NCBI GenBank assembly: GCA_019637175.1 | Contig: JAHBWD010000010.1 | Span: 62,715 to 126,714 of the forward strand | From: Labilithrix sp. | GTDB lineage: Bacteria > Myxococcota_A > Polyangia > Polyangiales > Polyangiaceae | Direction of reading: 5' to 3' | DNA length: 64,000 nt | Notes under the pieces: generated by a model | The model's database searches: none | Seen by the model: the letters and a program-made list of their open reading frames with translations, nothing else | Told to the model about the DNA's origin: nothing | Position numbers and translations under genes: made by a program | Shown: positions 1-64,000 of the stretch, piece after piece | How positions within the stretch are numbered: position 1 is the first letter of the stretch | Layout of the letters: each line of letters begins with the position of its first letter

Positions 1-1842
1 GCGACGGCGGGCGGCAACGCGTTCTACCTCGAGGAGCTCATTCGCTCGGTGTCGATGTCGTGGGTGGGCGTTCCCGCCGCGAGCGCGCTGCGCGCGCGAC
101 CCGACGGGAGCAGCGTGCGCCCGAGCCTCGACGGGCGTCGCGGCAGCCTCTCGCCGATGGCGCTCCCCGAGACCGTCCTCACGATGGTGCAAGCGCGCCT
201 CGAGGCCCTCGAGCCCGAGGCGCGCCGCGTGCTCCGCGCCGCGAGCGTCTTCGGCCAGACGTTCTGGCGCGGGGGCGTCGTCGCGCTGCTCGCGCAGGAA
301 GACAGCGACGCGCACGTCAACGCCTGGCTCGACGAGCTGTGCGTGCGCGAGATCGTGACGCGCCGCGAGCAGCCGAAGTTCCGCGGCGAGCAGGAGTACA
401 TCTTCCGCCACGCGTTCGTCGCCGAGGCGGCGTACACGATGCTGACGGACAAGGATCGCACGATCGGCCACAAGCTCGCGGCCCAGTGGCTCGAGAAGGT
501 CGGCGAGAGCGAGGCGGTGGTGCTCGCCGAGCACCTCGAGCGCGGCGGCGAGCCGAAGCGCGCGATCACCTTCTACCGCCGCGCGGCGGCGCAGGCCCTC
601 GAAGGCAACGACCTCGGCGCGTGTCTGCTCCGCGCCGATCGCGGCATCGCGTGCGGCGCGGAGGGCGAGGTGCTCGGGCGCCTCCTGCTCCGCAAGTCGG
701 AGGCGCATCGCTGGCGCGGCGAGAACGTCCTCGCCAAGGAGTGCGCGGAGAGCTCGCTCAAGCTCTTGCCGCGCGGCGGGCGTCGCTGGTTCCTCGCCGC
801 GGGCGAGGCCGTCGAGGCTTGCGCGCGCCTCGGCGATGAAGGCGATCTCCATCGCTCGGTCGACGAGCTCTGCGACGTGAGCTCCGCGGGCGAGCTCAGC
901 GCGCCTCACCTCGTCGCGCTGACGCGCGCGGCGTGCGTGCTGATGCAAGCGGGCAACTACCCGTCGGCCGACGATCTGTTGCGCACGATCGACGCGGCCT
1001 ACGAGCATGGGCGCAAAGACGACGAGGATCCGCTCGCGGTCGCGCACGTGTATCGCACGCGCGCTTACCGCGCCCACGTCGGCGGCGACGCGGCCTCCGC
1101 GCTCTCGCTCTACAACGTCGCGATCGCGAACTTCGAGCAGGCGGGCGACACGCGCGCGGCGTGCCGTCACCTCGTGAGCGCGGCGGCGGCCTGCATCGAG
1201 CTCGGCGCGTACGCCGACGCCGAGCGCGCGCTCGGCGACGCGCTCGCCTCGGCCGAGAGGATGGGCCTCTCGGTCGTGACCGCGAGCGCGTGGCACCACC
1301 TCGGGATGCTCCTCGCGCGCCTGGGAGACACGAAGACGGCGGTCGCGCGCGAGGACGCGGCGATCGAGGCCTTCGTCGCCCAGGGCGATCGGCGCATGGA
1401 AGCGGCCGCGCGGCTCTATCGCGCGCTCTTCCTCTCGATGGACGATCAGCTCGATCGCGCCGCGCGCGAGACGAACGCGGCGATCGAGGTCGCCGGGCTC
1501 ACGCCGCCGCTCCGCGCGTACGCCCTCGCGGTGCTCGGACGGATCCACCTGCTCGAGAGCGCGCCCGATCGCGCCGAGGCGCCGGCGCGCGAGGCGATGA
1601 GCATGCTCGACGCGCTCGGCGGCGTCGAGGAGGGCGAGTCGTACGTGCGCTTGACGTTCGCCGAGGCCCTCGACGCGACGGGCGATCACGAAGCCGCCCG
1701 CGACGCGATCGCGACGGCGCGCGTGCGGATCCTCGAGCGCGCCGCGATGATCCGCGATCCCTTGTGGAAGGACAGCTTCCTCGAGAAGGTGCGGGAGAAC
1801 TCGCGCACGCTGGAGCTCGCGAGGCAATGGCGGGTGGCTTAG
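1..1842 (+). CDS. 3' portion of a large AAA+/STAND-type regulatory ATPase with TPR-like helical repeats (5' end lies outside the window)
   Basis: Frame is open from base 1 and continuous with ORF 49..1842. It begins ...GNAFYLEELIRSV, a motif that typically follows the NTPase domain of MalT/LuxR/PknK-like STAND proteins. The remainder is Ala/Leu/Arg-rich helical repeats with genome-typical codon usage. Confidence 0.55.
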   Translation, partial: ATAGGNAFYLEELIRSVSMSWVGVPAASALRARPDGSSVRPSLDGRRGSLSPMALPETVLTMVQARLEALEPEARRVLRAASVFGQTFWRGGVVALLAQEDSDAHVNAWLDELCVREIVTRREQPKFRGEQEYIFRHAFVAEAAYTMLTDKDRTIGHKLAAQWLEKVGESEAVVLAEHLERGGEPKRAITFYRRAAAQALEGNDLGACLLRADRGIACGAEGEVLGRLLLRKSEAHRWRGENVLAKECAESSLKLLPRGGRRWFLAAGEAVEACARLGDEGDLHRSVDELCDVSSAGELSAPHLVALTRAACVLMQAGNYPSADDLLRTIDAAYEHGRKDDEDPLAVAHVYRTRAYRAHVGGDAASALSLYNVAIANFEQAGDTRAACRHLVSAAAACIELGAYADAERALGDALASAERMGLSVVTASAWHHLGMLLARLGDTKTAVAREDAAIEAFVAQGDRRMEAAARLYRALFLSMDDQLDRAARETNAAIEVAGLTPPLRAYALAVLGRIHLLESAPDRAEAPAREAMSMLDALGGVEEGESYVRLTFAEALDATGDHEAARDAIATARVRILERAAMIRDPLWKDSFLEKVRENSRTLELARQWRVA

Positions 1843-1947
1843 GACGCGGGTGCGCTCCAATGTCGTCTTAACGAAGTCCTTATGCCAATGCGCCAGCGGG
1901 GCCTGGACGCGGCGCGACCTGCGCCGTACATCGGGGGGTGATCAGCC

Positions 1948-4650
1948 ATGGGTGCGAGGCCGGATCCCGACGCGCTGCTCGCGCGGATCAGCGAAGGCGA
2001 GCGCCGCGCGCGGCGCGGCAAGCTGACCGTCTTCTTCGGCGCCGCACCAGGCGTGGGCAAGACCTACGCGATGCTCGAGGCCGCCCGCTTCGAGCGCGAA
2101 GACGGCCGCGACGTGGTCGTCGGGATCGTCGAGACGCACGGCCGCTACGACACCGGCGCGTTGCTCCTCGGCCTCGAGATCCTTCCGCGCCGAAAGTTCG
2201 AGCACAAAGGCGTGCTCCTCCAGGAGCTCGACGTCGACGCGTGCCTCGCGCGCCGCCCCGGCGTCGTCCTCGTCGACGAGCTCGCCCACACCAACGCGGA
2301 GGGCTCACGCCACACGAAGCGATGGCACGACGTCGACGAGCTCCTCGACGCCGGCATCGACGTCTACACGACGCTCAACGTCCAGCACCTCGAGAGCCTC
2401 AACGACGTCGTCGCGCAGATCACGCACGTCGTCGTCCGCGAGACGGTGCCCGACTCGGTGCTCGACGAGGCCGACGAGATCAGGCTCATCGATCTGCCGA
2501 TCGACGAGCTCCTCGAGCGCCTCAGGCAGGGCAAGGTGTACGTCCCGGCGCAGGCGGAGATCGCGAGCGAGCACTTCTTCCGCCCGGGCAACCTCATCGC
2601 GCTGCGCGAGCTCGCGCTGCGCATCACCGCGCAGGCGGTCGACGCCCAGATGCGTCGCTACAAAGAGGAGCACGGGATCGAGAGCACGTGGGCCGCGACC
2701 GAGCGCGTGCTCGTGTGCGTGAGCCCGAGCCCCGCCTCGTCGCGCCTCGTGCGCGGGGCGCGGCGCCTCGCGGGCAGCTTGCACGCGGATTGGATCGCCG
2801 CGTTCGTCGAGACGAGCGCCCTCAGGCTCACGTCGCAGGATCGCGCGCGCGTGGCCCGGCACCTCCAGCTCGCGCGCACGCTCGGCGCCGAGAGCGTGAC
2901 CCTCTCGGGCGAGAACGGCGCCGAGGAGGTGATCCGCTTCGCGCGCCAGCGCAACGTCACCCGCATCGTCGTGGGCAAGCCCACGCATGCCACGTGGCGC
3001 GATCGCCTCCGCGGCTCGTTCCTCGACGCCGTCGTGCGCCTGAGCGGAGACATCGACGTCCACGTCATCTCGGGCAGGAGCGACGCGCCTCGCGATCGCA
3101 CATCGCCCGAGCTTCCAGCCGCGCCGTCTCCCGCGGCCGGGTTCGTCACGGGAGCGATCGCGACCGCGATCGCGACGCTCGCGGGCATCGAGGTCATCGG
3201 GCGGCAGCACGCCGACGTGATGATGCTCTACATGCTGGCGATCGTGCTCGTGTCGCTCCGATGGGGCACGCGCGCGTCGATCTTCACCGCGATCCTTTCG
3301 GCGCTCTCCTTCGACTTCTTCTTCGTGCCGCCGTACTACACGTTCGCCGTCGCCGACGTGCGCCACGTCGTCACGTTCGCCATCATGGTCCTCGTGGGCC
3401 TCGTCGTGAGCGGCCTCGCCACGCGCGTGAAGAACCAGGCGGAGGCGGCGCGCCAGCGCGAGGTTAGGACGGCGAGCCTCTACGCGCTGAGCCGCGCGCT
3501 CGCCGCCGCAAAGACGCGCCAGGAGATCATCGTCGCGGGCACCAAGCACGTCCAAGAGGTCTTCGGCGGCAAGACCGCCGCGCTCCTGCCCGGCGCCGAC
3601 GGCGCGCTCTCTTCGCGGGTCGACGAGCCGTGGACGTACCCCGTCGACGACAAGGAGCGAGGCGTCGCCGAGTGGGTCTGGCACCACGGTCGACCCGCAG
3701 GCGCGGGATCGGACACGCTGCCTTCGGCGAGCGCGCTCTACGTTCCGCTCGAGGGCCGAGACGGGCGGCTGGGCGTGCTCGGCATCGTCCCTCCGCGACC
3801 AGACATCCTCTCCCACGATCAAGAGCGCCGCCACCTCGAGGCGTTCACCGGCCTCATCAGCGCCGCGCTCGATCGCGCGCGTCTCGCGACGCAAGCGCAG
3901 GAAGCGCAGCTCCGCGTGGAGGCCGAGCAGCTCCGCAACTCGCTCCTCTCCTCGGTCTCGCACGATCTCCGAACGCCGCTCGCGGTCATCGCCGGGGCCG
4001 CGACGACGCTCTCCGACGAAGGTCTCGCGCCGACCGCTCGCCACGATCTCGCGGAGACGGTCGTGCAAGAGGCCGAGCGCCTCAACCGCCTCGTGCGAAA
4101 CCTCCTCGACATGACGCGCGTGGAGGCGGGCGCGCTGATCATCAAGAAGGAGTGGCAGCCGATCGAAGAGGTGGTGGGCGCCGCGCTCGGCGCGGTGGAG
4201 AGCGTGCTCGGCTCGCGCCCGGTGAAGACCGACATCCCTGCCGATCTGCTGGCGCCGTTCGACGCCGTCCTCGTCCAGCAGGCCCTCGTGAACCTCCTCG
4301 AGAACGCGGCGCGCTACGGCGGCGCCGACGGGCCGATCGAGATCCGCGCGCGCCGCGCGAACGACGACGTCGAGGTGCTCGTCGCCGATCGCGGGCCGGG
4401 CATCCCCAAGGGAGACGAGACGCGCATCTTCGACAAGTTCTACCGCGCCGGAAAAGCCAAGGGCGGCGGCGCCGGCCTCGGGCTCACGATCTGCCAGGGG
4501 ATCGTCACCGCGCACGGCGGGAAGATCTGGGCGGAGAACCGCGAGGGAGGCGGCGCGTCGTTCCACTTCACCCTGCCCTTCGAGGGTGAGCCCCCACGGC
4601 TCGAGCCCCCCGAGTCGAAGCGTCACGCCGAGGAGCTCCCCGCGCCATGA
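1948..4650 (+). CDS. kdpD: Osmosensitive K+ channel sensor histidine kinase KdpD
   Basis: N-terminal KdpD domain with Walker-A-like GAAPGVGKTYAML, a USP-like region, a 4-TM block, a GAF-like region, a HisKA H-box (SHDLRTPL) and HATPase N/G boxes. 900 aa. Its stop overlaps the kdpE start (ATGA). Confidence 0.95.
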   Translation: MGARPDPDALLARISEGERRARRGKLTVFFGAAPGVGKTYAMLEAARFEREDGRDVVVGIVETHGRYDTGALLLGLEILPRRKFEHKGVLLQELDVDACLARRPGVVLVDELAHTNAEGSRHTKRWHDVDELLDAGIDVYTTLNVQHLESLNDVVAQITHVVVRETVPDSVLDEADEIRLIDLPIDELLERLRQGKVYVPAQAEIASEHFFRPGNLIALRELALRITAQAVDAQMRRYKEEHGIESTWAATERVLVCVSPSPASSRLVRGARRLAGSLHADWIAAFVETSALRLTSQDRARVARHLQLARTLGAESVTLSGENGAEEVIRFARQRNVTRIVVGKPTHATWRDRLRGSFLDAVVRLSGDIDVHVISGRSDAPRDRTSPELPAAPSPAAGFVTGAIATAIATLAGIEVIGRQHADVMMLYMLAIVLVSLRWGTRASIFTAILSALSFDFFFVPPYYTFAVADVRHVVTFAIMVLVGLVVSGLATRVKNQAEAARQREVRTASLYALSRALAAAKTRQEIIVAGTKHVQEVFGGKTAALLPGADGALSSRVDEPWTYPVDDKERGVAEWVWHHGRPAGAGSDTLPSASALYVPLEGRDGRLGVLGIVPPRPDILSHDQERRHLEAFTGLISAALDRARLATQAQEAQLRVEAEQLRNSLLSSVSHDLRTPLAVIAGAATTLSDEGLAPTARHDLAETVVQEAERLNRLVRNLLDMTRVEAGALIIKKEWQPIEEVVGAALGAVESVLGSRPVKTDIPADLLAPFDAVLVQQALVNLLENAARYGGADGPIEIRARRANDDVEVLVADRGPGIPKGDETRIFDKFYRAGKAKGGGAGLGLTICQGIVTAHGGKIWAENREGGGASFHFTLPFEGEPPRLEPPESKRHAEELPAP

Positions 4651-5345
4651 CCGACGTCCACGTCCGCATCCTCGTCGTCGAAGACGAGCCGCAGATGCAG
4701 AAGTTTCTCCGGACGAGCCTCGCCGCGGAGGGCTATCGCGTCATCGAGGCCGACAACGGCCGAGACGGCATCGACTTCGCGCGCACGCACAACCCCGATC
4801 TCGTTCTGCTCGATCTCGGGCTGCCCGACATCGACGGCATGGACGTGACGAAGGCGCTCCGCGAGTGGAGCAACAAGCCCATCATCGTCATCAGCGCGCG
4901 CGGGCGGGAAGACGACAAGATCCGCGCGCTCGATCTCGGCGCCGACGACTACCTCACGAAGCCGTTCGGGACGGGCGAGCTCCTCGCGCGCATCCGCGTC
5001 GCCGTGCGGCGAGCGGTCCACGCCGGCCAAGAGCGACCCGATCCCGAGCTCACCGTGGGCGAGCTCCGCGTCGATCTCGACAAGCGCCGGGTGTTCGTCG
5101 CCGATCGCGAGATCCACCTCACGCCGAACGAGTACCGCCTCTTCACCGTGCTCATGAAGAACCCGGGCAAGGTCCTCACCCACCGTCAGCTCCTGAAGGA
5201 GGTCTGGGGCCCGGCATACGCGACGCAGACCCAGTACCTTCGCGTGTACATGGTGCAGCTCCGCCACAAGCTCGAACGCGATCCCGCGCGCCCGCGCTAC
5301 CTCGTGACGGAGCCCGGCGTCGGCTATCGGCTGAAGGCAGAGTGA
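4647..5345 (+). CDS. kdpE: OmpR-family response regulator KdpE
   Basis: Receiver domain (VVEDEP...DLVLLDLGLPDIDG...KP) plus a C-terminal Trans_reg_C winged helix (LTPNEYRLF...GYRL). Translationally coupled to kdpD. Confidence 0.95.
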   Translation: MTDVHVRILVVEDEPQMQKFLRTSLAAEGYRVIEADNGRDGIDFARTHNPDLVLLDLGLPDIDGMDVTKALREWSNKPIIVISARGREDDKIRALDLGADDYLTKPFGTGELLARIRVAVRRAVHAGQERPDPELTVGELRVDLDKRRVFVADREIHLTPNEYRLFTVLMKNPGKVLTHRQLLKEVWGPAYATQTQYLRVYMVQLRHKLERDPARPRYLVTEPGVGYRLKAE

Positions 5346-5432
5346 GCCGCGAGGCGCGACGGGTCGCGGCGACGCGACGTCGCACGCACCTTTACGACGT
5401 CTTGATGCGGTCGTGGTTACGGTGATCGACGC

Positions 5433-5513
5433 ATGGACGTCGTGTTCGTCGGTCTCACGCTCGTTCTCTTCGGAACGACGGTCGCCCTGATCCGCCTCTG
5501 CGAGCGCGTCTGA
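5433..5513 (+). CDS. Possible 26-aa hydrophobic membrane peptide in the kdpFABC leader (MDVVFVGLTLVLFGTTVALIRLCERV)
   Basis: ATG at 5433, TGA at 5511-5513. Single predicted TM helix, 17 nt upstream of kdpF. No homology can be asserted. Confidence 0.25.
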   Translation: MDVVFVGLTLVLFGTTVALIRLCERV

Positions 5514-5529
5514 CGCGCGGAGCTCCCTC

Positions 5530-5622
5530 ATGAACGTGCTCTACGTCGCGGCGGCGCTGCTCGCCGTCGCGCTCCTCGCCTACCTCGTCTTCGCGATGCT
5601 CGCGCCGGAGAAGCTCTCGTGA
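5530..5622 (+). CDS. kdpF: K+-transporting ATPase small subunit KdpF (30 aa)
   Basis: The 30-codon ORF encodes [30 protein letters not shown], a single TM helix with a C-terminal PEK tail like actinobacterial and proteobacterial KdpF. Its TGA stop overlaps the GTG start of kdpA (GTGA). Not present in the supplied ORF track. Confidence 0.7.
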   Translation: MNVLYVAAALLAVALLAYLVFAMLAPEKLS

Positions 5623-7358
5623 CGGCCAACGGCCTCCTCCAGTTGATCGTCTTCTGCGCGACGATCGCGCTCGCCGTGAAGCCCCTCGGCGGCTACATGG
5701 CGCGCGTCTATCGCGGTGAAGCGAAGATCGCGCGGCGGATCGTCGGGCCCGTCGAGCGCCTCGTCTATCGCGTCGCCGGCGTCTCGCCCGAAGAGGAGAT
5801 GACGTGGAGCAAGTATGCGCTCGTCGCCGTCTCGTTCAACGTCACCGGCGCGCTCACGGTCTACGTCCTTCAGCGCGCGCAGGGCTTCTTGCCGCTCAAC
5901 CCGATGCGCGCCGGCGCGGTCGCCCCCCACGCGGCGTTCAACACCGCGGTGAGCTTCGCGACCAACACGAACTGGCAGGCGAGCTCCGCCGAAGCGACGC
6001 TCAGCAACCTCACGCAGATGCTCGGCATCACCGTGCAGAACTTCACCTCCGCGGCGACGGGGATGGCGGTGCTCGTCGCGCTGACGCGCGGCCTCTCACG
6101 CAAGACGACGCCGACGCTCGGGAGCTTCTGGGTCGATCTCGTGCGGAGCACGCTCTACATCCTCCTACCGCTCTCGCTCGTCGTCGCGTTCGTGCTCGTG
6201 TCGCAGGGCGTCGTGCAGTCGTTCGCCGCGCCCGCGAGCGCCTCGCTGCTCCAAGCGACGAAGGACGTCGAAGGGCGCGCCGTCGCGCAGCAGGCGATCG
6301 TGCTCGGGCCGGCGGCCTCGCAGATCGCGATCAAGCAGCTCGGGACCAACGGAGGCGGCTTCTTCGCCACGAACGCGAGCCACCCCTTCGAGAACCCGAC
6401 GGGGATCTCGAGCTTCGTCGAGGTCGTGTCGATCCTCCTCGTCCCGGCGGCGCTGTGCTGCACCTTCGGCAGGCTCGTGAGGGACGCGCGCCAGGGCTGG
6501 GCCCTGCTCGCCGCGATGGTCGTCCTCTTCCTGCCGCTCCTCTTCTTTTGCATCACGCGCGAGCACGTGGGGAGCCCTGCGCTCGCGGGTCTGCCCGTCG
6601 ATCCGGCCGGCGGCAACATGGAGGGCAAGGAGGTGCGCTTGGGCGTCTTGGGATCGGCGCTCTGGGCCACGGCCACGACGGCCGCTTCGAACGGGTCGGT
6701 CAACGCGATGCTCGACTCGTTCACGCCGCTCGGCGGCCTCGTTCCGATGTGGCTCATGCAGCTCGGCGAGGTCGTCTTCGGCGGCGTCGGCTCCGGCCTC
6801 TACGGCATGTCGATGTTCGTGATCGTGGCGGTGTTCGTCGCCGGGCTCATGGTCGGGCGCACGCCCGAGTACCTCGGCAAGAAGATCGAGGCCTACGAGA
6901 TGAAGATGGCGTCGCTCGTCATCCTCGTTCCGCCGGCGCTCGTCCTCGTGGGCACGGCCGTCGCGTGCGTGACGGACGCGGGCCGGGCCGGCGTCTCCAA
7001 CCCGTCGGCGCACGGCTTCAGCGAGATCCTCTACGCGTTCTCGTCGACCGCGAACAACAACGGCAGCGCGTTCGCCGGCCTCCGCGCGAACACGCTCTTT
7101 TACGACACGATCCTCGGCGTGTGCATGTTCGTCGCTCGCTTCTGGCTCATCGTGCCCGTGCTCGCGCTCGCCGGCTCGCTCGCGAAGAAGAAGCGCGTTC
7201 CCCGCACCTCGGGCACGCTCCCCACGCACACGCCGCTCTTCGTCGGCATGCTCGTCGGAACGATCGTGATCGTGGGCGCCCTCACCTTCATCCCCGCGCT
7301 CGCGCTGGGCCCGATCGTCGAGCAGCTCGCCGGCGCGCGGGCGGGAGCGGCGCCGTGA
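5619..7358 (+). CDS. kdpA: K+-transporting ATPase subunit A (KdpA)
   Basis: 579-aa polytopic membrane protein with characteristic KdpA N-terminus [28 protein letters not shown] start overlaps the kdpF stop. Confidence 0.95.
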
Positions 7359-9448
7359 CGCCTCGCAGGCCCGTCGCCCTCTTCGAGCGTTCGATCGTGA
7401 AGCGCGCGCTCGTCGACGCGTTCAAGAAGCTCGATCCTCGCCACCAGATCCGGAATCCCGTCATGTTCGTCGTCGAGGTCGTGAGCCTCCTCACGACGGT
7501 GATCTTCGTGCTCGCCCTCGCGGGCAAGGGCGAGCACGCGATCGGCGCGGGGTTCACCTTCGCGATCTCGGTCTGCCTCTGGTTCACCGTCGTCTTCGCG
7601 GGGTTCGCCGAGGCGATGGCCGAAGGGCGCGGCAAGGCGCAGGCCGAGAGCCTTCGCCGCGCGCGAAGAGACATCCAGGCGAAGAAGCTCGCGGAGCCGT
7701 CGCCGCACGCAGCGCTCTCGATCGTCTCGTCGGCGGCGCTCCGGAGGGGCGACGTCGTCTTGATCGCGGCGGGCGACGACGTCCCGTGCGACGGCGAGAT
7801 CCTCGAGGGCGTCGCGTCGGTCAACGAGGCCGCGATCACCGGAGAGAGCGCCCCGGTGATCCGCGAGGCCGGCGGCGACCGCAACGCCGTCGTGGCGGGC
7901 ACCAAGGTGCTCTCCGACTGGATCGTCGTCCGCGTCTCCGCCGATCCGGGGCAGACGTTCCTCGATCGCATGATCTCGATGGTCGAAGGAGCGAAGCGCC
8001 AGAAGACGCCGAACGAGATCGCGCTCGACATCCTGCTCGCGGCGCTCACGATCATCTTCCTGCTCGCGACGGCGACGCTCTTGCCCTTCTCGATCTTCAG
8101 CGTCGAGGCCGCGGGCGCGGGCCGGCCGGTCGCCATCACGGTCCTCGTCGCGCTGCTCGTCTGCCTCATCCCGACGACGATCGGCGGCCTCCTCTCCGCC
8201 ATCGGCATCGCCGGCATGGATCGGATGATCCAAGCGAACGTGATCGCGACGTCGGGACGCGCGGTCGAAGCGGCGGGAGACGTCGACGTCCTCCTGCTCG
8301 ACAAGACGGGCACGATCACGCTGGGCAACCGGCAGGCGACGAAGCTCCACCCGGCGCCGGGCGTGACGGAGGCCGAGCTCGCCGACGCCGCGCAGCTCGC
8401 GTCGCTCGCCGACGAGACGCCGGAGGGTCGGAGCATCGTCGTCCTCGCGAAGGAGAAGTTCGGCATCCGCGAGCGCGGTATCCGCGAGCTCGGCGCCGTC
8501 TTCGTGCCGTTCACCGCGCAGACGCGGATGAGCGGCGTCGACATCCCTGCGGGCCCGTCGAGCGCGGCGCGCGAGCTGCGAAAGGGCGCGTCGGAGTCGG
8601 TCGAGCGATACGTCGCTGCGCGCGGCGGCGCGTTCCCCGCCGCCGCGACCGCGATCGTGAGGAAGATCGCGAAGAAGGGCGGCACGCCGCTCGTGGTCGC
8701 CGAAGGCCCGAGGGTGCTCGGCGTCGTCGAGCTCAAGGATGTCGTGAAGGGCGGGATCAAGGAGCGCTTCACCGAGCTTCGAAGGATGGGGATCAAGACG
8801 GTGATGATCACCGGCGACAACCCGCTCACCGCCGCGGCCATCGCGGCCGAGGCCGGCGTCGACGACTATCTCGCGGAGGCGACGCCGGAGGCGAAGCTCG
8901 CGCTCATCCGCGAGCACCAGCGCGGCGGCCGCCTCGTGGCGATGACGGGCGACGGCACGAACGACGCGCCCGCGCTCGCGCAGGCCGACGTCGCCGTCGC
9001 GATGAGCTCGGGGACGCAGGCGGCCAAGGAGGCCGGCAACATGGTCGACCTCGACTCGAACCCGACGAAGCTCATCGAGATCGTCGCCATCGGCAAGCAG
9101 ATGCTGATGACGCGCGGCGCGCTCACGACGTTCAGCATCGCCAACGACATCGCCAAGTACTTCGCGATCATCCCCGCGGCGTTCGCGGTCACGTATCCCC
9201 AGCTCGACACGCTCAACATCATGCGCCTGACGACGCCGGAGAGCGCGATCCTGAGCGCGGTCATCTTCAACGCGCTCATCATCGTCTTTCTGATCCCGCT
9301 CGCGCTCCGGGGCATCTCGTTCGAGCCGATCCCGGCCGCGCGGCTCTTGCGCCGCAACCTCCTCGTCTACGGCGGCGGCGGCGTCATCGTCCCGTTCGTC
9401 GGGATCAAGCTGATCGACGTCGTCCTCGACCTCCTCCACCTGGCGTGA
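7355..9448 (+). CDS. kdpB: K+-transporting P-type ATPase subunit B (KdpB)
   Basis: GTG at 7355 overlaps the kdpA stop (GTGA). P-type ATPase motifs are present: [21 protein letters not shown]. The track only shows this as part of a frame-fused 1214-aa ORF starting inside kdpA. Confidence 0.95.
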
Positions 9449-9456
9449 GGGATCGC

Positions 9457-10056
9457 ATGAGCTCCGCTGCGTCCATCCTCCGTGCCTCGGTCACGATGCT
9501 CTTGGCGCTCACGCTCGTCACCGGCGTCGCCTATCCCCTCGCGGTGACGGGCTTCGCCCGCGCATTCTTTCCCGAGCGCGCGGGCGGCAGCCTCTTGCGA
9601 CAGGGCGGCGTCGTCGTGGGCTCGCGGCTCATCGGCCAACCCTTCGACGATCCGAGCTACTTCTGGGGCCGCCCCTCGGCGACGACGCCGTTCGCGTACG
9701 ACGCCGCGGCCTCGCGGGGCTCGAACCTCGGCCCGACCAACGCAGCGCTCACCGCCGCCGCCCGCGCGCGCATCGAGGCCCTTCGCCTCGCCGATCCCGA
9801 CAACACGGCGACCGTCCCCGTCGATCTCGTCACCGCCTCGGGCAGCGGCCTCGATCCCCACATCAGCCTCGCCGCCGCCGAGGTTCAGGTCCGCCGCGTC
9901 GCCCGCCTCCGCGGCCTCTCCGAGTCACGCGTCCGCGCGATGGTCCAAGCGCACACGGTCGAGCGCGGCCTCGGCATCTTCGGCGAGCCCGCCGTCGAGG
10001 TTCTTCCCCTCAACCTCGCCCTCGACGCCGAGGCTCCCAACCCATCGAGGCCGTAG
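9457..10056 (+). CDS. kdpC: K+-transporting ATPase subunit C (KdpC)
   Basis: ATG at 9457, 9 nt after the kdpB stop. 199 aa with an N-terminal TM helix and the conserved ...PFDDPSYFWGRPSA... and GSGLDPHIS motifs. The track shows it only as the tail of a frame-fused ORF. Confidence 0.9.
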   Translation: MSSAASILRASVTMLLALTLVTGVAYPLAVTGFARAFFPERAGGSLLRQGGVVVGSRLIGQPFDDPSYFWGRPSATTPFAYDAAASRGSNLGPTNAALTAAARARIEALRLADPDNTATVPVDLVTASGSGLDPHISLAAAEVQVRRVARLRGLSESRVRAMVQAHTVERGLGIFGEPAVEVLPLNLALDAEAPNPSRP

Positions 10057-10172
10057 AGAGAGGAAAGGAGAGGCGCGGAGACGCGGAATTGTTCCTGTTC
10101 TCGTCGATCGCAGCAGCGAGAGCACGCGAGCAAGAAGAGCTCCGCGCCTCCGCGCCTCTCTTTCCTGTCTCT
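10057..10172. terminator. Long imperfect inverted repeat between convergent kdpC and kup; probable bidirectional terminator or structured element
   Basis: The left arm AGAGAGAGGAAAGGAGAGGCGCGGAGACGCGG at 10057-10088 pairs with the right arm CTCCGCGCCTCCGCGCCTCTCTTTCCTGTCTCT at 10140-10172, with about 50 nt between them. It shares a roughly 25-nt core (GAAAGAGAG-G/A-CGC-G/T-GAGGCGC) with the element at 29859-30185. Confidence 0.45.
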
Positions 10173-12070
10173 TACAGCTCAATCTGAGTACCGAGCTCGA
10201 CGACGCGGTTCGGCGGTATTCGAAAGAACGCGTTCGCCGGCCGCGCGTTGCGCGACAAGAACGCGAAGAGGACCTTGCGCCAGCGCGCCATGCCGCGCTC
10301 GTCGGTGATGAGGAGCGTCTCGCGCCCGAGGAAGAAGCTCGTGTCGGCCCGGCGCGTCTCGAGACCCTTCTCGGCGCACAGATCCATCAGCTCGAGGACG
10401 TTGGGCGTCTGCATGAAGCCGTAGGCGGCGGTGACTTGGTAGAAGCCCTGACCGATGTCGTTCAGCTCCACGATGCGGCTCCGGCGCGGCACCTCGGGCA
10501 CGTGCCGCGTCGCGATCGAGAGAAGCAGCACTTGCTCGCAGAGCGTCTTGTTGTGCTTGAAGTGATGGAGGAGAACGGGCGGCGCGCCCTTGGGGTTCGA
10601 GGTCATGAACACCGCGGTGCCCTGCACCCGATGGGGCCTCGTGGCCTCGATGTCTGCCATGAAGAGATCGAGCGGCAGCGTCTGCGCGAGGTAGCGCTGA
10701 CCGAGGAGCGCACGACCGCGCCGCCACGTCGTCATGACGGTGAAGACGACCGCGCCGATCGCGAGGGGCACCCATCCGCCGCTCCCCAGCTTGGGGAGGT
10801 TCGCGGAGAAGAACGAGAGATCCACGGCGAGGAAGAGCAGCGTGAGCGCGGCCGCGGGGAGGATGCCCCACTTCCACCTTCGTCGCGCGATCGCGAAGAA
10901 CAAGACCGACGTGATGCTCATCGTGCCCGTCACGGCGATGCCGTAGGCCGCGGCGAGCTTCGACGACGATCCGAAGCCGACGACCAGCGTGACGCACGCG
11001 ACGAGCAGGCCCCAGTTGACCTCGGGCACGTAGATCTGCCCCTCGCTCGAGCCCGACGTGTGAACGATCGAAACGCGGGGAAAGAAGCCGAGCTGCACGG
11101 CCGCGCGCGCGAGCGAGAACGCCCCCGAGATCAACGCCTGCGAGGCGATGCACGCCGCCGCCATCGCGATGGCGCTGAGCGGGATTTTGTGCCAGCCGTC
11201 GACGAGGCCGAAGAAGGAGTGCGACTCCGTCGGCCTCGAGAGGAGCAGCGCGCCTTGACCGAAGTAGTTGAGCAAGAGCGCGGGGAAGACGACCGCGTAC
11301 CACGCGAAGCGGATGGGCGCTTTGCCGAAGTGCCCCATGTCGGCGTAGAGCGCCTCGCCGCCGGTGATGCAGAGAACGACGGAGCCGAGGAGGAAGAAGC
11401 CGTGCACGCGATCGTGGGCGAAGAAGCGGACGGCATGGCGCGGATCCACCGCCTGGAGCACGTCGGGCCGCTTGATGATCCAGCGAAGCCCGATGATCGC
11501 GATCGTGGCGAACCACACGAGCATGAACGGCCCGAAGATCGCGCCGACGCCGCCCGTTCCGCGCTTCTGTAGCGCGAACAGGCCGACGATGATCGCGACG
11601 GAGATGTAAACGACGTAAGGCTCGAAGGCGCCGGTGGCCTCCTTGAGGCCCTCGACCGCGCCGAGCACGGAGACGGCGGGCGTGATGATCCCCTCGCCGC
11701 TCAGCAGCGCCGCGCCGAAGAGGCCGAGCAAGACGAGCGCGATCCCCGACTTCGTCTTCTCGATGGCCTTCGGCTCGAGGAGCGCGATGAGCGCGAACGT
11801 TCCCCCTTCGCCGTCGTTGTCTGCGCGCATCACGAACGTGAGGTACTTGACGACGATGACGAGCGTGAGCGCCCAGAAGAAGAGCGAGAGAATGCCGAGC
11901 ACGTTCGCTTCGGTGACGCGCGTACCGTGCGCGGCCTTGAACGACTCTCGCATCGCGTAGAGCGGCGAGGTGCCGATGTCGCCGTACACGACGCCGAGGG
12001 CGGCGACGGAGAGCGCGCCGAGGCTCGAGCGGCCGTGACCTGGAGGGTGCGATCCGACAGGAGAGCTCAC
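10172..12070 (-). CDS. kup: KUP/HAK/KT-family potassium uptake protein
   Basis: 632 aa. N-terminal LGVVYGDIGTSPLYA signature, 12 TM segments and a cytoplasmic C-terminal domain. Confidence 0.95.
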   Translation of the reverse strand: MSSPVGSHPPGHGRSSLGALSVAALGVVYGDIGTSPLYAMRESFKAAHGTRVTEANVLGILSLFFWALTLVIVVKYLTFVMRADNDGEGGTFALIALLEPKAIEKTKSGIALVLLGLFGAALLSGEGIITPAVSVLGAVEGLKEATGAFEPYVVYISVAIIVGLFALQKRGTGGVGAIFGPFMLVWFATIAIIGLRWIIKRPDVLQAVDPRHAVRFFAHDRVHGFFLLGSVVLCITGGEALYADMGHFGKAPIRFAWYAVVFPALLLNYFGQGALLLSRPTESHSFFGLVDGWHKIPLSAIAMAAACIASQALISGAFSLARAAVQLGFFPRVSIVHTSGSSEGQIYVPEVNWGLLVACVTLVVGFGSSSKLAAAYGIAVTGTMSITSVLFFAIARRRWKWGILPAAALTLLFLAVDLSFFSANLPKLGSGGWVPLAIGAVVFTVMTTWRRGRALLGQRYLAQTLPLDLFMADIEATRPHRVQGTAVFMTSNPKGAPPVLLHHFKHNKTLCEQVLLLSIATRHVPEVPRRSRIVELNDIGQGFYQVTAAYGFMQTPNVLELMDLCAEKGLETRRADTSFFLGRETLLITDERGMARWRKVLFAFLSRNARPANAFFRIPPNRVVELGTQIEL

Positions 12071-12179
12071 GGCTCATCGTCACGTAGCGTGAATCCCGAG
12101 CGCCGACGTTAAGAAAGCATAAAGACGCGACCAGTCGCGGTCAGGCCGCCGCGCGAGGAGACTTACGGTTGCCCCGTCG

Positions 12180-14162
12180 ATGGCCGCTTCCCCAACTCGT
12201 TTGAAGGCTCCGCCTTCGGCGGCCGACCTGCGGGCGCAGGCCCAGCGGCGGCCGCTCGCGAAAGAGGCGGCGCCCTCGCACGCGCCGCACATCGAAGGCG
12301 CGCGCGATCTCGCCAAGCTCTCGCTCGCGGCGCTCGGGGTGGTCTACGGCGACATCGGCACGTCGCCGCTCTACGCGATCCGCGAGTGCTTCACCTTGCC
12401 GCAAGGCGTCGCGGTGACGCAGGCGAACGTGCTCGGTGTGCTCTCGCTGTTCTTCTGGGCGCTCACGCTCGTCATCGTCGTCAAGTACCTCTCGTTCATC
12501 ATGCGCGCCGACAACCGCGGCGAAGGAGGCATCCTCGCGCTGCTCGCGCTGCTCAAGGCGAAGCCGAACGCGGGCAGGCGCCGGTCGGTCGTCGTGTACG
12601 TGCTCGCGGCGCTCCTCGGCACGGCGCTGCTCTACGGTGACGGCGTCATCACGCCGGCGATCTCGGTGCTCGGCGCGATGGAAGGCCTCGGTCTGACGTC
12701 GACCTTCTTCGACAAGCCCGTGATCGTGACGCTCGCCGTCGGCGTCCTCGTCGGCCTCTTCCTCGCGCAGCGCGCGGGCACGGCGCGGGTCGGCGCGATC
12801 TTCGGGCCGGCGATCCTCGTCTGGTTCGTGACCATCGGCACGCTCGGCGTCTACTGGATCGCGCAGCGACCCGAGGTCTTGCTCGCCGTCGATCCGCGGC
12901 ACGCGGCGCACTTCTTCGCCGAGCATCGGCTCCACGGGTTCCTCATCCTCGGGTTCGTGTTTCTCTGCGTGACCGGCGGCGAGGCGCTCTACGCCGACAT
13001 GGGTCACTTCGGGAAGACACCGATCCGCGTGGCGTGGTTCACGGTCGCGTTCCCTGCGCTCCTCGCGAGCTACTTCGGACAAGGCGCGCTGCTGCTCACG
13101 AAGGGCGCGGTCGAGAACCCGTTCTTCGAGACGGTCTCCGGCGCCGCGCGCTACGGCCTCATCGGCGTCGCGACGATCGCCGCGGTGATCGCGTCACAAG
13201 CGCTCATCTCGGGATCGTTCTCCCTCACCCAGCAGGCCGTGCAGCTCGGCTACTTCCCGCGCGTGTCGATCAAGCACACTTCTGGCCGAGCCGAAGGGCA
13301 GATCTACGTGCCCGAGGTCAACTACGGGCTCATGGTCGCGTGCATCGCCCTCGTGCTCGCGTTCCAAGACTCCAGCCGCTTCGCGTCGGCCTACGGGATC
13401 GCCGTCACCGGGACGATGGCGATCACGAGCGTCCTCTTCTACGGCGTCGCGCGCCGATGGGGCTGGAGCAAGCTCGCCGCCGGCGGCCTCGTCGCGCTGT
13501 TTTTGACGCTCGATCTCTCGTTCTTCGGCGCGAACGTCCACAAGATCGCCGACGGCGGCTGGTTTCCCCTCGCCGTCGGCGCCGTCATGTTCACGATGAT
13601 GACGACCTGGCGTCGCGGGCGGGAGCTCATCGGCCAAGCGTTCGCCGCGCAGGCGCTCTCGCTCCGGGCCTTCATGCACGATCTGCACGCCGCCAAGCCT
13701 CCTCGCGTCGCCGGCACGGCGGTCTTCCTCACGTCGAGCCACGGCGGCGTCCCCGCGGTCCTCCTCCACTACTTCAAGCACAACAAGGTGCTCCACGAGC
13801 AGGTCGTCCTCCTCTCGATCGCCACGCGACACGTGCCCGAGATCCGGCGCATCGATCGCGTGAGCGAGATCGAAGATCTCGGACTCGGCTTCCATCGCGT
13901 ACAGGGGCAGTACGGCTTCATGCAGACGCCGAACGTCCTCGAGCTGATGGACGTGTGCGCGGAGAAGGGCCTCGAGACGCGCGAGGCCGACACGAGCTTC
14001 TTCCTCGGACGCGAGTCGCTCCTCATCACGGATAAACGCGGGATGGCGAAGTGGCGCAAGCACGTCTTCGCGTTCCTGAGCCGCAACGCGCGACCGGCGA
14101 CGGCGTTCTTCCAGATCCCGCCGAACCGCGTGGTCGAGCTCGGCGCGCAGATCGAGCTCTGA
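12180..14162 (+). CDS. kup: KUP/HAK/KT-family potassium uptake protein, second paralog, divergent to the first
   Basis: 660 aa, about 70-75% identical to the upstream kup across the core (LGVVYGDIGTSPLYA..., ...VLLHHFKHNK/VLLHYFKHNK...). The N-terminal 50 aa is Ala/Pro-rich, so the true start may lie a little downstream. Confidence 0.9.
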   Translation: MAASPTRLKAPPSAADLRAQAQRRPLAKEAAPSHAPHIEGARDLAKLSLAALGVVYGDIGTSPLYAIRECFTLPQGVAVTQANVLGVLSLFFWALTLVIVVKYLSFIMRADNRGEGGILALLALLKAKPNAGRRRSVVVYVLAALLGTALLYGDGVITPAISVLGAMEGLGLTSTFFDKPVIVTLAVGVLVGLFLAQRAGTARVGAIFGPAILVWFVTIGTLGVYWIAQRPEVLLAVDPRHAAHFFAEHRLHGFLILGFVFLCVTGGEALYADMGHFGKTPIRVAWFTVAFPALLASYFGQGALLLTKGAVENPFFETVSGAARYGLIGVATIAAVIASQALISGSFSLTQQAVQLGYFPRVSIKHTSGRAEGQIYVPEVNYGLMVACIALVLAFQDSSRFASAYGIAVTGTMAITSVLFYGVARRWGWSKLAAGGLVALFLTLDLSFFGANVHKIADGGWFPLAVGAVMFTMMTTWRRGRELIGQAFAAQALSLRAFMHDLHAAKPPRVAGTAVFLTSSHGGVPAVLLHYFKHNKVLHEQVVLLSIATRHVPEIRRIDRVSEIEDLGLGFHRVQGQYGFMQTPNVLELMDVCAEKGLETREADTSFFLGRESLLITDKRGMAKWRKHVFAFLSRNARPATAFFQIPPNRVVELGAQIEL

Positions 14163-14225
14163 AGGGGCCCGAACCGCGGCGGTGCGCCTCTGTGCTCGCG
14201 CGCCGGGGGCTGCTACGTCCCGACG

Positions 14226-14735
14226 GTGGTCCCCGCTCACGAGCCGATCCCGGTGCGACGCGAAGAGACCGACGTCGTCGGCCTCTTGCGCTCGAGCCTG
14301 CGTCCGCTCATCGAGCAAGCCGAAGAGCAGAAGATCGAGCTGCGCGTCGAGTCGATGGGCCGCATCCCGAAGCTCGGGGTCGATCCGGAGAAGCTCGCCT
14401 GGGCCGTCAGCGCGCTCGTCGGCAACGCCCTGCGCTACGTCCGCCGCGGGACGCACCAGACGATCGGCGGCAGCGTCCTCGTCCACGTCCAGCACGAGGA
14501 AGGCTCCCCCGAGGTCGCCATCGCGGTGCAAGACGACGGACCGGGCATCCCCAGAGAAAAGCTGCCCTTCCTCTTCGAGCGACGCGGCGGCGCGGCGCAC
14601 GCCGAGGGTCTCGCGCTCTCGCTCGTACGCGAGATCGTCGCGGCGCACCGCGGCCGCATCGAAGTCGAGAGCCGCACCGCGCAGGACGATCTCGAAGAGC
14701 ACGGCACCAGCATCACGCTCTGGCTGCCTCGTTGA
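14226..14735 (+). CDS. Stand-alone histidine-kinase catalytic (HATPase_c) domain protein lacking HisKA/H-box and sensor; probable gene remnant
   Basis: 169 aa with N-box LVGNALRY, G1 DDGPGIP, F-box LFERR and G2 GLALSLVREIV, but no phosphoacceptor His region. It lies in the same frame as kup, 63 nt after the kup stop. No ATG is present; GTG 14226 is the only candidate start. Confidence 0.5.
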   Translation: MVPAHEPIPVRREETDVVGLLRSSLRPLIEQAEEQKIELRVESMGRIPKLGVDPEKLAWAVSALVGNALRYVRRGTHQTIGGSVLVHVQHEEGSPEVAIAVQDDGPGIPREKLPFLFERRGGAAHAEGLALSLVREIVAAHRGRIEVESRTAQDDLEEHGTSITLWLPR

Positions 14736-14753
14736 GGGCGTCGAGCGAGGGGG

Positions 14754-15086
14754 TCAGGAGAGCGACGCCGCGAGGAGGGCGATCGCGCCGGTCGCGAGCG
14801 CGGCGCCGCCGAGGATCGCCGTCGGACGATCGGACAGCTCCTCGAAGAGAAGGAGCAGCACGGCCCACCACGCGAGCGGCCAGAAGAGCACGACGGCCAG
14901 CAGCAGATACCGGCGCGCGCGAAAGACCCCGATGTGCCGATACGACGCGGGCGCGAGGAGCCACGCGCCTCCGACGCAGAGCGCACCGGCGACGAGGGTG
15001 AGCAGGGAGACATGCGCGACGGCGACGAGCCCGACGACGAAGCAGAGCAGAGCGAAGGCGAGCGTGCCGCGCGCGTGAGTCCCCAT
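14754..15086 (-). CDS. Small hydrophobic membrane protein (110 aa, 3-4 predicted TM helices)
   Basis: Leu/Val/Ala-rich composition unlike typical GC-rich out-of-frame artefacts. Sits in an otherwise empty 400-nt gap downstream of the AAA+/TPR gene on the same strand. Confidence 0.4.
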   Translation of the reverse strand: MGTHARGTLAFALLCFVVGLVAVAHVSLLTLVAGALCVGGAWLLAPASYRHIGVFRARRYLLLAVVLFWPLAWWAVLLLLFEELSDRPTAILGGAALATGAIALLAASLS

Positions 15087-15138
15087 CCCTCTTGCTCGTG
15101 TCCGGGCGGCCGCTCTTCCGTCACGAAAACTGGAGCGA

Positions 15139-17910
15139 TCAGCGCGAACCGAAGAAGACGTCGGCGTCGAGGCCGAAGGAGCTGATCTTCAAGCGCGCGA
15201 AGATCTCGTCGGCGCGCCTCGCCATCTGGTCGGCCTCTTCCAGCGTCGCGGCGTCGGCCTCCCGGTCGGACGTCGCGCGTAGGAGCGAGGCGTACACGCG
15301 ACAGCTCCGGGCGAGCTCGACGTCGTTGCCGATCTCCTCGAAGATCCAGATCGACTGCAAGAGGTGCGCGCGCGCGGTGAGCAGATCTTCGCCGCCCGCG
15401 CTGCCGGCCGCCATGACCTCTCCGAGCGAGCGGAGGGCGACGCCGAGCTGCACCTTGCTCTGGATCTCGCGGAAGATCTCGACCGCGCGCGCCGTGCATT
15501 CGCGCGCGCGCGTGTACTCGCGCTGCGCGAGGTAGGCCTTCCCCAAGCCGCGCACGGCCTCGGCGAGGCCCATCTTGTCGCCCAGCTCGTCGGCGATCTC
15601 TTCGGCCTGCTTCAGGTGGTGGATCGCCTTCGCCGGATCGCCGAGGCGGTTGTACGTCTCGCCGAGGTTCGTGAGGACGAGCGCGAGCCGATTGCGGTCG
15701 CCCGTCTCCTTCGCGACCTCGTGGGCCTCGAGGAACAGCGTGAGCGCGCGCTGATCGTCGCGTTGATCCTGCGCCACCGTGCCCAGGTTGTTGAGCGAGA
15801 TCGAGACGCCGACGAGGTCGCCGATCTCGCGCCGGATGCGGAGCGCCTGCTCGAACGCGTCGAGGGCGAGCTTGAACTGTCCCGAGTCTTGGTAGACGAG
15901 CCCGAGGTTGTTGAGCGACAGCGCGATCGATCGCCGATCGCCCACCTTGCGGCGCATCGTGAGCGACCGCTGCGTCGACTCGAGCGCCTTCGGGTAGTCG
16001 CCGCGGAGCCAATGGAGCTTGCCGATGTCGTCGACCGTGCTCGCGATGCCGCGCTCGTCGTGCGAGTCCTCGAAGAGCGCCAGCGCCGCGTCGAGGTGCA
16101 CCTGCGCGTCGTCGAGGCGGCCGGTGTCGCGGTACATGCGCCCGATGCGCCCGTGGGCGGCGCCGCCCTTCGAGCGGAGGTTGAGGCGATAGGCGCGCAC
16201 GAGCATCTCGTTGAACGCGTCGAGCGCCTCGTCGTTCTTGCCCAGCACCTGGAGGACGTCGCCGTAGTGGTGGAGCGCGCGGAGCTGCTGCTCGGTCGAT
16301 CCCTCGGCGCCGTCGCGCAGGATGCCGAGGCCCTTGACGTAGTACTCCGAGGCCTTCGCGTTGGCGTAGCGCTCTCGCGCGAGGTGCGCCGCGTCGAGGT
16401 AGGTCGCCGCGGCTTGCACGACGAGGCCGGCCTGCTCCTGGTGGCGCGCGAGCTGCCCCATGTACTCCTCGTGCGTGCGCACGTGGGCCTTGAACGAGAG
16501 CCAGTCGGCGATCGCTTTGTGGAAGCGCTTCGCCTGCGCCTTCGGGAGGAGCTTGAGCAGCGTCTCTCGTTCGAGGTTGTGCTTGAACGCGAACTCCTCG
16601 TCGTCGGGGAACGTGCTGTCGGGCAGCGTGAGGATGTAGTCGCGCTCCTTGAGCTCCTTGAGCGCGTCGCGGATCTCGGTCTCGTCGGTCACGGCCGCGC
16701 GCGACCAGACGTCGGGAGCGTTCGAGTCGAGCCGCGCGATCGCGAGCAGGCCGCCGAGCCAGAAGACGGAGCCCATCGTCGCGGCGCGCTCGAGCAGATC
16801 GCGCTCGTTGGGCGCGAGCGCGGCGATGCGCGCCTGGATCGCGTCTTCCACGGTGAGCGGGAGGCTCACCTCGGAGAGCTTGTCGACGTGGATGACCCAG
16901 CTCTCGACCTCGGCGAACTCGTCTTTGACCTCGACGACGCCCATGTCGTGGAAGATCCGGACCATGCGCTCGAGCAGCGCGGGGTTGCCGCCCGCGAGCG
17001 TGCACGCTCCTTCGACGAGCTCCTCGATGCCCTCGGCTTCGCCGCAGGGCGCGAGGAGATCTTCCATCACGCGCGCCGAGTCGGTGTCGGTGAGCGGCGA
17101 GAGCTCGATGACCTTGTGCCGCGCGCCACCGTGCGAAGGCCAGTGATCGCGTCGCGCGGTCATGTCGGGCCGCGCGAGGCAGAGAATGAGCAGCGGCGCG
17201 TCGATGCTCTCGATGAGGTAGCCGAGGAGATCGAGCGACTCGTCGTGCGCGTACTGCAGATCGTCGAACACGAGGACGATCGGCCCCGGCGACCCGACGC
17301 CAGGCTTCGCGTGCGCGCGCGGGACGGCGGCGTCGCCGTCGGGCGCGGTGTCGCGCTGGGCCTGGGGGATGTGGAGGGCGTCGGCCTCGAGGAAGCGCTT
17401 GATGACCGCCTGCCGCAAGAGCCGCATCTGGTTGGCGTCGGAGCGCACCGCTTGGATGAGCGGCGAGTCGAGGAACTCGAGCTCGAGGAGCTGGCCGAGG
17501 AAGAAGCAGACGTCGCCGACCTTGCGATCCTCGAGCACCGCGGCGACCTGCGACCGGATCTGGGCCTTGGCGGCCTCCGCGTCCATGCCCTCGACGATGC
17601 CGAAGCGCGCGCGCAAGACGCGGGCGAAGACGTCGTAGGCCGCGCCTTGATCGCGGGCCGATCCGCGGAAGACGCGGGGCGCGCCCGCGCCGCCCTCGGT
17701 CGCGCGCTGCTTGGAGAGGAAGTCGCGCGCCAGGCGCGTCTTGCCGATGCCGTTGGCGCCGACGAGCGTGACCGTCCGCGCCTTGCCGTCGTCGCGCACG
17801 GCGCGGAGCGACTCGTCGAGCACGCGCAGCTCCGCCGCGCGGCCGACGAGGACGGCCCGCCGGTCGATCGTTCCGAACCCCGAAGGGGCGAAGCTCACGC
17901 GCTCGGCCAT
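15139..17910 (-). CDS. AAA+/STAND NTPase with C-terminal TPR repeats (signal-transduction ATPase)
   Basis: 923 aa with Walker A GANGIGKT and Walker B LVFDDLQYAHD, then multiple TPR-like repeats. The long overlapping ORFs on both strands (1495 aa and 1686 aa) are compositionally spurious. Confidence 0.9.
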   Translation of the reverse strand: MAERVSFAPSGFGTIDRRAVLVGRAAELRVLDESLRAVRDDGKARTVTLVGANGIGKTRLARDFLSKQRATEGGAGAPRVFRGSARDQGAAYDVFARVLRARFGIVEGMDAEAAKAQIRSQVAAVLEDRKVGDVCFFLGQLLELEFLDSPLIQAVRSDANQMRLLRQAVIKRFLEADALHIPQAQRDTAPDGDAAVPRAHAKPGVGSPGPIVLVFDDLQYAHDESLDLLGYLIESIDAPLLILCLARPDMTARRDHWPSHGGARHKVIELSPLTDTDSARVMEDLLAPCGEAEGIEELVEGACTLAGGNPALLERMVRIFHDMGVVEVKDEFAEVESWVIHVDKLSEVSLPLTVEDAIQARIAALAPNERDLLERAATMGSVFWLGGLLAIARLDSNAPDVWSRAAVTDETEIRDALKELKERDYILTLPDSTFPDDEEFAFKHNLERETLLKLLPKAQAKRFHKAIADWLSFKAHVRTHEEYMGQLARHQEQAGLVVQAAATYLDAAHLARERYANAKASEYYVKGLGILRDGAEGSTEQQLRALHHYGDVLQVLGKNDEALDAFNEMLVRAYRLNLRSKGGAAHGRIGRMYRDTGRLDDAQVHLDAALALFEDSHDERGIASTVDDIGKLHWLRGDYPKALESTQRSLTMRRKVGDRRSIALSLNNLGLVYQDSGQFKLALDAFEQALRIRREIGDLVGVSISLNNLGTVAQDQRDDQRALTLFLEAHEVAKETGDRNRLALVLTNLGETYNRLGDPAKAIHHLKQAEEIADELGDKMGLAEAVRGLGKAYLAQREYTRARECTARAVEIFREIQSKVQLGVALRSLGEVMAAGSAGGEDLLTARAHLLQSIWIFEEIGNDVELARSCRVYASLLRATSDREADAATLEEADQMARRADEIFARLKISSFGLDADVFFGSR

Positions 17911-17964
17911 GGCGAGGTGTGCGCTTGTAGCATAGCCCGGCGGGCGTTCCCCCGGAAAGCGGCC

Positions 17965-19077
17965 TCAAGGAAGGGGCGACGCGCCGATCACGAGGTGGTG
18001 CGTGTGGAGAACGCCCACGTAAATGACGATGGCTGCCGCAAAGCGCGCCCAGCCGATGCCTCGAAGGTCGAGCTCGGCCCGGCCGCCCATGATGGCGGCG
18101 AAGGGGACGAGCGAGGTGCGCTCCTGGTACTTCGTCCACGCCTCGCCGAGCTCGGCGGCCCGGCGACGATCGATGTGGACCATGCCGACGAGGGCCAGCG
18201 TGAGGACGGCGAGGAAGAGGACGACGGCGCGGAGCTCGCCGTTCGCCAGCGTGTGCGACATGCCCCAGAGCGCGAAGCCCCAGAGCGCGGGGTGCCGCGT
18301 GATCGAGAAGACCCCGAGGCTCGCGCTCTCCTGCGAGGCGAGGGCCTCGCCGCCGACGGTCGTCGGGCCGCGCGTCGAGAAGCCGGCCACCATGAGCAAA
18401 ATCGCGAACGGCATCACGAGCAGCGGCATCCACCTCATCCCGCGCGGAGGGAGCCAGACCTCGACGTAGGGCGCCTTGACGTAGCCGAAGATCATCCCCG
18501 CGAAGGCCGCCGCGACGAGGAGCGAGTAGACGCCCGCGAAGCCGCGCTGCGAGAGGGCGGCGATGAGCCGCCGCCGCACGGGGATGCTCGAGAGCAAGAG
18601 ATGAAGGCCCGTGAAGGCCGCCGCCGACACGAACAGCGGCGTCGTCGAGCCGCGGTGCGCGGGCTCCGCCGCCGGTGCCGCGAGCTTCTCGATCGCGAGC
18701 GTGATCGAGGCGATCTCGTCGTCGACGAGCGGATATTTCGGCATCGTCCCGCGGGGAAAGCCGGCGACGACGTCGGCGTCGGGATCGCGCATCGCGCGCG
18801 TGAGGTAGTCGCGATCGGCGGTGACCTCGCGGCTCGCGCCGCCGGTCGTGACGGTGCGCTTCGCGCCGAAGAGGCCGCGGAACGTCGGGCCCTGCCGCGC
18901 CGATCCGTCGGTGGAGTGACAAGCGCCGCAGCCCTTCCTCGCGATCAGGCTCTCGCCGCGCTCGGCCGAGACGTCACCGGCGTTCGCGCTGCGGGCGAAG
19001 AGCAGGAGCGCGATGACGAGCAAGATCTCGAGCCGAAACATCGCGCGAGACGCTACACGACGCGTCCGCGGGCGCAA
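17965..19077 (-). CDS. Cytochrome c domain fused to an NnrU-family integral membrane domain
   Basis: N-terminal signal peptide and CGACH haem-binding motif, followed by about 5 TM helices with NnrU-like ...ITRHPALWGFALWGMSHTLANGE.... The start could be 19077 (MRPRT) or 19041 (MFRLE). Confidence 0.8.
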   Translation of the reverse strand: MRPRTRRVASRAMFRLEILLVIALLLFARSANAGDVSAERGESLIARKGCGACHSTDGSARQGPTFRGLFGAKRTVTTGGASREVTADRDYLTRAMRDPDADVVAGFPRGTMPKYPLVDDEIASITLAIEKLAAPAAEPAHRGSTTPLFVSAAAFTGLHLLLSSIPVRRRLIAALSQRGFAGVYSLLVAAAFAGMIFGYVKAPYVEVWLPPRGMRWMPLLVMPFAILLMVAGFSTRGPTTVGGEALASQESASLGVFSITRHPALWGFALWGMSHTLANGELRAVVLFLAVLTLALVGMVHIDRRRAAELGEAWTKYQERTSLVPFAAIMGGRAELDLRGIGWARFAAAIVIYVGVLHTHHLVIGASPLP

Positions 19078-19107
19078 CCTCGCGCGCCGAAGGCGAGCGG
19101 ACGAGCT

Positions 19108-20253
19108 TCAGCGCCCGTCGAGGACGCCGTCCGGATCCGAGATGGGATCGCTCTTGGGCGGCGGAGGCGGCGGATCCTTCGACGTTCCCCAGGTCGAGCG
19201 CACGCCCGCGAGCGGCGCGGGGATCACGGCCGAGTCGAGGCCCGGGACCGAAGGCGCGAGGCTCGGGATGAGCGCCTCGCTCTTGTCTTCCTCGACCTTC
19301 GGGGCGGGCTTCGGCGCCGGCTTGGCGGGCGCGGGCTCGGGCTTCGGCGCCGGTTTCGCCGGGGCCGCGTGCGCGTGCGCCTCGCGGCGGCCGTCGTGGC
19401 CTTGCTGCGCCGGCGGTCGAGTCCGCGCGCGGTTTCGCGCCATCGGCTGCTCGATGCACTTCTCCATGCCCGAGGGACACGCGATGCGAACGTGGAAGTG
19501 GTCGTCGTGCGGGAGCGAGCCGCGCGGCTGCGCGAGCACCTCGGCGGCGCGCGAGCGAATCGCGGGCGACCAGCCGACCTTCTCCGCGTACGCGAGGAGG
19601 CGCTGGCGGATCGGCGTCGCGACGAAGATGTGCGTGACGCGCGCGCGGCCGTCGCTCACGAGCGAGGCCACGAGCGCCCAGTTGCGCGCGTCGTCGAAGC
19701 GCGCGCCGGGCCACGTGGGCGCCGTGCCGTCGCCGACGAACGGCACCATGTGATCGGAGTAGATCGGTTTGCCGAGGTGGTTCTTCACGTAGAAGCCGAT
19801 GTCGGCGTCGCGTCCGCTCTCGTGCGAGGCGTGTCGATCGAGCTCGCCGCCGCCGGCCTTCGAGAGGTGACCGACCGAGAGCACCGCGTCCGGGAACTGC
19901 TTGCGCACGCTCTGCGCGGAGCGATCGATGAGGCCGACGAGCGGCCCGAGCCCCCAGCGAACGTCCCCGCGCGCATACGCGGGATACATCCGGAGGTGCG
20001 GTCCGTCCGCGAGGCGCGCGCCGCCGACGAGGTGACCGTCCGTCGGCGATCCGATGCTCTTGCCGAACGGGAGCGCCTGCGGGGCGGCGTCGCGAGCGCG
20101 CGGCGCGACGACCTTGGTGAGCACCGTCTTGTGCTGGCTCGCGGTCGGCGGCTTCTTCGACGGCGACTTCGGCGAGGGCGCGGCGTCGGCCGCGGCGGCC
20201 GGCAGAACGAAGAGGAGCGCGACGAGGATGCGGTGATGGCGAAGGAGCGGCAC
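19108..20253 (-). CDS. mepA: Penicillin-insensitive murein endopeptidase MepA-like (peptidase M74), secreted, with Pro/Ala/Lys-rich C-terminal tail
   Basis: Signal peptide present. Zinc-ligand motifs HESGRDADIGFY and HDDHFHVRIACP match MepA. The C-terminal PAKPAPKP repeats are low complexity. Confidence 0.8.
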   Translation of the reverse strand: MPLLRHHRILVALLFVLPAAAADAAPSPKSPSKKPPTASQHKTVLTKVVAPRARDAAPQALPFGKSIGSPTDGHLVGGARLADGPHLRMYPAYARGDVRWGLGPLVGLIDRSAQSVRKQFPDAVLSVGHLSKAGGGELDRHASHESGRDADIGFYVKNHLGKPIYSDHMVPFVGDGTAPTWPGARFDDARNWALVASLVSDGRARVTHIFVATPIRQRLLAYAEKVGWSPAIRSRAAEVLAQPRGSLPHDDHFHVRIACPSGMEKCIEQPMARNRARTRPPAQQGHDGRREAHAHAAPAKPAPKPEPAPAKPAPKPAPKVEEDKSEALIPSLAPSVPGLDSAVIPAPLAGVRSTWGTSKDPPPPPPKSDPISDPDGVLDGR

Positions 20254-20405
20254 GTTCGGACGGCATCACGGAGGCCGTCGTCGGGCCAACTTCCGACCCC
20301 CTCCGAGGCGCGTCTCGAAAGCGCTTCGAGAGGTGCCAGGTCCGTCGATCAACCTCTTTACTCAATCGACATCACTACATATTTTCAACAGATCATACCT
20401 CGCCT

Positions 20406-20423
20406 TACATGGGGTTGCATGTA
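20406..20423. promoter_or_regulatory. Perfect inverted repeat TACATG-N6-CATGTA in an AT-rich divergent promoter region
   Basis: TACATGGGGTTGCATGTA lies inside the only AT-rich stretch of the window (about 20340-20426), between mepA (-) and the lipoprotein gene (+). It is a likely operator for a dimeric regulator. Confidence 0.35.
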
Positions 20424-20450
20424 GGTATTCGCGCGGTCATCGTGGCTCCC

Positions 20451-21287
20451 ATGAACGCCGCGCGAACCCTCGGTCTGCTCCTCTGTCTCGCTCCCCTCAC
20501 GGCGCTCGGCTGCGCGGTCGAGCCGGCCGACGACGCCGATCCGGTCGCGAGCGAGAGCGCGCTCACGTCGCTGCCCGTCGGGCGCTACGCCGTCGCCGAC
20601 GAGCCGCGATCGGGCACGTACGTCTCGGAGCTGACGATCGCGGCAGGCAAGCGCGTCGAGCTCGAGTGGGTGCGCGTGAGGACGACCTACGAGCCCTGGT
20701 TCTTCAACCCGTGGGTGCGCGTGCCGGTCACGAAGACGCAGAGGCTCGCGCTGACCGGAACGTACTCCGTCTTCCCCGGGAGCTCCGGCGAGACGCTCGT
20801 GTCGTTCGACGTGACGAATCGCGGCCTCGATCACCTCATCTACGCCATCGAGCGCACGACGTCGGGAGGCCTCGCGTTGAAGGCGGTCGGCGGCTCGCGC
20901 TTCGAGCTTCGCCCGACGACCGCCGCGCCGCGCGCCACCGACGCGCGCGTCCTCGACTGCAAGGGCCGGCAATGGGACGCGATCATCACGCTCGACGAAG
21001 CGCAGCGTCGCCGCGGAACGATGACGGTCACGCGCCGCGCCGGCGCGAGCCGCACCGATCCGCCGAACGGCTCGTTCACCGTCGCCTACGACGGCGACAC
21101 CGGCGTCGCCGACTACATGCGCTACGAAGGCTACGATCGCCAGGGCAACGGCTACGACTTCGCGCTCAAGCGATCCGATCTCGAGAAGACGAGCGGGCCG
21201 ATCACGCAAGTCGGCCTCGGCTACACGCCGGATCTCTCCCCCGGCGCGTGGCACAACACGCTCGCGTGCACCATCAGTCGGCCCTGA
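20451..21287 (+). CDS. Hypothetical secreted lipoprotein
   Basis: The ORF track starts at 20409, but a convincing lipoprotein signal peptide (MNAARTLGLLLCLAPLTALGC) begins at ATG 20451. No recognisable domain. Overlaps convergently with the PLD gene by 14 nt. Confidence 0.65.
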   Translation: MNAARTLGLLLCLAPLTALGCAVEPADDADPVASESALTSLPVGRYAVADEPRSGTYVSELTIAAGKRVELEWVRVRTTYEPWFFNPWVRVPVTKTQRLALTGTYSVFPGSSGETLVSFDVTNRGLDHLIYAIERTTSGGLALKAVGGSRFELRPTTAAPRATDARVLDCKGRQWDAIITLDEAQRRRGTMTVTRRAGASRTDPPNGSFTVAYDGDTGVADYMRYEGYDRQGNGYDFALKRSDLEKTSGPITQVGLGYTPDLSPGAWHNTLACTISRP

Positions 21288-22743
21288 CCGCGTCGTCGGT
21301 GACGTCGCCCGCGCGATCCTCGGGATCGACGTAGTCGCAGACGATCTCGTGCATCGCCTTCGCGATCACGCCGGGCTCTTGGTGATCGACCGGGCGGCGC
21401 CGCAAGCGGCCGCGGCGCGCGTCGACGAGCGCGTCGAGCCGCGCGACCATCCCTTCGGGTCGGACGACCACGCTCGCGTCTGCGCCTTCGCCGAGGTGCT
21501 CGAGCATGAGGCGAACGCGCGCGCGCCGGATCGCTCGCCGGAGCTCGGCGTCTTCGGCGCACCAGCTCAGGTTGATCTCCGAGTCGACGAGCATGCTGCG
21601 GTTGGCGAGGTTCGCCGAGCCCACCGTGAAGAACGCGTCGTCGACGATCATCAGCTTCGAGTGGATGTAGACGTAGACGTCCCTCCCCTCTTCGTCGGTG
21701 AGCGCGACGTTGTAGACGCCGAGCGCGTGCCCGCCGGCGGCGGCGGCCGCCGCCAGCGCCTCGAGCACGTCGGACTGGCCCGGTCCGACGGTGAGCTCCT
21801 CTTTGAGCTTCTGCGGTCTGTGCGGCATCACGATCACGACCTCGAGACGAGGCCGCGAGCGATCGCTCATCCGCTCGAGGAGCGCGTCGCGCACCGTGCA
21901 CGACGTCAGGTACTGCGTCTCGACGTAGATGAGGCGCTCTGCGCGCGCGATCGCGCGCACGTGGAGCTCGCGCACCTCACGCGCCGGCTCGCGCGCGTCG
22001 CCGGCGGGCGTGGTGCGCGAGAGCGCCACCGTCGCGCGCGGCATCGAGAGCGTCACCGGGACGTCGAGGACCTCGCCGCCCGCGTCGCGCACGAGCGACG
22101 CGACGTCGAGCGCCTGACCGGTCGCGTTGCGCCACCGCTCGACGAACAGCTCGAGCAGCGAGCGCGCGGGCGCTCCGGCCACGACCGCCTGCACCTCGTG
22201 GTACGGCTTGTACGCGATGCCGAAGCGACTCTGCCTCCGCGGATCGCGCAGCAGGTGGGCCGACGAGTCCCAGCGCGCGTGACAGATGTCTTGGCTGCCG
22301 AGGAACGCGATCCGCCCGTCGACGATCGCCACCTTCTGATGGTGCGAGCCGCCGAGCGGGACGGTGTCGTCGTAGCGGAACGTGAAGCGCTCGCACGTCG
22401 AGAGATCGAAGACGATCTGCTGGAGCACCTCGCGCTCGAACGTGAACACCACGCTGTGATCCCACGCGAGGACGCGCACCTCGAGCTCCGGCCTCTCGCG
22501 GCAGAGCCGATCGAGGAAGGGCATCAGCTCGAAGTCGCGCGGATCGGCGCCCGCAGGCAGATCGTCGCCCCTCAGCAGGAGCACGTCGCTGTCGAACTGC
22601 CAGCCGAGCAGACAGATGCTCCGCTTCGCGCCGAGCGCCGCCTCGTAGAACGCGCGGTAATAGTCACGCCCGTCGACGAGGAGCGCCGACGACGCTCTCT
22701 CGTACGTGCGCCAGGTCGTCGCATCCGTGAAGATTCGATCCAC
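21274..22743 (-). CDS. Phospholipase D / cardiolipin synthase-family protein (two HKD motifs)
   Basis: The two motifs HHQKVAIVDG...GSQD and HSKLMIVDDAFFTVGSANLANRS give the duplicated HxKx4D...GSxN signature. 489 aa. Confidence 0.85.
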   Translation of the reverse strand: MDRIFTDATTWRTYERASSALLVDGRDYYRAFYEAALGAKRSICLLGWQFDSDVLLLRGDDLPAGADPRDFELMPFLDRLCRERPELEVRVLAWDHSVVFTFEREVLQQIVFDLSTCERFTFRYDDTVPLGGSHHQKVAIVDGRIAFLGSQDICHARWDSSAHLLRDPRRQSRFGIAYKPYHEVQAVVAGAPARSLLELFVERWRNATGQALDVASLVRDAGGEVLDVPVTLSMPRATVALSRTTPAGDAREPAREVRELHVRAIARAERLIYVETQYLTSCTVRDALLERMSDRSRPRLEVVIVMPHRPQKLKEELTVGPGQSDVLEALAAAAAAGGHALGVYNVALTDEEGRDVYVYIHSKLMIVDDAFFTVGSANLANRSMLVDSEINLSWCAEDAELRRAIRRARVRLMLEHLGEGADASVVVRPEGMVARLDALVDARRGRLRRRPVDHQEPGVIAKAMHEIVCDYVDPEDRAGDVTDDAVRAD

Positions 22744-22790
22744 GGCACAGTGTCACAAGCACCTTTCGCGCCGGGCTTCCGGGCACCCGC

Positions 22791-25700
22791 TCAGTGCTTC
22801 GCGTCCCACCGCACGAGGCGCAGGTCGAGCACGAAGATCGCATAGATGACAGGCACGAGCAGGAGCGTGAGGAAGGTCGCGATCGTGAGCCCGCCGATCT
22901 GCGCGTAGCAGAGCGGCTCCCACAAAGGACCTCCGTGTGACGCGAGCGGAAAGAGCGCGAAGACGGTCGCGCCCACGGTGATGAGCACGGGGCGGAGCCG
23001 GAGGATGCCGGCGTCGAGCAGCGCCTCGCGGAGCGGCTCGCCCTCCTCGTGCCTCTCTTCGATGAAGTCGAAGAGCACGATGACGTGGCTCACGATGACG
23101 CCGATGAGGCTGATGATCCCGAGGAACGCCATGAAGCCGAAGGGGCTGCCCGAGAGCACGAGGCACACGAGCGCGCCCGCGACGCCGTAAGGGATCGCCG
23201 CGAAGACGATGATCGGCTTCGACGCGCTCTTCAGCTGCACGACGAGCGCGAGGTAAATCGCGAACACGCTGATCGCGAGGACGACCGCGAGGTTCAAGAA
23301 GCCCTTCTTCTGCTCCTCCTCCTCGCCCGCGACGGTCAGGCGGTAGCCGGGCGGGAGCTCCTTCGCGAGCTCGTTCATTTCGGCCCGCACCGAGCCGACC
23401 ACCTGCGAGGGCAACGAGCCCGCGATGGGGAATCCCGACACAGTCACCGTGCGGTAGTGATCGCGGCGCACGATCTTCTCGGTCGTCATCGCGTACGAAA
23501 CTTGCGAGATCTGGCGGAGCGGGACGCGCTGCCCCGTCTGCGACGAGCGAACGTAGAGGTTTTGCACGTCGGAGAGCTGGCTGCGCTCGGCGCTGCGGAG
23601 GCGCGAGACGATCGGGATCATCCGGTCGCCCTCGCGGAGCTGACCGACGATGTTCCCGCTGAAGCCGACCGCCGACGAGAGCGCGACGTCGAGGTTCGTG
23701 ACGCCGGCCATGTTCGCGCGATCGGGCTCGACCTCCATCTTCACGGAGAAGCTGTCGGCGCCCCACGAGTCGCGCACGCGATCGCAGAGCGGGCTCCGGC
23801 GCAGGATGGCCTTCGCCTTCTCCGCGATCTCGCGCAGCGTGTGGATGTCGTCGCCCTGGATGCGGAAGGCGACCGGGATGCCGACGGGCTTGCCGTTCTC
23901 GAGCTGACGTACGTCGATGCGCGCGCCGGGGATCTCGCTCGAGAGCGCACGCTGAAGCGGCGCGATGAGCGCGGTCGTGTCGTGCTTGTCGGTGACCTCG
24001 ACGACGAGCTGCGCGTAGTTCGGCTGCTGCTGCTCGGGCGTGACCGAGAACCAGAAGCGCGGGCCGCCGCCGCCGATGAACGTCGTGATCGAGCGAAGCA
24101 CCTGGCGGGGCTTGCCGTCCTTGTCGGGGTGCGCCTTGCTCCAGTCGTCGGCCGCCTTGCGGATCACCTCGTCGGCGTGCCGCGCCGTCTCCGTCGTGGC
24201 GCTGACGGGCGCGTCTTCGGGCAGCCAGACGTCGACGTACGAGAGATAAGAGAGATCCTTCGGGAAGAACGCCTGCTTGAGTCGACCGGCGAAGCCGAAC
24301 GCACAGACCAGCAGCACGACGGAGACGCCGAGCACCTTCCAGCGGTGATCGATCGCCCAGCCGACGACGCGGTAGTAGTGGCGGCCGAAGCCGCGCGAAC
24401 GCCGCTCCGCGAGGCTGGGCTCGTGCTTCGCGGGGCGCAGGAAGTAGTAGCCGAGCAGCGGGATGAACGTCATCGACACGAGGCGCGAGGCCACGAGCGA
24501 GCACGTGAGCACGACGGGCAGCGTGAAGATGAAGCGCCCGACGTCGCCCGGCAGCGTGAGGAACGGGAGGTAGGCGACGATGTTCGTGATGGTCGCGAAG
24601 AGGATCGCGCGCGCGAGCTTCGTCGGCCCGAGCCACGCGGCGACGATCGGCGGGTGCCCGAGCGCGAGATCGCGCTTGATGGCGTCGCCGGCGACGACGG
24701 GATCGTCGACGAGGAGGCCGAGCGCGATGATGAGCGACGCGATCGAGATCTGCTGGAGATCGATCCCCAGGAGGTACATCAGGCCGTACGTCATGAAGAG
24801 CGTGATCGGGATCGACATCGCGAGCACGGCGGCGCTCCGCCACTCCCAGAAGCCGATCAGCGCCACGAAGACGACGAGCGCGACCGCCTCGTAGAGGCTC
24901 GACATGAAGAGATCGACGTTCTCCTCGACCTGCCGCGGCTGATCGCTCGTGCGCGCGATCACGAGATCCTCGGGGAGGAGCTGCTTGGCGTCGGCGAGCG
25001 CGGCGTCGACCGCCTTGCCGAACGCGCCGATCTGCATGCCCGAGCGCATGTAGACGGCGAGCGTGACCGCGCGCGTGCGCGACCACTCTCTTTCTTTGGC
25101 TCCGTCTTTGCCGCGCCAGGTGTACTTGTTGAGGTAGCGCGGCGGGCTCTCGTAGCCGCGCTCGATCTCGAAGATGTCGCGCAGGTAGACGGGCGCTCCT
25201 TGCGCCGACGTCGTCATCAGAACGTCGCCGATCTCGCGCTCGTCGCGCAGCTCGCCGGAGGGATCGACGCTGAGCTTCTTGCCCTGCGCCTCGACGATGC
25301 CGCCGGGCGCGGTGATGTTGCGCGCGCCGATCAGGTTGCGCAGCTCCGTGAGGCCGCCGAGGCCGTAGCCGGACAGCCGCTCCTGCGAGTAGTCGAGGTA
25401 CACGACCTCGGGGAGGACGCCCGCGCGCGTGACCTTCGCGACCTCGGGCACGCTCTGGAGGCGCTTCTTGAGGGCGTCGGTGAACTCGTCGAGCTCGCGG
25501 TACGAGTAGCGCGCCTCGGCGACGGCGCGCACCTTCGCCTCGGTCTCGCCGGGGTCGAAGACGATCGCGGCGCGCCAGACGTCGGGGTGGAGCTCGGCGG
25601 TGTTCATCCGGTTCTGGAGGAAGAGCAGCGCGCCGGTGCGGATCTCGGCTTCCGTCTGGGTCGTCTCGCCGTCGAGGCCGAAGTAGCCCTTGCCCTCGAA

Positions 25701-26396
25701 GAAGCGGATGTCGCGCGCGATCTTGCGCTCCTCGGCGAACGCGGCGAGCTGCTCGACGACGCGGCGCAGCGGGCGCGGATCGACGGTCGCGGGGAACGAG
25801 TAGACGAGCGAGCCGCGACGTGCGCCCGCGGACGGCGGAGGCGCGCCCGCGCGGATCGACTCGATGCCCTTCTTGATCGCGTCGGACCGGATCTGGATCT
25901 CGACGTCGCCCGCGCGCGGGCTCGCCACCGTCAGCATGAGCGCCGTGGTGTCGCCGAAGTCTTTGAGGAACTGGATCGGCTGCACGCCCTGCGGGAGGTT
26001 CGTGATGGAGTCGAGCCTCAGCTTGATGTCGTCGAACTCCTTGCCCGGATCCTTCACGCCCTCCTGGAGGGTGACCGTGATGACGGTGACGCCCGTGCGG
26101 GTCGTCGAGTCGATGTGCTCGACCTTCGAGCTCTCGGCGATCTTCTCCTCGATCTTGCGCGTGACGAGCTGCTCGATCTTCTCGGCCGCGGCGCCCGGCC
26201 ACGCGACGATCGCGGCGGCGACGCGCACGGGGATCTCGGGATCCTTGCGCTTCGGCATCGCGACGTACGAGAGGATGCCCCAGAGCACGGTCGCGACGAG
26301 CGCGATCCACGCGACGTGGCGGTTCTCGGCGAAGTAGCGCGCGGTGTTGCGCGTCGTCGCGATGCGATCGGCGTCCTTCTTCGCTTCGGAGGACAT
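22791..26396 (-). CDS. RND-family efflux transporter permease (AcrB/CzcA superfamily)
   Basis: 1201 aa with 12 TM segments and two large periplasmic loops; characteristic N-terminal region. Stop verified at 22791-22793. Confidence 0.95.
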   Translation of the reverse strand: MSSEAKKDADRIATTRNTARYFAENRHVAWIALVATVLWGILSYVAMPKRKDPEIPVRVAAAIVAWPGAAAEKIEQLVTRKIEEKIAESSKVEHIDSTTRTGVTVITVTLQEGVKDPGKEFDDIKLRLDSITNLPQGVQPIQFLKDFGDTTALMLTVASPRAGDVEIQIRSDAIKKGIESIRAGAPPPSAGARRGSLVYSFPATVDPRPLRRVVEQLAAFAEERKIARDIRFFEGKGYFGLDGETTQTEAEIRTGALLFLQNRMNTAELHPDVWRAAIVFDPGETEAKVRAVAEARYSYRELDEFTDALKKRLQSVPEVAKVTRAGVLPEVVYLDYSQERLSGYGLGGLTELRNLIGARNITAPGGIVEAQGKKLSVDPSGELRDEREIGDVLMTTSAQGAPVYLRDIFEIERGYESPPRYLNKYTWRGKDGAKEREWSRTRAVTLAVYMRSGMQIGAFGKAVDAALADAKQLLPEDLVIARTSDQPRQVEENVDLFMSSLYEAVALVVFVALIGFWEWRSAAVLAMSIPITLFMTYGLMYLLGIDLQQISIASLIIALGLLVDDPVVAGDAIKRDLALGHPPIVAAWLGPTKLARAILFATITNIVAYLPFLTLPGDVGRFIFTLPVVLTCSLVASRLVSMTFIPLLGYYFLRPAKHEPSLAERRSRGFGRHYYRVVGWAIDHRWKVLGVSVVLLVCAFGFAGRLKQAFFPKDLSYLSYVDVWLPEDAPVSATTETARHADEVIRKAADDWSKAHPDKDGKPRQVLRSITTFIGGGGPRFWFSVTPEQQQPNYAQLVVEVTDKHDTTALIAPLQRALSSEIPGARIDVRQLENGKPVGIPVAFRIQGDDIHTLREIAEKAKAILRRSPLCDRVRDSWGADSFSVKMEVEPDRANMAGVTNLDVALSSAVGFSGNIVGQLREGDRMIPIVSRLRSAERSQLSDVQNLYVRSSQTGQRVPLRQISQVSYAMTTEKIVRRDHYRTVTVSGFPIAGSLPSQVVGSVRAEMNELAKELPPGYRLTVAGEEEEQKKGFLNLAVVLAISVFAIYLALVVQLKSASKPIIVFAAIPYGVAGALVCLVLSGSPFGFMAFLGIISLIGVIVSHVIVLFDFIEERHEEGEPLREALLDAGILRLRPVLITVGATVFALFPLASHGGPLWEPLCYAQIGGLTIATFLTLLLVPVIYAIFVLDLRLVRWDAKH

Positions 26397-26403
26397 CGCT
26401 CGC

Positions 26404-27522
26404 TCAGTTCGGGATGATGCGGACGGGCTCGCCGTCGGTGAGGAGCGTCGCGCCCATCGAGACGACGCGCTGCTTCGGCTCGAGGCCTTCGCTGACGACG
26501 ACGGCGTTGCCCACGACCTCGCCGAGCTTCACGTCTTTGAGCTTGGCCGTCTCCTTGCCGCCGGCGCCCTCGACGACGAAGACCGAGAAGCCGCGAGGAT
26601 CGCGCGGCGAGCGCACGACCGCGGTGAGCGGCAAGACGAGCGCGTGCGACTCGAGCGCCGCCTCGGGCACGACGAGCTTGGCGATCATGCCGACCTTGAG
26701 CTGGTCGCTCGGGTTCGGGATGGTCGCCTCGACTTCGAAGACGCGGCTCTTGGGATCGGCGGACGGCGCGATGCGGGTGATGGTTCCGTCGAACTCGCCC
26801 GCGACGACGTCGAAGGAGACCTTGAGGATGCCGCCGGTCTTGAGCTTCTCGATGAGCCGGTCGGGCGCGCCGAAGACCACCTTCACGCTCTTCGTGTCGG
26901 CGAGGACGAAGCCGAGCGCGCCCGGCGCGACGAGGCTGCCGATCTCGATCGGGCGCTTGAGGACGACGCCGTCGATCGGCGCGCGGAGCGTGCAGTCGGC
27001 GAGCGCGATCTCGGCTTCGCGGATGCGCGAGCGCGCGCCGTCGACGCGCGCCGAGGCCGTCTCGAGGCGCGCGCTCTGGCTGTCGAGCTCGACCTTCGCG
27101 ATCGCGTTGGTCGCGGCGAGCTTCTGCGCGCGCTCGAAGTCGACCTGCGCCTGCTTCTGCGCCGCGACGGCCTCGGAGAGCGCCGCGTTCGCCGCGCCGA
27201 CGCGCTGCTCGTAGTCGCTCTCGCGCACGACGGCGAGCACCGTGCCCTTCGTGACCCAGTCGCCCTCCTGGACCTTGTGGGCCGTCGCGCCGCTCTTCAC
27301 CTGCGCGAGATCGCGGATGTAGCCGCCGACCTTGAACGCGAGATCGACGCGCGTGCCCGGCTCGACGTTGCCCGAGTAGCGCGCGCCCGCGAGCTGGCTC
27401 CGCTCTTCGACGTGACGCACGCGCACCGGCGTCACGATCTTCTCGCGCGAAGCGTCTTCGCCCTTTTGACCGCACGACACCGTCGCGACGACGATTGACA
27501 GCCCCCACAGCCAATGACGCAT
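26404..27522 (-). CDS. RND efflux membrane-fusion (periplasmic adaptor) protein
   Basis: Real start is ATG at 27522 (MRHWLWGLSIVVATVSCGQ, a lipoprotein-type signal). It has coiled-coil, lipoyl and beta-barrel MFP domains. The upstream half of the 633-aa track ORF is junk. 8-nt gap to the RND gene. Confidence 0.9.
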   Translation of the reverse strand: MRHWLWGLSIVVATVSCGQKGEDASREKIVTPVRVRHVEERSQLAGARYSGNVEPGTRVDLAFKVGGYIRDLAQVKSGATAHKVQEGDWVTKGTVLAVVRESDYEQRVGAANAALSEAVAAQKQAQVDFERAQKLAATNAIAKVELDSQSARLETASARVDGARSRIREAEIALADCTLRAPIDGVVLKRPIEIGSLVAPGALGFVLADTKSVKVVFGAPDRLIEKLKTGGILKVSFDVVAGEFDGTITRIAPSADPKSRVFEVEATIPNPSDQLKVGMIAKLVVPEAALESHALVLPLTAVVRSPRDPRGFSVFVVEGAGGKETAKLKDVKLGEVVGNAVVVSEGLEPKQRVVSMGATLLTDGEPVRIIPN

Positions 27523-27618
27523 CTGGATGTCTCCCGGGCGCACTATACGCGAAGTCGGCCCCCCCGCGTTCGGGCGGCGCTCGACGCGCGCGAGGCCCTC
27601 GATTAGGGTGCGGGCGCG

Positions 27619-28365
27619 ATGGACAAGGTCTTCAAGAGCGCCCGCGAAGCGGTCGCCGACATCCCCTCCGGCGCGACCGTCCTCGCCGGCGGCTTCGGGC
27701 TCTGCGGCATCCCCGAGAACTGCATTCGCGCCCTCTCCGAGCGCGACGTGAACGATCTCACGTTCGTCTCGAACAACTGCGGCGTCGACGACTTCGGCCT
27801 CGGCATCCTGCTGCGCAACAAGCAGATCAAGAAGATGATCTCGAGCTACGTCGGCGAGAACAAGGAGTTCGAGCGCCAGTACCTCTCCGGCGAGCTCGAG
27901 GTCGAGCTCTGCCCGCAGGGCACGCTCGCCGAGCGCCTCCGGGCCGGCGGCGCGGGCATCCCCGCGTTCTTCACGCCGACCGGCGCCGGCACCGCCGTCT
28001 CCGACGGCGGCCTGCCCCTGCGCTACGCCGCCGACGGCAGCGTCGCGAAGGCGAGCCCCAAGAAGGAGGTCCGCGAGTTCGACGGCCGCTCCTACGTCAT
28101 GGAGCGCGCGATCACCGGCGACTTCGCCATCGTCAAAGCGTGGAAGGGCGATCGCTTCGGCAACCTCGTCTATCGCCACACGGCGATGAACTTCAACCCG
28201 ATGGTGGCGACCGCGGGAAAGATCACGATCGCCGAGGTCGAGGAGATCGTCGACGTCGGCGCGCTCCCGCCGGATCACATCCACACGGCGGGCATCTTCG
28301 TCCACCGAATCGTTTTGGGTGAGCGCTTCGAGAAGCGCATCGAGCGCCGGACGGTGTCCCCATGA
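27619..28365 (+). CDS. scoA: 3-oxoacid CoA-transferase subunit A (SCOT/AtoD family)
   Basis: 248 aa with typical ...[11 protein letters not shown]... and ...[15 protein letters not shown]... motifs. Its stop overlaps the start of subunit B. Confidence 0.9.
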
Positions 28366-29039
28366 GCAACACGACCACGCAGAAGGGCCTCAGCCGCGAG
28401 CAGATCGCGATCCGCGCCGCGCAGGAGCTGCGCGACGGCTACTACGTCAACCTCGGCATCGGCATGCCGACGCTCGTGGCGAACTACATCCCGAGCGGCG
28501 TCGAGGTGGTGCTCCAGAGCGAGAACGGCCTGCTCGGCATCGGTCCGTACCCGAAGGAGAGCGAGATCGACGCCGATCTCATCAACGCGGGCAAGGAGAC
28601 GGTGACGATGCTCCCGGGCTCGGCGATCTTCTCGAGCGCGGAGAGCTTCGCGATGATCCGCGGCGGCCACATCGACCTCGCGATCCTCGGCGCGATGCAG
28701 GTCTCGGCGAAGGGCGATCTCGCCAACTGGATGATCCCCGGCAAGATGGTCAAGGGCATGGGCGGCGCGATGGATCTCGTCGCCGCGGCCAAGCGCGTCG
28801 TCGTCATCATGGATCACGCCGCCAAGGGCGGCGCGCCGAAGATCCTCGAGGAGTGCGATCTGCCGCTCACGGGCCGGCGCGTCGTGCACCGCATCATCAC
28901 CGATCTCGCGTGCATCGACGTCACGCCCGACGGCCTCGTCCTCCGCGAGGTCGCGCCCGGCGTCAGCGCGCGCGAGGTGCAGGAGCGCACGCAGCCCACG
29001 CTGATGGTGCCCTCCGATCTCGCCGAGATGAAGCTCTGA
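28362..29039 (+). CDS. scoB: 3-oxoacid CoA-transferase subunit B (SCOT/AtoA family)
   Basis: 225 aa with ...[14 protein letters not shown]... and the catalytic-Glu-region ...SENG.... ATGA overlap with scoA. Confidence 0.9.
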
Positions 29040-29089
29040 CGAGCGCGCCCGCGGATCTTCTCGCAGCCGGTAATCGCCAGAAGGCTCGT

Positions 29090-29470
29090 TCAGCAGTGAA
29101 CGAGCTGTGGGCCCCGGACGCCGAGCGCCTCGAAGAGGACGCGCAGGTCCTCCGCGTCGCTCGTGAAGAGCTGTCGGGGACCGCGCGCTGCGACGATCGC
29201 GACGTGCGCATCGCAGATGTCTGCCGTTCGGGCCTTGCCGCAGAGCTTGCCGACGTCCATGGCGATGGGGTCGAACGCAGCGATCACACAGTGCTTCAGG
29301 ACCTTCGCGAGTCGTGCCTGTCGTGCGCTCGCCCGCCAGACCTGCGCGACCGCCGTGCTCGGCGCGATGACGTCTTCCGTAGCGAGCGCCGCGTCCTTCA
29401 GCGCGCGCCACAGGACGCGATCGTCACGTTCGATCGCGATGAGGGCGCCGGCATCGAGTACGATGCTCAC
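29090..29470 (-). CDS. vapC: PIN-domain toxin (VapC-like) of a type II toxin-antitoxin pair
   Basis: 126 aa. N-terminal MSIVLDAGALIAIERDD carries the PIN acidic residues. 4-nt overlap with the upstream antitoxin ORF. Confidence 0.75.
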   Translation of the reverse strand: MSIVLDAGALIAIERDDRVLWRALKDAALATEDVIAPSTAVAQVWRASARQARLAKVLKHCVIAAFDPIAMDVGKLCGKARTADICDAHVAIVAARGPRQLFTSDAEDLRVLFEALGVRGPQLVHC

Positions 29471-29730
29471 ACCGACCGGCGAGAACGGCCCGAGCGAGTC
29501 CGTCGTGAGGGCTTCGAGGGTTTCACGGCTCGTCGAGCCGGCGGAGACGGCTCATCCAGCGGGCCGTGCTCCTGCTCCCACTCCCCCACGACCTCGAGCA
29601 GCCCCTGGGCACGAAGCTTCCTCCGTGCCGCATCCGCGAGCCACGACGAGGTTGGTTCCTTGCCGGCAGCCTTCTTGACCGCACGAGCGAGCTCCGCGTC
29701 GAGAGAGATCGCCAGCCGCGCAACCGTCAT
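29467..29730 (-). CDS. vapB: Ribbon-helix-helix-type antitoxin (VapB-like) with Lys/Arg/Pro-rich C-terminal tail
   Basis: 87 aa. N-terminal MTVARLAISLDAELARAVKKAA fits an RHH/CopG DNA-binding fold. Lies immediately upstream of, and overlapping, the PIN gene. Confidence 0.65.
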   Translation of the reverse strand: MTVARLAISLDAELARAVKKAAGKEPTSSWLADAARRKLRAQGLLEVVGEWEQEHGPLDEPSPPARRAVKPSKPSRRTRSGRSRRSV

Positions 29731-29830
29731 ACCGCGATATTACGATCGTGCCTCACTCGGTGCAAGTGCGGGTGGCGGTCTCGATCGCCACTGCTGCGCT
29801 TCGAGGTCCGATCTCGGCGAGACGAAGCTC

Positions 29831-30205
29831 TGACGAGAGAAGAGAGAGACGAGAGCTCGAAAGAGAGACGCTGAGGCGCCGAAGGTGCTCGCGGGCGTCG
29901 CTCCTCCTTCGTCGCCCTTCGGGTGCTCGCAAAGTTCGCGGACGAACTTTGCTGCGCAGTTGGGAGTCTCGCTTCCGATGCGCCGCGCCCTGCCGCTCTG
30001 CAGAGCTTCGGCGCGCGATCTCGGAACACGCGCGCGAAGGCGCAACGAGGTCGTCGGTCGGAAGAGAGGTCTCCCCTCGCGCAGGAAACTTGCGTCTTCG
30101 CAAGTTTCCGAGCACCGCAGAGCGGCCCGCGAGAGGAGGCGCTCGCAGCACGCCCTCACGCTCCGCGCCTCAGCGCCTCTCTTTCCCCTCTCTCTCGAGA
30201 GAGAG
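29831..30205. repeat. Highly structured about 375-bp intergenic element bounded by about 22-nt inverted repeats (MITE-like or structured ncRNA candidate) and containing perfect palindromes
   Basis: GA-rich tract 29831-29880 ends in GAAAGAGAGACGCTGAGGCGCC (29859-29880). Its reverse complement GCGCCTCAGCGCCTCTCTTTC lies at 30165-30185. Internal perfect hairpins are GCAAAGTTCG-CGGA-CGAACTTTGC (29929-29952) and GGAAACTTGCG-TCT-TCGCAAGTTTCC (30084-30109). The same about 25-nt motif recurs at 10057-10172. Confidence 0.4.
30188..30205 (-). terminator. Perfect 18-nt palindrome CTCTCTCTCGAGAGAGAG directly downstream of the regulator gene stop (hairpin terminator candidate)
   Basis: Lies 10 nt 3' of the stop of the minus-strand gene ending at 30215; 7-bp GC/AT-mixed stem with a 4-nt loop. 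No T-tract, as is usual in high-GC genomes. Confidence 0.35.
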
Positions 30206-30214
30206 CGAGCGCCC

Positions 30215-32710
30215 TCACGCGCGCACGAGCGGCGTGACGACGACGAGCAGGTAGCCCTCGGGGCGCGTCTCGAGCAGATCGCGGAGCCCCATCTTCCGAA
30301 GCGTCGCCACCGCGACGCGCACCCGATGCGACGCGGCGCTCGCGATCGCCTTCTCCCCGGGCCACGCCGCGGCGAACAGCGTCGCGGAGGAGACCGGCGC
30401 GTCGGGACGCTCGATCCGCTCGGCGGCGAGGCGATCGAGCAGGAGCGCGAGCGACTTGCGGCGCTCGAGGCCCACGCGCGACGCCGCAGGCGCGCGAAAC
30501 CAGCTCCCTCCCGCGCCGATCACGAGCGCGTCGGCCGGCGGCGCGGCCCCCGGGCTCGCCACCGCGACGACGCGCGCGAGGATGCGCGCGTAGAGCGATC
30601 CCGCGGGAGGCGACCACGACGCGGCGACGCCGTCGAGCGCCGCGAGGTGTACGCCGAACCACTGCGCATCGGCGCTCTCGAGGGGCGCGTGATCGCGCGC
30701 GTCCGCGAGCAGCGCGTAGGCTTCGGCCGCGGCGCCGCGCTCTCGCGCGAGGACGCCGAGGTGACCGCGCGCGTTCGCGGCCTCGCGCGCGAGGCCGTGA
30801 ACCGCGTAGACATCGCGCGCCGCCGCCAGCGACGACGCCGCGCCTTCGAGATCGCCCGAGGCGTGTCGAACGATCCCCGTCGCCTCGCGCGCCGTCGCTT
30901 CGCTCCTCGGATCGCGCTCGATCGACGACGCGTCGATCGCCGCGTCGAGGCTCGCCTTCGCCGCCGGCAGGTCGCCCGCGTCGGCGCACGCGCGCGCGTG
31001 CTCGACGAGGAGGCCCGCGCGGCGCGCGCGGTCTCGATCCGGCGCAAGAAGCGCCAGCGCCCGCTCGAGGAGCGCGCGCGCGTCGGTCACGACGTTCGAG
31101 ACCGACGCCTGGAGCGCGAGCGCGTCGGCCTGGCGCGCGCGCGCGCCGAGCGCGGCGAACGCCTGCGTAGCGCGCTCGAAGTGCTGGCGCGCCGCGTCGC
31201 GCTCGCCGCCCGCGAGCACGGTCTTTCCGAGCTCGAGGCCGGCGTCCGCCGCGACGAGGCCGTGGCCGAGCGCGCGCGCGAGCGACTCGGCGGCGAGCAG
31301 ATCCTTGAGCGCGCCGCGGAGATCGCCGCGCTCGCGGCGGAGCGCGCCGCGCAGGATCGTCGCGCGCGCCGTGAGCCCCGGATCGGCGCCCGAGTCGCGC
31401 GTGCGCTCGACGACGGGCGCGACGAGCGACGCGATCGACGCGAGCGGACCTCGCGCGAGCAAGACGCTGCTCAGCGCGACGAGGCCGCGCAGCGCCTGGT
31501 CCGCGCGCTGCGACGTGATCGATCCCCCGAGGACGCGCTCGACGACCGCGAGCACGTTCTCGCGTTCGTCGACGAGCCACGTGCGCGCGGAGGCGTCACG
31601 GTCCGCTTCGCGCGCGGCGCGCTCGGCCTCGGCGACGAACCACGCGGCGTGGCGCTCCTCGGCCTGCGCGATCGGCGCCGCGCGCTCGCGCACCACGTAG
31701 GCGCGCACCGCTCCGTAGAGATCGAAACGCGCTCCCTCGCGGCGACGCACGAGCGACTTGCCGGCGAGCGCGTCGAGCGCGTCGAGCGCCGACGAAGGCG
31801 GCGCGATCTCGACGACCGCGTCCACCGCGGCCGCCGTGAAGCCGCCGCGAAACACCGTGAGCTGCGCGAGCACGTCGCGCTCGTCGGGCGTCAGCGCGTC
31901 GAACGATCCGCGCACCGCGGCCTCGACCGACGCGTGTCGATCGGGACCGCCGCGCGCGGCGCGCGCGAGCGGCTCGGCGGAGCTTCGCAGGCGATGCAAG
32001 AGCGCTCGCGCGCCGAAGAGCGGAAGGCGCGCGCCCACGATCTCGAGCGCGAGGGGCACGCCCTCCATGAGCGCGACGATCTCCGACGCGTACGCGGCCT
32101 CGTCGTCACGGAGCGCAAACGCGTGCGCCCCCTTCTGCGCCGTCGCGACGAGGAGCTCGATCCCTTCGTCGAGCGCGCCGATCTCGTGCACCACCTCGCC
32201 CACGATCGCGAGACGCTCGCGCGACGTCACGATCATCTCCGCTTCGGGCGCAGCGTCGAGCCACGCGCCGGCGGTCGCGAGCGCGTGCTCGACGAGGCCG
32301 TCGAAGTTGTCGACGACGACGACGATCGCGCCGCGCGCCGCGAGCGCGGCGCCGACGCCCGCGACGCCGTCGTCGCTCGCGTCGAGGACGGCGTCGCAGG
32401 CCGCGGCCATCGCGTCGACGATCCCCGCGAGATCGCGCGCCGCCGAGAGATCGCAGAACAGCGCCGCCTCGCGCGCCCCTCGCGTGACGCGGCGCGAAGC
32501 ATGCTCCACCGCGAGCGCCGTCTTGCCGATGCCCCCCGGGCCGAGCAGCGTGACGAGGCGCGTGCCTTCGTCGAACCGCGCCGCGAGCGCGTCGAGATCA
32601 CGGCGCCGGCCCACGAAGGGGACCGCGCGCGGGAGGGTCGTCGAGGAAGACGGCGTCACGGGTTCAATCTGCCACAAGGATCTCTCGGTCGTCGCGCCGT
32701 CCGCTACCAT
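30215..32710 (-). CDS. NB-ARC/STAND ATPase - TPR-like - C-terminal OmpR/SARP-type winged-helix transcriptional regulator (AfsR-like with permuted domain order)
   Basis: 831 aa with Walker A LLGPGGIGKT and an NB-ARC-like region, then a long Ala/Leu/Arg helical-repeat region. The C-terminal approximately 70 aa SLALLLDRLA...LFAAAWPGE...SHRVRVAVATLRKMGL...EGYLL matches the Trans_reg_C consensus. Its start codon lies only about 11 nt from the divergent kinase start, so one of the two starts may be downstream. Confidence 0.85.
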   Translation of the reverse strand: MVADGATTERSLWQIEPVTPSSSTTLPRAVPFVGRRRDLDALAARFDEGTRLVTLLGPGGIGKTALAVEHASRRVTRGAREAALFCDLSAARDLAGIVDAMAAACDAVLDASDDGVAGVGAALAARGAIVVVVDNFDGLVEHALATAGAWLDAAPEAEMIVTSRERLAIVGEVVHEIGALDEGIELLVATAQKGAHAFALRDDEAAYASEIVALMEGVPLALEIVGARLPLFGARALLHRLRSSAEPLARAARGGPDRHASVEAAVRGSFDALTPDERDVLAQLTVFRGGFTAAAVDAVVEIAPPSSALDALDALAGKSLVRRREGARFDLYGAVRAYVVRERAAPIAQAEERHAAWFVAEAERAAREADRDASARTWLVDERENVLAVVERVLGGSITSQRADQALRGLVALSSVLLARGPLASIASLVAPVVERTRDSGADPGLTARATILRGALRRERGDLRGALKDLLAAESLARALGHGLVAADAGLELGKTVLAGGERDAARQHFERATQAFAALGARARQADALALQASVSNVVTDARALLERALALLAPDRDRARRAGLLVEHARACADAGDLPAAKASLDAAIDASSIERDPRSEATAREATGIVRHASGDLEGAASSLAAARDVYAVHGLAREAANARGHLGVLARERGAAAEAYALLADARDHAPLESADAQWFGVHLAALDGVAASWSPPAGSLYARILARVVAVASPGAAPPADALVIGAGGSWFRAPAASRVGLERRKSLALLLDRLAAERIERPDAPVSSATLFAAAWPGEKAIASAASHRVRVAVATLRKMGLRDLLETRPEGYLLVVVTPLVRA

Positions 32711-32721
32711 GGAGTCTCGCG

Positions 32722-34140
32722 ATGCGCGTGCGCCTCGACAAGTACGAGATCGCCCATCGGTCGGCGCAGACCCGGAGCCTCCTCGCGTTCGTCTTCGGCG
32801 GCATCGGCATCGTCGTCTTCGGCTTCCTCACGTTCCTCGGCGCGATCATGTTCGTGCTGCCCACGGGCGACGGCGGCGGCCTCTACGCGCAGCGAAGCGG
32901 GATCGTCGTCGGTCTCTTCATGGGCGCGATGCCGACGGTGATCAGCACGCTCGTCGTGGTTTGGGGCGCGAAGAAGCGCGCGCGGTTCCGCCGCCTCGGC
33001 GCGCTCGCCGGCCTCGCGCGCCAAACGCCGCTCTTGACCACGTCGCACGTCGCGCAGTCGCTCCGCCTATCGCCGATCGACGCCGACGGCCTCGTGCTCG
33101 AGGCGACCGCGCTCGGGCTCATCGACGACGGTCCCCACGCCACGCCCGTGACGGCCGGCGCGCTCGCGCCCACGGTCGCGAGCGACGGCGCGGGGCCATC
33201 GAATCCGCCGCCCGCAGGCGAGCGCGTCGGCCCCGGCACCGTGCTCGGCGGCGCCTATCGCATCGAGGAGCCGCTCGGCCGCGGCGGCATGGGCGAGGTC
33301 CACGCGGCGCGCCACCTGCGAACCGGGCGCCGATACGCGGTCAAGACGATCCTCCCCGGCGCGCGCGTCAACGACGCGCTCGTCCGCCGCTTCGAGCGTG
33401 AGGCGACCGCCGCGAGCGCGATCGGCCATCCCGGAATCGTTCAGGTCCACGACTTCAACGTCGCGCCCGGTGGGCTCTTCTACCTCGTGATGGATCTGCT
33501 CGAGGGCGAGACGCTCGCGACGCGGCTCGAGCGCACCTCCGCGCTGTCTTGGCCCGAAGCGCGGCGGATCGCGACCGAGCTCTGCGCCGCGCTCGGCGCC
33601 GCGCACGATCACGGCTTGCTCCATCGCGACATCAAGCCGGGCAACATCTTCCTCGCGAAGAGCGCGGCGAGGCCGTCACCTCCCGAGCGGGCCGTGCTCG
33701 TCGACTTCGGTCTCGTCAAGCCGATGGAGGAGACCTCGGCGGTCACGAGCACCGGGGCGGTGGTCGGCACGCCCATGTACATGTCGCCCGAGCAAGCGCG
33801 CGGCGAGACGCTCGACGTTCGCTCCGATCTCTACAGCCTCGCCGCCGTCATCTTCGAGATGATCACGGGCGCGCCGCCCTTCATCGATCGAACGATGGCG
33901 TCGGTGTACGCGCGTCTGCTCAAGGATCCGCCGCCTCGGGCTTCGCAGGTGTCGAGCCGCGCGATCCCTCCCGCGGTCGACGACGTGCTCGTCAAGGCGC
34001 TCGCGAAGGATCGCGCCGCGCGCTTCGGGCACGCGCGCCTCTTCGGAGAAGCGCTCGCGAGCATCGCGCCCGACGCCGCCGGCGCCGGGCCGCGCCCCGA
34101 AGAGGGCGCCGCGCCGACCACCGAGCGCATGGTGAATTGA
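32722..34140 (+). CDS. Hanks-type Ser/Thr protein kinase with N-terminal 2-TM membrane anchor and C-terminal kinase domain
   Basis: 472 aa. Kinase subdomains are present: GRGGMGEVHAA, AVK, HRDIKPGNIFL, DFGLVK, GTPMYMSPE. The N-terminal 100 aa is hydrophobic, and the linker contains an HTH-like segment (LLTTSHVAQSLRLSPIDADGLVLEATALGLI). Confidence 0.9.
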   Translation: MRVRLDKYEIAHRSAQTRSLLAFVFGGIGIVVFGFLTFLGAIMFVLPTGDGGGLYAQRSGIVVGLFMGAMPTVISTLVVVWGAKKRARFRRLGALAGLARQTPLLTTSHVAQSLRLSPIDADGLVLEATALGLIDDGPHATPVTAGALAPTVASDGAGPSNPPPAGERVGPGTVLGGAYRIEEPLGRGGMGEVHAARHLRTGRRYAVKTILPGARVNDALVRRFEREATAASAIGHPGIVQVHDFNVAPGGLFYLVMDLLEGETLATRLERTSALSWPEARRIATELCAALGAAHDHGLLHRDIKPGNIFLAKSAARPSPPERAVLVDFGLVKPMEETSAVTSTGAVVGTPMYMSPEQARGETLDVRSDLYSLAAVIFEMITGAPPFIDRTMASVYARLLKDPPPRASQVSSRAIPPAVDDVLVKALAKDRAARFGHARLFGEALASIAPDAAGAGPRPEEGAAPTTERMVN

Positions 34141-34160
34141 TCGCGTGATACGCTCGGCGC

Positions 34161-35672
34161 GTGCCGTCCGAGAGCACACGCCTTCCGACCGCGCCGGGGC
34201 CCGAGCCGTATCGCGTGCTCGGCGCGCTCCCCCAGCTCCTCCGCTTCGGGCGCGATCCGATCAGCGTCGCGGGCAAGCTCTTCGAGCGCTACGGACCGCT
34301 CGCGTCGATCGTGCGCGCGCCCGCGCGGATCATGAGCCCTGGCGGCCGCGCGGTCGTCCTCGCCAACGGCCCCGAGCTCAATCGCGAGATCCTCACCGAG
34401 CACAATCGGTACCGGATGTTCGCGCTGCCCGGCACCTTCTATCCGGAGGATCACGAGCTCTCGAACGGATCGAAGGTGCCGTTCCGCGCGAGGCCCGAGC
34501 GCCTTCGCCCGATCCGCCGAACGCTGACGGGGCTCTTCCACGTCAACGGCGACGAGCACCGGCGCCATCGCCGCTTGCTCCAGCCCGCGTTCCACAAGAC
34601 GCGCATCGACGCTTATCGCGACGACATGGTCACGCTCACCGAGAAGATGCTCGACGAGTGGCACCACGGGCAGCTCCGCGACGTCCACGCCGACATGACC
34701 GAGCTCACGCTCCGCATCGCGACCAAGACGCTCTTCGGCGAAGACGCCGGTGAGCGCGGCGTCGCGCTCGCGCGCATGATGCAGCAGTGGCTCGTCACGA
34801 TGTTCTCTCCCGGGATGCTCCTACGCCTCGATCTGAAGCGGCTCCCCTACGCGCGCTGGCTCGATCTCACGCGCGCGATCGACGAAGAGACCGTGGCGAT
34901 CCTCCGCGACAAGCAGGCCCGCATCGCAGACGCGAAGCACGTGGGCGCCGACATGCTCTCGATGCTCGTCGCCGCGCGCGACGAAGACGGCAGCGCGCTC
35001 GACGACGACGAGCTCGTCGGCCACACCGGCGTGATCTTCGCCGCGGGCCACGAGACGAGCACGAACGCGCTGGCGTGGACGCTCTTCTTGCTCGCGGAGC
35101 ATCCGGGCGCGGCCAACGATCTCGTCGACGAGCTCGAGGGCCTGCTCAAGGGCGACGCGCCGACCATCGAGCAGCTCGGCAAGCTCCCGCTCCTCGACGG
35201 CGTCGTGAAGGAGAGCATGCGGCTCCTGCCGCCCGTGCCGCTTCATCCGCGCGTGGTGGGCGAAGACACCGAGCTCGGCGGCCACTTCCTTCCCGCCAAT
35301 ACGGAGCTGTTCCTCAGCATCTTCCACATGCACCACGATCCGGCGATCTTCGACGAGCCGGGGCGCTTTCTCCCTGCGCGATGGTCGCGTATCAAGCCGT
35401 CGATCTTCGAGTACAACCCGTTCAGCGCCGGCCCGCGCATGTGCATCGGGGCGGCGTTCGCGACGATGGAGATCAAGATCGCGCTGGCGATGCTCCTCCA
35501 GCGGTTCCGCGTCGAGCTGCCGCCGCGCGCGCGCGTCGACCGACGCGTCGCGATCACGATGGCGCCGCGAGACGGCCTGCCCATGCGGATCCGACCGCCC
35601 GATCGCGCGTGGCGCTCGGGGCCGCGCGGATCGCGCGGCAACGTCAGGGAGCTCTTGGAGCTGCCCTCGTGA
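34161..35672 (+). CDS. Cytochrome P450 monooxygenase
   Basis: 503 aa with I-helix AAGHETS, EXXR, and haem loop FSAGPRMCIGAAFA. Starts 20 nt after the kinase stop. Confidence 0.9.
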   Translation: MPSESTRLPTAPGPEPYRVLGALPQLLRFGRDPISVAGKLFERYGPLASIVRAPARIMSPGGRAVVLANGPELNREILTEHNRYRMFALPGTFYPEDHELSNGSKVPFRARPERLRPIRRTLTGLFHVNGDEHRRHRRLLQPAFHKTRIDAYRDDMVTLTEKMLDEWHHGQLRDVHADMTELTLRIATKTLFGEDAGERGVALARMMQQWLVTMFSPGMLLRLDLKRLPYARWLDLTRAIDEETVAILRDKQARIADAKHVGADMLSMLVAARDEDGSALDDDELVGHTGVIFAAGHETSTNALAWTLFLLAEHPGAANDLVDELEGLLKGDAPTIEQLGKLPLLDGVVKESMRLLPPVPLHPRVVGEDTELGGHFLPANTELFLSIFHMHHDPAIFDEPGRFLPARWSRIKPSIFEYNPFSAGPRMCIGAAFATMEIKIALAMLLQRFRVELPPRARVDRRVAITMAPRDGLPMRIRPPDRAWRSGPRGSRGNVRELLELPS

Positions 35673-37696
35673 TCCACGGCCTCTTCGGCCGTCCCTTCGT
35701 CGATCTCGAGCGCTTCATCGATCTCTCGGCGCTCGAGGAGATCCACGAGGAGATCTGCCTGGGCCTCTCGCAGGTGCCCGTCGACTACACGGGCGGGAGC
35801 CATCGCGCCATGTGCATCATGCCGGCCTCGCGCACCGGCGAGGCGCACGCCGACTACGGCGAGATCATCCCGCGCCTCGGCGCCGCGGAGTACGCGACGT
35901 TTCGCTCGCTCGCCGACGAGCCCGCGTCGTTTCCCGCGAGCCCCGACGGCGCGACCGTCGGCGAAGAGCGCGATCACCCGCTCTCGCGACGGCAGATGCT
36001 GTGGCTCGAGTATCGCTTCGGCGTCTACTTCCCGTGGAAGATCCACCTCGAGATGATCCCGAACCGCTACTGGGACGAGAAGAGCTCCGCCGAAGGCAAA
36101 GACTTCACGCGCGTCGCGAAGACCTTCTTCCCGAAGACGGTGGCCTTCGCCCGATCGCTGCCTTTCGAGCACGTCGGGCGGTGCAACGTGATGGGCCTCT
36201 CCGGCAACGATCACGGCTCCGTCCATCGCGACGGAGCCCCCGAGGAGAAGCCCGACGCCGATCACTTCGTCACGATCTGCCCCGCGGGCAACAAGCGCCT
36301 CTATCTCTGGGACGAAGAGAAGAAGGAGAAGCTGCCCGTGAGCTCCCGCGCGTACTGGTTCAACGACTCCGACTATCACGGCGTCGACGCCGACCCGTTC
36401 TTCCGCGACTCGATCCGCGTCGACGGCGTGTGCCATCCGGAGCATCCTCGTCGCCGGCGCCGTCATCGCCGGGTTCGGCGCGATGCTCACCATGTGCGTC
36501 AAGGCCGCCGTCAGCCCCTCCGAGCCGGACTTCATCGATCAGCGACGGCGATCGCTCGACATGCAGAAGGAGTTCGGCTGGGCCTTCGGCGCCGTCGGCG
36601 AGCCGCTCGTCTTCGACGGCGTCTCCACGAAGCCCTTCGAGCCCGGCGCGCTCCAGTCGCTCGGCGTCGATCTCGCTCCGGCGCGCGGCGATCTCCTCCC
36701 CTACTTCCAGCGCGCGCTCTTCGAGTCGCCGAGCGCGGCGCCCACGAACCTCGCGTCGCTCGATCCTCCGAGGCCGTCGGGTTCCAGCTCCTCTCGACGG
36801 TCGTGCAGCCGATCGCCACGCCCGCGATGGCGATCCACTTCGAGCGAGGCACGGCCCTCGCCTCGCTCTTTCTGAGCCTCGTCGAGGGCGGCGGCAAGCC
36901 GACCGACGCGAAGACGGCGATCATCGTCGATCTCCCGGGCCCGGACGCCGTGGCGTTCGCGGCCGGCGCCGCGTCGATCTTCGATCCCGTCTTCCTCTTC
37001 GACAACTGGCCTCACCCGCGCGGCGTCGTGCGCGCGCACGAGACGCTGTCGGCGGCGGCCTACTATCAACCTCTCTTCGCGAAGGCGAGAGCGACGCGAG
37101 GTCCGGCGGCCGACAGAGCGCCTCCGATGTTCGTCCTCGATCGCCGGCGCCTCTTCGCCTACACCGACGACGCGACGCAGTTCGACAATCGCTACGTCGC
37201 CAAGCTGCCGTCGCCCTCGGTGGCGATGCGAGCGCTCGGCGTCAACAACGTCCTCTACGTCGTGCCGCTGAAGGTCGACACCGCGGTCGAGATGGACGAC
37301 GTCAACGACGATCTCCTCCTCTACAAGGGCTCGGGGATGGACGTGCGGAGCCTCTCGACGGACATGTTCCAGCACGACGCCACCGCGAGCGCGAGCGTCC
37401 TCTACTACGGCGGGAGCCCGCTCTCGCATCACGCGTTCTTCGCCGACTACCCTTGGGCGAAGCCCGCGCGCGCGGCGTCGCTCCGCCCGCACAACCCCGG
37501 CACGAGCTTCACGCCACGGCCGCGCTCGACGGCGTACTCGACCGGCACGCCGACGGGCAGCGTCGCCCGAGCGCGGCCCGCCGACTTCGGCACCGTGCCC
37601 GTCGCCGTCGCCGTCGCCAGCGGCGTGGTGCTCGGCGCGCGCCACTCGCGGAGCGGCTCGTGGAATCGGACCTCGGGCGGGAGCAGCAGCAGCTGA
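35669..37696 (+). CDS. Aspartyl/asparaginyl beta-hydroxylase-like (2OG/Fe(II) cupin oxygenase-like) N-terminal domain gene with interrupted reading frame (coding signal switches frame twice); possible pseudogene or sequence errors
   Basis: GTG at 35669 overlaps the P450 stop (GTGA). Frame 2 codes convincingly to about 36445 (...HRDG...AYWFNDSDYHGVDAD...RDSIRVD, AspH-like). About 36430-36770 only frame 0 is protein-like (...ILVAGAVIAGFGAMLTMCV...). Frame 2 is protein-like again from about 36780 to the stop at 37696, with no stop codon in frame 2 throughout. Confidence 0.45.
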   Translation: MIHGLFGRPFVDLERFIDLSALEEIHEEICLGLSQVPVDYTGGSHRAMCIMPASRTGEAHADYGEIIPRLGAAEYATFRSLADEPASFPASPDGATVGEERDHPLSRRQMLWLEYRFGVYFPWKIHLEMIPNRYWDEKSSAEGKDFTRVAKTFFPKTVAFARSLPFEHVGRCNVMGLSGNDHGSVHRDGAPEEKPDADHFVTICPAGNKRLYLWDEEKKEKLPVSSRAYWFNDSDYHGVDADPFFRDSIRVDGVCHPEHPRRRRRHRRVRRDAHHVRQGRRQPLRAGLHRSATAIARHAEGVRLGLRRRRRAARLRRRLHEALRARRAPVARRRSRSGARRSPPLLPARALRVAERGAHEPRVARSSEAVGFQLLSTVVQPIATPAMAIHFERGTALASLFLSLVEGGGKPTDAKTAIIVDLPGPDAVAFAAGAASIFDPVFLFDNWPHPRGVVRAHETLSAAAYYQPLFAKARATRGPAADRAPPMFVLDRRRLFAYTDDATQFDNRYVAKLPSPSVAMRALGVNNVLYVVPLKVDTAVEMDDVNDDLLLYKGSGMDVRSLSTDMFQHDATASASVLYYGGSPLSHHAFFADYPWAKPARAASLRPHNPGTSFTPRPRSTAYSTGTPTGSVARARPADFGTVPVAVAVASGVVLGARHSRSGSWNRTSGGSSSS

Positions 37697-38265
37697 TGTC
37701 GCGCTCGATCCTCGCCGTCGAGATCTGCGCGAAGCTCGAGCCCGGCGGCCGCCTCCACACGGCGCTTCATCGCGCCGTGACGAGCCACCCGGCGAGCGCG
37801 TCGCTCCAGCAGAAGTGGCTCTTCTATCGCCATGTCATCGGCGAGCTCCTCGTCGCCGCGCCGCTCTTCGAGCGAGGCTGCTGGGATTACTTCGACGACG
37901 ACACGCGCGCGCGCGCCGACTACGAGCAGTGGGTCGGCGGCATGGTCACCGAAGAGGGCGCGCGGCCGAGCCCGTCGGGCAACGATCCGTACCGAGGCGA
38001 GACGCGATACCTGACGTTCACGATGGCCTTTCTCTTGCTCCAGAATTCGCCGTCCGATCTCGCCGTCCGTCGGCTCTGCGACATCCCCGAGCCGGCGCTG
38101 TGGCAGCGAGCGACGTTCCACCGCATCCTCTCGGGGATGGGCGTGCTCAACTTCGCGAGCGTGCAGAGCGACGTCGCCTACCTGATCCCGCGCGACGTGG
38201 GCTGGGGCCTCACGCGCGAGGATCTCGCGCAGCCGAAGTTCGACTACCTCCGCCCGTTGGTGTAG
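37696..38265 (+). CDS. Hypothetical protein (189 aa), translationally coupled to the preceding gene
   Basis: ATG at 37696 overlaps the upstream stop (TGATG). Balanced composition with Trp/Tyr/Phe and genome-typical codon usage. The 817-aa track ORF in this frame is junk upstream of this ATG. Confidence 0.55.
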   Translation: MSRSILAVEICAKLEPGGRLHTALHRAVTSHPASASLQQKWLFYRHVIGELLVAAPLFERGCWDYFDDDTRARADYEQWVGGMVTEEGARPSPSGNDPYRGETRYLTFTMAFLLLQNSPSDLAVRRLCDIPEPALWQRATFHRILSGMGVLNFASVQSDVAYLIPRDVGWGLTREDLAQPKFDYLRPLV

Positions 38266-38358
38266 TGGCCGATCGAGGGAGCCGAGGGCCAGGTTTCGGA
38301 GAGACGCGCGCGCGAATGGAATTCGAGCCGCCGTCCGCTAGGATGGTCCCTGCTTCCC

Positions 38359-39528
38359 ATGTCGCTTCGCAGACGCGTCGCCACCGCTTCGATCCTCGGC
38401 GCCGGTATGATCGTCGTCGCGAGCTGCGGCTCGCGGACGGGCCTCTTCGGGGTCGACGCGCTGCCCGACGGCGCGGCGATCGACGGCTCGGCGCGCGATC
38501 GCAACGATCCCGACGCGCCGGTGAAGTGCACGCCCGGCCGGTTCACGTTCGATCTCGCCATCGCCCAGCTCATGTTCGTCGTCGATCGATCGGGCTCGAT
38601 GTCGTTCGCCCTCGACGGCACGCAGCCGGGCGGCTTCGGCCTCCCGCCCGGCGTCCTGTCGCGCTGGGAGGTCCTGCGCGACGGCCTCGCGAAGAGCATC
38701 ACGCCGTACGACACGCAGATCGCGATGGGCGCGAAGTTCTACCCCGAAGAAGGCGGCAGCGACCCCAACGATCCCGACGACGGTTGCCGCACCGATCTCG
38801 GCGTCGCCATCGCCCCCGCGCCGGGCAACGCGCGCGCGATCCTCGACGTCTTCACGACGAGCACGCCGATCGGCGGAACGCCGACGTCCGAGGCGATCCG
38901 CCTGGCGGCGCAGTACATCACCGGCACCCGCGGCGTCGCCCGCACGATGGTCGTCGCGACCGACGGCGCGCCGAACTGCAACGGCGCGCTCAACCCCGAC
39001 ACGTGCACCTGCACCGCGCGGCGCCCCAACGGATCGCCGACGTGCCCTTCGGATCAGAGCGGCCACAACTGCCTCGACGATCTCCGCACGATCGGCGTCA
39101 TCCGAAACATCTTCGACAACCAGAAGATCCCGGTCTACGTGATCGGCATCGGCGGCTCGGAGCAGCCCGCCTTCATCAAGGCGCTCGACGACATGGCCGT
39201 CGCCGGCGGCCGCGCGAAGCCCGCGAGCCCCAAGTTCTACAACGTGCAGACCGCGACGGAGATGGACGACGCGCTGGCGAGCATCAGCAGCAGCGTCGCC
39301 GGGTGCACCTACCTCACGCCGTCGGCGCCGCTCGATCCCAACGCCATCAGCGTGGAGATCGACGGCGTCGCGGTCCCTCGCGATCCCACGCGGCAGAACG
39401 GGTGGGACTGGGTCGATCAGGCCTACGGTACGCTCGCGTTCTTCGGCTCCGCGTGCGACGCGGCGTCGAAGGGCGTCACGGGCGTCACGCCGAAGATCGG
39501 CGGCGTCGTTCGGTGCGAGAGCCCCTGA
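38359..39528 (+). CDS. Secreted von Willebrand factor A (VWA)-domain lipoprotein, Cys-rich; paralog 1
   Basis: Lipoprotein signal peptide with lipobox VVASCGS. MIDAS motif DRSGSM...T...D. About 14 Cys including CNGALNPDTCTCTARRPNGSPTC. 389 aa. Confidence 0.85.
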   Translation: MSLRRRVATASILGAGMIVVASCGSRTGLFGVDALPDGAAIDGSARDRNDPDAPVKCTPGRFTFDLAIAQLMFVVDRSGSMSFALDGTQPGGFGLPPGVLSRWEVLRDGLAKSITPYDTQIAMGAKFYPEEGGSDPNDPDDGCRTDLGVAIAPAPGNARAILDVFTTSTPIGGTPTSEAIRLAAQYITGTRGVARTMVVATDGAPNCNGALNPDTCTCTARRPNGSPTCPSDQSGHNCLDDLRTIGVIRNIFDNQKIPVYVIGIGGSEQPAFIKALDDMAVAGGRAKPASPKFYNVQTATEMDDALASISSSVAGCTYLTPSAPLDPNAISVEIDGVAVPRDPTRQNGWDWVDQAYGTLAFFGSACDAASKGVTGVTPKIGGVVRCESP

Positions 39529-39529
39529 C

Positions 39530-40705
39530 ATGCTGCGGTCGTTCGGGCTCCTTCGTCGCTTCGCGTGGGCCTGCGTGCTCGGCGGCGGCGTCGTCGCGAT
39601 CGCGAGCTGCGGATCGCGCACCGGCCTCTTCGGGGGCGACGCGATCGGGGCGCTCCCCGACGGCGGGCGCCTCGACGGCACCCTCGACGCCGGCCTCGAC
39701 GGCGCGGTGCCGTGCACGCCTGGGCGCTTCACGTTCGACCTCGCCGTCGCCCAGCTCATGTTCGTGATCGATCGATCCGGCTCGATGGCCTTCTCCCTCG
39801 GCGGCACGCAGCCCGACGGGGGCGCGCTCCCGCCCGGGGTCGAGTCGCGATGGCAGGTCTTGCGCGACGGCCTCTTCACCGCGATCACGCCGTTCGCGAA
39901 CACGCTCGCGATGGGCGCGAAGTTCTATCCCGAGGAGCACGACCCGGGGCCCAACCCCCCGTCGGTCGCCTGCCGCACCGACGTGGGCGTCGCGATCGCG
40001 CCCGCGCTCGGCAACGCGCAGTCGATCATCGACGTCTTCGACACGACGAGCCCCAACGGAGGCACGCCGACGGCGGAGGCCATCCGCCTCGGCGCGCAGT
40101 ACCTCACGGGCACGCGCGGCGTCGCCCGCACCATCGTCGTCGCGACCGACGGCGCTCCGAACTGCAACGAGCAGCTCGATCGAACGCGCTGCACGTGCAC
40201 CTCGACGACGGGCAACTGCGCGACGTCCCCCGGCGGCGAGTACAACTGCCTCGACGATCTCCGATCGATCAGCATCATCAAGGACATCTTCGAGAACCAG
40301 AAGATCCCGGTCTACGTCATCGGCATCGGAGGAACCGAGCGCCCCGCTTTCCTCAAGGTCCTCGACGACATGGCGCTCGCCGGCGGCCGCGCGCGCGCGA
40401 CCACGCCGCGGCACTACAACGTCCAGACCTCCGCAGAGATGAAGGAAGCGCTCGCGACCATCAGCGGGAGCGTCGCGCAGTGCACGTACCTCACGCCGTC
40501 GAGCCCCGTCGATCCCAACGCGATCACCGTCGAGATCGACGGTCGATCGATCCCGCGCGATCCCACGCGCACGAACGGCTGGGACTGGGTCGATCAGGCG
40601 TACGGCACGCTCGCCTTCTTCGGGCCCGCGTGCGACGCGGCCTCCGGCGCGAGCCCGCTCGGCGTTCCTCAGATCTCGGGCGTGGTTCGCTGCGAGAATC
40701 GCTGA
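39530..40705 (+). CDS. Secreted VWA-domain lipoprotein, Cys-rich; paralog 2 (tandem duplicate)
   Basis: 391 aa, about 60% identical to the upstream gene over the full length, with the same lipobox (IASCGS), MIDAS DRSGSM and Cys pattern. Starts 2 nt after the paralog 1 stop. Confidence 0.85.
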   Translation: MLRSFGLLRRFAWACVLGGGVVAIASCGSRTGLFGGDAIGALPDGGRLDGTLDAGLDGAVPCTPGRFTFDLAVAQLMFVIDRSGSMAFSLGGTQPDGGALPPGVESRWQVLRDGLFTAITPFANTLAMGAKFYPEEHDPGPNPPSVACRTDVGVAIAPALGNAQSIIDVFDTTSPNGGTPTAEAIRLGAQYLTGTRGVARTIVVATDGAPNCNEQLDRTRCTCTSTTGNCATSPGGEYNCLDDLRSISIIKDIFENQKIPVYVIGIGGTERPAFLKVLDDMALAGGRARATTPRHYNVQTSAEMKEALATISGSVAQCTYLTPSSPVDPNAITVEIDGRSIPRDPTRTNGWDWVDQAYGTLAFFGPACDAASGASPLGVPQISGVVRCENR

Positions 40706-40711
40706 TCGGCG

Positions 40712-42481
40712 ATGGAAGCGATCGCGCAGGCGCTCTTCGAAGCCGAAGGAACGCGCTCGCGCAAGACGAAGGTCGCCGCGCTCGCGCGCGCGCTCGACGG
40801 GACGAGCCGGCGTGACCCGGCCCGCCTGCCGTTCGTGGCGCGCTTCCTCACGGGCGTCCTCTTGCCGACCGACGACGAGCGCATCCTCGGCGCCGGCGGC
40901 GCGCTCGTCTTCGAGGCCGCCGCCATGGTCACGGGCATGTCGTACGAAGAGCTCGGCGCGCGGGCGCGCAAGAGCGGCGACCTCGGCACCGCGATCGGAG
41001 AGGCGATCGCGGCCGCCGGCAAGACGGTGCCCGGCCTTCGCCTCGAAGAGGTCGAAGAGGTCGCCCAGGCGCTCGCGGGCACCGGACAGCGCGGCGAGAA
41101 GCTCCGCGCGCTGCGCTCGGCCTTCGAGCGGTGCACGCCGCTGGAAGGTCGATACCTCGCGCGCGCCATCCTCGGCGAGATGCGCGTGGGCGCGAAGGAA
41201 GGCATCGTGCTCGACGCGATCGCCGCGGCGTTCGGCCGTGACGCCACCGAGGTCCGCCGCGCGGCGGGCCTCGTCACCGACGTCGGCGAGCTCACGCGCC
41301 TCGCCGCCGACGATCGCTTGGGCGAGGCGCGCATCGTCCTCGGGCGGCCGCTCGGCTTCATGCTCGCGACGCCGATCGAGAGCGCGCGCGGCGCGGATCT
41401 CTCGGCGCCGCACCTCGTCGAAGACAAGATCGACGGCGTCCGCGCGCAGGCACACGTCTCGCCGTCGAGCGTTCACCTCTTCGCGCGCGGCACCGGCGCG
41501 GTCACCGCGGCGTTCCCCGACGTCACGGGCCCGCTCGCCGACGCCGCGCGCGCGGGCGCGCTGCCGCCCGCGATCCTCGACGGCGAGATCGTCGTCGTCG
41601 CGCCCGACGGGCGGCCGCGCCCCTTCTCCGCGATCCAACCGCGCCTGAAGAAGACGGGACCCGACGACGCCCTCCTCCGCGATCACCCGGTGCACTACGT
41701 CGTCTACGATCTGCTCCTCGAAGGCGACGAATCGCTCCTCGCGCTCCCCTTCTCCGAGCGACGCGCGCGCCTCGCGAAGTGGGCCGAAGCCGCGCCGCCG
41801 CCGGTGCGCGTCAACGACGCGCGCGCGCTCTCGGGCAAAGACGCGATCGACGCCGAGTTCGACGCCGCGCGCGCGCGCGGCTTCGAGGGCCTCGTGCTCA
41901 AGCGCCTCGACGCCCCCTACGCCGCGGGCGTCCGCGGGTTCGCGTGGCTCAAGGTCAAGAAGGCCCTCGGCACGCTCGACGTGGTGGTCGTCGCCGCGGA
42001 GCGCGGTCACGGAAGACGCGCGGGCGTCCTCAGCGACTACACCTTCTCCGTTTGGAGCGAAGGTGAGCTCCTCACCGTCGGCAAGGCGTACAGCGGCCTC
42101 ACCGACGAGGAGATCAAGACGATGACCGCGCGCCTCGAGACGATCGCGATCGGCGAAGAGCGCCACGGGTACCTCGCGGTCCACCCGCAGATCGTCCTCG
42201 AGGTCGCCTTCGACGGTCTTCAGAGGTCTGACCGGCACTCGAGCGGCTTCGCGCTGAGGTTCCCGCGCATCGCGCGCATCCGCGACGACAAACGGCCCGA
42301 GGACGCCGACACCCTCGAGGCCGTGCGGGCGCTCTGGGACGCGCAGCTCCAGAGCGGCCACCGCGAGGATCTGACGGCGAAGGACCGCAAGAAGACGGCC
42401 AAGAAGGGGGGCCGCCGCTCCGGCCGGCGCCCGGACGTTCGACAGAAGTCCAAGCAGCTGAAGCTTTTCGAGGACGACTGA
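40712..42481 (+). CDS. ATP-dependent DNA ligase (Lig I/LigB-like, with N-terminal DNA-binding domain) carrying a C-terminal basic tail ending in QLKLFEDD
   Basis: 589 aa. Adenylation motif I EDKIDGVRAQ (KxDG), motifs III-VI recognisable (…LDGEIVV…, …EGLVLKRLD…YAAG…R, …WLKVKK…) plus an OB domain. The C-terminal 40 aa is Lys/Arg-rich and ends in a QLxLF motif. Confidence 0.9.
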   Translation: MEAIAQALFEAEGTRSRKTKVAALARALDGTSRRDPARLPFVARFLTGVLLPTDDERILGAGGALVFEAAAMVTGMSYEELGARARKSGDLGTAIGEAIAAAGKTVPGLRLEEVEEVAQALAGTGQRGEKLRALRSAFERCTPLEGRYLARAILGEMRVGAKEGIVLDAIAAAFGRDATEVRRAAGLVTDVGELTRLAADDRLGEARIVLGRPLGFMLATPIESARGADLSAPHLVEDKIDGVRAQAHVSPSSVHLFARGTGAVTAAFPDVTGPLADAARAGALPPAILDGEIVVVAPDGRPRPFSAIQPRLKKTGPDDALLRDHPVHYVVYDLLLEGDESLLALPFSERRARLAKWAEAAPPPVRVNDARALSGKDAIDAEFDAARARGFEGLVLKRLDAPYAAGVRGFAWLKVKKALGTLDVVVVAAERGHGRRAGVLSDYTFSVWSEGELLTVGKAYSGLTDEEIKTMTARLETIAIGEERHGYLAVHPQIVLEVAFDGLQRSDRHSSGFALRFPRIARIRDDKRPEDADTLEAVRALWDAQLQSGHREDLTAKDRKKTAKKGGRRSGRRPDVRQKSKQLKLFEDD

Positions 42482-42501
42482 GGTCCTGTAAGCTGCGCCG
42501 C

Positions 42502-42753
42502 ATGCGCAAGGTCTCTCGTCTTCTCGTCGTCCTCCTCGTCATCGCCGGCGTCTTCGCGTGCAACAGCGACATCGGTGAGGAATGTGACAACGAAGGCAAG
42601 GTCGGCGGCGAGTGCGTCGAGGGCGCCGTCTGCGGTTCGGTGAAGGGCTCGCTCGTCTGCCTCAAGCAGTGCACCAACCCCGCGGATTGCGGGAGCAATC
42701 AGACGTGCGGCTCCGTCGCCAACACGACGCTCCGCGGCTGCCGCGACAACTGA
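42502..42753 (+). CDS. Small secreted Cys-rich lipoprotein (83 aa, 9 Cys)
   Basis: Signal peptide with lipobox VFAC. The mature part has a regular Cys spacing (CDNEGKVGGECVEGAVCGS...CLKQCTNPADCGSNQTCGS...C), suggesting a disulfide-knotted fold. Confidence 0.5.
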   Translation: MRKVSRLLVVLLVIAGVFACNSDIGEECDNEGKVGGECVEGAVCGSVKGSLVCLKQCTNPADCGSNQTCGSVANTTLRGCRDN

Positions 42754-42769
42754 ATCCAGCTCGCCGCGC

Positions 42770-45037
<2,268 letters not shown>

Positions 45038-45283
45038 CGCCGCGCTGCTTAGCACCGCGACCGCCTCCGGAGCGAGCAGTCGAGACACGCCCGAAAAGCG
45101 CGGAATTCTCGCGGTCGAACGGCCATGTACGACCATGTCATACATCTCGACGAACACCGCTTGCTTCCGCGGCAACCAACTGGCAAATCACGCGGCCCCG
45201 TCTGGGGGCCGAGCGAGACGAGGCAGCAGTTGGCGAAATCCGAGAGTCCGGCCCGCGCCGGGAAGCCCGTTGGCCAGACCGAA

Positions 45284-47494
45284 GTGAATGCTTTGGCGGG
45301 CCTCTTGTGGCTGGTGCGCGCGATTCGCAAGCAGTGGGCGATCGTCCTCGCGATCGTGCTCCTGGCCGGGGCCGGCTCGCTCGCATACTCGAAGACGCTC
45401 CCGAAGATCTACGCCGCCCAGACGCTCATCGAGTTCGATCCCGACGTCATCAAGCCGCTCGGCAACAAGGCCGATCCGATGATCGGCTGGAGCGCCGTCT
45501 GGGACACGCGCGAATACTACGAGACCCAGTACAAGATCATGCAGAGCGACCGCGTTCTTTCGAGCGTCGTTCGCGATCTGTCACTCCAAAACGACGCCGA
45601 CTTCCTCGGCTACCGACCGTCGGCGCCCGCGCCGCTCGACAACACGATCGTCGCCCTCCGGAGCCGCCTCACCGTCGAGCCGGTCAAGGGCAGCCGACTC
45701 GTCCTCATCAAGATTCAAGACACCAACCCTGCCCAGGCGCGGCGCCTCTCGGAGGCGGTCGCCCGCGCGTACATCCAGCAGAACCTCGAGAAGATGGTCA
45801 GCGCGACCGGCGACACGGTCGTGTGGCTCTCCGGGCAGCTCGATCACTTCAAGCAAGAGCTCGAACAGACCGAGAACTCGCTGCACGATTTCAAGAAGCA
45901 GAACGATCTCCCCTCGAGCACGCTCGACGACTTGTCGAAGATGATCCGGCTCGAGATGCAAGAGTACGACAGCGCGCTCACGCGCACGCGTATGCGCCGA
46001 TCGGAGCTTACGGCCCGACACTCCGAGCTGGCGAAGATCACCCCGGAGAACCCCGATCAGGTGCCCGCCTCGGAGCTGCTCGCGAACGTGTTCTTGAGCG
46101 GTCTCCGTACGCAATATCAAGCCGCGATGCGCGAGCGCGCCGAGCTCATCGCCGAGGGCAAGGGCGAGAATCACCCCGCGGTGAAGAAGGCCGACGAGAA
46201 GATCGCCCTCACCAAGACCCATCTCCTCTCCGAGATCCGCAACATCCAGGGCGCCGTCGCGCGCGATCTCGCCGTCATCGAGCGACAGGAGGGCGGCGAG
46301 GCCGCGCTCTACGAGGCGTCGCGCAAGAAGGCCGTCGAGCTGAACCTCAAGGAGCTCGAGTTCCATCGCCTCGACCGGATGCGGGCTCAGAACGAGAAGC
46401 TCTACGCCGTCTTGCTCGAGCAGCTCAAGGAGGCCGACCTCCGCCGGATGATGAACACGAACAACATCCGGATCGTCGATACGCCCGTCGAGCCGAAGGA
46501 TCCGTTCGCGCCGCGCGTGTCGGCCAACGTCGGCATCGCGTTGCTCATCGGTCTCGTCGTGGGCATCGCCCTCGCAGCGCTGCGAGAACAGCTCGACAAC
46601 ACGCTCAAGACGCCGGAGGACGTCGAGGGCAGACTGAACATCACGTTCCTTGGCCTTCTTCCCGAGGTCGTCGACGACGACGAGGAGGGCGCCAAACGGC
46701 GGCCCTTGCGAAGGAGCCGTCGCCTCAAGACCGAGCTGCCGCCCGAGCTCCTCGTGCACGAACGTCCGCTCTCGGGCATCGCCGAGGCGGCGCGTTCGCT
46801 CCGCACGAACCTGATGTTCATGAACCCCGACGAGCCGTTCCGTCGCATCCTCGTCACGAGCGCCGCGCCCTCGGAGGGCAAGACGACCGTCGCGGTGAGC
46901 ATCGCCGTGTCGTTGGCGCAAGGCGGCCAGCGCGTCTGCATCATCGACTGCGATCTTCGCCGGCCGCGCCTGCACCGAATCTTCGATCGCGCGGGCGACA
47001 TCGGGCTCATGAACGCGCTCTTGGGTGAGGCGACGATCGAAGAGGTCGCGAAGCCGACCATCGTCCCCAACCTGAGCTGCATCCCCTGCGGCCCCATCCC
47101 GCCCAACTCGGCGGACGTCGTATCGTCCGACAAGTTCCGCCGCTTCCTCGACGACCTCTCGGAGCAGTTCGATCGCATCGTCCTCGACAGTCCTCCGGTG
47201 ATTGCCGTGACTGACTCGGCGATCCTCTCCACCCTCGTCGACGGCGTCGTGTTCGTCGTCCGCGCCTTCAAGACGAGCGCAGCGCTCTGCCGATCGGGCC
47301 TCCGAACGCTGCTCGACGTCGACGCCCCCATCGCAGGCGCCGTGCTCAACGCGGTCAACCTCAACCGCCACGAGTACAGCTACTACCAGTACTACTACTA
47401 CAAGCGTGAAGGCTACGCCCCGATTGGGGCCGGCCCCGGCGGCGCGGCGCCGCCTACCGGCGGTGAACCTCCGCGTGCACCGCCGCCGAACTGA
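45284..47494 (+). CDS. Polysaccharide co-polymerase / tyrosine autokinase (Wzc/EpsB-like BY-kinase)
   Basis: Wzz-like periplasmic coiled-coil domain between two TM segments, then a cytoplasmic P-loop kinase (APSEGKTT Walker A, DCDLRRP, Walker B VLDSPPV) and a C-terminal Tyr cluster YSYYQYYYYKREGY. Start chosen at GTG 45284 just before TM1; the track ORF starts at 45125. Confidence 0.85.
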   Translation: MNALAGLLWLVRAIRKQWAIVLAIVLLAGAGSLAYSKTLPKIYAAQTLIEFDPDVIKPLGNKADPMIGWSAVWDTREYYETQYKIMQSDRVLSSVVRDLSLQNDADFLGYRPSAPAPLDNTIVALRSRLTVEPVKGSRLVLIKIQDTNPAQARRLSEAVARAYIQQNLEKMVSATGDTVVWLSGQLDHFKQELEQTENSLHDFKKQNDLPSSTLDDLSKMIRLEMQEYDSALTRTRMRRSELTARHSELAKITPENPDQVPASELLANVFLSGLRTQYQAAMRERAELIAEGKGENHPAVKKADEKIALTKTHLLSEIRNIQGAVARDLAVIERQEGGEAALYEASRKKAVELNLKELEFHRLDRMRAQNEKLYAVLLEQLKEADLRRMMNTNNIRIVDTPVEPKDPFAPRVSANVGIALLIGLVVGIALAALREQLDNTLKTPEDVEGRLNITFLGLLPEVVDDDEEGAKRRPLRRSRRLKTELPPELLVHERPLSGIAEAARSLRTNLMFMNPDEPFRRILVTSAAPSEGKTTVAVSIAVSLAQGGQRVCIIDCDLRRPRLHRIFDRAGDIGLMNALLGEATIEEVAKPTIVPNLSCIPCGPIPPNSADVVSSDKFRRFLDDLSEQFDRIVLDSPPVIAVTDSAILSTLVDGVVFVVRAFKTSAALCRSGLRTLLDVDAPIAGAVLNAVNLNRHEYSYYQYYYYKREGYAPIGAGPGGAAPPTGGEPPRAPPPN

Positions 47495-47506
47495 TCGCGC
47501 GCGAGG

Positions 47507-48610
47507 TCAGAATCCGACGACGAACGCGACGTTGCCGCTGATGAGGCCGATGCCCTGCGTGTCGTCGACGTTGACGCCGGGCTGAGGCGGCGGCAGCCCG
47601 CTGATGATCGCGACGCCAGCTCCGCCGTCGGCGCCGATCTCGAGGCCCACCTGCGGGCCGAAGACGTGGCGGTAGCCCAAGCGCCCGCGCGCGGCGATCA
47701 CGTTGCTTGCGACGTTCGTGGCCGTGCCGTAGCGCTCGTAGCCGGGGCCGAGGCCGAGGTAGATCTGGTTCGAGGCCCAGCGGTCGAGCGGCACGCGGAA
47801 CTCGAAGCCGAGGAACGTCTGCGGCCCGCCCTGCGAGGCGCCCTCGCCCGCGGTGCCGAAGCCGGCGTAGCCGATCTCGAGCAGGAACGAGGTGACCGGT
47901 CCGAACGAGTAGCGGAACGATGCGCCGATGGCGAAGCCGAAGTCGCTCGTCTGCCCGCCGGTGAAGAAGTAGCGCGGGAGCTGGAGGTACGGACCGATCG
48001 CGAAGCCGGTGCCGAAGCGGAGCGGCGAGCTCTCCGCCGCGTCGGCGAGCCGCTCTTGCGTCGCGTAGTAGTCGAAGCTCCTCTGCTGCTCGCCCTCTCG
48101 CGGACCGAGCGCGCCGCCGCTCGTCGCGCCGTCGGACCCGACGGTGATCGAGCCGCTCATGCCGGAGCTCTGCTCGCGATCGCGCACCTGCTGCGAAGAG
48201 AGCGCGCCGATGCCGACGGACTCTTCGAGGCGGGCGAGCCGATCACGGATCTGATCGGCGTCGGGCGCGTCGGGCCGCGACGTCAGGTAGGCGCGATAGT
48301 CCTCGATCGCGGGGAAAGGATGCTGGAGCTTCTCGTGGCAGAGGCCGCGGTCGCGACGGAGCGTCGGCTCGATCGTGACGCGGATGGCCGCGTCGAACGA
48401 CGGGAGCGCGCCCGCGCAGTCGCCGGCGCGCGCGCGCTGCCGCGCCGTGTTGCCGTCGACGCCTCCAGCTTCTTCGCGATGGAGGGTGAACTGGCTGCTC
48501 GAGCGGGCGGGCCCGGGAGCGCCGCCCTGCGGCGCCGCGATCGCCGCGCCGGGCACCACGAGCACGAACGAGAATCCCCACAACAGAGGCAGACGCCGCC
48601 GCGAGCGCAT
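47507..48610 (-). CDS. Putative outer-membrane beta-barrel protein
   Basis: Signal peptide present. The C-terminal half is Gly/Tyr/Phe-rich with alternating hydrophobic residues and ends ...VAFVVGF (C-terminal Phe, the OMP signature). Confidence 0.55.
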   Translation of the reverse strand: MRSRRRLPLLWGFSFVLVVPGAAIAAPQGGAPGPARSSSQFTLHREEAGGVDGNTARQRARAGDCAGALPSFDAAIRVTIEPTLRRDRGLCHEKLQHPFPAIEDYRAYLTSRPDAPDADQIRDRLARLEESVGIGALSSQQVRDREQSSGMSGSITVGSDGATSGGALGPREGEQQRSFDYYATQERLADAAESSPLRFGTGFAIGPYLQLPRYFFTGGQTSDFGFAIGASFRYSFGPVTSFLLEIGYAGFGTAGEGASQGGPQTFLGFEFRVPLDRWASNQIYLGLGPGYERYGTATNVASNVIAARGRLGYRHVFGPQVGLEIGADGGAGVAIISGLPPPQPGVNVDDTQGIGLISGNVAFVVGF

Positions 48611-48656
48611 GTACGAAGGTTACGTCACGCGAAGGGCGGGCTCCAAAAAACGCGGA

Positions 48657-50138
48657 TCAGGGAGCCGCGCTCGCCTTCGGCGCCGGAGGCGCCGCTGCGT
48701 CCGGCTTGCCCGTCGCCGCCGGCGCTCCACCCTCCTTCGCGCCGGCGTCGCCGATCGCCGCGCCGCCGTCGCCCGCGCCGCCGTCGGCGGCCGCGGCCGC
48801 CGCGGCGATCGACTCCTTCGTCGACCACGTCACCTTGCCGAAGCGCGACGCGCGATGGAAGTTGCCCTGACCGAGGATCGGCGACCACGCGGTGCCGCCG
48901 TTGTTCTCCATCGCGTAGAAGTTCATGCGCCACGTGTCGCCCGGCTTCGGTGGCCGCGTCTTCGCGCCCTTCTCGAAGGCTGCCCACGGGATCGCCGCCT
49001 CGACGACGTAGCCGACGTCTTTGTCGCCCGGCTTGTCGATCGTGCCGCGCACGAAGACGGCGCTCTTCATCTTCGGATCCCAGTCTTCGTGACCGAACGG
49101 GCCCTGCGGATCGGTCTTCGGCGTGTTGTAGCCGTCGAACTGCGACTTGAAGACCTTGTTCGCCGGGTTGATCTGGATCTCGTAGTAGTCCTTGTTGTCG
49201 CCGTCACCGTCGGGATCGATCATGATCTCCGCGGTGTCTTTGGTCCACGTCATCGGCTGGCCCGTGGCCGTCCAGTCCTTCGGCTGCGAGGCCTTGTCGG
49301 TGAAGTAGCCGACCACGTCGGGATCGGTCACTTCGATGAGCACATACATGTTCTCGTCGTCCCACGCGACCTTCGCGGTTCCGGTCACGGGGTACGAGGC
49401 GGCGCTACGCCCCGAACCCACGTCGACAAAAGGGCCGGTGCTCGCTGCGCCTCCCCATGCTTTGTCGTCGGGCCTGCCGTCGATGACGATCTTCTCGTCC
49501 TTCGCGAGCTTCACGGGGAAGAGCGTGGGGATGTCGGTCGCGCCGCGCTTGCCTTCTTCTTTCTTCGGCGCGACGCCCGTCTTGATCTTCGCGACGATGG
49601 CGCGGTTGTCGCCGTCGTTCGGCCCGCTGATGATCCGGAGGCGCGCGTCGCCCTTCCAGATCCCGACGTAGACCATCGTATCGGGACCACGAAGCTCGCC
49701 GGGCATCGTGAACGACTGCTCGTCGGCGTAGATCTTCCCGCGCTCCCAGCGATCGGGGCCGAGCACCTGGTGGTTGCCCTTGAGCTCGCGCAGCGGGCCG
49801 TTCGAGTCGAGGTTCTCCGGTTTGTCGAAGCCCTCGTGCTGCACGTGCGTGAAGAGCTGCCAGCCCTCTTCGACCGGGTCGTCGCAGCGCCAGTAGTACG
49901 TGACCTTCACGGACGTGTTGGGCGGCGCGAGCTCGGGCTCGACCTTGTAGCCGACGATGTGGACCTTGTTCTCGAAGTTGATGTCGACCTTCTTCGCGTC
50001 CGCGGGGACGGCGTCGAGGATCGATCCCTTCAGGCGATCGCGATCTTCCGCGCTGATCTGCTGCTTTCCGCCCACGCACGCCGCGATCGCCAACCCGAGC
50101 ACCAGAACTGAAGCCGTTCGAAGCATCACCCTCTCCAA
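48657..50138 (-). CDS. Secreted lipoprotein with CBM9/DOMON-like carbohydrate-binding-type domain and Ala/Gly/Pro-rich C-terminal tail
   Basis: Lipobox LAIAACVGG. 493 aa rich in Trp/Tyr/Asp (...WDDENMYVLIEVTD..., ...WRMNFYAMENNGGTAWSP...). The domain assignment is tentative. Confidence 0.6.
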   Translation of the reverse strand: MERVMLRTASVLVLGLAIAACVGGKQQISAEDRDRLKGSILDAVPADAKKVDINFENKVHIVGYKVEPELAPPNTSVKVTYYWRCDDPVEEGWQLFTHVQHEGFDKPENLDSNGPLRELKGNHQVLGPDRWERGKIYADEQSFTMPGELRGPDTMVYVGIWKGDARLRIISGPNDGDNRAIVAKIKTGVAPKKEEGKRGATDIPTLFPVKLAKDEKIVIDGRPDDKAWGGAASTGPFVDVGSGRSAASYPVTGTAKVAWDDENMYVLIEVTDPDVVGYFTDKASQPKDWTATGQPMTWTKDTAEIMIDPDGDGDNKDYYEIQINPANKVFKSQFDGYNTPKTDPQGPFGHEDWDPKMKSAVFVRGTIDKPGDKDVGYVVEAAIPWAAFEKGAKTRPPKPGDTWRMNFYAMENNGGTAWSPILGQGNFHRASRFGKVTWSTKESIAAAAAAADGGAGDGGAAIGDAGAKEGGAPAATGKPDAAAPPAPKASAAP

Positions 50139-50151
50139 TCGTCGGTAACGG

Positions 50152-51783
50152 TCAGCGGCGGTTCTTCTTGCGCGCTTCCTTCTCGCGCTTGCGCTGGGCC
50201 TTCTTCGCGTTCTTCTCCTTCTCGGAGAGCGCCTTCATCTTCGTCAGGCTCTCGCCCGGCGGCCCGCCGCCGAGCCCCGGCATCATGCCGGGGAAGCCCA
50301 TGCCCGGCATGCCCATCCCGGGCATGCCCATCCCCGGCATCCCGGGGAAGCCGCCCATGCCGGGGAAGCCGCCCATGCCGCCCATGTTGGCCATGGCCTT
50401 CTTCATGTTCTTCATCGCGCCGAGCTGCTTCATCCCGGGGATGTTGCCGAGGAGGCCGCCCATGCCGCCGAGGTTGCCCATCATCTGCTTCATGAAGAGG
50501 AAGCGCTGGACGAGCTCGCTCACCGCCTTGTCGTCGTTGCCCGAGCCCTTCGCGATGCGCGCGACGCGGCCCGGCTCGCGGATGAGCGCGTAGGGATCGC
50601 GGCGCTCGAAGGTGGTGAAGCTCGAGATCATCGCCTCGATCTTCACGAGCTCGCGATCGTCGAGGTTCACGTCGCTCGGCAGCTGGTCCATCCCGGGGAG
50701 CTTCCCGACGATGTCCTTCAGGCTGCCCATCTTCTGGATCATCCGGATCTGCTGGAGGAAGTCGTCGAGGGTGAAATCACCCTGGAGCATCTTCATCGCG
50801 TCTTCGGCGGCCTTCTCCTGATCGACGACCTCTTCGAAGTCTTTCATCAGGCCGACGACGTCGCCCATGCCGAGGACGCGGCTCGCCATGCCCTCGGGAC
50901 GGAACTCCTCGAACTTGTCGGTGCCCTCGCCGACGCCGGCGAAGCGAACGGCCGCGCCGGTGACCTCCTTCACGCTGAGCGCGGCGCCGCCGCGCGCGTC
51001 GCCGTCGAGCTTCGTGAGGACGACGCCGGTGAGGCTCAGCCGATCGTGGAAGCCCTTCGAAACCTTCACCGCGTCTTGACCGATCATCGCGTCGACGACG
51101 AGAAAGACGTTCTCCGGATCCGTCTTCTCTTTGATGTCGGCGAGCTCCTGCATGAGCTTCTCGTCGATCGCGAGACGGCCTGCGGTGTCGTAGATGATGA
51201 CGTCGCAGCCCTTCGACTTGGCCTCGGCCTCGGCGCGCTCGCAGATCTCGACCGGCGACTCGCCGGGGATGCTGAAGACGGGCACGTCGATGCTCTGGCC
51301 GAGCACCTGGAGCTGCTCGACGGCGGCGGGGCGCTGCATGTCTGCGGCGACGAGCAGCGGCTTGTGGTTCTCCTTCTGGAGGTAGCGCGCGAGCTTGGCG
51401 CACGTCGTCGTCTTACCGGAGCCCTGGAGGCCGACCATCATGATGCCGGTGGGACCTCCTTTCTCCGGCGCGAAGACGAGCGCCGGACCTTCGGCCGTCA
51501 TGAAGTCGACGAGCTCGTCGTGGCAGATCTTGACGAACTGATCGGCGGCCGAGACCTTCATCGTCTCGCCGGCCTGCTTCGCTCGGATCTTCACGACCTC
51601 GCCGAGCGCCTTCTCCTTCACCCGGGCGAGGAACGTCTTGACGACGCCGAGCTCGACGTCGGCCTCGAGCAGGCTCAGCCGAACCTCACGGAGCGCCGTC
51701 TCGATGTTGCTCTCGGTGAGCTCGGTCAAACCGGCGAGCCGGTTCTTCGCCTGGCGGAAGCCCTTCGCAATCGCGTCGAACAT
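50152..51783 (-). CDS. ffh: Signal recognition particle protein Ffh, with extended Gly/Met/Pro-repeat and Lys/Arg-rich C-terminal tail
   Basis: N and G domains (GLQGSGKTTTCAKLA, DTAGR), an M domain, then about 90 extra residues (PGMGMPGMGMPGMGFPGMMPG...KKAQRKREKEARKKNRR). Good Shine-Dalgarno (GAGGAAAAGG) upstream. Confidence 0.95.
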   Translation of the reverse strand: MFDAIAKGFRQAKNRLAGLTELTESNIETALREVRLSLLEADVELGVVKTFLARVKEKALGEVVKIRAKQAGETMKVSAADQFVKICHDELVDFMTAEGPALVFAPEKGGPTGIMMVGLQGSGKTTTCAKLARYLQKENHKPLLVAADMQRPAAVEQLQVLGQSIDVPVFSIPGESPVEICERAEAEAKSKGCDVIIYDTAGRLAIDEKLMQELADIKEKTDPENVFLVVDAMIGQDAVKVSKGFHDRLSLTGVVLTKLDGDARGGAALSVKEVTGAAVRFAGVGEGTDKFEEFRPEGMASRVLGMGDVVGLMKDFEEVVDQEKAAEDAMKMLQGDFTLDDFLQQIRMIQKMGSLKDIVGKLPGMDQLPSDVNLDDRELVKIEAMISSFTTFERRDPYALIREPGRVARIAKGSGNDDKAVSELVQRFLFMKQMMGNLGGMGGLLGNIPGMKQLGAMKNMKKAMANMGGMGGFPGMGGFPGMPGMGMPGMGMPGMGFPGMMPGLGGGPPGESLTKMKALSEKEKNAKKAQRKREKEARKKNRR

Positions 51784-51883
51784 GAAGCCTTTTCCTCACT
51801 TGGCGGCTTACCACGGACGCGGCGGTCCGGAAAGCCGCGTCACCCTTGGCGCTCCTGCGGGCCATGATCGCGCCCGAGGTGGA

Positions 51884-52303
51884 TCAGATGCGGTGGCGCC
51901 GCTTGAGGGCGAGGATCTGATCGTCGCAAGGGCCGAGCCGCTCGAAGCCCTCCTTGAGGAGCGCCTCCGCTTCGTCGAGCTTGGCCGCGAGCGCGCGCGC
52001 GTCCGGCGACTCCTTCGGCATCTCGCCCTTCTCGACCGCGGTGAGGCCCTGCTCGACCTCGCTCTTCAGGCGGAGCGCCTTCGCCGTCGCCTCGGCGGAC
52101 GCGAGACACGCATCGCGCACGCGACAGACCTCGGCGGCGGTGCACGCGACGGCGCGGAGCGCGTCGACGGCGGCGGGCTTCGCCGGGTTGTCGGCGCGGC
52201 GAAAGCGCTCGACCGCAACGACGACCTGCTCGGCCTCGCGGCGCTCGCCGCTCTCGCACGCGAGCGCGAAGCTCACGATGACGACGTACGCGAAGCGCTT
52301 CAC
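51884..52303 (-). CDS. Small lipoprotein (about 139 aa), Cys-containing
   Basis: GTG start overlaps the stop of the upstream oxidoreductase (GTGA). The N-terminus is KRFAYVVIVSFALAC (lipobox), followed by a helical Ala/Glu-rich domain. The rest of the 626-aa track ORF is out-of-frame junk. Confidence 0.5.
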   Translation of the reverse strand: MKRFAYVVIVSFALACESGERREAEQVVVAVERFRRADNPAKPAAVDALRAVACTAAEVCRVRDACLASAEATAKALRLKSEVEQGLTAVEKGEMPKESPDARALAAKLDEAEALLKEGFERLGPCDDQILALKRRHRI

Positions 52304-53850
52304 GACAGCTCCACCTTGCTCCACATCTCGCGGAGCATCTTCTCTTTGCGTCGATCGGTGCGCGTGATCACGCGCGCGACGCCCCACGCCGCGAGCAGCT
52401 CGCCTTCCTGACCGAGCGCGGGCAGCGTGCTCCGACCCGTGACGAACACGTTGCCGAGCGCCGTGCGGATCGGCTCGCCCGCGAGGCCGTGGAGCTGCGC
52501 CGGCGTGACCTGGAGGCGCGGCACCATCGCTTCGGCCTCCATCGAGCCCCCGGTCGCGCGCAGGCGGGCGCGCTCGACCATCCGCGCGCGCAGGCTCCCC
52601 CCGGGAGGGCCCACAGCGGGATCGGAGACCGTCGCGTTGCGGAAGTCCCAGAGCGGCCGCCCGTCGTGCGGCGAGTCGCACACGAGCACGTGGCGCTCGA
52701 GGAACGGCAGGAACTCGAGCACCGTCGCGAGCACGTCTTCGCGCGCGCGAGAAAGCGGCGCTCCCTCGGGCAGCAGCGCCTCGGCCACGAGGAGCGCGGT
52801 GTCGGGCGACGCGTGCGGCGCCTTCTGGAGGTGCACCACGGCGCCCTTCGACGGGAGGAGGAACGACTCGGTCGCGAGGGGCCGCGGGATCCCGCCGGGC
52901 CTCACGACGATCGAGACGACGAAGCGGTTCTCCGCCGTCGTGAGCGAGGGCAGCTTGTCGCCGCGCGGCGGAACGAAGTCGCGCGCGAGCTCGAGGATCT
53001 GCGCGGCGGGCAGATCGCCGACGACGAACGTGACGCCCACGGGCATCTCGTCGCCGTCGACGTGGACGCCGCGCACCTTTCCTCCCTTGTGCACGAGCGC
53101 GGAGGCGCGATCGGCGATGCGCGTGTCGCCGCCGTGCGCGCGAACGCGCTCGAGCAAGAAGTCGACGAGCTCTTCTTCGCCTCCGGCGAGGTGGCTCACC
53201 CCGCGCGTCCACGCCCCGTGGAGACGCGCGAGCGCGAACGGAGGGATCTCGGACGCGAGATCGGACGCGAAGCGGGCCGGCGTCGTCACGACGCCGCGGA
53301 AGGGATGCTCGCGCGGAAACTCGGCGAGAAAGTCGCTCCCGCCGTCGAGGTAGGGGAGCGTCGCGACGACGCGCGCGGTCTCTCGACGCTCCCAGAATCC
53401 GCCCGGCGGCCACACCGCGTCGCGCTCGAACGCCGCGTCGGCCGCCGCGTTGGTGCGCGCGAGCTCGGTGTAGAGATCGTCGACGACGCGGCGCACGGCG
53501 GGGAACTCGCGATCGATCTCGCGCGCGAAGAGCTGCGTGTCCGGCGGAAGATCGAGGCGCGCGTCGGGCGCGAGCACCTGGAGCATCGGATCGAGCGACG
53601 AGAGACGGCGACGGAAGGTCTGCGACTGCGCGAGCTCGACGAGGACGCGCCCCCACGCGGGCGACGACGCGGAGAGGAAGGTGAACGGGCGACGCGCGAG
53701 GACGAGCCCGTCGTAGCCGTACGTGGGCTTTCGCCAGCCGTGACCGAGGACGAGCACGCGCCACGAGCGACGCGCGAGCAGCGCGGCGGCGGCGAGCGAT
53801 CCCACGCCCGCGCCGAGGACCACCACGTCGTAGTGCTTCGCCGTGCTCAT
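52300..53850 (-). CDS. FAD/NAD(P)-binding oxidoreductase (phytoene-desaturase/amine-oxidase-like Rossmann fold)
   Basis: Real start ATG 53850 (MSTAKHYDVVVLGAGVGSLAAAALLARRSWRVLVLGHG, a GxGxxG dinucleotide fold). The upstream 128 codons of the track ORF are Arg-rich junk overlapping purN. Confidence 0.8.
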   Translation of the reverse strand: MSTAKHYDVVVLGAGVGSLAAAALLARRSWRVLVLGHGWRKPTYGYDGLVLARRPFTFLSASSPAWGRVLVELAQSQTFRRRLSSLDPMLQVLAPDARLDLPPDTQLFAREIDREFPAVRRVVDDLYTELARTNAAADAAFERDAVWPPGGFWERRETARVVATLPYLDGGSDFLAEFPREHPFRGVVTTPARFASDLASEIPPFALARLHGAWTRGVSHLAGGEEELVDFLLERVRAHGGDTRIADRASALVHKGGKVRGVHVDGDEMPVGVTFVVGDLPAAQILELARDFVPPRGDKLPSLTTAENRFVVSIVVRPGGIPRPLATESFLLPSKGAVVHLQKAPHASPDTALLVAEALLPEGAPLSRAREDVLATVLEFLPFLERHVLVCDSPHDGRPLWDFRNATVSDPAVGPPGGSLRARMVERARLRATGGSMEAEAMVPRLQVTPAQLHGLAGEPIRTALGNVFVTGRSTLPALGQEGELLAAWGVARVITRTDRRKEKMLREMWSKVELS

Positions 53851-54485
53851 CGGCGCTCGATCCGCACGCGCACGCGCGGGCGCTTCCCTTCTCCGCCCGG
53901 AGCGACCTCGACGCGCCCTTCCGCGATCCACTGCACGACCTGGGGCAAGAGCTCGTGCTCCTTCTCGAGGATCCGCGCCGCGAGCGAAGCCTCGTCGTCG
54001 TCGTCGAGCACGGGGACGGTCGCCTGCGCGAGGATCGGCCCCGTATCCATGCCGGCGTCGACGAGGTGAACCGTGCAGCCCGCGACCCGCACGCCGTAGG
54101 CGAGCGCCTGCGCCGGTCCGTGCACGCCGGGAAACGCGGGCAGGAGCGCGGGGTGGATGTTCACGACGCGGTGCGGAAACGCGTCGAGGAGCACGGGGGT
54201 CACGAGGCGCATGAAGCCCGCGAGGACGACGCACGTCGCGCCGTGCGCGCGCAGCACCTCCACGACCGCCGCGTCGAACGCCGCGCGATCGGCGAACGCC
54301 TTGTGATCGACGACGACCGCGGGAACGCCCGCGGCGCGCGCGCGATCGAGGCCCTTGGCGGTGGCGACGTTGGAGACGACGACGCCGATCTTCGCCGACA
54401 GCCGACCCGCCTTCACCGCGTCCAAGAGCGCCTGGAGGTTCGTGCCCGATCCGGACACGAGGACGCCGAGGACGAGCTCGCTCAC
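53847..54485 (-). CDS. purN: Phosphoribosylglycinamide formyltransferase PurN
   Basis: 212 aa with ...VLVSGSGTNLQAL... and ...NIHPALLPAFPG.... GTG start overlaps the purM stop (GTGA). The track ORF is over-extended upstream. Confidence 0.85.
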   Translation of the reverse strand: MSELVLGVLVSGSGTNLQALLDAVKAGRLSAKIGVVVSNVATAKGLDRARAAGVPAVVVDHKAFADRAAFDAAVVEVLRAHGATCVVLAGFMRLVTPVLLDAFPHRVVNIHPALLPAFPGVHGPAQALAYGVRVAGCTVHLVDAGMDTGPILAQATVPVLDDDDEASLAARILEKEHELLPQVVQWIAEGRVEVAPGGEGKRPRVRVRIERR

Positions 54486-55525
54486 GGGAAGACCACCCTC
54501 GCTTCGAAGTCGGTGCCCTCGGGGACCTTCACCACTTCGCCGAGCGACAGCGGCGCTTCGCCCGCCTTCGTGAGCGCTTCCATCGCGCGCGCGGCGTGCT
54601 CCTTGGCGACGACGAAGACGAAGCCGACGCCGAGGTTGAACACGCGACGCAGCTCTTGCTCCTCGACGCGCTCGGCGATGAGATCGATGATCGCCGGCCG
54701 CTTCCACGGACCGCGAAGCTTCGCGCCGAGCCCTTCAGGAAGTACGCGCGGGAGGTTGCCCGGCAGGCCGCCGCCGGTGACGTGGCTCATCGCGTGGACA
54801 TCGACGCCCGCCTCGAGGACCGCCTGCACCTGTCGCGCGTAGAGGCGCGTCGGCGCGAGGAGCGCCTCGCCCACCGTCTTGCCGCCGAGGACGTCGGGCT
54901 TGCTCTCGGGCCCGAGCTTCATCGCGTCGAAGAGCACGCGACGCGCGAGCGAGTACCCGTTCGAGTGGAGACCGCTCGAAGGGAGCGCGACGAGCTCGTC
55001 GCCCGCGGCGACGCGCTTGCCGTCGACGATCTTCTTCCGCGAGACGACACCGACGGTGAACCCCGCGAGATCGTACTCCCCTTCGGCGTACATTCCCGGC
55101 AGCTCCGCGGTCTCGCCGCCGAGCAGCGCGCAGCCCGCCTCGCGACACGCGTCGGCGATGCCCTTGACGACGCGCTCGGCGACGCCGACGTCGAGCTTGC
55201 CCGTGCCGAAGTAGTCGAGGAAGAAGAGCGGCCGCGCGCCGGTGGTGATCACGTCGTTCACGCACATGCCGACGAGGTCGAAGCCGATCGTGTCGTGCAC
55301 GCCCGTGAGGAACGCGACCTTGAGCTTGGTGCCGACGCCGTCGGTCCCGCTCACGAGCACGGGCTCGTCGATGCCCTGCGGCACCGCGCAGAGCCCGGCG
55401 AAGCCGCCGACGTCGGCGAGCACCTCGGGGATGCGCGTCGCCTTGGCGAACGGCTTGATGCGCTCGACGAGCTCGTCGCCCGCGTCGATGTCCACGCCGG
55501 CTTCGCGGTACGAGATCGATCCCAT
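54482..55525 (-). CDS. purM: Phosphoribosylformylglycinamidine cyclo-ligase PurM (AIR synthetase)
   Basis: Start ATG 55525 (MGSISYREAGVDIDAG...). Conserved ...SGTDGVGTKL... and ...HVTGGGL... motifs. The track ORF is over-extended by 26 codons. Confidence 0.9.
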   Translation of the reverse strand: MGSISYREAGVDIDAGDELVERIKPFAKATRIPEVLADVGGFAGLCAVPQGIDEPVLVSGTDGVGTKLKVAFLTGVHDTIGFDLVGMCVNDVITTGARPLFFLDYFGTGKLDVGVAERVVKGIADACREAGCALLGGETAELPGMYAEGEYDLAGFTVGVVSRKKIVDGKRVAAGDELVALPSSGLHSNGYSLARRVLFDAMKLGPESKPDVLGGKTVGEALLAPTRLYARQVQAVLEAGVDVHAMSHVTGGGLPGNLPRVLPEGLGAKLRGPWKRPAIIDLIAERVEEQELRRVFNLGVGFVFVVAKEHAARAMEALTKAGEAPLSLGEVVKVPEGTDFEARVVFP

Positions 55526-55643
55526 CGGGCCGGTTCTTAGCCGGTCGCCAAGGCCGCGACAACAGCCACCCGCGCGCGAGGGAAACCGCGGCAGGATCGC
55601 CACCTCGACCGCGCGACGGGAGGCCTCGCGCTCGCTTCGGCGA

Positions 55644-56654
55644 TCACCACCACTTGATCGGCATCGGCACCGCGTGCTCGTTCGTCGTGCCGTCGCCGAG
55701 CTGCCCGGACGCGTTGTCGCCCCAGCAGCGAACGCCGCCGTCGGCCATGCGCGCGCACGCGCTGTCGCCGGCGACGGCGAGCTCCTGAACGCCGACGAGC
55801 CCAGGGAGCGCGACGGGCTTCGCGCTCGGCTCCATCGTCCCGTTCGCGAGCTGGTAGCGATCGTTGTTCCCCCAGCAGCCGACGGTGCCCGTGCGAAGCC
55901 GAGCGCACGTGTGACGCGCGCCCGCGTGGATCGACGCGACCGGAGGAATGCCGTGCACCATCACGGGCACGCGCGAGTCGGTCGTCGTCGCGTCGCCGAG
56001 CTGTCCTTTGTCGTTCGCGCCCCAGCAGCGCACCGAGCCGTCGGCGAGCGCGGCGCACGTGTGCTCGGCGCCCGCGGTGAGCGAAGCGATCGACGCGCCG
56101 GCGAGCAGATCGACGCTCGCGGCGGCCTGACCGCGCGCGTCGCTCCCGCTGCATCGAACGACGGCGGGATCGGCGAGCGCCACGCACACGTGCGAAGGGC
56201 CGACGGCGATCGCGGTCGCGCGCGCGCCCTTGAACGCCTCGGGCTCGGAGGGCATCGTCGCCTTCGCGCCCCAGCAGCGAACGCGACCGCCCGCGATCGC
56301 GCACGCCTGCTCTCCGCCCGACGCGATCGCGGTCGCGTCGAGGATCGTGTTCTCCGCCAGCATCGTCGCGCCCCAGCAGCGAACGCGGCCGGCGAAGAGC
56401 CCGCACGTGTGCCCGTCGCCGAGCGAGAGCGCGTCGGCGCGAGCGGCGCGCGCCGGCTTCGGGAGCGGGCGTGACACGAACGTGCCGTCGCCGAGCTGTC
56501 CCGCGTCGTTCGCGCCCCAGCAGGCGATCTCGCCGGTCTTCTGCATGGTGCACGCGTGCCGCGGCCCGAGCCACGCGCGCGTCATCGCCGGCGGCTTGTG
56601 CTTCTTGCAACCCGCGGCGAGGAGGACGAGCGCGACGAAGACGAGCCGCTTCAG
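55644..56654 (-). CDS. RCC1-repeat (beta-propeller) lipoprotein
   Basis: Seven CWG.N..GQLGDG repeats. A lipoprotein signal (KRLVFVALVLLAAGC) is encoded immediately after the mgtE stop but is preceded in frame only by CTG. The first ATG (MTRAWLG, 56585) lies after the signal peptide, so the start is uncertain. Confidence 0.6.
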   Translation of the reverse strand: MKRLVFVALVLLAAGCKKHKPPAMTRAWLGPRHACTMQKTGEIACWGANDAGQLGDGTFVSRPLPKPARAARADALSLGDGHTCGLFAGRVRCWGATMLAENTILDATAIASGGEQACAIAGGRVRCWGAKATMPSEPEAFKGARATAIAVGPSHVCVALADPAVVRCSGSDARGQAAASVDLLAGASIASLTAGAEHTCAALADGSVRCWGANDKGQLGDATTTDSRVPVMVHGIPPVASIHAGARHTCARLRTGTVGCWGNNDRYQLANGTMEPSAKPVALPGLVGVQELAVAGDSACARMADGGVRCWGDNASGQLGDGTTNEHAVPMPIKWW

Positions 56655-58036
56655 TGGGGCACCGCACCCGCGAGGACCGCGTGCATCACGATCTTCGCGA
56701 CGTGGACGAAGATGACGATACCGAGCACGTCGACGAGGCTCGCGATGAACGGCGTCGAGCTCGTCGCCGGGTCCATGCCGACGCGCTTCAAGACGATTGG
56801 CAGCATCGCGCCGACGGTGCAGCCGGTCATCACGATGCCGATGAGCGTGATCGCGACGGTGAGCGCGAAGTCGGCGTGCTGCTCCGGATACATGAGGACG
56901 CGCGCGAAGCCCACGATCGCGAGCCCGATGCCGAGCACGAGGCCCATCGCCGCCTCGCGTATCAGGATGCGCCACCAGTCGCCGAGCTTGATCTCGCCGA
57001 CGGCCATGCCGCGGATGATGAGCGTCGACGACTGCGAGCCCGAGTTTCCTCCGGCGGAGATGAGCAGCGGCACGTAGTACGCGGCGCCCTTGATCGCCTC
57101 GAAGACGGGGTCGTAGTGGCGGAGCGCGGTCTGCGTGAAGAACTCGCCGAAGAAGAGGATGAAGAGCCAGACGCCGCGCTTCTTGATGAACGTGAGGAAC
57201 GTGGTCTTGAAGTAGGGCACGTCGAGCGGCTCGACGGCGCCGAGCTTCTGGACGTCTTCCGTCTGCTCTTGGGTGAGGACGTCGACGATGTCGTCGATCG
57301 TGATGACCCCGAGGATCGTGCTCTTTTCGTCGACGACCGGCATGACGTTGAGGTCGTACTTCGCCATTCGGCGAGCCACCTCTTCTTGGTCGAGCTCCGG
57401 CGGGACGCTGATGATGTTCGTGCGGAGGATGTCGCCGAGCGGCTGATAGGGCTTGGCGAGCAGCATGTCGCGGATCGACGCGAGCCCGACGAGCTTGTCG
57501 CCCGGCTCGATCGCGTAGACGTTGTAGATGTTCTCGTCGTGGTTCTCGAGGTGCGCGCGCACCGCCTCGACCGCGGAGGCGACCGTCACGTCCGGCGCGA
57601 CGTGGACGTAGGCGGTCGTCATCAGGTGGCCCGCGCTCGTCTCCGGCCATTTCTCGATCTCGCGGACTTCTTCGGCGGCGACCGGATCGACGTCCTCGAG
57701 CTTCTCGAGGATCTCCTCGCCCATCGCCTCGGGCAGGAAGCTGAAGAGGTCGGCGCGATCGTCGGGCGCCATCTCGCTCGCGATCTGCGCCACGCTCTCG
57801 GGCGGCATCAGCTCGGCGATCTCGCCCTGCTCGTCGTCTTCGAGGCGCTCGAAGATCGGCGCGGCGTCCTCCGCGGGCATCCGCGCGAGGAGCTCGGCGG
57901 CCTCGTCGGGCTCGAGCTCGCCGACGATGTCGGCGAGATCCTCGGGGTGGATCTCCTCGAGGAGCTCGCGCACCTGATCGGGATCCTCCTTGAGGATCTG
58001 CTTCAACTCGGGGCCGAGGAGCGACGCGAGGCGCAT
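56651..58036 (-). CDS. mgtE: Magnesium transporter MgtE
   Basis: 461 aa. N-domain, two CBS domains and a C-terminal 5-TM domain with ...GGNSGSQ.... Confidence 0.95.
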   Translation of the reverse strand: MRLASLLGPELKQILKEDPDQVRELLEEIHPEDLADIVGELEPDEAAELLARMPAEDAAPIFERLEDDEQGEIAELMPPESVAQIASEMAPDDRADLFSFLPEAMGEEILEKLEDVDPVAAEEVREIEKWPETSAGHLMTTAYVHVAPDVTVASAVEAVRAHLENHDENIYNVYAIEPGDKLVGLASIRDMLLAKPYQPLGDILRTNIISVPPELDQEEVARRMAKYDLNVMPVVDEKSTILGVITIDDIVDVLTQEQTEDVQKLGAVEPLDVPYFKTTFLTFIKKRGVWLFILFFGEFFTQTALRHYDPVFEAIKGAAYYVPLLISAGGNSGSQSSTLIIRGMAVGEIKLGDWWRILIREAAMGLVLGIGLAIVGFARVLMYPEQHADFALTVAITLIGIVMTGCTVGAMLPIVLKRVGMDPATSSTPFIASLVDVLGIVIFVHVAKIVMHAVLAGAVPH

Positions 58037-58087
58037 GACGACGCCTGGACATTACCCAAGCGCGTCGCATTTCGCTACGATGCTGCG

Positions 58088-58576
58088 ATGCTTCGAGCCT
58101 CGATCCCTCGCTCGCACCGCTCACCCGTCCTCGCCACCATCGCTTGCGTCGTGGGCGCCGTGGCGCTCGGCGCATGCTCGAGCAACGAGACCGGCTCGAG
58201 CAGCGGCAACCCCGCCGACGCTTCGGCGACCGAAGACTCCGCGTCGCCCGACGACGCGGGCGCCGACACCGGCGCTCCCGTCGAGCTCAACTCGTGCAAG
58301 ACGTACGTCGATCAGACGGCCGCGGGCGCGCCACGGACGATCCCGTGGGACCTCCTCACCCTCAACGCGGCGCCCGAGCGCTGCATGAAGATCAAGAAGG
58401 GCCAGACCGTGACGTGGAACGGCGACCTCGATGCCCACCCGCTCGGCCCCGAGGGCGGCGACAAGCCGAACCCGATCAGCAACACGTCGACCGTCACGTT
58501 CAACGCGGCAGGCACGTTCGGGTACATCTGCGACATCCACCCGGCGATGATCGGCGCGATCCAGGTCGTCGAGTAG
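58088..58576 (+). CDS. Cupredoxin (amicyanin/pseudoazurin-like type-1 blue copper) lipoprotein
   Basis: Lipobox ALGAC. C-terminal copper-ligand motif YICDIHPAMIG (C-x2-H-x2-M, as in amicyanin CTPHPFM), with an upstream His in DAHPLG. 162 aa. It is the only genuine part of a 701-aa track ORF. Confidence 0.75.
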   Translation: MLRASIPRSHRSPVLATIACVVGAVALGACSSNETGSSSGNPADASATEDSASPDDAGADTGAPVELNSCKTYVDQTAAGAPRTIPWDLLTLNAAPERCMKIKKGQTVTWNGDLDAHPLGPEGGDKPNPISNTSTVTFNAAGTFGYICDIHPAMIGAIQVVE

Positions 58577-58579
58577 GCG

Positions 58580-60685
58580 CTACTCGGCGGAGCCCGCGTG
58601 ACGTTGGCGTGACACGAAGAGCCCGAGCTCGCGGCCGGCGTCGATCAGGGGGAGCAACGTCGCCCGCGCGGCGAGGCGTGATTCGTCCGTGGTGAGGCCT
58701 CTTCGAAGGACCGGCGCCGGCAGGCCGAACGGGCCGCCGAAGACGGCGTCGCCGGGCCACGGCTGATCGTCGAGGTAGAAGTCCCACGTCACCGGCGCTC
58801 CGGGCGGATCGACGACGAGGTCGATCCCGACGGCGGCCGACGCGCTCGTCACGAACGCGAGATCGATCTTCCCCGCGCCGATCTTGAAGGCGTCGCGCGC
58901 GATCTCCACCGGCTCGACGGACATCGATCGAGCCTGCGTCGTCGCGTCGCCGACGGTGATCCATCCGGCGACGCGGCGCGGCCTGCCGGCGCCGGCGAAG
59001 CGCAGGTGGACGACCGCGGGCTTCGCCTCGGCCTCCCGCGCCGGCGAAGATCCGGCGACGCGCGCGTTCGCCAGCGCCGCGTCGAGGCGCGCGCGCATCT
59101 CCGCGACGATCTCGGGCTTGTCGCGCGACAGATCGCGACGCTCGCCGGGATCGTCGACGACGTCGAACAGCGCGTCGCTCGCGGCGCCTTCATGAACGAC
59201 GAGCCGATGGCGCCCGTGGAGGATCGCGCGCGAGCCGTGGTCTTCGCTCACGATCACGCGCTCCTCGGGCTCTTCGCGTCCGCGCGCGAGGCCGACGAGC
59301 GAGCGGCCGCTCGCGCGCGGGTGCGGCTCGAGCCCGAGCAGCTCGGCGACGGTCGGCGCGAGATCGACGTTGCTCACGCGCGCCTTCACTTCGCGATCTT
59401 CGGGCACGAGCCCCGGCGCGTCGATCAACAGCGGGATGCGCGCGCTGCCTCGAGACGCGGTGACGATCACGATCGTCCGCTCGCGAAGCCCCGCGTCCGC
59501 GAGCGACTGGAGCAGGGCGCCGACGGCTTCGTCGCTGCCGGAGGCCTCGGGCACGCGGGCCGAGGCGTAGCTCACGAAGGCGAAGAAGCGCGTGTCGCGG
59601 TGGTCGCGGATCCACGACGCCGCGTCGCGCGCGATCTCGAGCGCATCGCGCGCGAGGCGATGATCGGCGGTGTGCTCGAAGCCCACGTCGATCCCCAGAG
59701 GCGCGTCGCCGAGCACGGACTCGTCCTTCACGAACGCGTGCGTCGAGACCCCTCGACGCCGGAGCGCGAGCGGGAGGAGCGGCGGATCGGACGCGTAGAA
59801 GCGCGCGCCGTCCGCCGCGGGCACCGCCGCGCGCTGCGCGTCGACGCCGAGCGCGCTCGAGCGCGCGCCCGAGAGCATCGCGAGCGTGCCCGGGCGCGTC
59901 CACGAGCCTGCGGAGTAGGCGTGCGTGAAGCGCACGCCGCGCTCGCGGAGCGCGTCGACGGCGCCCAGCGAGTCGACCACGATCCAGAGCACGTCGTACG
60001 GAACGCGCGGAACGCCGCGCGCGAGGATGGTCGGGTTGCCCCAGAAGCTGACGGGCGGTCCCGAGGCCTCGCCCGCGTCGCGGCTCCCCTCGCCGGTCAC
60101 GACCGGCGAGAGCTCGGTCGAGAGGCGCAGCTCGACGATCTGACCCGCGAAGTCCGCGAGCGAGCACGAGAGCTCCGTCCACCCGCGCGCCGGCGCGAGG
60201 CGATGGCGGAGGAGCTCGTGCGTCTCCCCCTTCGCGTCGACGACCGTGACGACGTAGATCGCGTCGCGCGTCGCGCCGACGCTGCCCGCGGCGAACGCGA
60301 GCTTCGCGCCGCCGGGGACGCCGACGCGAAACGTGAACGACGCGGGCGCCGGGGCGAAGAGCGCGTCGCGCTGATCGAAGCTGCGTTCGTCGATCGACGG
60401 CAAAGCGATGCGCGTGACCCACGGCGGGGCTTCGAACCACGGCGGTCGCATCGTGCGGGCGCGCCGATCGAGCAGCCCGATGCGAGCGTCGGGCGCGTCG
60501 ACGCGCGCGCTCTTCGCGGTCTCGACGAGGCGGTGCGCGACCTCGAAGCGTTCGCCCGCGGTCGTCGCCGACGACGCGTCATGTGGAGCCGGGCGCGGGA
60601 GGGCCGCGGCCTCGTCGGCGGCGCCGCCGAGTCGCCGCGCGAGGCAGCACGCGCTCACCGCGACGAGGACGATCGCGGCGCGCAT
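58580..60685 (-). CDS. Secreted alkaline-phosphatase-superfamily (sulfatase-like) hydrolase with large C-terminal extension
   Basis: Start ATG 60685 (MRAAIVLVAVSACC signal). Core motifs YDVLWIVVDSLG and ...GSWTRPGTLAMLSG... place it in the sulfatase/phosphotransferase family, but no CxPxR formylglycine motif is present. The upstream 560 codons of the 1268-aa track ORF are junk. Confidence 0.75.
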   Translation of the reverse strand: MRAAIVLVAVSACCLARRLGGAADEAAALPRPAPHDASSATTAGERFEVAHRLVETAKSARVDAPDARIGLLDRRARTMRPPWFEAPPWVTRIALPSIDERSFDQRDALFAPAPASFTFRVGVPGGAKLAFAAGSVGATRDAIYVVTVVDAKGETHELLRHRLAPARGWTELSCSLADFAGQIVELRLSTELSPVVTGEGSRDAGEASGPPVSFWGNPTILARGVPRVPYDVLWIVVDSLGAVDALRERGVRFTHAYSAGSWTRPGTLAMLSGARSSALGVDAQRAAVPAADGARFYASDPPLLPLALRRRGVSTHAFVKDESVLGDAPLGIDVGFEHTADHRLARDALEIARDAASWIRDHRDTRFFAFVSYASARVPEASGSDEAVGALLQSLADAGLRERTIVIVTASRGSARIPLLIDAPGLVPEDREVKARVSNVDLAPTVAELLGLEPHPRASGRSLVGLARGREEPEERVIVSEDHGSRAILHGRHRLVVHEGAASDALFDVVDDPGERRDLSRDKPEIVAEMRARLDAALANARVAGSSPAREAEAKPAVVHLRFAGAGRPRRVAGWITVGDATTQARSMSVEPVEIARDAFKIGAGKIDLAFVTSASAAVGIDLVVDPPGAPVTWDFYLDDQPWPGDAVFGGPFGLPAPVLRRGLTTDESRLAARATLLPLIDAGRELGLFVSRQRHAGSAE

Positions 60686-60702
60686 CGCGAGCCCCCGCGC
60701 GT

Positions 60703-62799
60703 TCACGGGCCCACCCGCGGCACGAGGAAGCCGTCCTTCTGCTCCATCGACGCGTCGCGGAGCATCCATGCCCAGAGATCGCTCCGGAGGCGCGCGAGCT
60801 CGCCCGCGTGCTCGCTCGCGACGTCCCGCTGCTCGCCGGGATCGGCCCGCGTGTCGAACAACATGTACTTTACACCTTGACGCGTCGGCGCGTAGACGAG
60901 CTTCCACCGCTCGTCGCGGACCATCCGATGCCGCGCCGTCCGCGTGACCGCGTTCATGTCTTCGCGCATGACGATCTGCGCGCGCGCCGCGTCGATCTCG
61001 GTGAGTCCCGTGACGCCGGGATGAGGAACGCGCAGCGACGGATCGAGCGCTTGGCTCGCCTCGGTGAGCCACGGCTCGGCCTCGGCGTACGCGAGGCGCG
61101 GCTCGATCGGCTCCCCGCGGAGCGCGGGCGCGACCGAGCGACCGTCGAGATCGGGCGGCGCCTCGACACCGGCGAGCTCGTAGAGCGTCGCCGCGACGTC
61201 GACGTCGCGCACGACGCGCTCCTCGCGCAGCCCGCCCTTGCCGGCGCGCGGATCGTAGACGAGCAGCGGCACGTGGACGGCCTCGTCGCCGAGGAGGTGA
61301 TCGCCGTGTCCTCGGCCGCGGCCGTGCTCGAAGAGCGCCTCGCCGTGATCGGCGGTGACGACGACGACGGTGTCGCGCGCGAGCCCTGCGCGATCGAGCG
61401 CGCGAAGGATGCGCCCGACCGCGTCGTCGATCGCGCTCACCGCCCCGTCGTAGAGCGCGCGGACTTGACGGACGTCCGCTTCGTCGGGCGCCGCGTCGCC
61501 GCCGAGATCGACATGGTACTTGTAGCGACCGCGATAGCTCGGATCGGTGTACTTCGCGTAGTACGGCGCCGGCGCGGTGTACGGAGCGCGCGACGCCGAG
61601 AAGAAGACCGTGAGGAAGAACGGCTTGTCCTTCCTCTTCATCGCCGCGATCGCGACCTCGACGTCGTCCGCGACGACGCTCGGATCGGCCGCGACGTCGA
61701 TCGCGTTCATCGCGGGGAAGATCCAGCGCCCGAGCTGCGAATGGAGCAGCGGCAGGAGCGCCGTCTCGCGCTCGAGCGCGCGCTGCCGAGCGAGCTGCCG
61801 GAGGTCGAGCGAGGGCGCGTCGATCGTGTCGAACCCGAGCGCGATCTTCCCGAAGACGTCGCCCGCGGCGTCGCTGACGACGCCGGTCTCGTAGCCGGCG
61901 CGCGCGAGCCGCTGCGGGAGCGCGTCGAAGTCCTTCGCGCGTTCGTCCCACGTCGGGAACGTCGTTCGGATCCCGTGCGCGTGGGCGTGACGCCCCGTGA
62001 GGATCGTCACCCACGAAGGAACGGTCCGCGGGATCGAGACATAGGCACGCTCGAACTTGGTGCCCTCGTTCGCGAGCGCCGTGAGCGCCGGCGCGACGCG
62101 CGGATCGATCCGATCCGCGCGCAGCGAGCTCGCCGCGACGAGCAGGACGTTCGGGCGCCTCGCGAGCGAAGCGTGCGACGACGGCGTCGCGCGCGCCTCG
62201 GGCTCTCCCATCGTTTCCGCTGCCGCGACGGCGACGGCGATCGTCGCCGTCGCGATCGCGATCTTCCGCGGCGGCCTCACGTAGAGGAGCGCGAGCCCGA
62301 TCACGGCGAGCACGACGCCTCGCGTACCGAGCACGTCGGTCGCGCAGATCTGCACCGTCCGCGCGAGCCCGCCTTGCGCGTACCATCGCGCCGCGTAGAG
62401 CTGCGGGCTGTCGGCCATCGCCCAGAGCACGATCGCGCCGTGCACGAAGAGACAGAGGAGCGCCGACTCGACGAACTTCAGGATCGGCCTCTGCTTCGCG
62501 AGCGTGCGCTCCGAGTGCCGAAGGCGCTGCAAGACCTCGGCGACGAGCCCCACGACGAGCCCGAGCGCGATCGCCGTCGCGGCGACGCCGATCTTCATCT
62601 GCGCGATCTCGGAGGCGAAGCGCTGCGCGATGAACGTCTCGACGGCTTCGTCACGGCGAACGTCAGGGGCGAGATCGATCTCGCGGCTCGGTCGACCCGC
62701 AAACGCGGCGAGCGCCGACACGACGAGCGCGCCGGCGAACGGCGGAGCGGTCACGACGGATCGCAGCGCGCGCGAGGCCTTGCCGGCGAGCCCGTCCAT
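60703..62799 (-). CDS. Membrane-anchored alkaline-phosphatase-superfamily (sulfatase-like / phospho-transferase-like) protein
   Basis: 698 aa. The N-terminal 200 aa carries 4-5 TM helices, followed by a sulfatase-fold domain (...NVLLVAASSLRADR..., ...YVSIPRTVPSWVTILTGR..., ...VVVTADHGE...). Lacks the Cys nucleophile and resembles LtaS/EptA-type transferases. Confidence 0.8.
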   Translation of the reverse strand: MDGLAGKASRALRSVVTAPPFAGALVVSALAAFAGRPSREIDLAPDVRRDEAVETFIAQRFASEIAQMKIGVAATAIALGLVVGLVAEVLQRLRHSERTLAKQRPILKFVESALLCLFVHGAIVLWAMADSPQLYAARWYAQGGLARTVQICATDVLGTRGVVLAVIGLALLYVRPPRKIAIATATIAVAVAAAETMGEPEARATPSSHASLARRPNVLLVAASSLRADRIDPRVAPALTALANEGTKFERAYVSIPRTVPSWVTILTGRHAHAHGIRTTFPTWDERAKDFDALPQRLARAGYETGVVSDAAGDVFGKIALGFDTIDAPSLDLRQLARQRALERETALLPLLHSQLGRWIFPAMNAIDVAADPSVVADDVEVAIAAMKRKDKPFFLTVFFSASRAPYTAPAPYYAKYTDPSYRGRYKYHVDLGGDAAPDEADVRQVRALYDGAVSAIDDAVGRILRALDRAGLARDTVVVVTADHGEALFEHGRGRGHGDHLLGDEAVHVPLLVYDPRAGKGGLREERVVRDVDVAATLYELAGVEAPPDLDGRSVAPALRGEPIEPRLAYAEAEPWLTEASQALDPSLRVPHPGVTGLTEIDAARAQIVMREDMNAVTRTARHRMVRDERWKLVYAPTRQGVKYMLFDTRADPGEQRDVASEHAGELARLRSDLWAWMLRDASMEQKDGFLVPRVGP

Positions 62800-62806
62800 G
62801 CCGCGG

Positions 62807-63313
62807 CTACCTTCGTCTCGTCATCGTCGTCATCCCGCGCAGCGCACGCGAGAGCGGACGCGGCCCGGGATCGCCCGGCGCGAACCGCGCCGACAGATCC
62901 GCGACGTCGCGTCCGAGCCGCGCGATCTCGCCGCGCGGAAGCGCTCGCGCGGGCTCACCCGCGGGCCCGCGCGCGCGTTCGCAGAAGAACGTGCGGCACC
63001 CGAACGGCCGCGCTCGATACACGAGGCACGCTCCTGCGTCCGAGAGGAGCGGACACCTGCGCTCGTCGCTCACCGGCAGGCTCCGCCGCTTCGGCAGGCC
63101 TCCCCTCGCCTTCACGGCGTGCTCGAGCATCGCGAGCTCGACGGCGGTGGGATAGGGCTCGCGTCCCGTGACGCCGAAGCGGCAGCAGTCGGTGCTCGCG
63201 TCGCAGCTCCATCCTTCCATCAGCGCGTCGACCTGCGCGAAGATCTCGCGCAGCGCCGCGAACGGCTCCTTGGTCGAGCTCTGCCGTCGCTCGCGCTCGT
63301 GGCTCGCACCCAC
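62807..63313 (-). CDS. YkgJ-family CxxCxxCC zinc/iron-chelating domain protein (UPF0153)
   Basis: 168 aa with Cys pattern C-x5-CC...C-x8-C-x10-C-x3-C (WSCDASTDCCRF...RCPLLSDAGACLVYRARPFGCRTFFC). 8 nt upstream of the membrane sulfatase-like gene. Confidence 0.65.
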   Translation of the reverse strand: MGASHERERRQSSTKEPFAALREIFAQVDALMEGWSCDASTDCCRFGVTGREPYPTAVELAMLEHAVKARGGLPKRRSLPVSDERRCPLLSDAGACLVYRARPFGCRTFFCERARGPAGEPARALPRGEIARLGRDVADLSARFAPGDPGPRPLSRALRGMTTMTRRR

Positions 63314-63351
63314 GAGGTCCGTCTTTACGCCTCTGCCTGGGTTCTGGCAAA

Positions 63352-63367
63352 CGCGCGAGGTCGCGCG
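63352..63367. promoter_or_regulatory. Perfect inverted repeat CGCGCGA-GG-TCGCGCG in a 75-nt divergent intergenic region
   Basis: Lies between the start of the CxxCxxCC gene (-) and the start of the MEMO1-like gene (+). Candidate operator. Confidence 0.3.
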
Positions 63368-63387
63368 AAACTCGATAGACTAGGCGC

Positions 63388-64000
63388 GTGGCCACGGCTG
63401 CCTCGCGCCCTCGCCTTCGTCCCGTCGAGACCATCGTCGTCCCCGACCGCCGGCGCGGCCGCGTCTTGATGCTCCGCGACTCCCAGGGCGTCGCGACGAA
63501 GCACGCGGCGCTGCCCATGGATCTCGTCCCCATCGTCGCGCGCTTCACGGGCGCCCACACCTGCGTGGAGATCGCCGCGCAGCTCTCGGCCGAGGCGGGC
63601 GAGGCTGTCCCGGTGGAGCTCGTCGTGCGCCTCGCGAGCGAGCTCGAGGAGGGACTGTTCCTCGAGGGCACCGTCTACAAGGCGGCGCGCGCGAAGGTCG
63701 AGCACGACTTCGCCGGCGCCGACGTGCGTCCGGCGTCGCACGCGGGCGGCGCCTACCACGACGACGCCGCGCAGCTCACCGCGTACATCCAGAACGAGTG
63801 CTTCGGAAAGACGAGCGGCGAAGGTCACCCGAAGGAGGGCGAGCGCCTCGCCGCGCTCATCGCGCCGCACATCGATCCGTGGCGCGGCGCGCGCTGCTAC
63901 GGCGAAGCCTACGGCGTGCTCGCGCGCGCCTTGCCCGAGGACGCCGACACCTTCGTCTTGTTCGGGACGTCTCACGCGCCGATGCGCGAGCCCTTCGCGC
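63388..64000 (+). CDS. MEMO1-family protein (AmmeMemoRadiSam system protein B-like) with about 90-aa N-terminal extension; 3' end outside the window
   Basis: ORF opens after TAG 63376-63378. First start is GTG 63388 (ATG at 63466). Strong match to the MEMO1 N-terminal core: VRPASHAGGAYHDD...AALIAPHIDPWRGARCYGEAY...FVLFGTSHAP (human MEMO1: REASHAGSWY...AIIAPHAGYTYCG...IFILGPSHH). Confidence 0.7.
   Translation, partial: MATAASRPRLRPVETIVVPDRRRGRVLMLRDSQGVATKHAALPMDLVPIVARFTGAHTCVEIAAQLSAEAGEAVPVELVVRLASELEEGLFLEGTVYKAARAKVEHDFAGADVRPASHAGGAYHDDAAQLTAYIQNECFGKTSGEGHPKEGERLAALIAPHIDPWRGARCYGEAYGVLARALPEDADTFVLFGTSHAPMREPFA

Follow-up and report, generated by a model that had tools for sequence, protein, structure and literature searches.

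Palindromic elements of the MITE/ERIC type, which include the Correia/NEMIS elements of Neisseria and the 127-bp ERIC/IRU of enterobacteria, are 100-150 nt long, imperfectly palindromic and bounded by terminal inverted repeats, are found in transcribed intergenic regions near gene ends, and can act as terminators or as sites of RNA processing or stability. They also occur as longer variants with extra internal sequence, and Correia elements duplicate TA. REPINs typically reach tens to hundreds of copies per genome, and multicopy repeats typically break assemblies. Short tandem units are the hallmark of the short tandemly repeated repetitive (STRR) sequences of heterocystous cyanobacteria, which are made of heptamers and which, to our knowledge, have been reported from cyanobacteria only. 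REPINs consist of two inverted REP sequences that a transposase called RAYT mobilises (Bertels and Rainey, PMC3116915, PMC3337134). In Geobacter metallireducens, 48 multicopy sites with four tandem octanucleotide repeats each were described, most of them paired on opposite strands at a variable distance, and were proposed to be binding sites of a regulator (PMC2700814). No repeat family of such a type was found for Labilithrix or other Myxococcales in the literature searched. The family described here, from a 64-kb stretch of Labilithrix sp. DNA with a G+C content of 70% (the window), is previously undescribed, and the kind of element it represents is itself ordinary.

Results

The 115-base gap between the stop codons of kdpC and kup is taken up entirely by one long palindrome, here called W1 (10055-10172), which agrees with the first-pass annotation of an inverted repeat of about 115 nt between these two convergent genes. 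Both neighbours were recognised by Pfam. kdpC (9448-10056, plus strand), the last gene of a kdpD-kdpE-kdpA-kdpB-kdpC cluster, ends in a TAG at 10054-10056 whose last two bases are the first two of W1, and kup (10172-12070, minus strand) ends in a TAA at 10172-10174 whose first base (10172) is the last base of W1; the overlap of the second arm with the kup stop codon, also pointed out in the annotation, is of this single base. Since the C-terminus of Kup (...GTQIEL*) is identical to the last residue in 40 homologues, the kup gene is unaltered and W1 starts exactly at its end. The Kup of the window is 100% identical to NCBI MBX3187420.1.

Both arms quoted in the annotation are present where it had placed them. 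The left one (10055-10086, plus strand) is 88% purine and carries the conserved core GAGAGGAAAGGAGAGGCGCGGAGACGCGGAA, and the right one (10140-10172, minus strand) reads AGAGACAGGAAAGAGAGGCGCGGAGGCGCGGAG on the minus strand and contains, at 10140-10158, 2.4 perfect tandem copies of the octamer CTCCGCGC as called by TRF. These outer arms match at 29 of 32 positions and constitute terminal inverted repeats, whereas the two halves of the inner part (10087-10139) match at only about 60-65%; this inner part is self-complementary, is not common to the other copies described below, and has its apical loop near 10111-10114. The repeat search reported W1 as arms of 40 nt, 80% complementary, with 19 nt between them, and an outer pair of 13 nt (92%).

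On either strand, the minimum-energy fold of W1 is one hairpin in which 52 base pairs lead up to an apical loop of 4 nt (-83.1 kcal/mol for the plus and -84.2 kcal/mol for the minus strand), with z-scores of -9.1 and -8.5, respectively, and none of 200 shuffled sequences folding as well. The arms of about 30 bp around a loop of about 50 nt that had been proposed earlier must be corrected in this respect, because the interior pairs too and makes the hairpin continuous. Folding of both loci, which the annotation had recommended, gave a strong hairpin also for the second element, W2, introduced below (-224.7 kcal/mol on the plus and -226.5 kcal/mol on the minus strand; z-scores of -7.5 and -6.1). 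In both folds the strength is equal on the two strands and there is no G-U bias, which favours a symmetry at the DNA level over a strand-specific RNA gene. A sliding-window scan of folding energy was discarded for its lack of discrimination in a genome of 70% G+C.

As a GC-rich stem-loop directly downstream of a stop codon, W1 has the basic feature of an intrinsic terminator. It was not called by a consensus terminator scan, there being no run of five T in eight after the stem, and its U/C-rich trailer, UCUCUUUCCUGUCUCUU, is part of the base of the stem and has only about 10 U in 17. No Rfam (15) model matched the 64-kb window at its gathering score, and the E-value mode returned only far sub-threshold matches, nearly all of them to miRNA-precursor models with long hairpins.

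The core, a purine-rich sequence of 21-31 nt, was searched for as GAAAGAGAGRCGCKGAGGCGC with up to three mismatches and was found at 10064 (plus), 10144 (minus), 29859 (plus) and 30165 (minus) and nowhere else in the 64 kb, with a mean of 0.07 matches in shuffled sequences, which never gave four. All four are arms of two palindromes, W1 and W2, and an nhmmer profile of the arms recovered exactly these four in the window and nothing further. The annotation had already reported that the core recurs at the ends of an element at about 29831-30205, with about 26 of 30 positions identical; the best pair between the two elements, the right arm of W1 and the right arm of W2, reaches 28 of 31. Its own alternative of a coincidental GA-rich likeness is contradicted by these counts, and also by the recurrence of the core in a second genome, Labilithrix sp. 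RYN_370, presented below.

W2, the second member of the family, is a nested palindrome of 381 nt (29827-30207) with a left core arm at 29853-29889 (plus strand, GAAAGAGAGACGCTGAGGCGCCGAA) and a right core arm at 30155-30197 (minus strand, reading GGGGAAAGAGAGGCGCTGAGGCGCGGAGC). Inside it there are two mini-hairpins, at 29929-29952 (GCAAAGTTCG-CGGA-CGAACTTTGC) and at 30084-30109 (GGAAACTTGCG-TCTT-CGCAAGTTTCC), which are mirror partners; the counterpart of the former in the RYN_370 element is a GAAACT...AGTTTC hairpin module. The right end of W2 lies 8 nt from the stop of a gene for an 831-aa AAA_16-type ATPase (30215-32710, minus strand), and both elements are thus found at gene 3' ends, as the annotation had it, W1 abutting two stops and W2 following one. 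Downstream of W2 there are two small genes on the same strand as the ATPase gene (29090-29730, minus strand), the nearer of which begins about 100 nt beyond the element; the product of one (87 aa) looks like a ribbon-helix-helix protein by eye and has no Pfam match, and that of the other (126 aa) has a weak PIN match (E-value of 0.016), below the cut-off.

Among the non-coding inverted repeats of the window, W1 and W2 are the longest. The longest inverted repeat overall (11938-12022 and 12309-12393; 85 nt, 82% complementary) is coding and is formed by the 5' coding ends of divergent kup paralogues (approximately 65% identical), the second paralogue being a 660-aa KUP/HAK/KT gene at 12180-14162 on the plus strand. 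Other repeats were also observed in the window. Two adjacent tandem duplicates of about 390 aa each (38359-39528 and 39530-40705), neither with a Pfam match, contain DNA blocks that are 78-86% identical at a spacing of 1177-1186 nt. The region 55678-56523 has repeats of about 150 nt ending in ...GCGCCCCAGCAG, with copies at 55686, 55836, 55986 and 56481, which may belong to a repeat-containing protein on one strand, the rough gene call having no clear gene there. At 50285-50494, at the 3' end of SRP54/ffh (50152-51783, minus strand), short GC-rich repeats (ATGCCGGGGAAGCCGCCCATGCC...) and a palindrome of 27 nt were seen; these repeats probably encode a Met/Gly-rich C-terminal tail.

A scan of 185,579 species-representative genomes with the exact core pattern gave 32 single matches. 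Two of these are true family members, both in Labilithrix sp. RYN_370, about 12 belong to octamer arrays in other phyla, and the remainder are unrelated sequences, among which are five pairs of orthologous loci in related species. RYN_370 is a different metagenome-assembled genome (MAG) from that of the window, as seen in their protein accessions (MDB4935176 vs MBX3187420). There, the core forms the ends of a nested palindrome of about 450 nt at no fewer than two loci, L002 and L004, which are 90.6% identical over 351 nt. The left arm of W1 and the left arm of L002 are identical at 29 of 31 positions, and W2 can be aligned with the RYN_370 element over about 245 nt (nhmmer E-value of 3.6e-5) with the same order of modules. 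The contig of L004 appears to end inside the palindrome (L004 1-345), which is consistent with a multicopy repeat interrupting the assembly, and copy counts from these MAGs are to be read as lower bounds. Metagenomes were scanned with a 24-mer of the core and with a 25-mer from inside the RYN_370 element, with no match, and a scan of viral contigs had none either. Judged from these alignments, the family is real and common to at least two genomes, W1 being a short form that shares only the ends, and the copies are homologous to each other and located at unrelated loci in the two genomes, 0-50 nt from stop codons.

The ends of the family are two inverted purine-rich sequences of about 31-35 nt, each with a GA leader, the motif GAAAG and two octamers of consensus RGAGRCGC. 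The interior differs between copies and is palindromic all the same, its approximate length being 50 nt for W1, 270 nt for W2 and 370 nt for the RYN_370 element, and sequence conservation is highest in the octamer part of the arms. A REP unit is typically an imperfect palindrome in its own right and starts with a conserved tetranucleotide of the GTAG type. A single arm of the present family is barely palindromic, with only a mini-stem of 4-5 bp (GCGC-N4-GCGC). The GTAG or GTAA found at three of the outer edges corresponds to the stop codons of the flanking genes.

The other convergent gene pairs of the window are 12-50 nt apart. In five relatives, whose Kup is 80-84% identical, a histidine-kinase (HisKA) gene is found 9-40 nt past kup and there is no palindrome, and in two relatives the ATPase gene that neighbours W2 either overlaps with the adjacent gene or is 24 nt away from it. 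L002 could be compared with the related locus L040, to which it is 90% identical over 3.5 kb; in L040, 4 nt separate the permease gene from the adjacent one, and the homology stops 14 nt past the permease stop codon, which is the edge of the element. No copy was found in about 120 kb of related sequence; in the relatives the element is absent after the kup, ATPase and permease genes, and since another gene is the neighbour in every case, none of these is a clean, strictly orthologous empty site. The three complete elements are all located at points where the gene order differs from that of the nearest available relatives. Because no more than 40 nt separate the equivalent gene ends in the relatives from the following gene and no copy is present there, this looks like lineage-specific insertion into very short spacers, with the qualification that the compared sites carry different neighbour genes.

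No target-site duplication was seen at W1, whose flanks (...CCGT and TACAG...) contain no direct repeat, nor at W2 or L002. A duplicated TA at W1 was considered and rejected, because removal of the element together with one TA destroys the conserved kup stop. There is no transposase, Y1 or RAYT gene among the approximately 45 ORFs of the window.

The kdpD-kdpE-kdpA-kdpB-kdpC cluster (1948-10056) has no close relative. The best non-self homologue of KdpC is only 71% identical, and those with a name come from Nitrospirota, Planctomycetes and other taxa outside Labilithrix. The distance of these relatives and the presence of a histidine-kinase gene at the place of kdpC beside related kup genes suggest acquisition or relocation of the kdp locus, W1 lying where it joins kup. 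Another rearrangement was observed near W2, where a divergent pair of genes for an AAA_16/TPR ATPase and a Ser/Thr kinase (30215-34140) is inverted in comparison with L042 (3750-8403) and L043 (4589-8484), and W2 and the small toxin-antitoxin-like pair at 29090-29730 are at one junction of it. Inversion by recombination between two copies of the element was rejected, since the other junction, a gap of 20 nt at about 34140-34161, has no copy.

The core can be read as two tandem octamers, and the matches in other phyla, about 12 in number, are in longer arrays of GGAGACGC, with GGAGAAAG and GGGGACGC as octamer variants. In eight of them the GGAGACGC array is followed by a complementary array, and the two fold as hairpins with the purine side first. 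Where the context was checked, these hairpins come directly after the stops of housekeeping genes (ribD, asnB, clpB, phosphoribosyltransferase and response-regulator genes), and their hosts are Acidobacteriota, Planctomycetota (Pirellulales), Verrucomicrobiota (Chthoniobacterales) and Cyanobacteriota. Hairpins or arrays of this kind were seen at L016 (3541-3650), L007 (2250-2345), L009 (7112-7190), L012 (1201-1310), L027 (620-705), L003 (3960-4200), L019 (1850-2010) and L001 (2568-2800). The likeness between them is confined to the arrays, with none in the flanks. The exact 21-mer GAAAGGGAGACGCGGAGACGC is found in nine species-representative genomes of at least four phyla, and less than one occurrence is expected from a composition estimate. 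No match to the octamer hairpins was found in Rfam or in the literature. W1 resembles them in the consensus of the unit, in the order of purines before pyrimidines and in its place after stops; its arms contain 2-2.4 octamers each and do not match three units even when up to four mismatches are allowed. A palindrome of octamer repeats that looks similar was also observed in a Novosphingobium MAG (L029, 4900-5110).

Discussion

Our analysis indicates that W1 probably belongs to a small family of foldback elements that are palindromic, non-coding and restricted to one lineage, and that it probably works as a bidirectional 3'-end hairpin. An insertion or duplication would have brought the element into what had at first been a very short spacer. 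With the entire interval between the convergent genes taken up by W1, the kdpC and kup transcripts would each end in the GC-rich hairpin of 52 bp, at the base of which a leader rich in G and A on the 5' side would pair with a trailer rich in U and C on the 3' side, in the same layout from either strand, and such a hairpin could stop read-through into the opposing gene and protect the 3' ends of both mRNAs. The most likely role of W1 is to terminate the kdp and kup transcripts from both sides or to stabilise their 3' ends, and it would insulate these two convergent potassium uptake systems from each other. In the same way, W2 would form a boundary between the ATPase gene and the small unit of two genes that follows it. 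Elements of this family probably define transcript ends in a genome whose other convergent genes are separated by just 12-50 nt, and palindromic elements of such a kind also break metagenome assemblies.

The first-pass annotation had opposed a dispersed repeat family of REP/MITE-like character to a mere local terminator. The dispersal stands, given the core at a second palindrome of the window and at two loci of RYN_370, and the contrast is most likely a false one, W1 being likely both a terminator and a member of the family. The REP/MITE label holds only loosely, as membership in the strict sense and an abundance of that order are not established: there is no target duplication, the window has no transposase or RAYT gene, and the arms are barely palindromic. 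That W1 is instead a purely local bidirectional terminator, resembling the element at 29.8 kb by a GA-rich coincidence, is very improbable. Its location exactly between two convergent stop codons and its very stable hairpin on both strands are in keeping with that idea, but four core matches were found against the 0.07 expected, a number reached by no shuffle, a second MAG has the core with 29 of 31 positions identical, the consensus scan detected no U-tract, and the other convergent pairs of the window make do with spacers of 12-50 nt; on sequence grounds, the recurrence across genomes largely refutes it. A structured small RNA or cis-regulatory RNA made from one strand is scarcely credible in spite of the strong z-scores of the fold, because the dyad symmetry is complete, energies and G-U counts are equal on both strands, the interior is not conserved between copies and the element is absent from relatives; we rejected an sRNA or riboswitch on account of this full strand symmetry and of the lack of an Rfam match above threshold.

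Two other readings take the octamers as their starting point. Arrays of RGAGRCGC could have grown by slippage at transcript ends as simple-sequence hairpins, in which case the likeness between copies would be one of motif grammar and not a product of movement. The 2.4 perfect copies of CTCCGCGC detected by TRF in the right arm of W1 would fit such growth, as would the hairpins of three to five copies of GGAGACGC and their complement right after stops in other phyla, whose likeness does not extend beyond the arrays. We regard it as unlikely for the Labilithrix elements, however, whose arms share an ordered sequence of 31 nt (up to 29 of 31 identical) that includes the GA leader, which is not made of octamers; moreover, L002 and L004 have 351 nt in common, and the arms in the window have no more than two good octamers and are not matched by a pattern of three units. 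It is distinctly improbable that the opposite-strand octamers are paired binding arrays for a regulator, a nucleoid protein or a recombinase, a possibility raised by the resemblance of the layout of W1 and W2 to the paired octanucleotide sites of G. metallireducens (PMC2700814) and by the peak of conservation in the octamer part. There are just two octamers per arm, the rest of the element is palindromic as well, a feature for which a binding array would have no use, the elements are located at gene 3' ends and not at promoters, and there is no candidate protein.

A lineage-restricted repeat family with a probable role as 3'-end hairpins remains our preferred account of W1. It is conceivable, if doubtful, that the Labilithrix core is one lineage's version of a wider, undescribed class of transcript-end hairpins built from tandem GGAGACGC octamers. 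If this were true, an octamer shared across phyla would imply either a common biochemical constraint or an unrecognised way of generating arrays. The constraint could be on termination or on a conserved protein or structure, and the GG runs that recur every 8 nt could form G-quadruplexes. Should such a class be upheld, it would be a more interesting result than the Labilithrix family.

In architecture, the closest described elements are REPINs and the MITE/ERIC-type palindromes, and by analogy the present family may be called REPIN/MITE-like, its membership in either group being unproven. Like REPINs, the Labilithrix elements have two conserved inverted units of about 30 nt with a less conserved spacer between them, and W1, at about 100 nt overall, forms a long hairpin and is extragenic, non-coding and lineage-restricted. 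They differ from REPINs in that each arm alone is barely palindromic (GCGC-N4-GCGC only), in a spacer that ranges from 50 to 370 nt within the family, in the absence of a RAYT gene from the window, where two elements were seen in 64 kb, and in a copy number that is possibly low; in addition, REPINs have been described mainly from pseudomonads and enterobacteria. With the Correia and ERIC elements, compared by description, the family shares an imperfect palindrome of 100-150 nt that has inverted repeats at its termini and lies near gene ends, as well as longer forms with added internal sequence, but it has no target-site duplication, no matching insertion sequence in the window and no sequence similarity to them, and it belongs to another phylum and to a genome of 70% G+C.

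W1 also resembles a bidirectional intrinsic terminator, since its GC-rich hairpin lies exactly between two stops and is bordered by a purine-rich, A-tract-like leader and a U/C-rich trailer that are the same from both sides. Unlike such terminators, it has a stem of 52 bp, far longer than usual, its trailer fails the 5-of-8 T rule, and it belongs to a repeat family. The STRR sequences are likewise short tandem intergenic units, closer to the cross-phylum octamer arrays than to W1, but they are heptamers, whereas W1 has octamers and only two units per arm. The sites of G. metallireducens differ from the Labilithrix arms in the octamer itself (GTTGCTYN), in having four repeats per site instead of two, and in being proposed binding sites and not hairpins at gene ends. 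They are nevertheless multicopy intergenic tandem octamers arranged in opposite-strand pairs at a variable distance, and by this analogy they appear to be the nearest precedent that we found for the octamer arrays.

What the first reader, a model, noticed from the sequence alone, without database searches (positions are those of the whole stretch)
29831..30205. MITE-like structured element with 22-nt terminal inverted repeats and two internal perfect palindromes, between vapBC and the regulator gene
- A 50-nt (GA)n-rich tract ends in GAAAGAGAGACGCTGAGGCGCC (29859-29880), and its reverse complement occurs at 30165-30185 (21/22 match).
- Between these lie two related perfect hairpins, GCAAAGTTCG-CGGA-CGAACTTTGC (29929-29952) and GGAAACTTGCG-TCT-TCGCAAGTTTCC (30084-30109).
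- An 18-nt perfect palindrome CTCTCTCTCGAGAGAGAG (30188-30205) follows the right repeat.
- The ORFs predicted inside have biased composition and are not credible.
- This could be a non-autonomous mobile element, a structured sRNA, or a terminator/antiterminator. It also provides the long 5' region of the vapBC promoter.
Basis: seen in the sequence. Interest (0 to 1): 0.5.

Follow-up and report, generated by a model that had tools for sequence, protein, structure and literature searches.

The report
Palindromic intergenic repeat between convergent genes
The 375-base stretch is a non-coding, hairpin-forming repeat wedged between the ends of two genes that face each other, with a shorter copy 20 kb away. 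This is a fairly ordinary kind of bacterial "junk or terminator" repeat, and it is not part of the neighbouring toxin-antitoxin promoter.

Summary
The terminal inverted repeats (20/22, not 21/22), both perfect hairpins and the 18-nt palindrome sit at the stated coordinates and exceed chance.

- The whole 375 nt is one imperfect palindrome. Hairpin B is the mirror image of hairpin A.
- A 34-nt terminal unit (AGAGAsrGGAAAGAGAGGCGCkGAGGCGCGGAGC) recurs as a second inverted pair at 10057-10171. That pair exactly fills the gap between the kdpC and kup stop codons.
- The vapBC-like cassette (29044-29806) is a separate insertion flanked by a 31-nt duplication of the scoB 3' end. Without the cassette, the element lies directly between the stops of convergent scoB and the AAA/TPR/HTH regulator.
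- Seven distinct related loci lack the element. In the closest regulator ortholog the two stop codons are 9 nt apart.
- Hairpins A and B differ only by compensated changes, so pairing is actively maintained.

Best reading: a lineage-specific extragenic palindromic repeat (REPIN- or MITE-like) that inserted between convergent genes. It probably also acts as a bidirectional transcript-end hairpin.

Mobility is unproven:
- I found only two copies.
- There is no consistent target-site duplication.
- No transposase is in view.

Interest is low to moderate.

The parts
29838..30205 (.). Element 1: non-coding imperfect palindrome of about 370 nt. It fills the space between the remnant scoB stop (TGA, 29831-29833) and the regulator stop (30215-30217, minus strand).
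   Evidence: Self versus reverse-complement global alignment scores 166 against -29 +/- 19 for shuffles. RNA fold z = -7.5 (+ strand) and -6.1 (- strand). There is no codon-position GC bias.
29847..29883 (+). Left copy of the 34-nt terminal unit (AGACGAGAGCTCGAAAGAGAGACGCTGAGGCGCCGAA). It is preceded by a GA-rich tract at 29835-29858.
   Evidence: Local alignments to the units of element 2. Hit of the arm profile.
30160..30193 (-). Right copy of the 34-nt terminal unit. It reads AGAGAGGGGAAAGAGAGGCGCTGAGGCGCGGAGC on the minus strand.
   Evidence: 31/34 identical to unit 2R. blastn gives 26/27 identity to 10139-10165, E = 8.6e-7.
29922..29958 (+). Hairpin module A: GGTGCTCG, then a perfect 10-bp stem with loop CGGA (29929-29952), then CTGCGC.
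   Evidence: dG -20 kcal/mol, z = -4.2.
30078..30116 (-). Hairpin module B, the mirror image of A: GGTGCTCG, then a perfect 11-bp stem (30084-30109), then CTGCGC, read on the minus strand. Its stem differs from A only by compensated changes.
   Evidence: (I15, I24).
29953..30083 (.). Central part of the palindrome, with the apex hairpin CTTCGGCGCGCG / CGCGCGCGAAGG around 30010-30044.
   Evidence: The apex hairpin alone folds no better than shuffles (z = 0.18).
30188..30205 (.). 18-nt perfect palindrome CTCTCTCTCGAGAGAGAG at the right edge. Its CT half also pairs with the left GA tract.
   Evidence: (I17, I22, I23).
10057..10171 (.). Element 2: a 115-nt hairpin built from two inverted copies of the same 34-nt unit (10055-10088 and 10139-10172). 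It exactly fills the gap between the kdpC stop (TAG, 10054-10056) and the kup stop (TAA, 10172-10174, minus strand).
   Evidence: dG -83 kcal/mol, z = -9.3; I2; KdpC and K_trans domains complete.
29807..29837 (+). Displaced copy of the last 27 nt of scoB plus 4 nt (direct-repeat copy 2). It marks where scoB ended before the cassette arrived, and element 1 starts right after it.
   Evidence: 31-nt direct repeat with 29013-29043, 29/31 identical. The same 3' end is conserved in relatives.
29044..29806 (-). Inserted vapBC-like cassette (vapB 29467-29730, vapC 29090-29470). It is not part of the element but explains the present context.
   Evidence: Flanking direct repeat. GC3 of 0.73-0.75. The PIN family is reached through relatives. 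A promoter-like motif lies inside the cassette.

Best explanation
Element 1 is one copy of a small, lineage-specific family of extragenic palindromic repeats. It is a foldback element of the REPIN or MITE type, built from inverted copies of a 34-nt unit consisting of a polypurine tract followed by a small GC hairpin.

Proposed history (inferred):
- The element landed in, or grew within, the very short spacer between the stop codons of two convergent genes, scoB and an AAA/TPR/HTH regulator. A shorter sibling did the same between kdpC and kup.
- A vapBC-like cassette later inserted into the scoB 3' end and now separates scoB from the element.

Proposed function (inferred, not shown):
- Transcripts entering from either side fold into a very stable long hairpin. 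Its 3' arm is always the pyrimidine-rich, U-containing strand (GCGCC-UCUCUUUCC).
- The element therefore most likely acts as a bidirectional transcript-end structure, either a terminator or a 3'-end protector.
- At present it would also insulate vapBC from read-through out of the regulator gene.

The two perfect internal hairpins are kept paired either by selection or by palindrome self-correction. They may be the structures a transposase or an RNA-binding factor recognises.
For: Shown:
- Four copies of the unit form two inverted pairs in 64 kb. Identity is 31/34 between units 1R and 2R, against a best shuffle score of 23 versus the observed 53.
- Both elements fill stop-to-stop gaps of convergent genes.
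- Both fold far better than shuffles.
- Element 1 is dyad-symmetric over its full length.
- It is non-coding.
- The closest regulator ortholog, L013 (61% identity), has only 9 nt between the two stops. Relatives L003, L008/L009, L010, L011, L012, L014 and L015 also lack the element.
- The vapBC cassette is bounded by a 31-nt duplication of the scoB end.
- Hairpins A and B differ at 6 of 24 aligned positions, yet both stems are perfect. Neutral drift at the divergence of the surrounding halves gives this with probability about 4e-5.
- A relative (L014) carries a different palindromic repeat at its own junction next to the regulator stop. Lineage-specific repeats therefore seem to be usual at this kind of site.

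Inferred:
- Terminator-like behaviour, from the GC stem followed by UCUCUUUC on both strands. The consensus scan flags one such site on the minus strand.
Against: - Only two copies are known.
- 20-mer scans of 185,579 species genomes and of JGI metagenomes gave only chance-like hits.
- A translated frame of the element has no homolog among 5.8 billion predicted proteins.
- There is no consistent target-site duplication. The candidate CGAGAGA for element 1 lies in a low-complexity GA tract, and element 2 has at best TA.
- No transposase or RAYT appeared among the window proteins scanned.
- The U-tract is poor: 5 U in 8. The terminator scan found nothing in element 2.
- Other convergent junctions in the window have no such element.
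- The internal 250 nt of element 1 has no second copy anywhere in the data available.
Confidence: 0.6

Rival explanations
1. The elements are locally evolved bidirectional terminators that were never mobile. The two loci share the 34-nt unit because one was copied onto the other by a rare duplication or gene conversion, or because the motif is constrained by function. On this view the large size of element 1 comes from stepwise palindrome growth by template switching.
For: - Both sit exactly stop-to-stop between convergent genes.
- A GC stem followed by UCUCUUUC occurs on both strands.
- There is no target-site duplication, no transposase, and no further copies in public data.
- The compensated hairpin changes fit quasi-palindrome correction.
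Against: - 26/27 and 31/34 identity between loci 20 kb apart is too high for convergence.
- Other convergent junctions in the window lack any such hairpin, and one has a 12-nt spacer.
- Relatives manage with 9 nt between the same two genes.
Confidence: 0.22
2. Hairpins A and B are double-stranded palindromic operators for a dimeric DNA-binding protein, for example VapB or the adjacent HTH regulator. On this view the element is a regulatory region.
For: These are two perfect AT-containing palindromes (AAAGTT/AACTTT and AAACTT/AAGTTT) in a 70% GC genome, and they lie upstream of vapB.
Against: - The half-sites differ by G/C swaps that conserve pairing, not sequence, which points to structure rather than base-specific recognition.
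- vapBC is a later insertion with its own promoter-like region and its own inverted repeat, GTGGCG-N8-CGCCAC.
- The hairpins lie at the 3' end of the regulator gene, not at a promoter.
Confidence: 0.06
3. It encodes a structured small RNA or a cis-acting leader (riboswitch or attenuator) of vapBC.
For: The folding free energy is strongly non-random on both strands, and the hairpins are maintained.
Against: - There is no Rfam match above noise; the best E-value is 0.05, at 19 bits against a gathering score of 153.
- No promoter-like site lies in or next to the element.
- The symmetry is equal on both strands, which is typical of DNA palindromes rather than of an RNA gene.
- The element is not conserved in any relative.
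- The vapBC promoter-like motif lies downstream of the element.
Confidence: 0.05
4. It is a chance or low-complexity artefact of GC-rich intergenic DNA.
For: GA/CT tracts and CGAG/CTCG motifs make many short complementary matches likely (37 inverted pairs in 900 nt).
Against: Shuffle controls reject chance for the arm motif (0.00 expected), the folds (z = -6 to -9), the self-alignment and the inter-element match.
Confidence: 0.02

Closest known systems
REP / REPIN elements (repetitive extragenic palindromes, mobilised by RAYT transposases), best known in Pseudomonas and Enterobacteria (PMC3116915, PMC3337134; abstracts seen, papers not read; the details compared below are from my own knowledge)
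   Same: [quoted passage not shown]
- The elements are strictly extragenic and placed at the 3' ends of genes.
- They are lineage-specific.
- Each unit holds a small GC-rich stem-loop.
- No target-site duplication is needed.
   Different: - Copy number is unknown; only 2 elements were seen.
- No RAYT gene is in view.
- The unit is mostly a polypurine tract with only a 4-5 bp hairpin.
- At 370 nt, element 1 is several times longer than typical REPINs of about 70-110 nt, and it has a second internal pair of hairpins.
- There is no conserved GTAG-type 5' tetranucleotide. Element 2 has GTAG/GTAA, but these coincide with the stop codons.
Bacterial MITEs (for example Correia elements of Neisseria, ERIC, RUP, Nezha)
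   Same: It is small and non-coding, has terminal inverted repeats, folds into a long hairpin, is intergenic, and is missing from orthologous sites in relatives.
   Different: - There is no consistent target-site duplication.
- No parent insertion sequence with matching ends is known.
- The whole element is palindromic, not only its ends.
Bidirectional intrinsic (Rho-independent) terminators between convergent genes
   Same: - It lies directly after both stop codons.
- It has a strong GC-rich stem flanked by an A-containing purine tract on the 5' side and a U-containing pyrimidine tract on the 3' side, in both reading directions.
   Different: - The stem-loop is 115-370 nt rather than about 20-40 nt.
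- The U-tract is interrupted (UCUCUUUC).
- The sequence is shared between unrelated loci.
Mx-rep, the repetitive intergenic element of Myxococcus xanthus (recalled from my own knowledge, not retrieved here)
   Same: It is an intergenic repeat family in another member of the Myxococcota.
   Different: No sequence comparison was possible with the tools. Any relation is unknown.

Membership tests
MITE | Terminal inverted repeats | tested here: met
   The arms match 20/22 and extend to 38 nt at 79%. Element 2 has 40-nt arms at 80%.
MITE | Target-site duplication of fixed length flanking each copy | tested here: not met
   Read directly. Element 1 has only an ambiguous CGAGAGA (or CGAG) inside GA-rich low complexity. 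Element 2 has at most TA. The two copies share no duplication length or sequence.
MITE | Multiple dispersed copies in the genome | tested here: inconclusive
   There are 2 elements (4 units) in 64 kb. The rest of the source genome could not be retrieved. None was found in public genome or metagenome scans.
MITE | A parent autonomous element whose transposase ends match the inverted repeats | not testable with these tools
   No transposase domains appeared in the window proteins scanned. The remainder of the genome was unavailable.
REP / REPIN | Two REP units in inverted orientation forming a hairpin, in extragenic space | tested here: met
   Both elements lie stop-to-stop between convergent genes.
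REP / REPIN | A cognate RAYT (Y1 transposase) gene in the genome, flanked by REPs | not testable with these tools
   None appeared among the window proteins scanned, and only 64 kb of the genome is available.
REP / REPIN | High copy number (tens to hundreds) of an over-represented short sequence | not testable with these tools
   Only the window is readable. It holds 4 units in 64 kb.
Intrinsic bidirectional terminator | GC-rich stem immediately followed by a U-rich tract on both strands | tested here: inconclusive
   The tail is UCUCUUUC (5 U of 8). The consensus scan flags one site on the minus strand of element 1 and none in element 2.
Intrinsic bidirectional terminator | Transcript 3' ends map to the hairpin | not testable with these tools
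   No transcript data are available.
Any Rfam RNA family | Covariance-model score at or above the gathering threshold | tested here: not met
   The best hits score 19.5 and 18.8 bits against thresholds of 58 and 153.

The most novel reading that the evidence does not exclude
The 34-nt units and the hairpin modules A and B may be the recognition structures of an undescribed single-strand-DNA transposition system in Labilithrix-type Myxococcota, analogous to REPIN-RAYT. On this reading element 1 is a nested composite: an inner hairpin pair inserted into the loop of an outer element of the element-2 type. The perfect but covarying hairpins would then be kept by selection for transposase recognition.
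Probability: 0.12. Interest if true: 0.5.

Novelty: new member of a known kind. Interest (0 to 1): 0.25.

Why it matters
If the reading is right, this adds a lineage-specific extragenic palindromic repeat family to a poorly studied myxobacterial group.

It also records a short local history in three steps:
- two tightly abutting convergent genes;
- insertion of a palindromic repeat between their stops;
- insertion of a toxin-antitoxin cassette into the 3' end of scoB, with duplication of that end.

This is useful for annotation. It stops spurious ORFs being called inside the element, and it stops the element being read as a vapBC leader. The covarying perfect hairpins are the one feature that hints at a maintained function worth an experiment. 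None of this would surprise a specialist in bacterial repeats.

Tried and rejected
- **Rfam scan of 29000-31000** at permissive E-values returned only noise.
- **Exact-word scan of GTDB species genomes** with AAAGAGAGGCGCNGAGGCGC gave 2 unrelated hits, in a Lentisphaerae and a Ruminiclostridium MAG.
- **Exact-word scan of metagenome contigs** with AAGAGAGGCGCNGAGGCGCGG gave 4 hits, none palindromic or in a comparable context.
- **Retrieving the source contig.** The source is a Labilithrix sp. MAG, locus tag KF819_10485, on a 190,714-nt contig. Look-ups by exact protein failed, so the genome-wide copy number could not be counted.
- **Profile search with the four arms** found nothing beyond those arms in the window, and nothing in 111 kb of related loci.
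- **Protein search with a translated frame of the element**, intended to catch spurious ORFs called on other copies, gave no hit.
- **blastn of the element against PLSDB plasmids** gave no match. The cassette gave only three short chance-like hits.
- **A loose pattern for further hairpin-A/B-type modules** (GGTGCTCG-N26-CTGCGC, 3 mismatches) was uninformative, with 90 hits against 52 expected, mostly coding.
- **Internal ORFs as real genes:** rejected, because there is no codon-position GC bias.
- **The element as the vapBC promoter region:** rejected, because of the cassette boundaries and the promoter-like motif inside the cassette.

Full report
**1. Source and setting.**
- The window has 70% G+C.
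- Its ScoB protein is 100% identical to a protein annotated in a Labilithrix sp. MAG on a 190,714-nt contig. The regulator matches KF819_10485 of the same MAG.
- Genes around the finding:
  - scoA, 27619-28365 (+).
  - scoB, 28362-29039 (+).
  - A two-gene pair on the minus strand: vapC-like 29090-29470 and vapB-like 29467-29730, overlapping by 4 nt.
  - The structured stretch.
  - An 831-aa AAA_16/NB-ARC/TPR regulator, 30215-32710 (-), whose orthologs carry HTH_77.
  - A Ser/Thr kinase, 32554-34140 (+).

**2. Check of the observation.** All reported features are real.
- The 22-nt left arm (29859-29880) has its reverse complement at 30164-30185 with two mismatches, so 20/22 rather than 21/22. 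Shuffles expect no match at up to 3 mismatches.
- The arms extend to 38 nt at 79% complementarity.
- Hairpin A (29929-29952) has a perfect 10-bp stem. Hairpin B (30084-30109) has a perfect 11-bp stem with a 4-nt loop.
- The 18-nt palindrome starts at 30188.
- The window holds 7 distinct perfect hairpins with arms of at least 10 bp (10 scan entries), against 2.35 +/- 1.65 entries in shuffles. A and B are the only ones outside coding sequence.
- The stretch has no codon-position GC bias (0.63/0.71/0.66, against a GC3 of 0.96 in scoB). The ORFs inside are not genes.

**3. The anatomy is simpler than described: one large palindrome.**
- Aligning 29834-30214 with its own reverse complement gives a score of 166, against -29 +/- 19 for shuffles.
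- Left and right halves align from the GA tracts through the arms and the hairpins nearly to the apex, at about 30025.
- Hairpin B is the mirror image of hairpin A. Both read GGTGCTCG, stem-loop, CTGCGC on their respective strands.
- As RNA, either strand folds into one long branched hairpin: -225 and -227 kcal/mol, z = -7.5 and -6.1.

**4. A second copy exists.**
- The arm motif matches once more, at 10143-10164.
- That locus is a 115-nt hairpin (10057-10171; -83 kcal/mol, z = -9.3).
- It is made of two inverted copies of the same 34-nt unit, AGAGAsrGGAAAGAGAGGCGCkGAGGCGCGGAGC.
- Units 1R and 2R are 31/34 identical: local score 53, against 15 +/- 2.5 and a maximum of 23 for shuffles. blastn gives 26/27, E = 8.6e-7.
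- Element 2 exactly fills the gap between the kdpC stop (TAG, 10054-10056) and the kup stop (TAA, 10172-10174, minus strand). Both proteins have complete Pfam domains up to their ends.
- A profile built from the four units finds nothing else in the window.

**5. The vapBC-like pair is a separate, later insertion.**
- A 31-nt direct repeat (29013-29043 and 29807-29837, 29/31 identical) flanks the pair.
- The repeat is the 3' end of scoB, including its stop codon and 4 further bases. The same coding end is conserved in relatives.
- The copy attached to scoB encodes the consensus ...DLAEMKL*. The displaced copy carries two non-synonymous changes.
- The cassette has a GC3 of 0.73-0.75, against 0.94-0.96 in its neighbours.
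- The toxin itself only weakly matches Pfam PIN (E = 0.016). However, 24 of 40 of its relatives match PIN, and the family's invariant or nearly invariant D6, D84 and D105 fit the PIN acidic residues.
- A promoter-like TTGCAC-17 nt-TAATAT lies 6 nt before the vapB ATG, inside the cassette. The consensus scan does not flag it, because its first hexamer matches only 3 of 6 positions.
- The structured element is therefore not the vapBC 5' region.
- With the cassette removed, element 1 begins 4 nt after the scoB stop and ends about 9 nt before the regulator stop. This is the same stop-to-stop position as element 2.

**6. Relatives.** The regulator's closest orthologs are only 57-62% identical, so no close relative is available. 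The junction differs in each related locus:

| Locus | Junction between regulator and scoB |
|---|---|
| L013 (61% identity) | stops 9 nt apart |
| L015 | one GIDE-like gene, then 9 nt |
| L014 | one 303-aa gene |
| L008 / L009 (same contig in two sources) | two genes |
| L003 | three genes |
| L010, L012 | kinase-regulator pair inverted |
| L011 | several genes, including a ParE pair |

- None of these loci carries the unit.
- L014 has a different repeat-rich palindrome (units CGTCTAGSCCCTGGAC) at its own convergent junction next to the regulator stop, z = -5.1.
- The junction is therefore a hot spot, and lineage-specific palindromic repeats at such junctions appear to be common in this group.

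**7. The search for further copies failed.**
- Exact-word scans of GTDB species genomes and of metagenome contigs gave only chance-like hits.
- The source contig could not be fetched.
- A translated frame of the element has no homolog among 5.8 billion predicted proteins.
- There is no match in PLSDB and nothing in Rfam.
- No transposase domain appeared among the 20 window proteins scanned.

**8. The hairpins are maintained.**
- The two halves differ at 21.6% of aligned positions outside the hairpin (30 of 139).
- Hairpins A and B differ at 6 of 24 aligned positions, yet each stem is perfect. The differences are C:G to G:C and G:C to C:G swaps plus one added pair.
- A simulation at the same divergence keeps both stems perfect in 1.1% of runs. 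It does so with at least two compensated pairs in only 4e-5 of runs.
- Pairing is therefore either selected, at the level of RNA or single-stranded DNA structure, or restored by template-switch correction within quasi-palindromes. The second mechanism is established knowledge; I did not test it here.
- Conservation of pairing rather than of sequence argues against a base-specific double-stranded operator.

**9. Mechanism.**
- Shown: there is a dispersed repeat family with at least two members. Both members are extragenic palindromes sitting exactly between convergent stop codons. The family is absent from relatives.
- Inferred origin: the elements arose by insertion (mobile or copied) into minimal spacers.
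- Inferred function:
  - Because the element is palindromic, the 5' arm of a transcript from either direction is the purine strand (GGAAAGAGAGGCGC...).
  - The 3' arm is always GC-rich followed by UCUCUUUCC.
  - This has the form of a bidirectional intrinsic terminator with a poor U-tract. The consensus scan flags one such site on the minus strand of element 1 and none in element 2.
  - I therefore rate a transcript-end role (termination, 3'-end protection, insulation of vapBC from regulator read-through) as the most likely function, with modest confidence.
- Other convergent junctions in the window lack such hairpins, so the cell does not generally require one.

**10. Comparison with known kinds.**
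- The architecture is closest to REPINs: inverted REP doublets forming a hairpin, in extragenic positions at the 3' ends of genes, and needing no target duplication. I saw only the abstracts of PMC3116915 and PMC3337134; the REPIN features compared here rest on my own knowledge.
- It also resembles bacterial MITEs and bidirectional terminators.
- Membership in any of these cannot be claimed:
  - The MITE target-duplication criterion is not met.
  - Copy number and a cognate transposase are untestable with 64 kb.
  - Terminator activity needs transcript data.

**11. Verdict.**
- The finding is real, non-random and repeat-derived.
- It is best filed as a new member of the known kind "extragenic palindromic repeats between convergent genes".
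- Interest is low to moderate, raised slightly by the covarying perfect hairpins and by the neatly reconstructable insertion history.

Noticed in passing
window 29013-29043 and 29807-29837, enclosing 29044-29806: The vapBC-like (PIN toxin) cassette is flanked by a 31-nt direct repeat that duplicates the 3' end of scoB, stop codon included. The repeat contains a 13-nt palindrome, ATCTCG-C-CGAGAT. The cassette has a much lower GC3 (0.73-0.75) than its neighbours. No integrase is present. The layout resembles a minimal integrated island that restores the target gene's 3' end.
   Followed up: partly
window 29083-29106: A perfect 10-bp hairpin (GGCTCGTTCA-GCAG-TGAACGAGCT, -21.7 kcal/mol, z = -4.2) overlaps the vapC stop codon. 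It lies 45 nt after the scoB stop and may now serve as the terminator between the convergent scoB and vapC.
   Followed up: partly
window 29731-29806 (minus strand): A promoter-like TTGCAC-17 nt-TAATAT ends 6 nt before the vapB ATG, which suggests a leaderless or near-leaderless mRNA. An inverted repeat, GTGGCG-N8-CGCCAC, lies just upstream and could be the antitoxin operator.
   Followed up: no
window 10057-10171: A second, shorter member of the same palindromic repeat family lies exactly between the kdpC and kup stop codons. Both stop codons (TAG and TAA) fall within the inverted repeat.
   Followed up: yes
window 11938-12022 and 12309-12393: Two full-length kup (K_trans) paralogues lie head to head (10172-12070 minus, 12123-14162 plus). 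Their 5' coding ends form an 85-nt inverted repeat at 82%, so this is an inverted gene duplication next to the kdp operon.
   Followed up: no
window 29817-29837 versus 29996-30016: The centre of element 1 contains CAGAGCTTCG, the exact reverse complement of the last scoB codons CGAAGCTCTG. It also contains GCGATCTCGG, which resembles the scoB end in direct orientation. This may be chance, or a trace of how the palindrome grew. It is unexplained.
   Followed up: no
L014 7910-8010 and L014 6826-6925: A related bacterium carries a different repeat-rich palindrome (units CGTCTAGSCCCTGGAC in direct and inverted order, z = -5.1) next to the stop of the orthologous regulator. It also carries an 18-nt tandem repeat (GTCGCCCTCGTCGCGCTC-like) downstream of scoB.
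   Followed up: partly
L003, L008, L010-L015 (junction between scoB and the regulator): The junction is hypervariable among relatives: 9 nt, one, two or three unrelated genes, an inversion of the kinase-regulator pair, or a ParE toxin-antitoxin pair. It is a recurrent landing site for accessory DNA.
   Followed up: partly
window 50285-50340: A 27-nt inverted repeat at 85% (ATGCCGGGGAAGCCCATGCCCGGCATG / CATCCCGGGCATGCCCATCCCCGGCAT) lies inside a coding region. It probably encodes a short Met/Pro/Gly repeat.
   Followed up: no

Follow-up and report, generated by a model that had tools for sequence, protein, structure and literature searches.

The window analysed here is a 64,000-nt stretch of Labilithrix sp. 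DNA, in which an open reading frame encodes a LigB-type ATP-dependent DNA ligase ending in a short peptide, QLKLF, and an acidic flank. The ligase is 100% identical to the Labilithrix sp. MAG protein P0001. The gene and its features, all on the + strand, are as follows:

40712–42481, + strand: coding sequence of the LigB-type ATP-dependent DNA ligase, 589 aa, stop codon included (ORF, Pfam).
40736–41224, + strand: N-terminal helical DNA-binding domain, residues 9–171 (PF04675, E = 2e-26).
41360–41959, + strand: nucleotidyltransferase (adenylation) domain, residues 217–416 (PF01068, E = 5e-35).
42020–42292, + strand: OB-fold domain, residues 437–527 (PF04679, E = 3e-14).
42353–42367, + strand: SGHRE pentapeptide, residues 548–552, specific to Myxococcota (118-homologue alignment, locus survey).
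42371–42478, + strand: tail predicted to be disordered, residues 554–589 (AlphaFold2 pLDDT < 50).
42410–42454, + strand: basic block G-R-x-S-G-R-R-P-D-x-R-x-K-S-K, residues 567–581, conserved in the Labilithrix clade only.
42455–42469, + strand: QLKLF, candidate beta-clamp-binding motif, residues 582–586 (fit to the QLxLF consensus, conservation).
42470–42481, + strand: acidic C-terminal flank E-D-D and stop codon (116 of 118 homologues).

The three ligase domains follow one another in the order PF04675–PF01068–PF04679, each above its Pfam gathering score, and the AlphaFold2 model of the whole ligase (mean pLDDT 86) shows residues 9–171 as helical with high pLDDT. Motif I of the adenylation domain reads E-D-K239-I-D-G-V-R and motif VI, R516-F-P-R519, lies inside the OB-fold domain. 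Five elements are invariant in 56 homologues: K239-x-D-G-x-R244, D290-G-E292, E392-G-L-V-x-K397, W412-x-K-x-K416 and R516-F-P-R519. Judged by its sequence, with motifs I, III, IV, V and VI intact, the protein is a catalytically intact, nick-sealing ligase of DBD–NTase–OB architecture. The solved structures nearest to it are those of archaeal ligases (9DF9, 2CFM and 3RR5; E ~1e-85 over residues 33–546), and TIGR00574, the dnl1 superfamily, is the sole NCBIfam model that it matches above the cutoff (249.5 versus 217.8), the scores for TIGR04120 (303.3) and PRK03180 (333) staying below the equivalog cutoffs of 400 and 641, respectively. The window protein is a LigB-type (archaeal/Lig1-like) ATP-dependent ligase. 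A LigD-type ligase of NHEJ is ruled out, as the protein consists of ligase domains only, lacking PrimPol and phosphoesterase, and NHEJ models score far under their cutoffs (142.6 versus 227.75 and 125.6 versus 373.2). The first-pass annotation had reached the same view from the lack of an adjacent Ku gene, and this observation extends further: Pfam scans found neither Ku nor any other DNA-repair gene in the roughly 10 kb flanking the ligase gene on each side, and Ku is also absent from the syntenic region of L. luteola. Two other sets of neighbours were considered and set aside. A Ser/Thr kinase and a xanthine dehydrogenase, shared by some loci, reflect lineage synteny or common domains, with no functional tie to the ligase, and upstream genes for VWA-like lipoproteins, apparently secreted and linked by Labilithrix-clade synteny only, were treated as unrelated.

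Positions 42455–42481 read CAG CTG AAG CTT TTC GAG GAC GAC TGA, encoding Q582 L583 K584 L585 F586 E587 D588 D589 and the stop codon, and the 589-aa ligase thus closes with ...KSKQLKLFEDD-stop, at exactly the coordinates first assigned to it. The tail peptide bearing the candidate motif is RQKSKQLKLFEDD. No solved homologue found in a structure search covers residues 554–589, and over the last 30 residues, where pLDDT is 26–35, the model contains no confident docking of the tail. Lys and Arg make up 13 of the 30 residues from 552 to 581 (43%), against 15% across the whole protein. The Lys/Arg-rich tail of 30 residues that was initially noted is therefore present in this protein, but it does not hold as a general trait: it is confined to the Labilithrix clade, and Myxococcaceae retain QLGLF behind a linker of just 3–5 residues with almost no basic ones. 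Mean identity across 118 homologues is 85% in the basic block (residues 567–581) versus 45% in the preceding linker (residues 553–566), and the block is missing from the other Myxococcota subclades in the locus survey. The SGHRE pentapeptide has a mean identity of 99% in the same homologues; it occurs in Myxococcota loci and in none of 65 loci from other phyla.

The motif itself is conserved to a different degree from its surroundings. Alignment of ortholog C-termini, the check that had been proposed for the motif, bears it out: across 118 full-length homologues (58–100% identity), Q, L, L and F are conserved in every one (118/118, 100%), whereas the catalytic domains reach 65–79% and the linker 45%. 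Lys or Arg occupies position 3 in 115 of the 118. In 116, only two or three residues, almost always acidic (D or E), separate the motif from the stop codon. The spacing between SGHRE and the motif varies from 10 to 60 residues. Among the best 120 matches, QLxLF falls within the last 20 residues of 119 and within the last 45 of all 120. At greater distance, 15 Myxococcota loci with ligases of 45–74% identity comprise 13 with QLxLF, one with QMSLF and one with neither; the motif thus persists in 14 of 15, although the tails are otherwise unalignable. The single locus without it, L011 from Archangiaceae, lacks the tail, and a search of its other reading frames found none that restores it. Outside the phylum, none of the ligases at 65 loci, archaeal ones included, carries the motif, and the archaeal relatives L052, L063, L069 and L078 are without such a tail.

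The wider family was sampled as 150 representatives clustered at 50% identity, with 2000 shuffles of their tails. QLxLF lies in the last 45 residues of 18 of the 150, whereas shuffled tails gave a mean of 0.05 and a maximum of 2, and per position the motif is about 195-fold commoner over the final 30 residues of these proteins than elsewhere in them. A neighbour-joining tree places the motif-bearing sequences in three groups with motif-less leaves between them, namely Myxococcota, a clade containing Planctomycetota, and Calescamantes; cluster look-ups gave names for the distant motif-bearing representatives as Sandaracinaceae and Calescamantes only. By this pattern, the motif recurs independently in separate ligase clades. 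A survey of 4839 ORFs (120 aa or longer, from 1.5 Mb of sequence at the loci compared) found a terminal QLxLF on just two kinds of protein, these ligases and, in Eremiobacterota, the MBL exonucleases associated with the ligase.

These exonucleases connect the ligase to a possible partner. A TIGR04122-like MBL-fold exonuclease is encoded directly upstream of the ligase in L007, L008 and L014 of the Myxococcota and in many other phyla, its end lying 3–57 nt ahead of the point where the ligase match begins. In Eremiobacterota, QLxLF is found on the disordered C-terminal tip of the exonuclease (residues 336–343, pLDDT < 50 in a model of mean pLDDT 91) and not on the ligase. The best 120 matches of an exonuclease profile search include 62 that end in QLxLF and 3 more that end in QMTLF, QLAMF and QLSMF, and the motif-ending proteins are all Eremiobacterota-like, 61–87% identical to the L043 exonuclease. 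In Myxococcaceae both proteins have a motif of this type, the ligase QLGLF and the exonuclease QLDFF; in Acidobacteriota neither member of the ligase–exonuclease pair has one, and clamp tethering is therefore not shared by the module in general. The Lig B/MBL-exonuclease module is itself thought to have been acquired from archaea. The Labilithrix locus does not form a ligase-associated DNA damage response cluster, as its ligase scores below the TIGR04120 cutoff and no exonuclease, Lhr or MPE gene is adjacent: tblastn with three exonuclease queries gave no match to an MBL-fold exonuclease in the whole 64-kb window, and Pfam scans revealed no helicase or MPE in the genes within about 10 kb.

The beta clamp binds the consensus Q-phi-x-[L/M]-[F/L], with QLxLF as the highest-affinity version, and its ligands typically have acidic flanks or a free C-terminal carboxylate (PMC11139829). 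QLKLF matches this consensus at its QLxLF optimum, as the first reading of the sequence had proposed, and an acidic flank follows. The peptide also sits at a disordered terminus and stays conserved while its flanks diverge (100% versus 45% for the linker), both features expected of a clamp motif. Two details depart from the typical pattern. Flanks of known motifs are mostly acidic, and removal of N-terminal positive charge raises clamp affinity (PMC11139829), whereas the K-S-K just before QLKLF is basic, and clamp affinity could therefore be modest. At position 3, known motifs slightly prefer Asp, but the Labilithrix clade has K or R there. A PIP box (Q-x-x-[LIVM]-x-x-[FY]-[FY]) is rejected, as positions 7 and 8 of Q-L-K-L-F-E-D-D are D-D and not aromatic. 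A search for dnaN with an E. coli DnaN query gave no match in the window or in any of 81 loci.

Taking motif fit, disorder, conservation and recurrence together, the QLKLF tail is probably a real beta-clamp (DnaN) tether. In such a tether, QLKLF and the acidic residues would dock in the hydrophobic peptide-binding cleft of DnaN, and the ligase would be recruited to clamps left on DNA at primer–template junctions and nicks. Nick sealing would thereby be coupled to repair or gap-filling synthesis in a bacterial counterpart of PCNA–Lig1, with the Lys/Arg-rich linker as a clade-specific flexible tether that may also contact DNA. We infer both DnaN binding by the tail and its coupling to repair synthesis. 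A clamp-tethered ligase had initially been proposed to be a repair or replication accessory; the repair half of this proposal is favoured because the ligase family is often paired with an MBL-fold exonuclease, encoded directly upstream of it in relatives, and the replication half less so. More tentatively, at somewhat below an even chance in our estimate, the Lig B and MBL-exonuclease module as a whole may operate on the beta clamp in several phyla, the peptide having been gained independently on one protein or the other. The gains on the ligase would then be those of Myxococcota, the Planctomycetota-containing clade and Calescamantes, and the gain on the exonuclease that of Eremiobacterota, an allocation that we hold equally tentatively.

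The main competing possibility is that the QLxLF tail docks not onto DnaN but onto another protein of the repair module, for example the MBL-fold exonuclease, Lhr helicase or MPE nuclease. Contact between ligase and exonuclease through the peptide would also give the observed pattern, in which Myxococcota have the motif on the ligase and Eremiobacterota have it on the neighbouring exonuclease. Such docking, however, requires the receptor pocket to lie on different proteins in different phyla, leaves the Labilithrix clade with a motif and no exonuclease within 10 kb, and has both Myxococcaceae proteins carrying the same type of motif, all for a sequence that is the exact consensus of a known universal receptor, the beta clamp; we consider it unlikely. 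A role within the ligase, in which the tail would latch onto the DNA-binding or OB domain and close or auto-inhibit the ring, has a precedent in the appended loops or latches that often complete the encirclement of DNA by ligases (PMC7470946), and the 43% K/R content of the Labilithrix linker would suit either this or a non-specific basic DNA-binding tail. Neither version explains the pattern well, and we regard this family of roles as distinctly improbable: the AlphaFold2 model docks the tail nowhere with confidence, Myxococcaceae keep QLGLF nearly without a basic linker, a non-specific DNA-binding tail has no need of four invariant non-basic terminal residues (Gln, Leu, Leu and Phe), and the same pentapeptide occurs on an unrelated fold, that of the MBL exonuclease.

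Conserved C-terminal peptides on disordered tails can also be degrons, and the peptide might then be a tag for degradation, for example through a protease adaptor, or for localisation. The C-terminal degrons known from bacteria finish with hydrophobic residues (LAA, for example), but the ligase terminus is acidic, and in the ORF survey DNA-repair enzymes were the only carriers of the motif, which leaves a tag very improbable. Finally, raw counts inflate the number of independent observations, the 120 closest homologues being related to one another, and a functionless chance match or phylogenetic inertia must be weighed accordingly. Both are effectively refuted by the survival of the motif down to 45% identity, where the rest of the tail is unalignable, by its reappearance in distinct clades and on another protein, and by its excess over shuffling (18 proteins observed, 0.05 expected).

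A DnaN tether on this ligase would resemble several known systems without duplicating any. Terminal clamp-binding motifs occur in Pol II (QLGLF), Pol IV (RQLVLGL), UmuC (QLNLF) and Hda (QLSLPL) (PMC11139829), and the ligase shares with them a consensus pentapeptide at the very tip of a disordered tail, flanked by acidic residues or a carboxylate; it differs in its carrier, an ATP-dependent LigB-type ligase, and in its strongly basic upstream flank, and its motif is a candidate one. The closest evolutionary analogy is actinobacterial NucS/EndoMS, an archaeal-type repair enzyme in bacteria that depends on its last five residues, [EK]-[LY]-[TR]-L-F, for clamp binding and for activation by the clamp (PMC6159515). 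NucS, however, is an endonuclease, and its motif lacks the Gln of the full consensus found on the ligase. Eukaryotic Lig1 and the archaeal replicative ligases, the latter giving the best PDB matches, share the DBD–NTase–OB fold and the logic of a nick sealer held on a clamp by a short linear motif, but their PIP box, Qxx[LIVM]xx[FY][FY], is N-terminal or within the DNA-binding domain and binds PCNA, whereas the clamp for the window ligase would be DnaN. The Lig B of the Lhr–MPE–exonuclease cluster (P. putida, M. tuberculosis LigB; TIGR04120, PRK03180), an accessory ligase (PMC7470946, PMC10140301), has the same domain architecture; the window ligase, by contrast, is below the cutoffs of both models, has no such partners within 10 kb and adds SGHRE and the QLxLF tail.

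Two further ligases have been linked to clamps. NAD-dependent LigA is likewise a bacterial ligase with a reported clamp interaction, but its enzyme family is unrelated. The interaction was seen for the E. coli enzyme by native PAGE, with no affinity value given (PMC11139829), and is also reported for H. pylori, whereas PMC3335792 reports no direct interaction for M. tuberculosis LigA; the first-pass annotation called LigA clamp binding well established, which does not hold uniformly. T4 DNA ligase is ATP-dependent and tethered to the gp45 clamp by an unstructured motif (PMC6212786; PMC12121391), as proposed here, but the T4 motif is a loop inside the NTase domain that engages a phage clamp, and not a C-terminal QLxLF on DnaN.

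A full-text literature search found no prior description of a clamp motif on a bacterial ATP-dependent ligase, ligase reviews (PMC7470946 among them) mention clamp targeting for PCNA only, and an ATP-dependent LigB-type ligase is not named as a clamp client in PMC7470946 or where the clamp review PMC11139829 mentions ligases, all in agreement with the initial remark that clamp binding is not generally described for such enzymes. The candidate motif suggests that a poorly understood repair ligase works tethered to the clamp, and a conserved docking peptide offers a concrete and cheap experimental handle. If the tether is real, the enzyme would be placed at clamp-marked 3′ junctions and nicks, deletion of 5–8 residues would be expected to give a separation-of-function mutant, and sensitivity to clamp-pocket inhibitors would be expected. 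An ATP-dependent ligase would join the few beta-clamp clients, as would the SNM1/Apollo-like exonuclease of Eremiobacterota, and the ligase would be the second archaeal-type repair enzyme, after NucS, adapted to the bacterial clamp. Should the module as a whole operate on the clamp, it would be the bacterial equivalent of the nuclease-plus-ligase toolbelt that PCNA coordinates, and its substrate would be clamp-loaded junctions, for example gaps left after replication or tracts of repair synthesis. Two conserved elements of the tail, the GRxSGRRPD block and SGHRE, are not accounted for by clamp binding, and the basic block at residues 567–581 may touch DNA or serve as a second site of binding.

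The ligase gene encodes three Pfam domains and, beyond them, a tail with the following elements:

40712–42481, + strand: ligase ORF, 589 residues, C-terminal end ...RRPDVRQKSKQLKLFEDD, then the stop codon
Residues 9–171: DNA_ligase_A_N (Pfam)
Residues 217–416: DNA_ligase_A_M (Pfam)
Residues 437–527: DNA_ligase_A_C (Pfam)
42353–42367, residues 548–552: SGHRE pentapeptide, directly after the last OB-domain helix, invariant
42410–42454, residues 567–581: G-R-x-S-G-R-R-P-D-x-R-x-K-S-K block, 85% conserved, in the Labilithrix clade only
42455–42469, residues 582–586: QLKLF

The bases at 42455–42481 read CAG CTG AAG CTT TTC GAG GAC GAC TGA, so that the position assigned to the ligase end by the first-pass annotation is exact. 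The protein is identical to the ligase of a Labilithrix sp. MAG (Myxococcota). The dnl1 superfamily is its sole NCBIfam model above cutoff; the models PRK03180 (mycobacterial LigB), haloarchaeal LigA and TIGR04120 ('cisplatin damage response ligase') match it over its full length at sub-cutoff scores. NHEJ/LigD identity was rejected, the corresponding NCBIfam model scores lying far under their cutoffs. Because catalytic motifs I, III, IV, V and VI show no variation across 56 homologues, the enzyme is presumably active. Among solved structures, archaeal replicative ligases come closest (9DF9, 2CFM, 3RR5, 4EQ5 and 3GDE; E ~1e-85), with alignments spanning residues 33–546 and none covering the tail.

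The first-pass annotation had made conservation in orthologues the check on its terminal motif, and the motif is conserved. QLxLF lies within the last 20 residues in 119/120 of the closest database homologues (58–100% identity) and within the last 45 in all 120. Across 118 aligned full-length members, Q582, L583, L585 and F586 are 100% conserved; mean identity to the window residue is 65–79% for the three catalytic domains and 45% for the linker (553–566). The spacing from SGHRE to QLxLF ranges from 10 to 60 residues, and in 116/118 only 2–3 residues, nearly all Asp/Glu, separate the motif from the stop. With 56 homologues as input, AlphaFold2 gives a model (mean pLDDT 86, pTM 0.77) that is confident for the three domains and falls below pLDDT 50 across residues 554–589. 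Taken with this predicted disorder, the pattern is characteristic of a short linear motif carried by a flexible, putatively disordered tether.

To survey its range, we scanned one genome per GTDB species and read the C-terminus of every ligase ORF at the 80 loci obtained. The 15 Myxococcota loci (Labilithrix, Polyangiaceae, Polyangiales, Myxococcaceae, Archangiaceae and 'Myxococcales' MAGs; 45–74% identity) carry QLxLF in 13 cases and QMSLF, an allowed variant of the clamp-binding motif, in one. The sole ligase without the tail, from an Archangiaceae MAG (L011:10001–11641), stops right after SGHREGE and has no QLxLF in any alternative frame, which appears to be a real loss. SGHRE, found in Myxococcota relatives, occurs at none of the 65 loci outside this phylum, and neither does QLxLF on the ligase (0/65; Acidobacteriota, Eremiobacterota, Dormibacterota, Actinomycetota, Armatimonadota, Chloroflexota, cyanobacteria and archaea). 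The Lys/Arg-rich 30-residue tail described in the first-pass annotation is present in the window ligase but is not general: because the other Myxococcota tails are unalignable outside SGHRE and QLxLF (...SGHRERASQLGLFDE in Myxococcaceae, ...KKRRGGPQLDLFGVPVADDADE in a Polyangiaceae MAG), the 30-mer and the 567–581 block are limited to the Labilithrix clade. The G-R-R-P core of this block bears what we take to be a loose likeness to an AT-hook, and the block could touch DNA or serve as a second binding site.

Natural clamp-binding motifs follow Q-phi-x-[L/M]-[F/L] or a hexameric form; QLxLF gives the highest affinities, position 3 is tolerant, and the flanks are usually acidic or a free C-terminal carboxylate, contacting Arg around the pocket (PMC11139829). 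QLKLF-EDD-COOH fits the consensus, the QLxLF optimum, the tolerant position 3 and the acidic or carboxylate flank, bearing out the earlier description of QLKLF as clamp-binding-like. The closest evolutionary analogy is actinobacterial NucS/EndoMS: this archaeal-type enzyme binds the bacterial clamp, and is activated by it, through its last five residues (PMC6159515). We infer DnaN binding and its functional consequence from sequence, disorder, conservation and recurrence: the tail probably tethers an accessory nick-sealing ligase to DnaN clamps, which would be those left at repair or gap-filling junctions. Four caveats apply, namely that the K-S-K flank directly before QLKLF is basic, whereas acidic flanks are favoured (PMC11139829), that one myxobacterial lineage (L011) lacks the tail, that Acidobacteriota modules lack the motif on both ligase and exonuclease and that clamp binding does not account for SGHRE or the GRxSGRRPD block.

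The exonuclease in question is one with which ligases of this family are often paired. Loci L007, L008 and L014 (Myxococcota), like many from Acidobacteriota, Eremiobacterota and Thermoplasmatota, have an MBL-fold gene resembling TIGR04122, 'ligase-associated DNA damage response exonuclease', that ends 3–57 nt upstream of the ligase-match start. By this context the ligase belongs to the Lig B repair-module family known from the work of Shuman's and Williamson's groups (PMC7470946; PMC10140301). When all 4839 ORFs of at least 120 aa from the window and 81 loci were scanned for QLxLF within 25 residues of the C-terminus, Myxococcota ligases and three Eremiobacterota TIGR04122-like exonucleases were the sole matches. 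Eremiobacterota exonucleases of this kind are MBL/beta-CASP proteins with QL[AS]LF at the extreme C-terminus (the Eremiobacterota loci below and proteins P0302–P0392), and all five among the loci end in QLALF, QLAMF or QLELFA. The exonuclease coordinates are as follows:

L026:6249–6956, L034:2–586, L043:8433–9539, L050:59–973 and L058:3–353: Eremiobacterota exonucleases
L009:15302–16306 and L010:16328–17893: Myxococcaceae exonucleases, 4–6 kb downstream of the ligase

The ligases in the same Eremiobacterota loci lack QLxLF. In a profile search, 62 of the best 120 exonuclease matches end in QLxLF and three more in QMTLF, QLAMF or QLSMF; all 65 belong to an Eremiobacterota-like group, 61–87% identical to the L043 exonuclease. 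The rest of these 120, named Acidobacteriota and Thermoanaerobaculia proteins among them, are ~31–39% identical to it and mostly terminate in an acidic, motif-free tail of the REERPxxEEP type. In Myxococcaceae exonucleases, QLDFFG lies ~15–30 residues from the C-terminus (P0312, P0373); with QLGLF on the ligase, both proteins of the L009 and L010 genomes thus bear a clamp-motif-like peptide. An AlphaFold2 model of an Eremiobacterota exonuclease (mean pLDDT 91) drops below pLDDT 50 at residues 336–343, the QQLALF tip. By sequence and model, the same putatively disordered pentapeptide is attached to either module partner, depending on phylum; the simplest explanation is a shared third-party receptor.

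Other readings of the tail must be weighed against clamp tethering. A peptide docking ligase and exonuclease to each other is unlikely: its receptor would have to swap proteins between phyla, and Labilithrix keeps the motif without an adjacent exonuclease. Less likely still is an intramolecular latch or generic DNA-binding tail, as AlphaFold2 gives no confident docking of the tail, the Myxococcaceae linker is near-absent and the same peptide occurs on the unrelated exonuclease fold. A degron, which no computed result supports, is highly improbable.

Chance or phylogenetic inertia is effectively excluded. When 1.84 billion representatives of 50%-identity clusters were searched exhaustively with HMMER, 150 diverse relatives were obtained, 18 of them with QLxLF in the last 45 residues; shuffling the tails 2000 times yields 0.05 such proteins on average and never more than 2. 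Inside the proteins the motif occurs only twice in 84,701 positions, a ~195-fold C-terminal enrichment. In a neighbour-joining tree of the catalytic core, proteins with the motif fall into three groups, set apart by many leaves that lack it: the Myxococcota clade, a clade including Tepidisphaeraceae (Planctomycetota), in which QLSLF, QLMLF and QMLLF alternate with [EQ]P[GST]LFD[GH]L, and an isolated Candidatus Calescamantes cluster ending in QLELFPQEE.

The motif class is known, as is the enzyme family; neither the motif's combination with a LigB-type ligase nor its reappearance on the partner exonuclease seems to have been described, although an earlier mention is possible. A full-text literature search, outside which most subscription-journal papers fall, yielded nothing that connects DnaN or a clamp-binding motif with any ATP-dependent ligase of bacteria, and two ligase reviews (PMC7470946 is one) list only PCNA-binding targeting sequences, in eukaryotic enzymes. 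Clamp tethering could be tested at little cost and has a bearing on what Lig B modules do.

The window ligase has as neighbours, among others, an S46 peptidase, Wzz/tyrosine-kinase, P450 and Ser/Thr kinase genes and the following:

38359–39528 and 39530–40705, + strand: tandem paralogous genes, ~390 aa each, weakly VWA-like, with lipoprotein-signal-like N-termini
42502–42753, + strand: small ORF, 83 aa, signal-peptide-like N-terminus, many Cys, 20 nt past the ligase stop

No Ku or repair gene was found within ~10 kb, in keeping with the earlier remark that no Ku gene is adjacent. Local synteny is the same in L. luteola. The second VWA-like gene is separated from the ligase ATG by 6 nt, and because a copy also lies directly upstream in L. 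luteola and L002–L005, these genes may be co-transcribed with the ligase; a functional link is not evident. The Cys-rich ORF has no Pfam match, and L. luteola lacks it at the corresponding place, having PBP and DUF4274 genes after the ligase instead.

Among more distant ligases, a conserved ending [EQ]-P-[GST]-L-F-D-[GH]-L recurs in L057 and L061 (Tepidisphaeraceae) and in P0152, P0158, P0170, P0173 and P0184; judged by sequence, it may represent a clamp-binding motif, degenerate or alternative, that has no Gln-Leu pair. Many distant relatives have a long N-terminal extension before the ligase, ~900 aa in total (P0150, P0157, P0160, P0161, P0165, P0175, P0183, P0188, P0189, P0195, P0197, P0199, P0202, P0207, P0211, P0215, P0223, P0235 and P0263), and are probably the nuclease-ligase fusions of the Antarctic Dry Valley paper. 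One of these, P0211 (967 aa), ends in RQLSLFGD.
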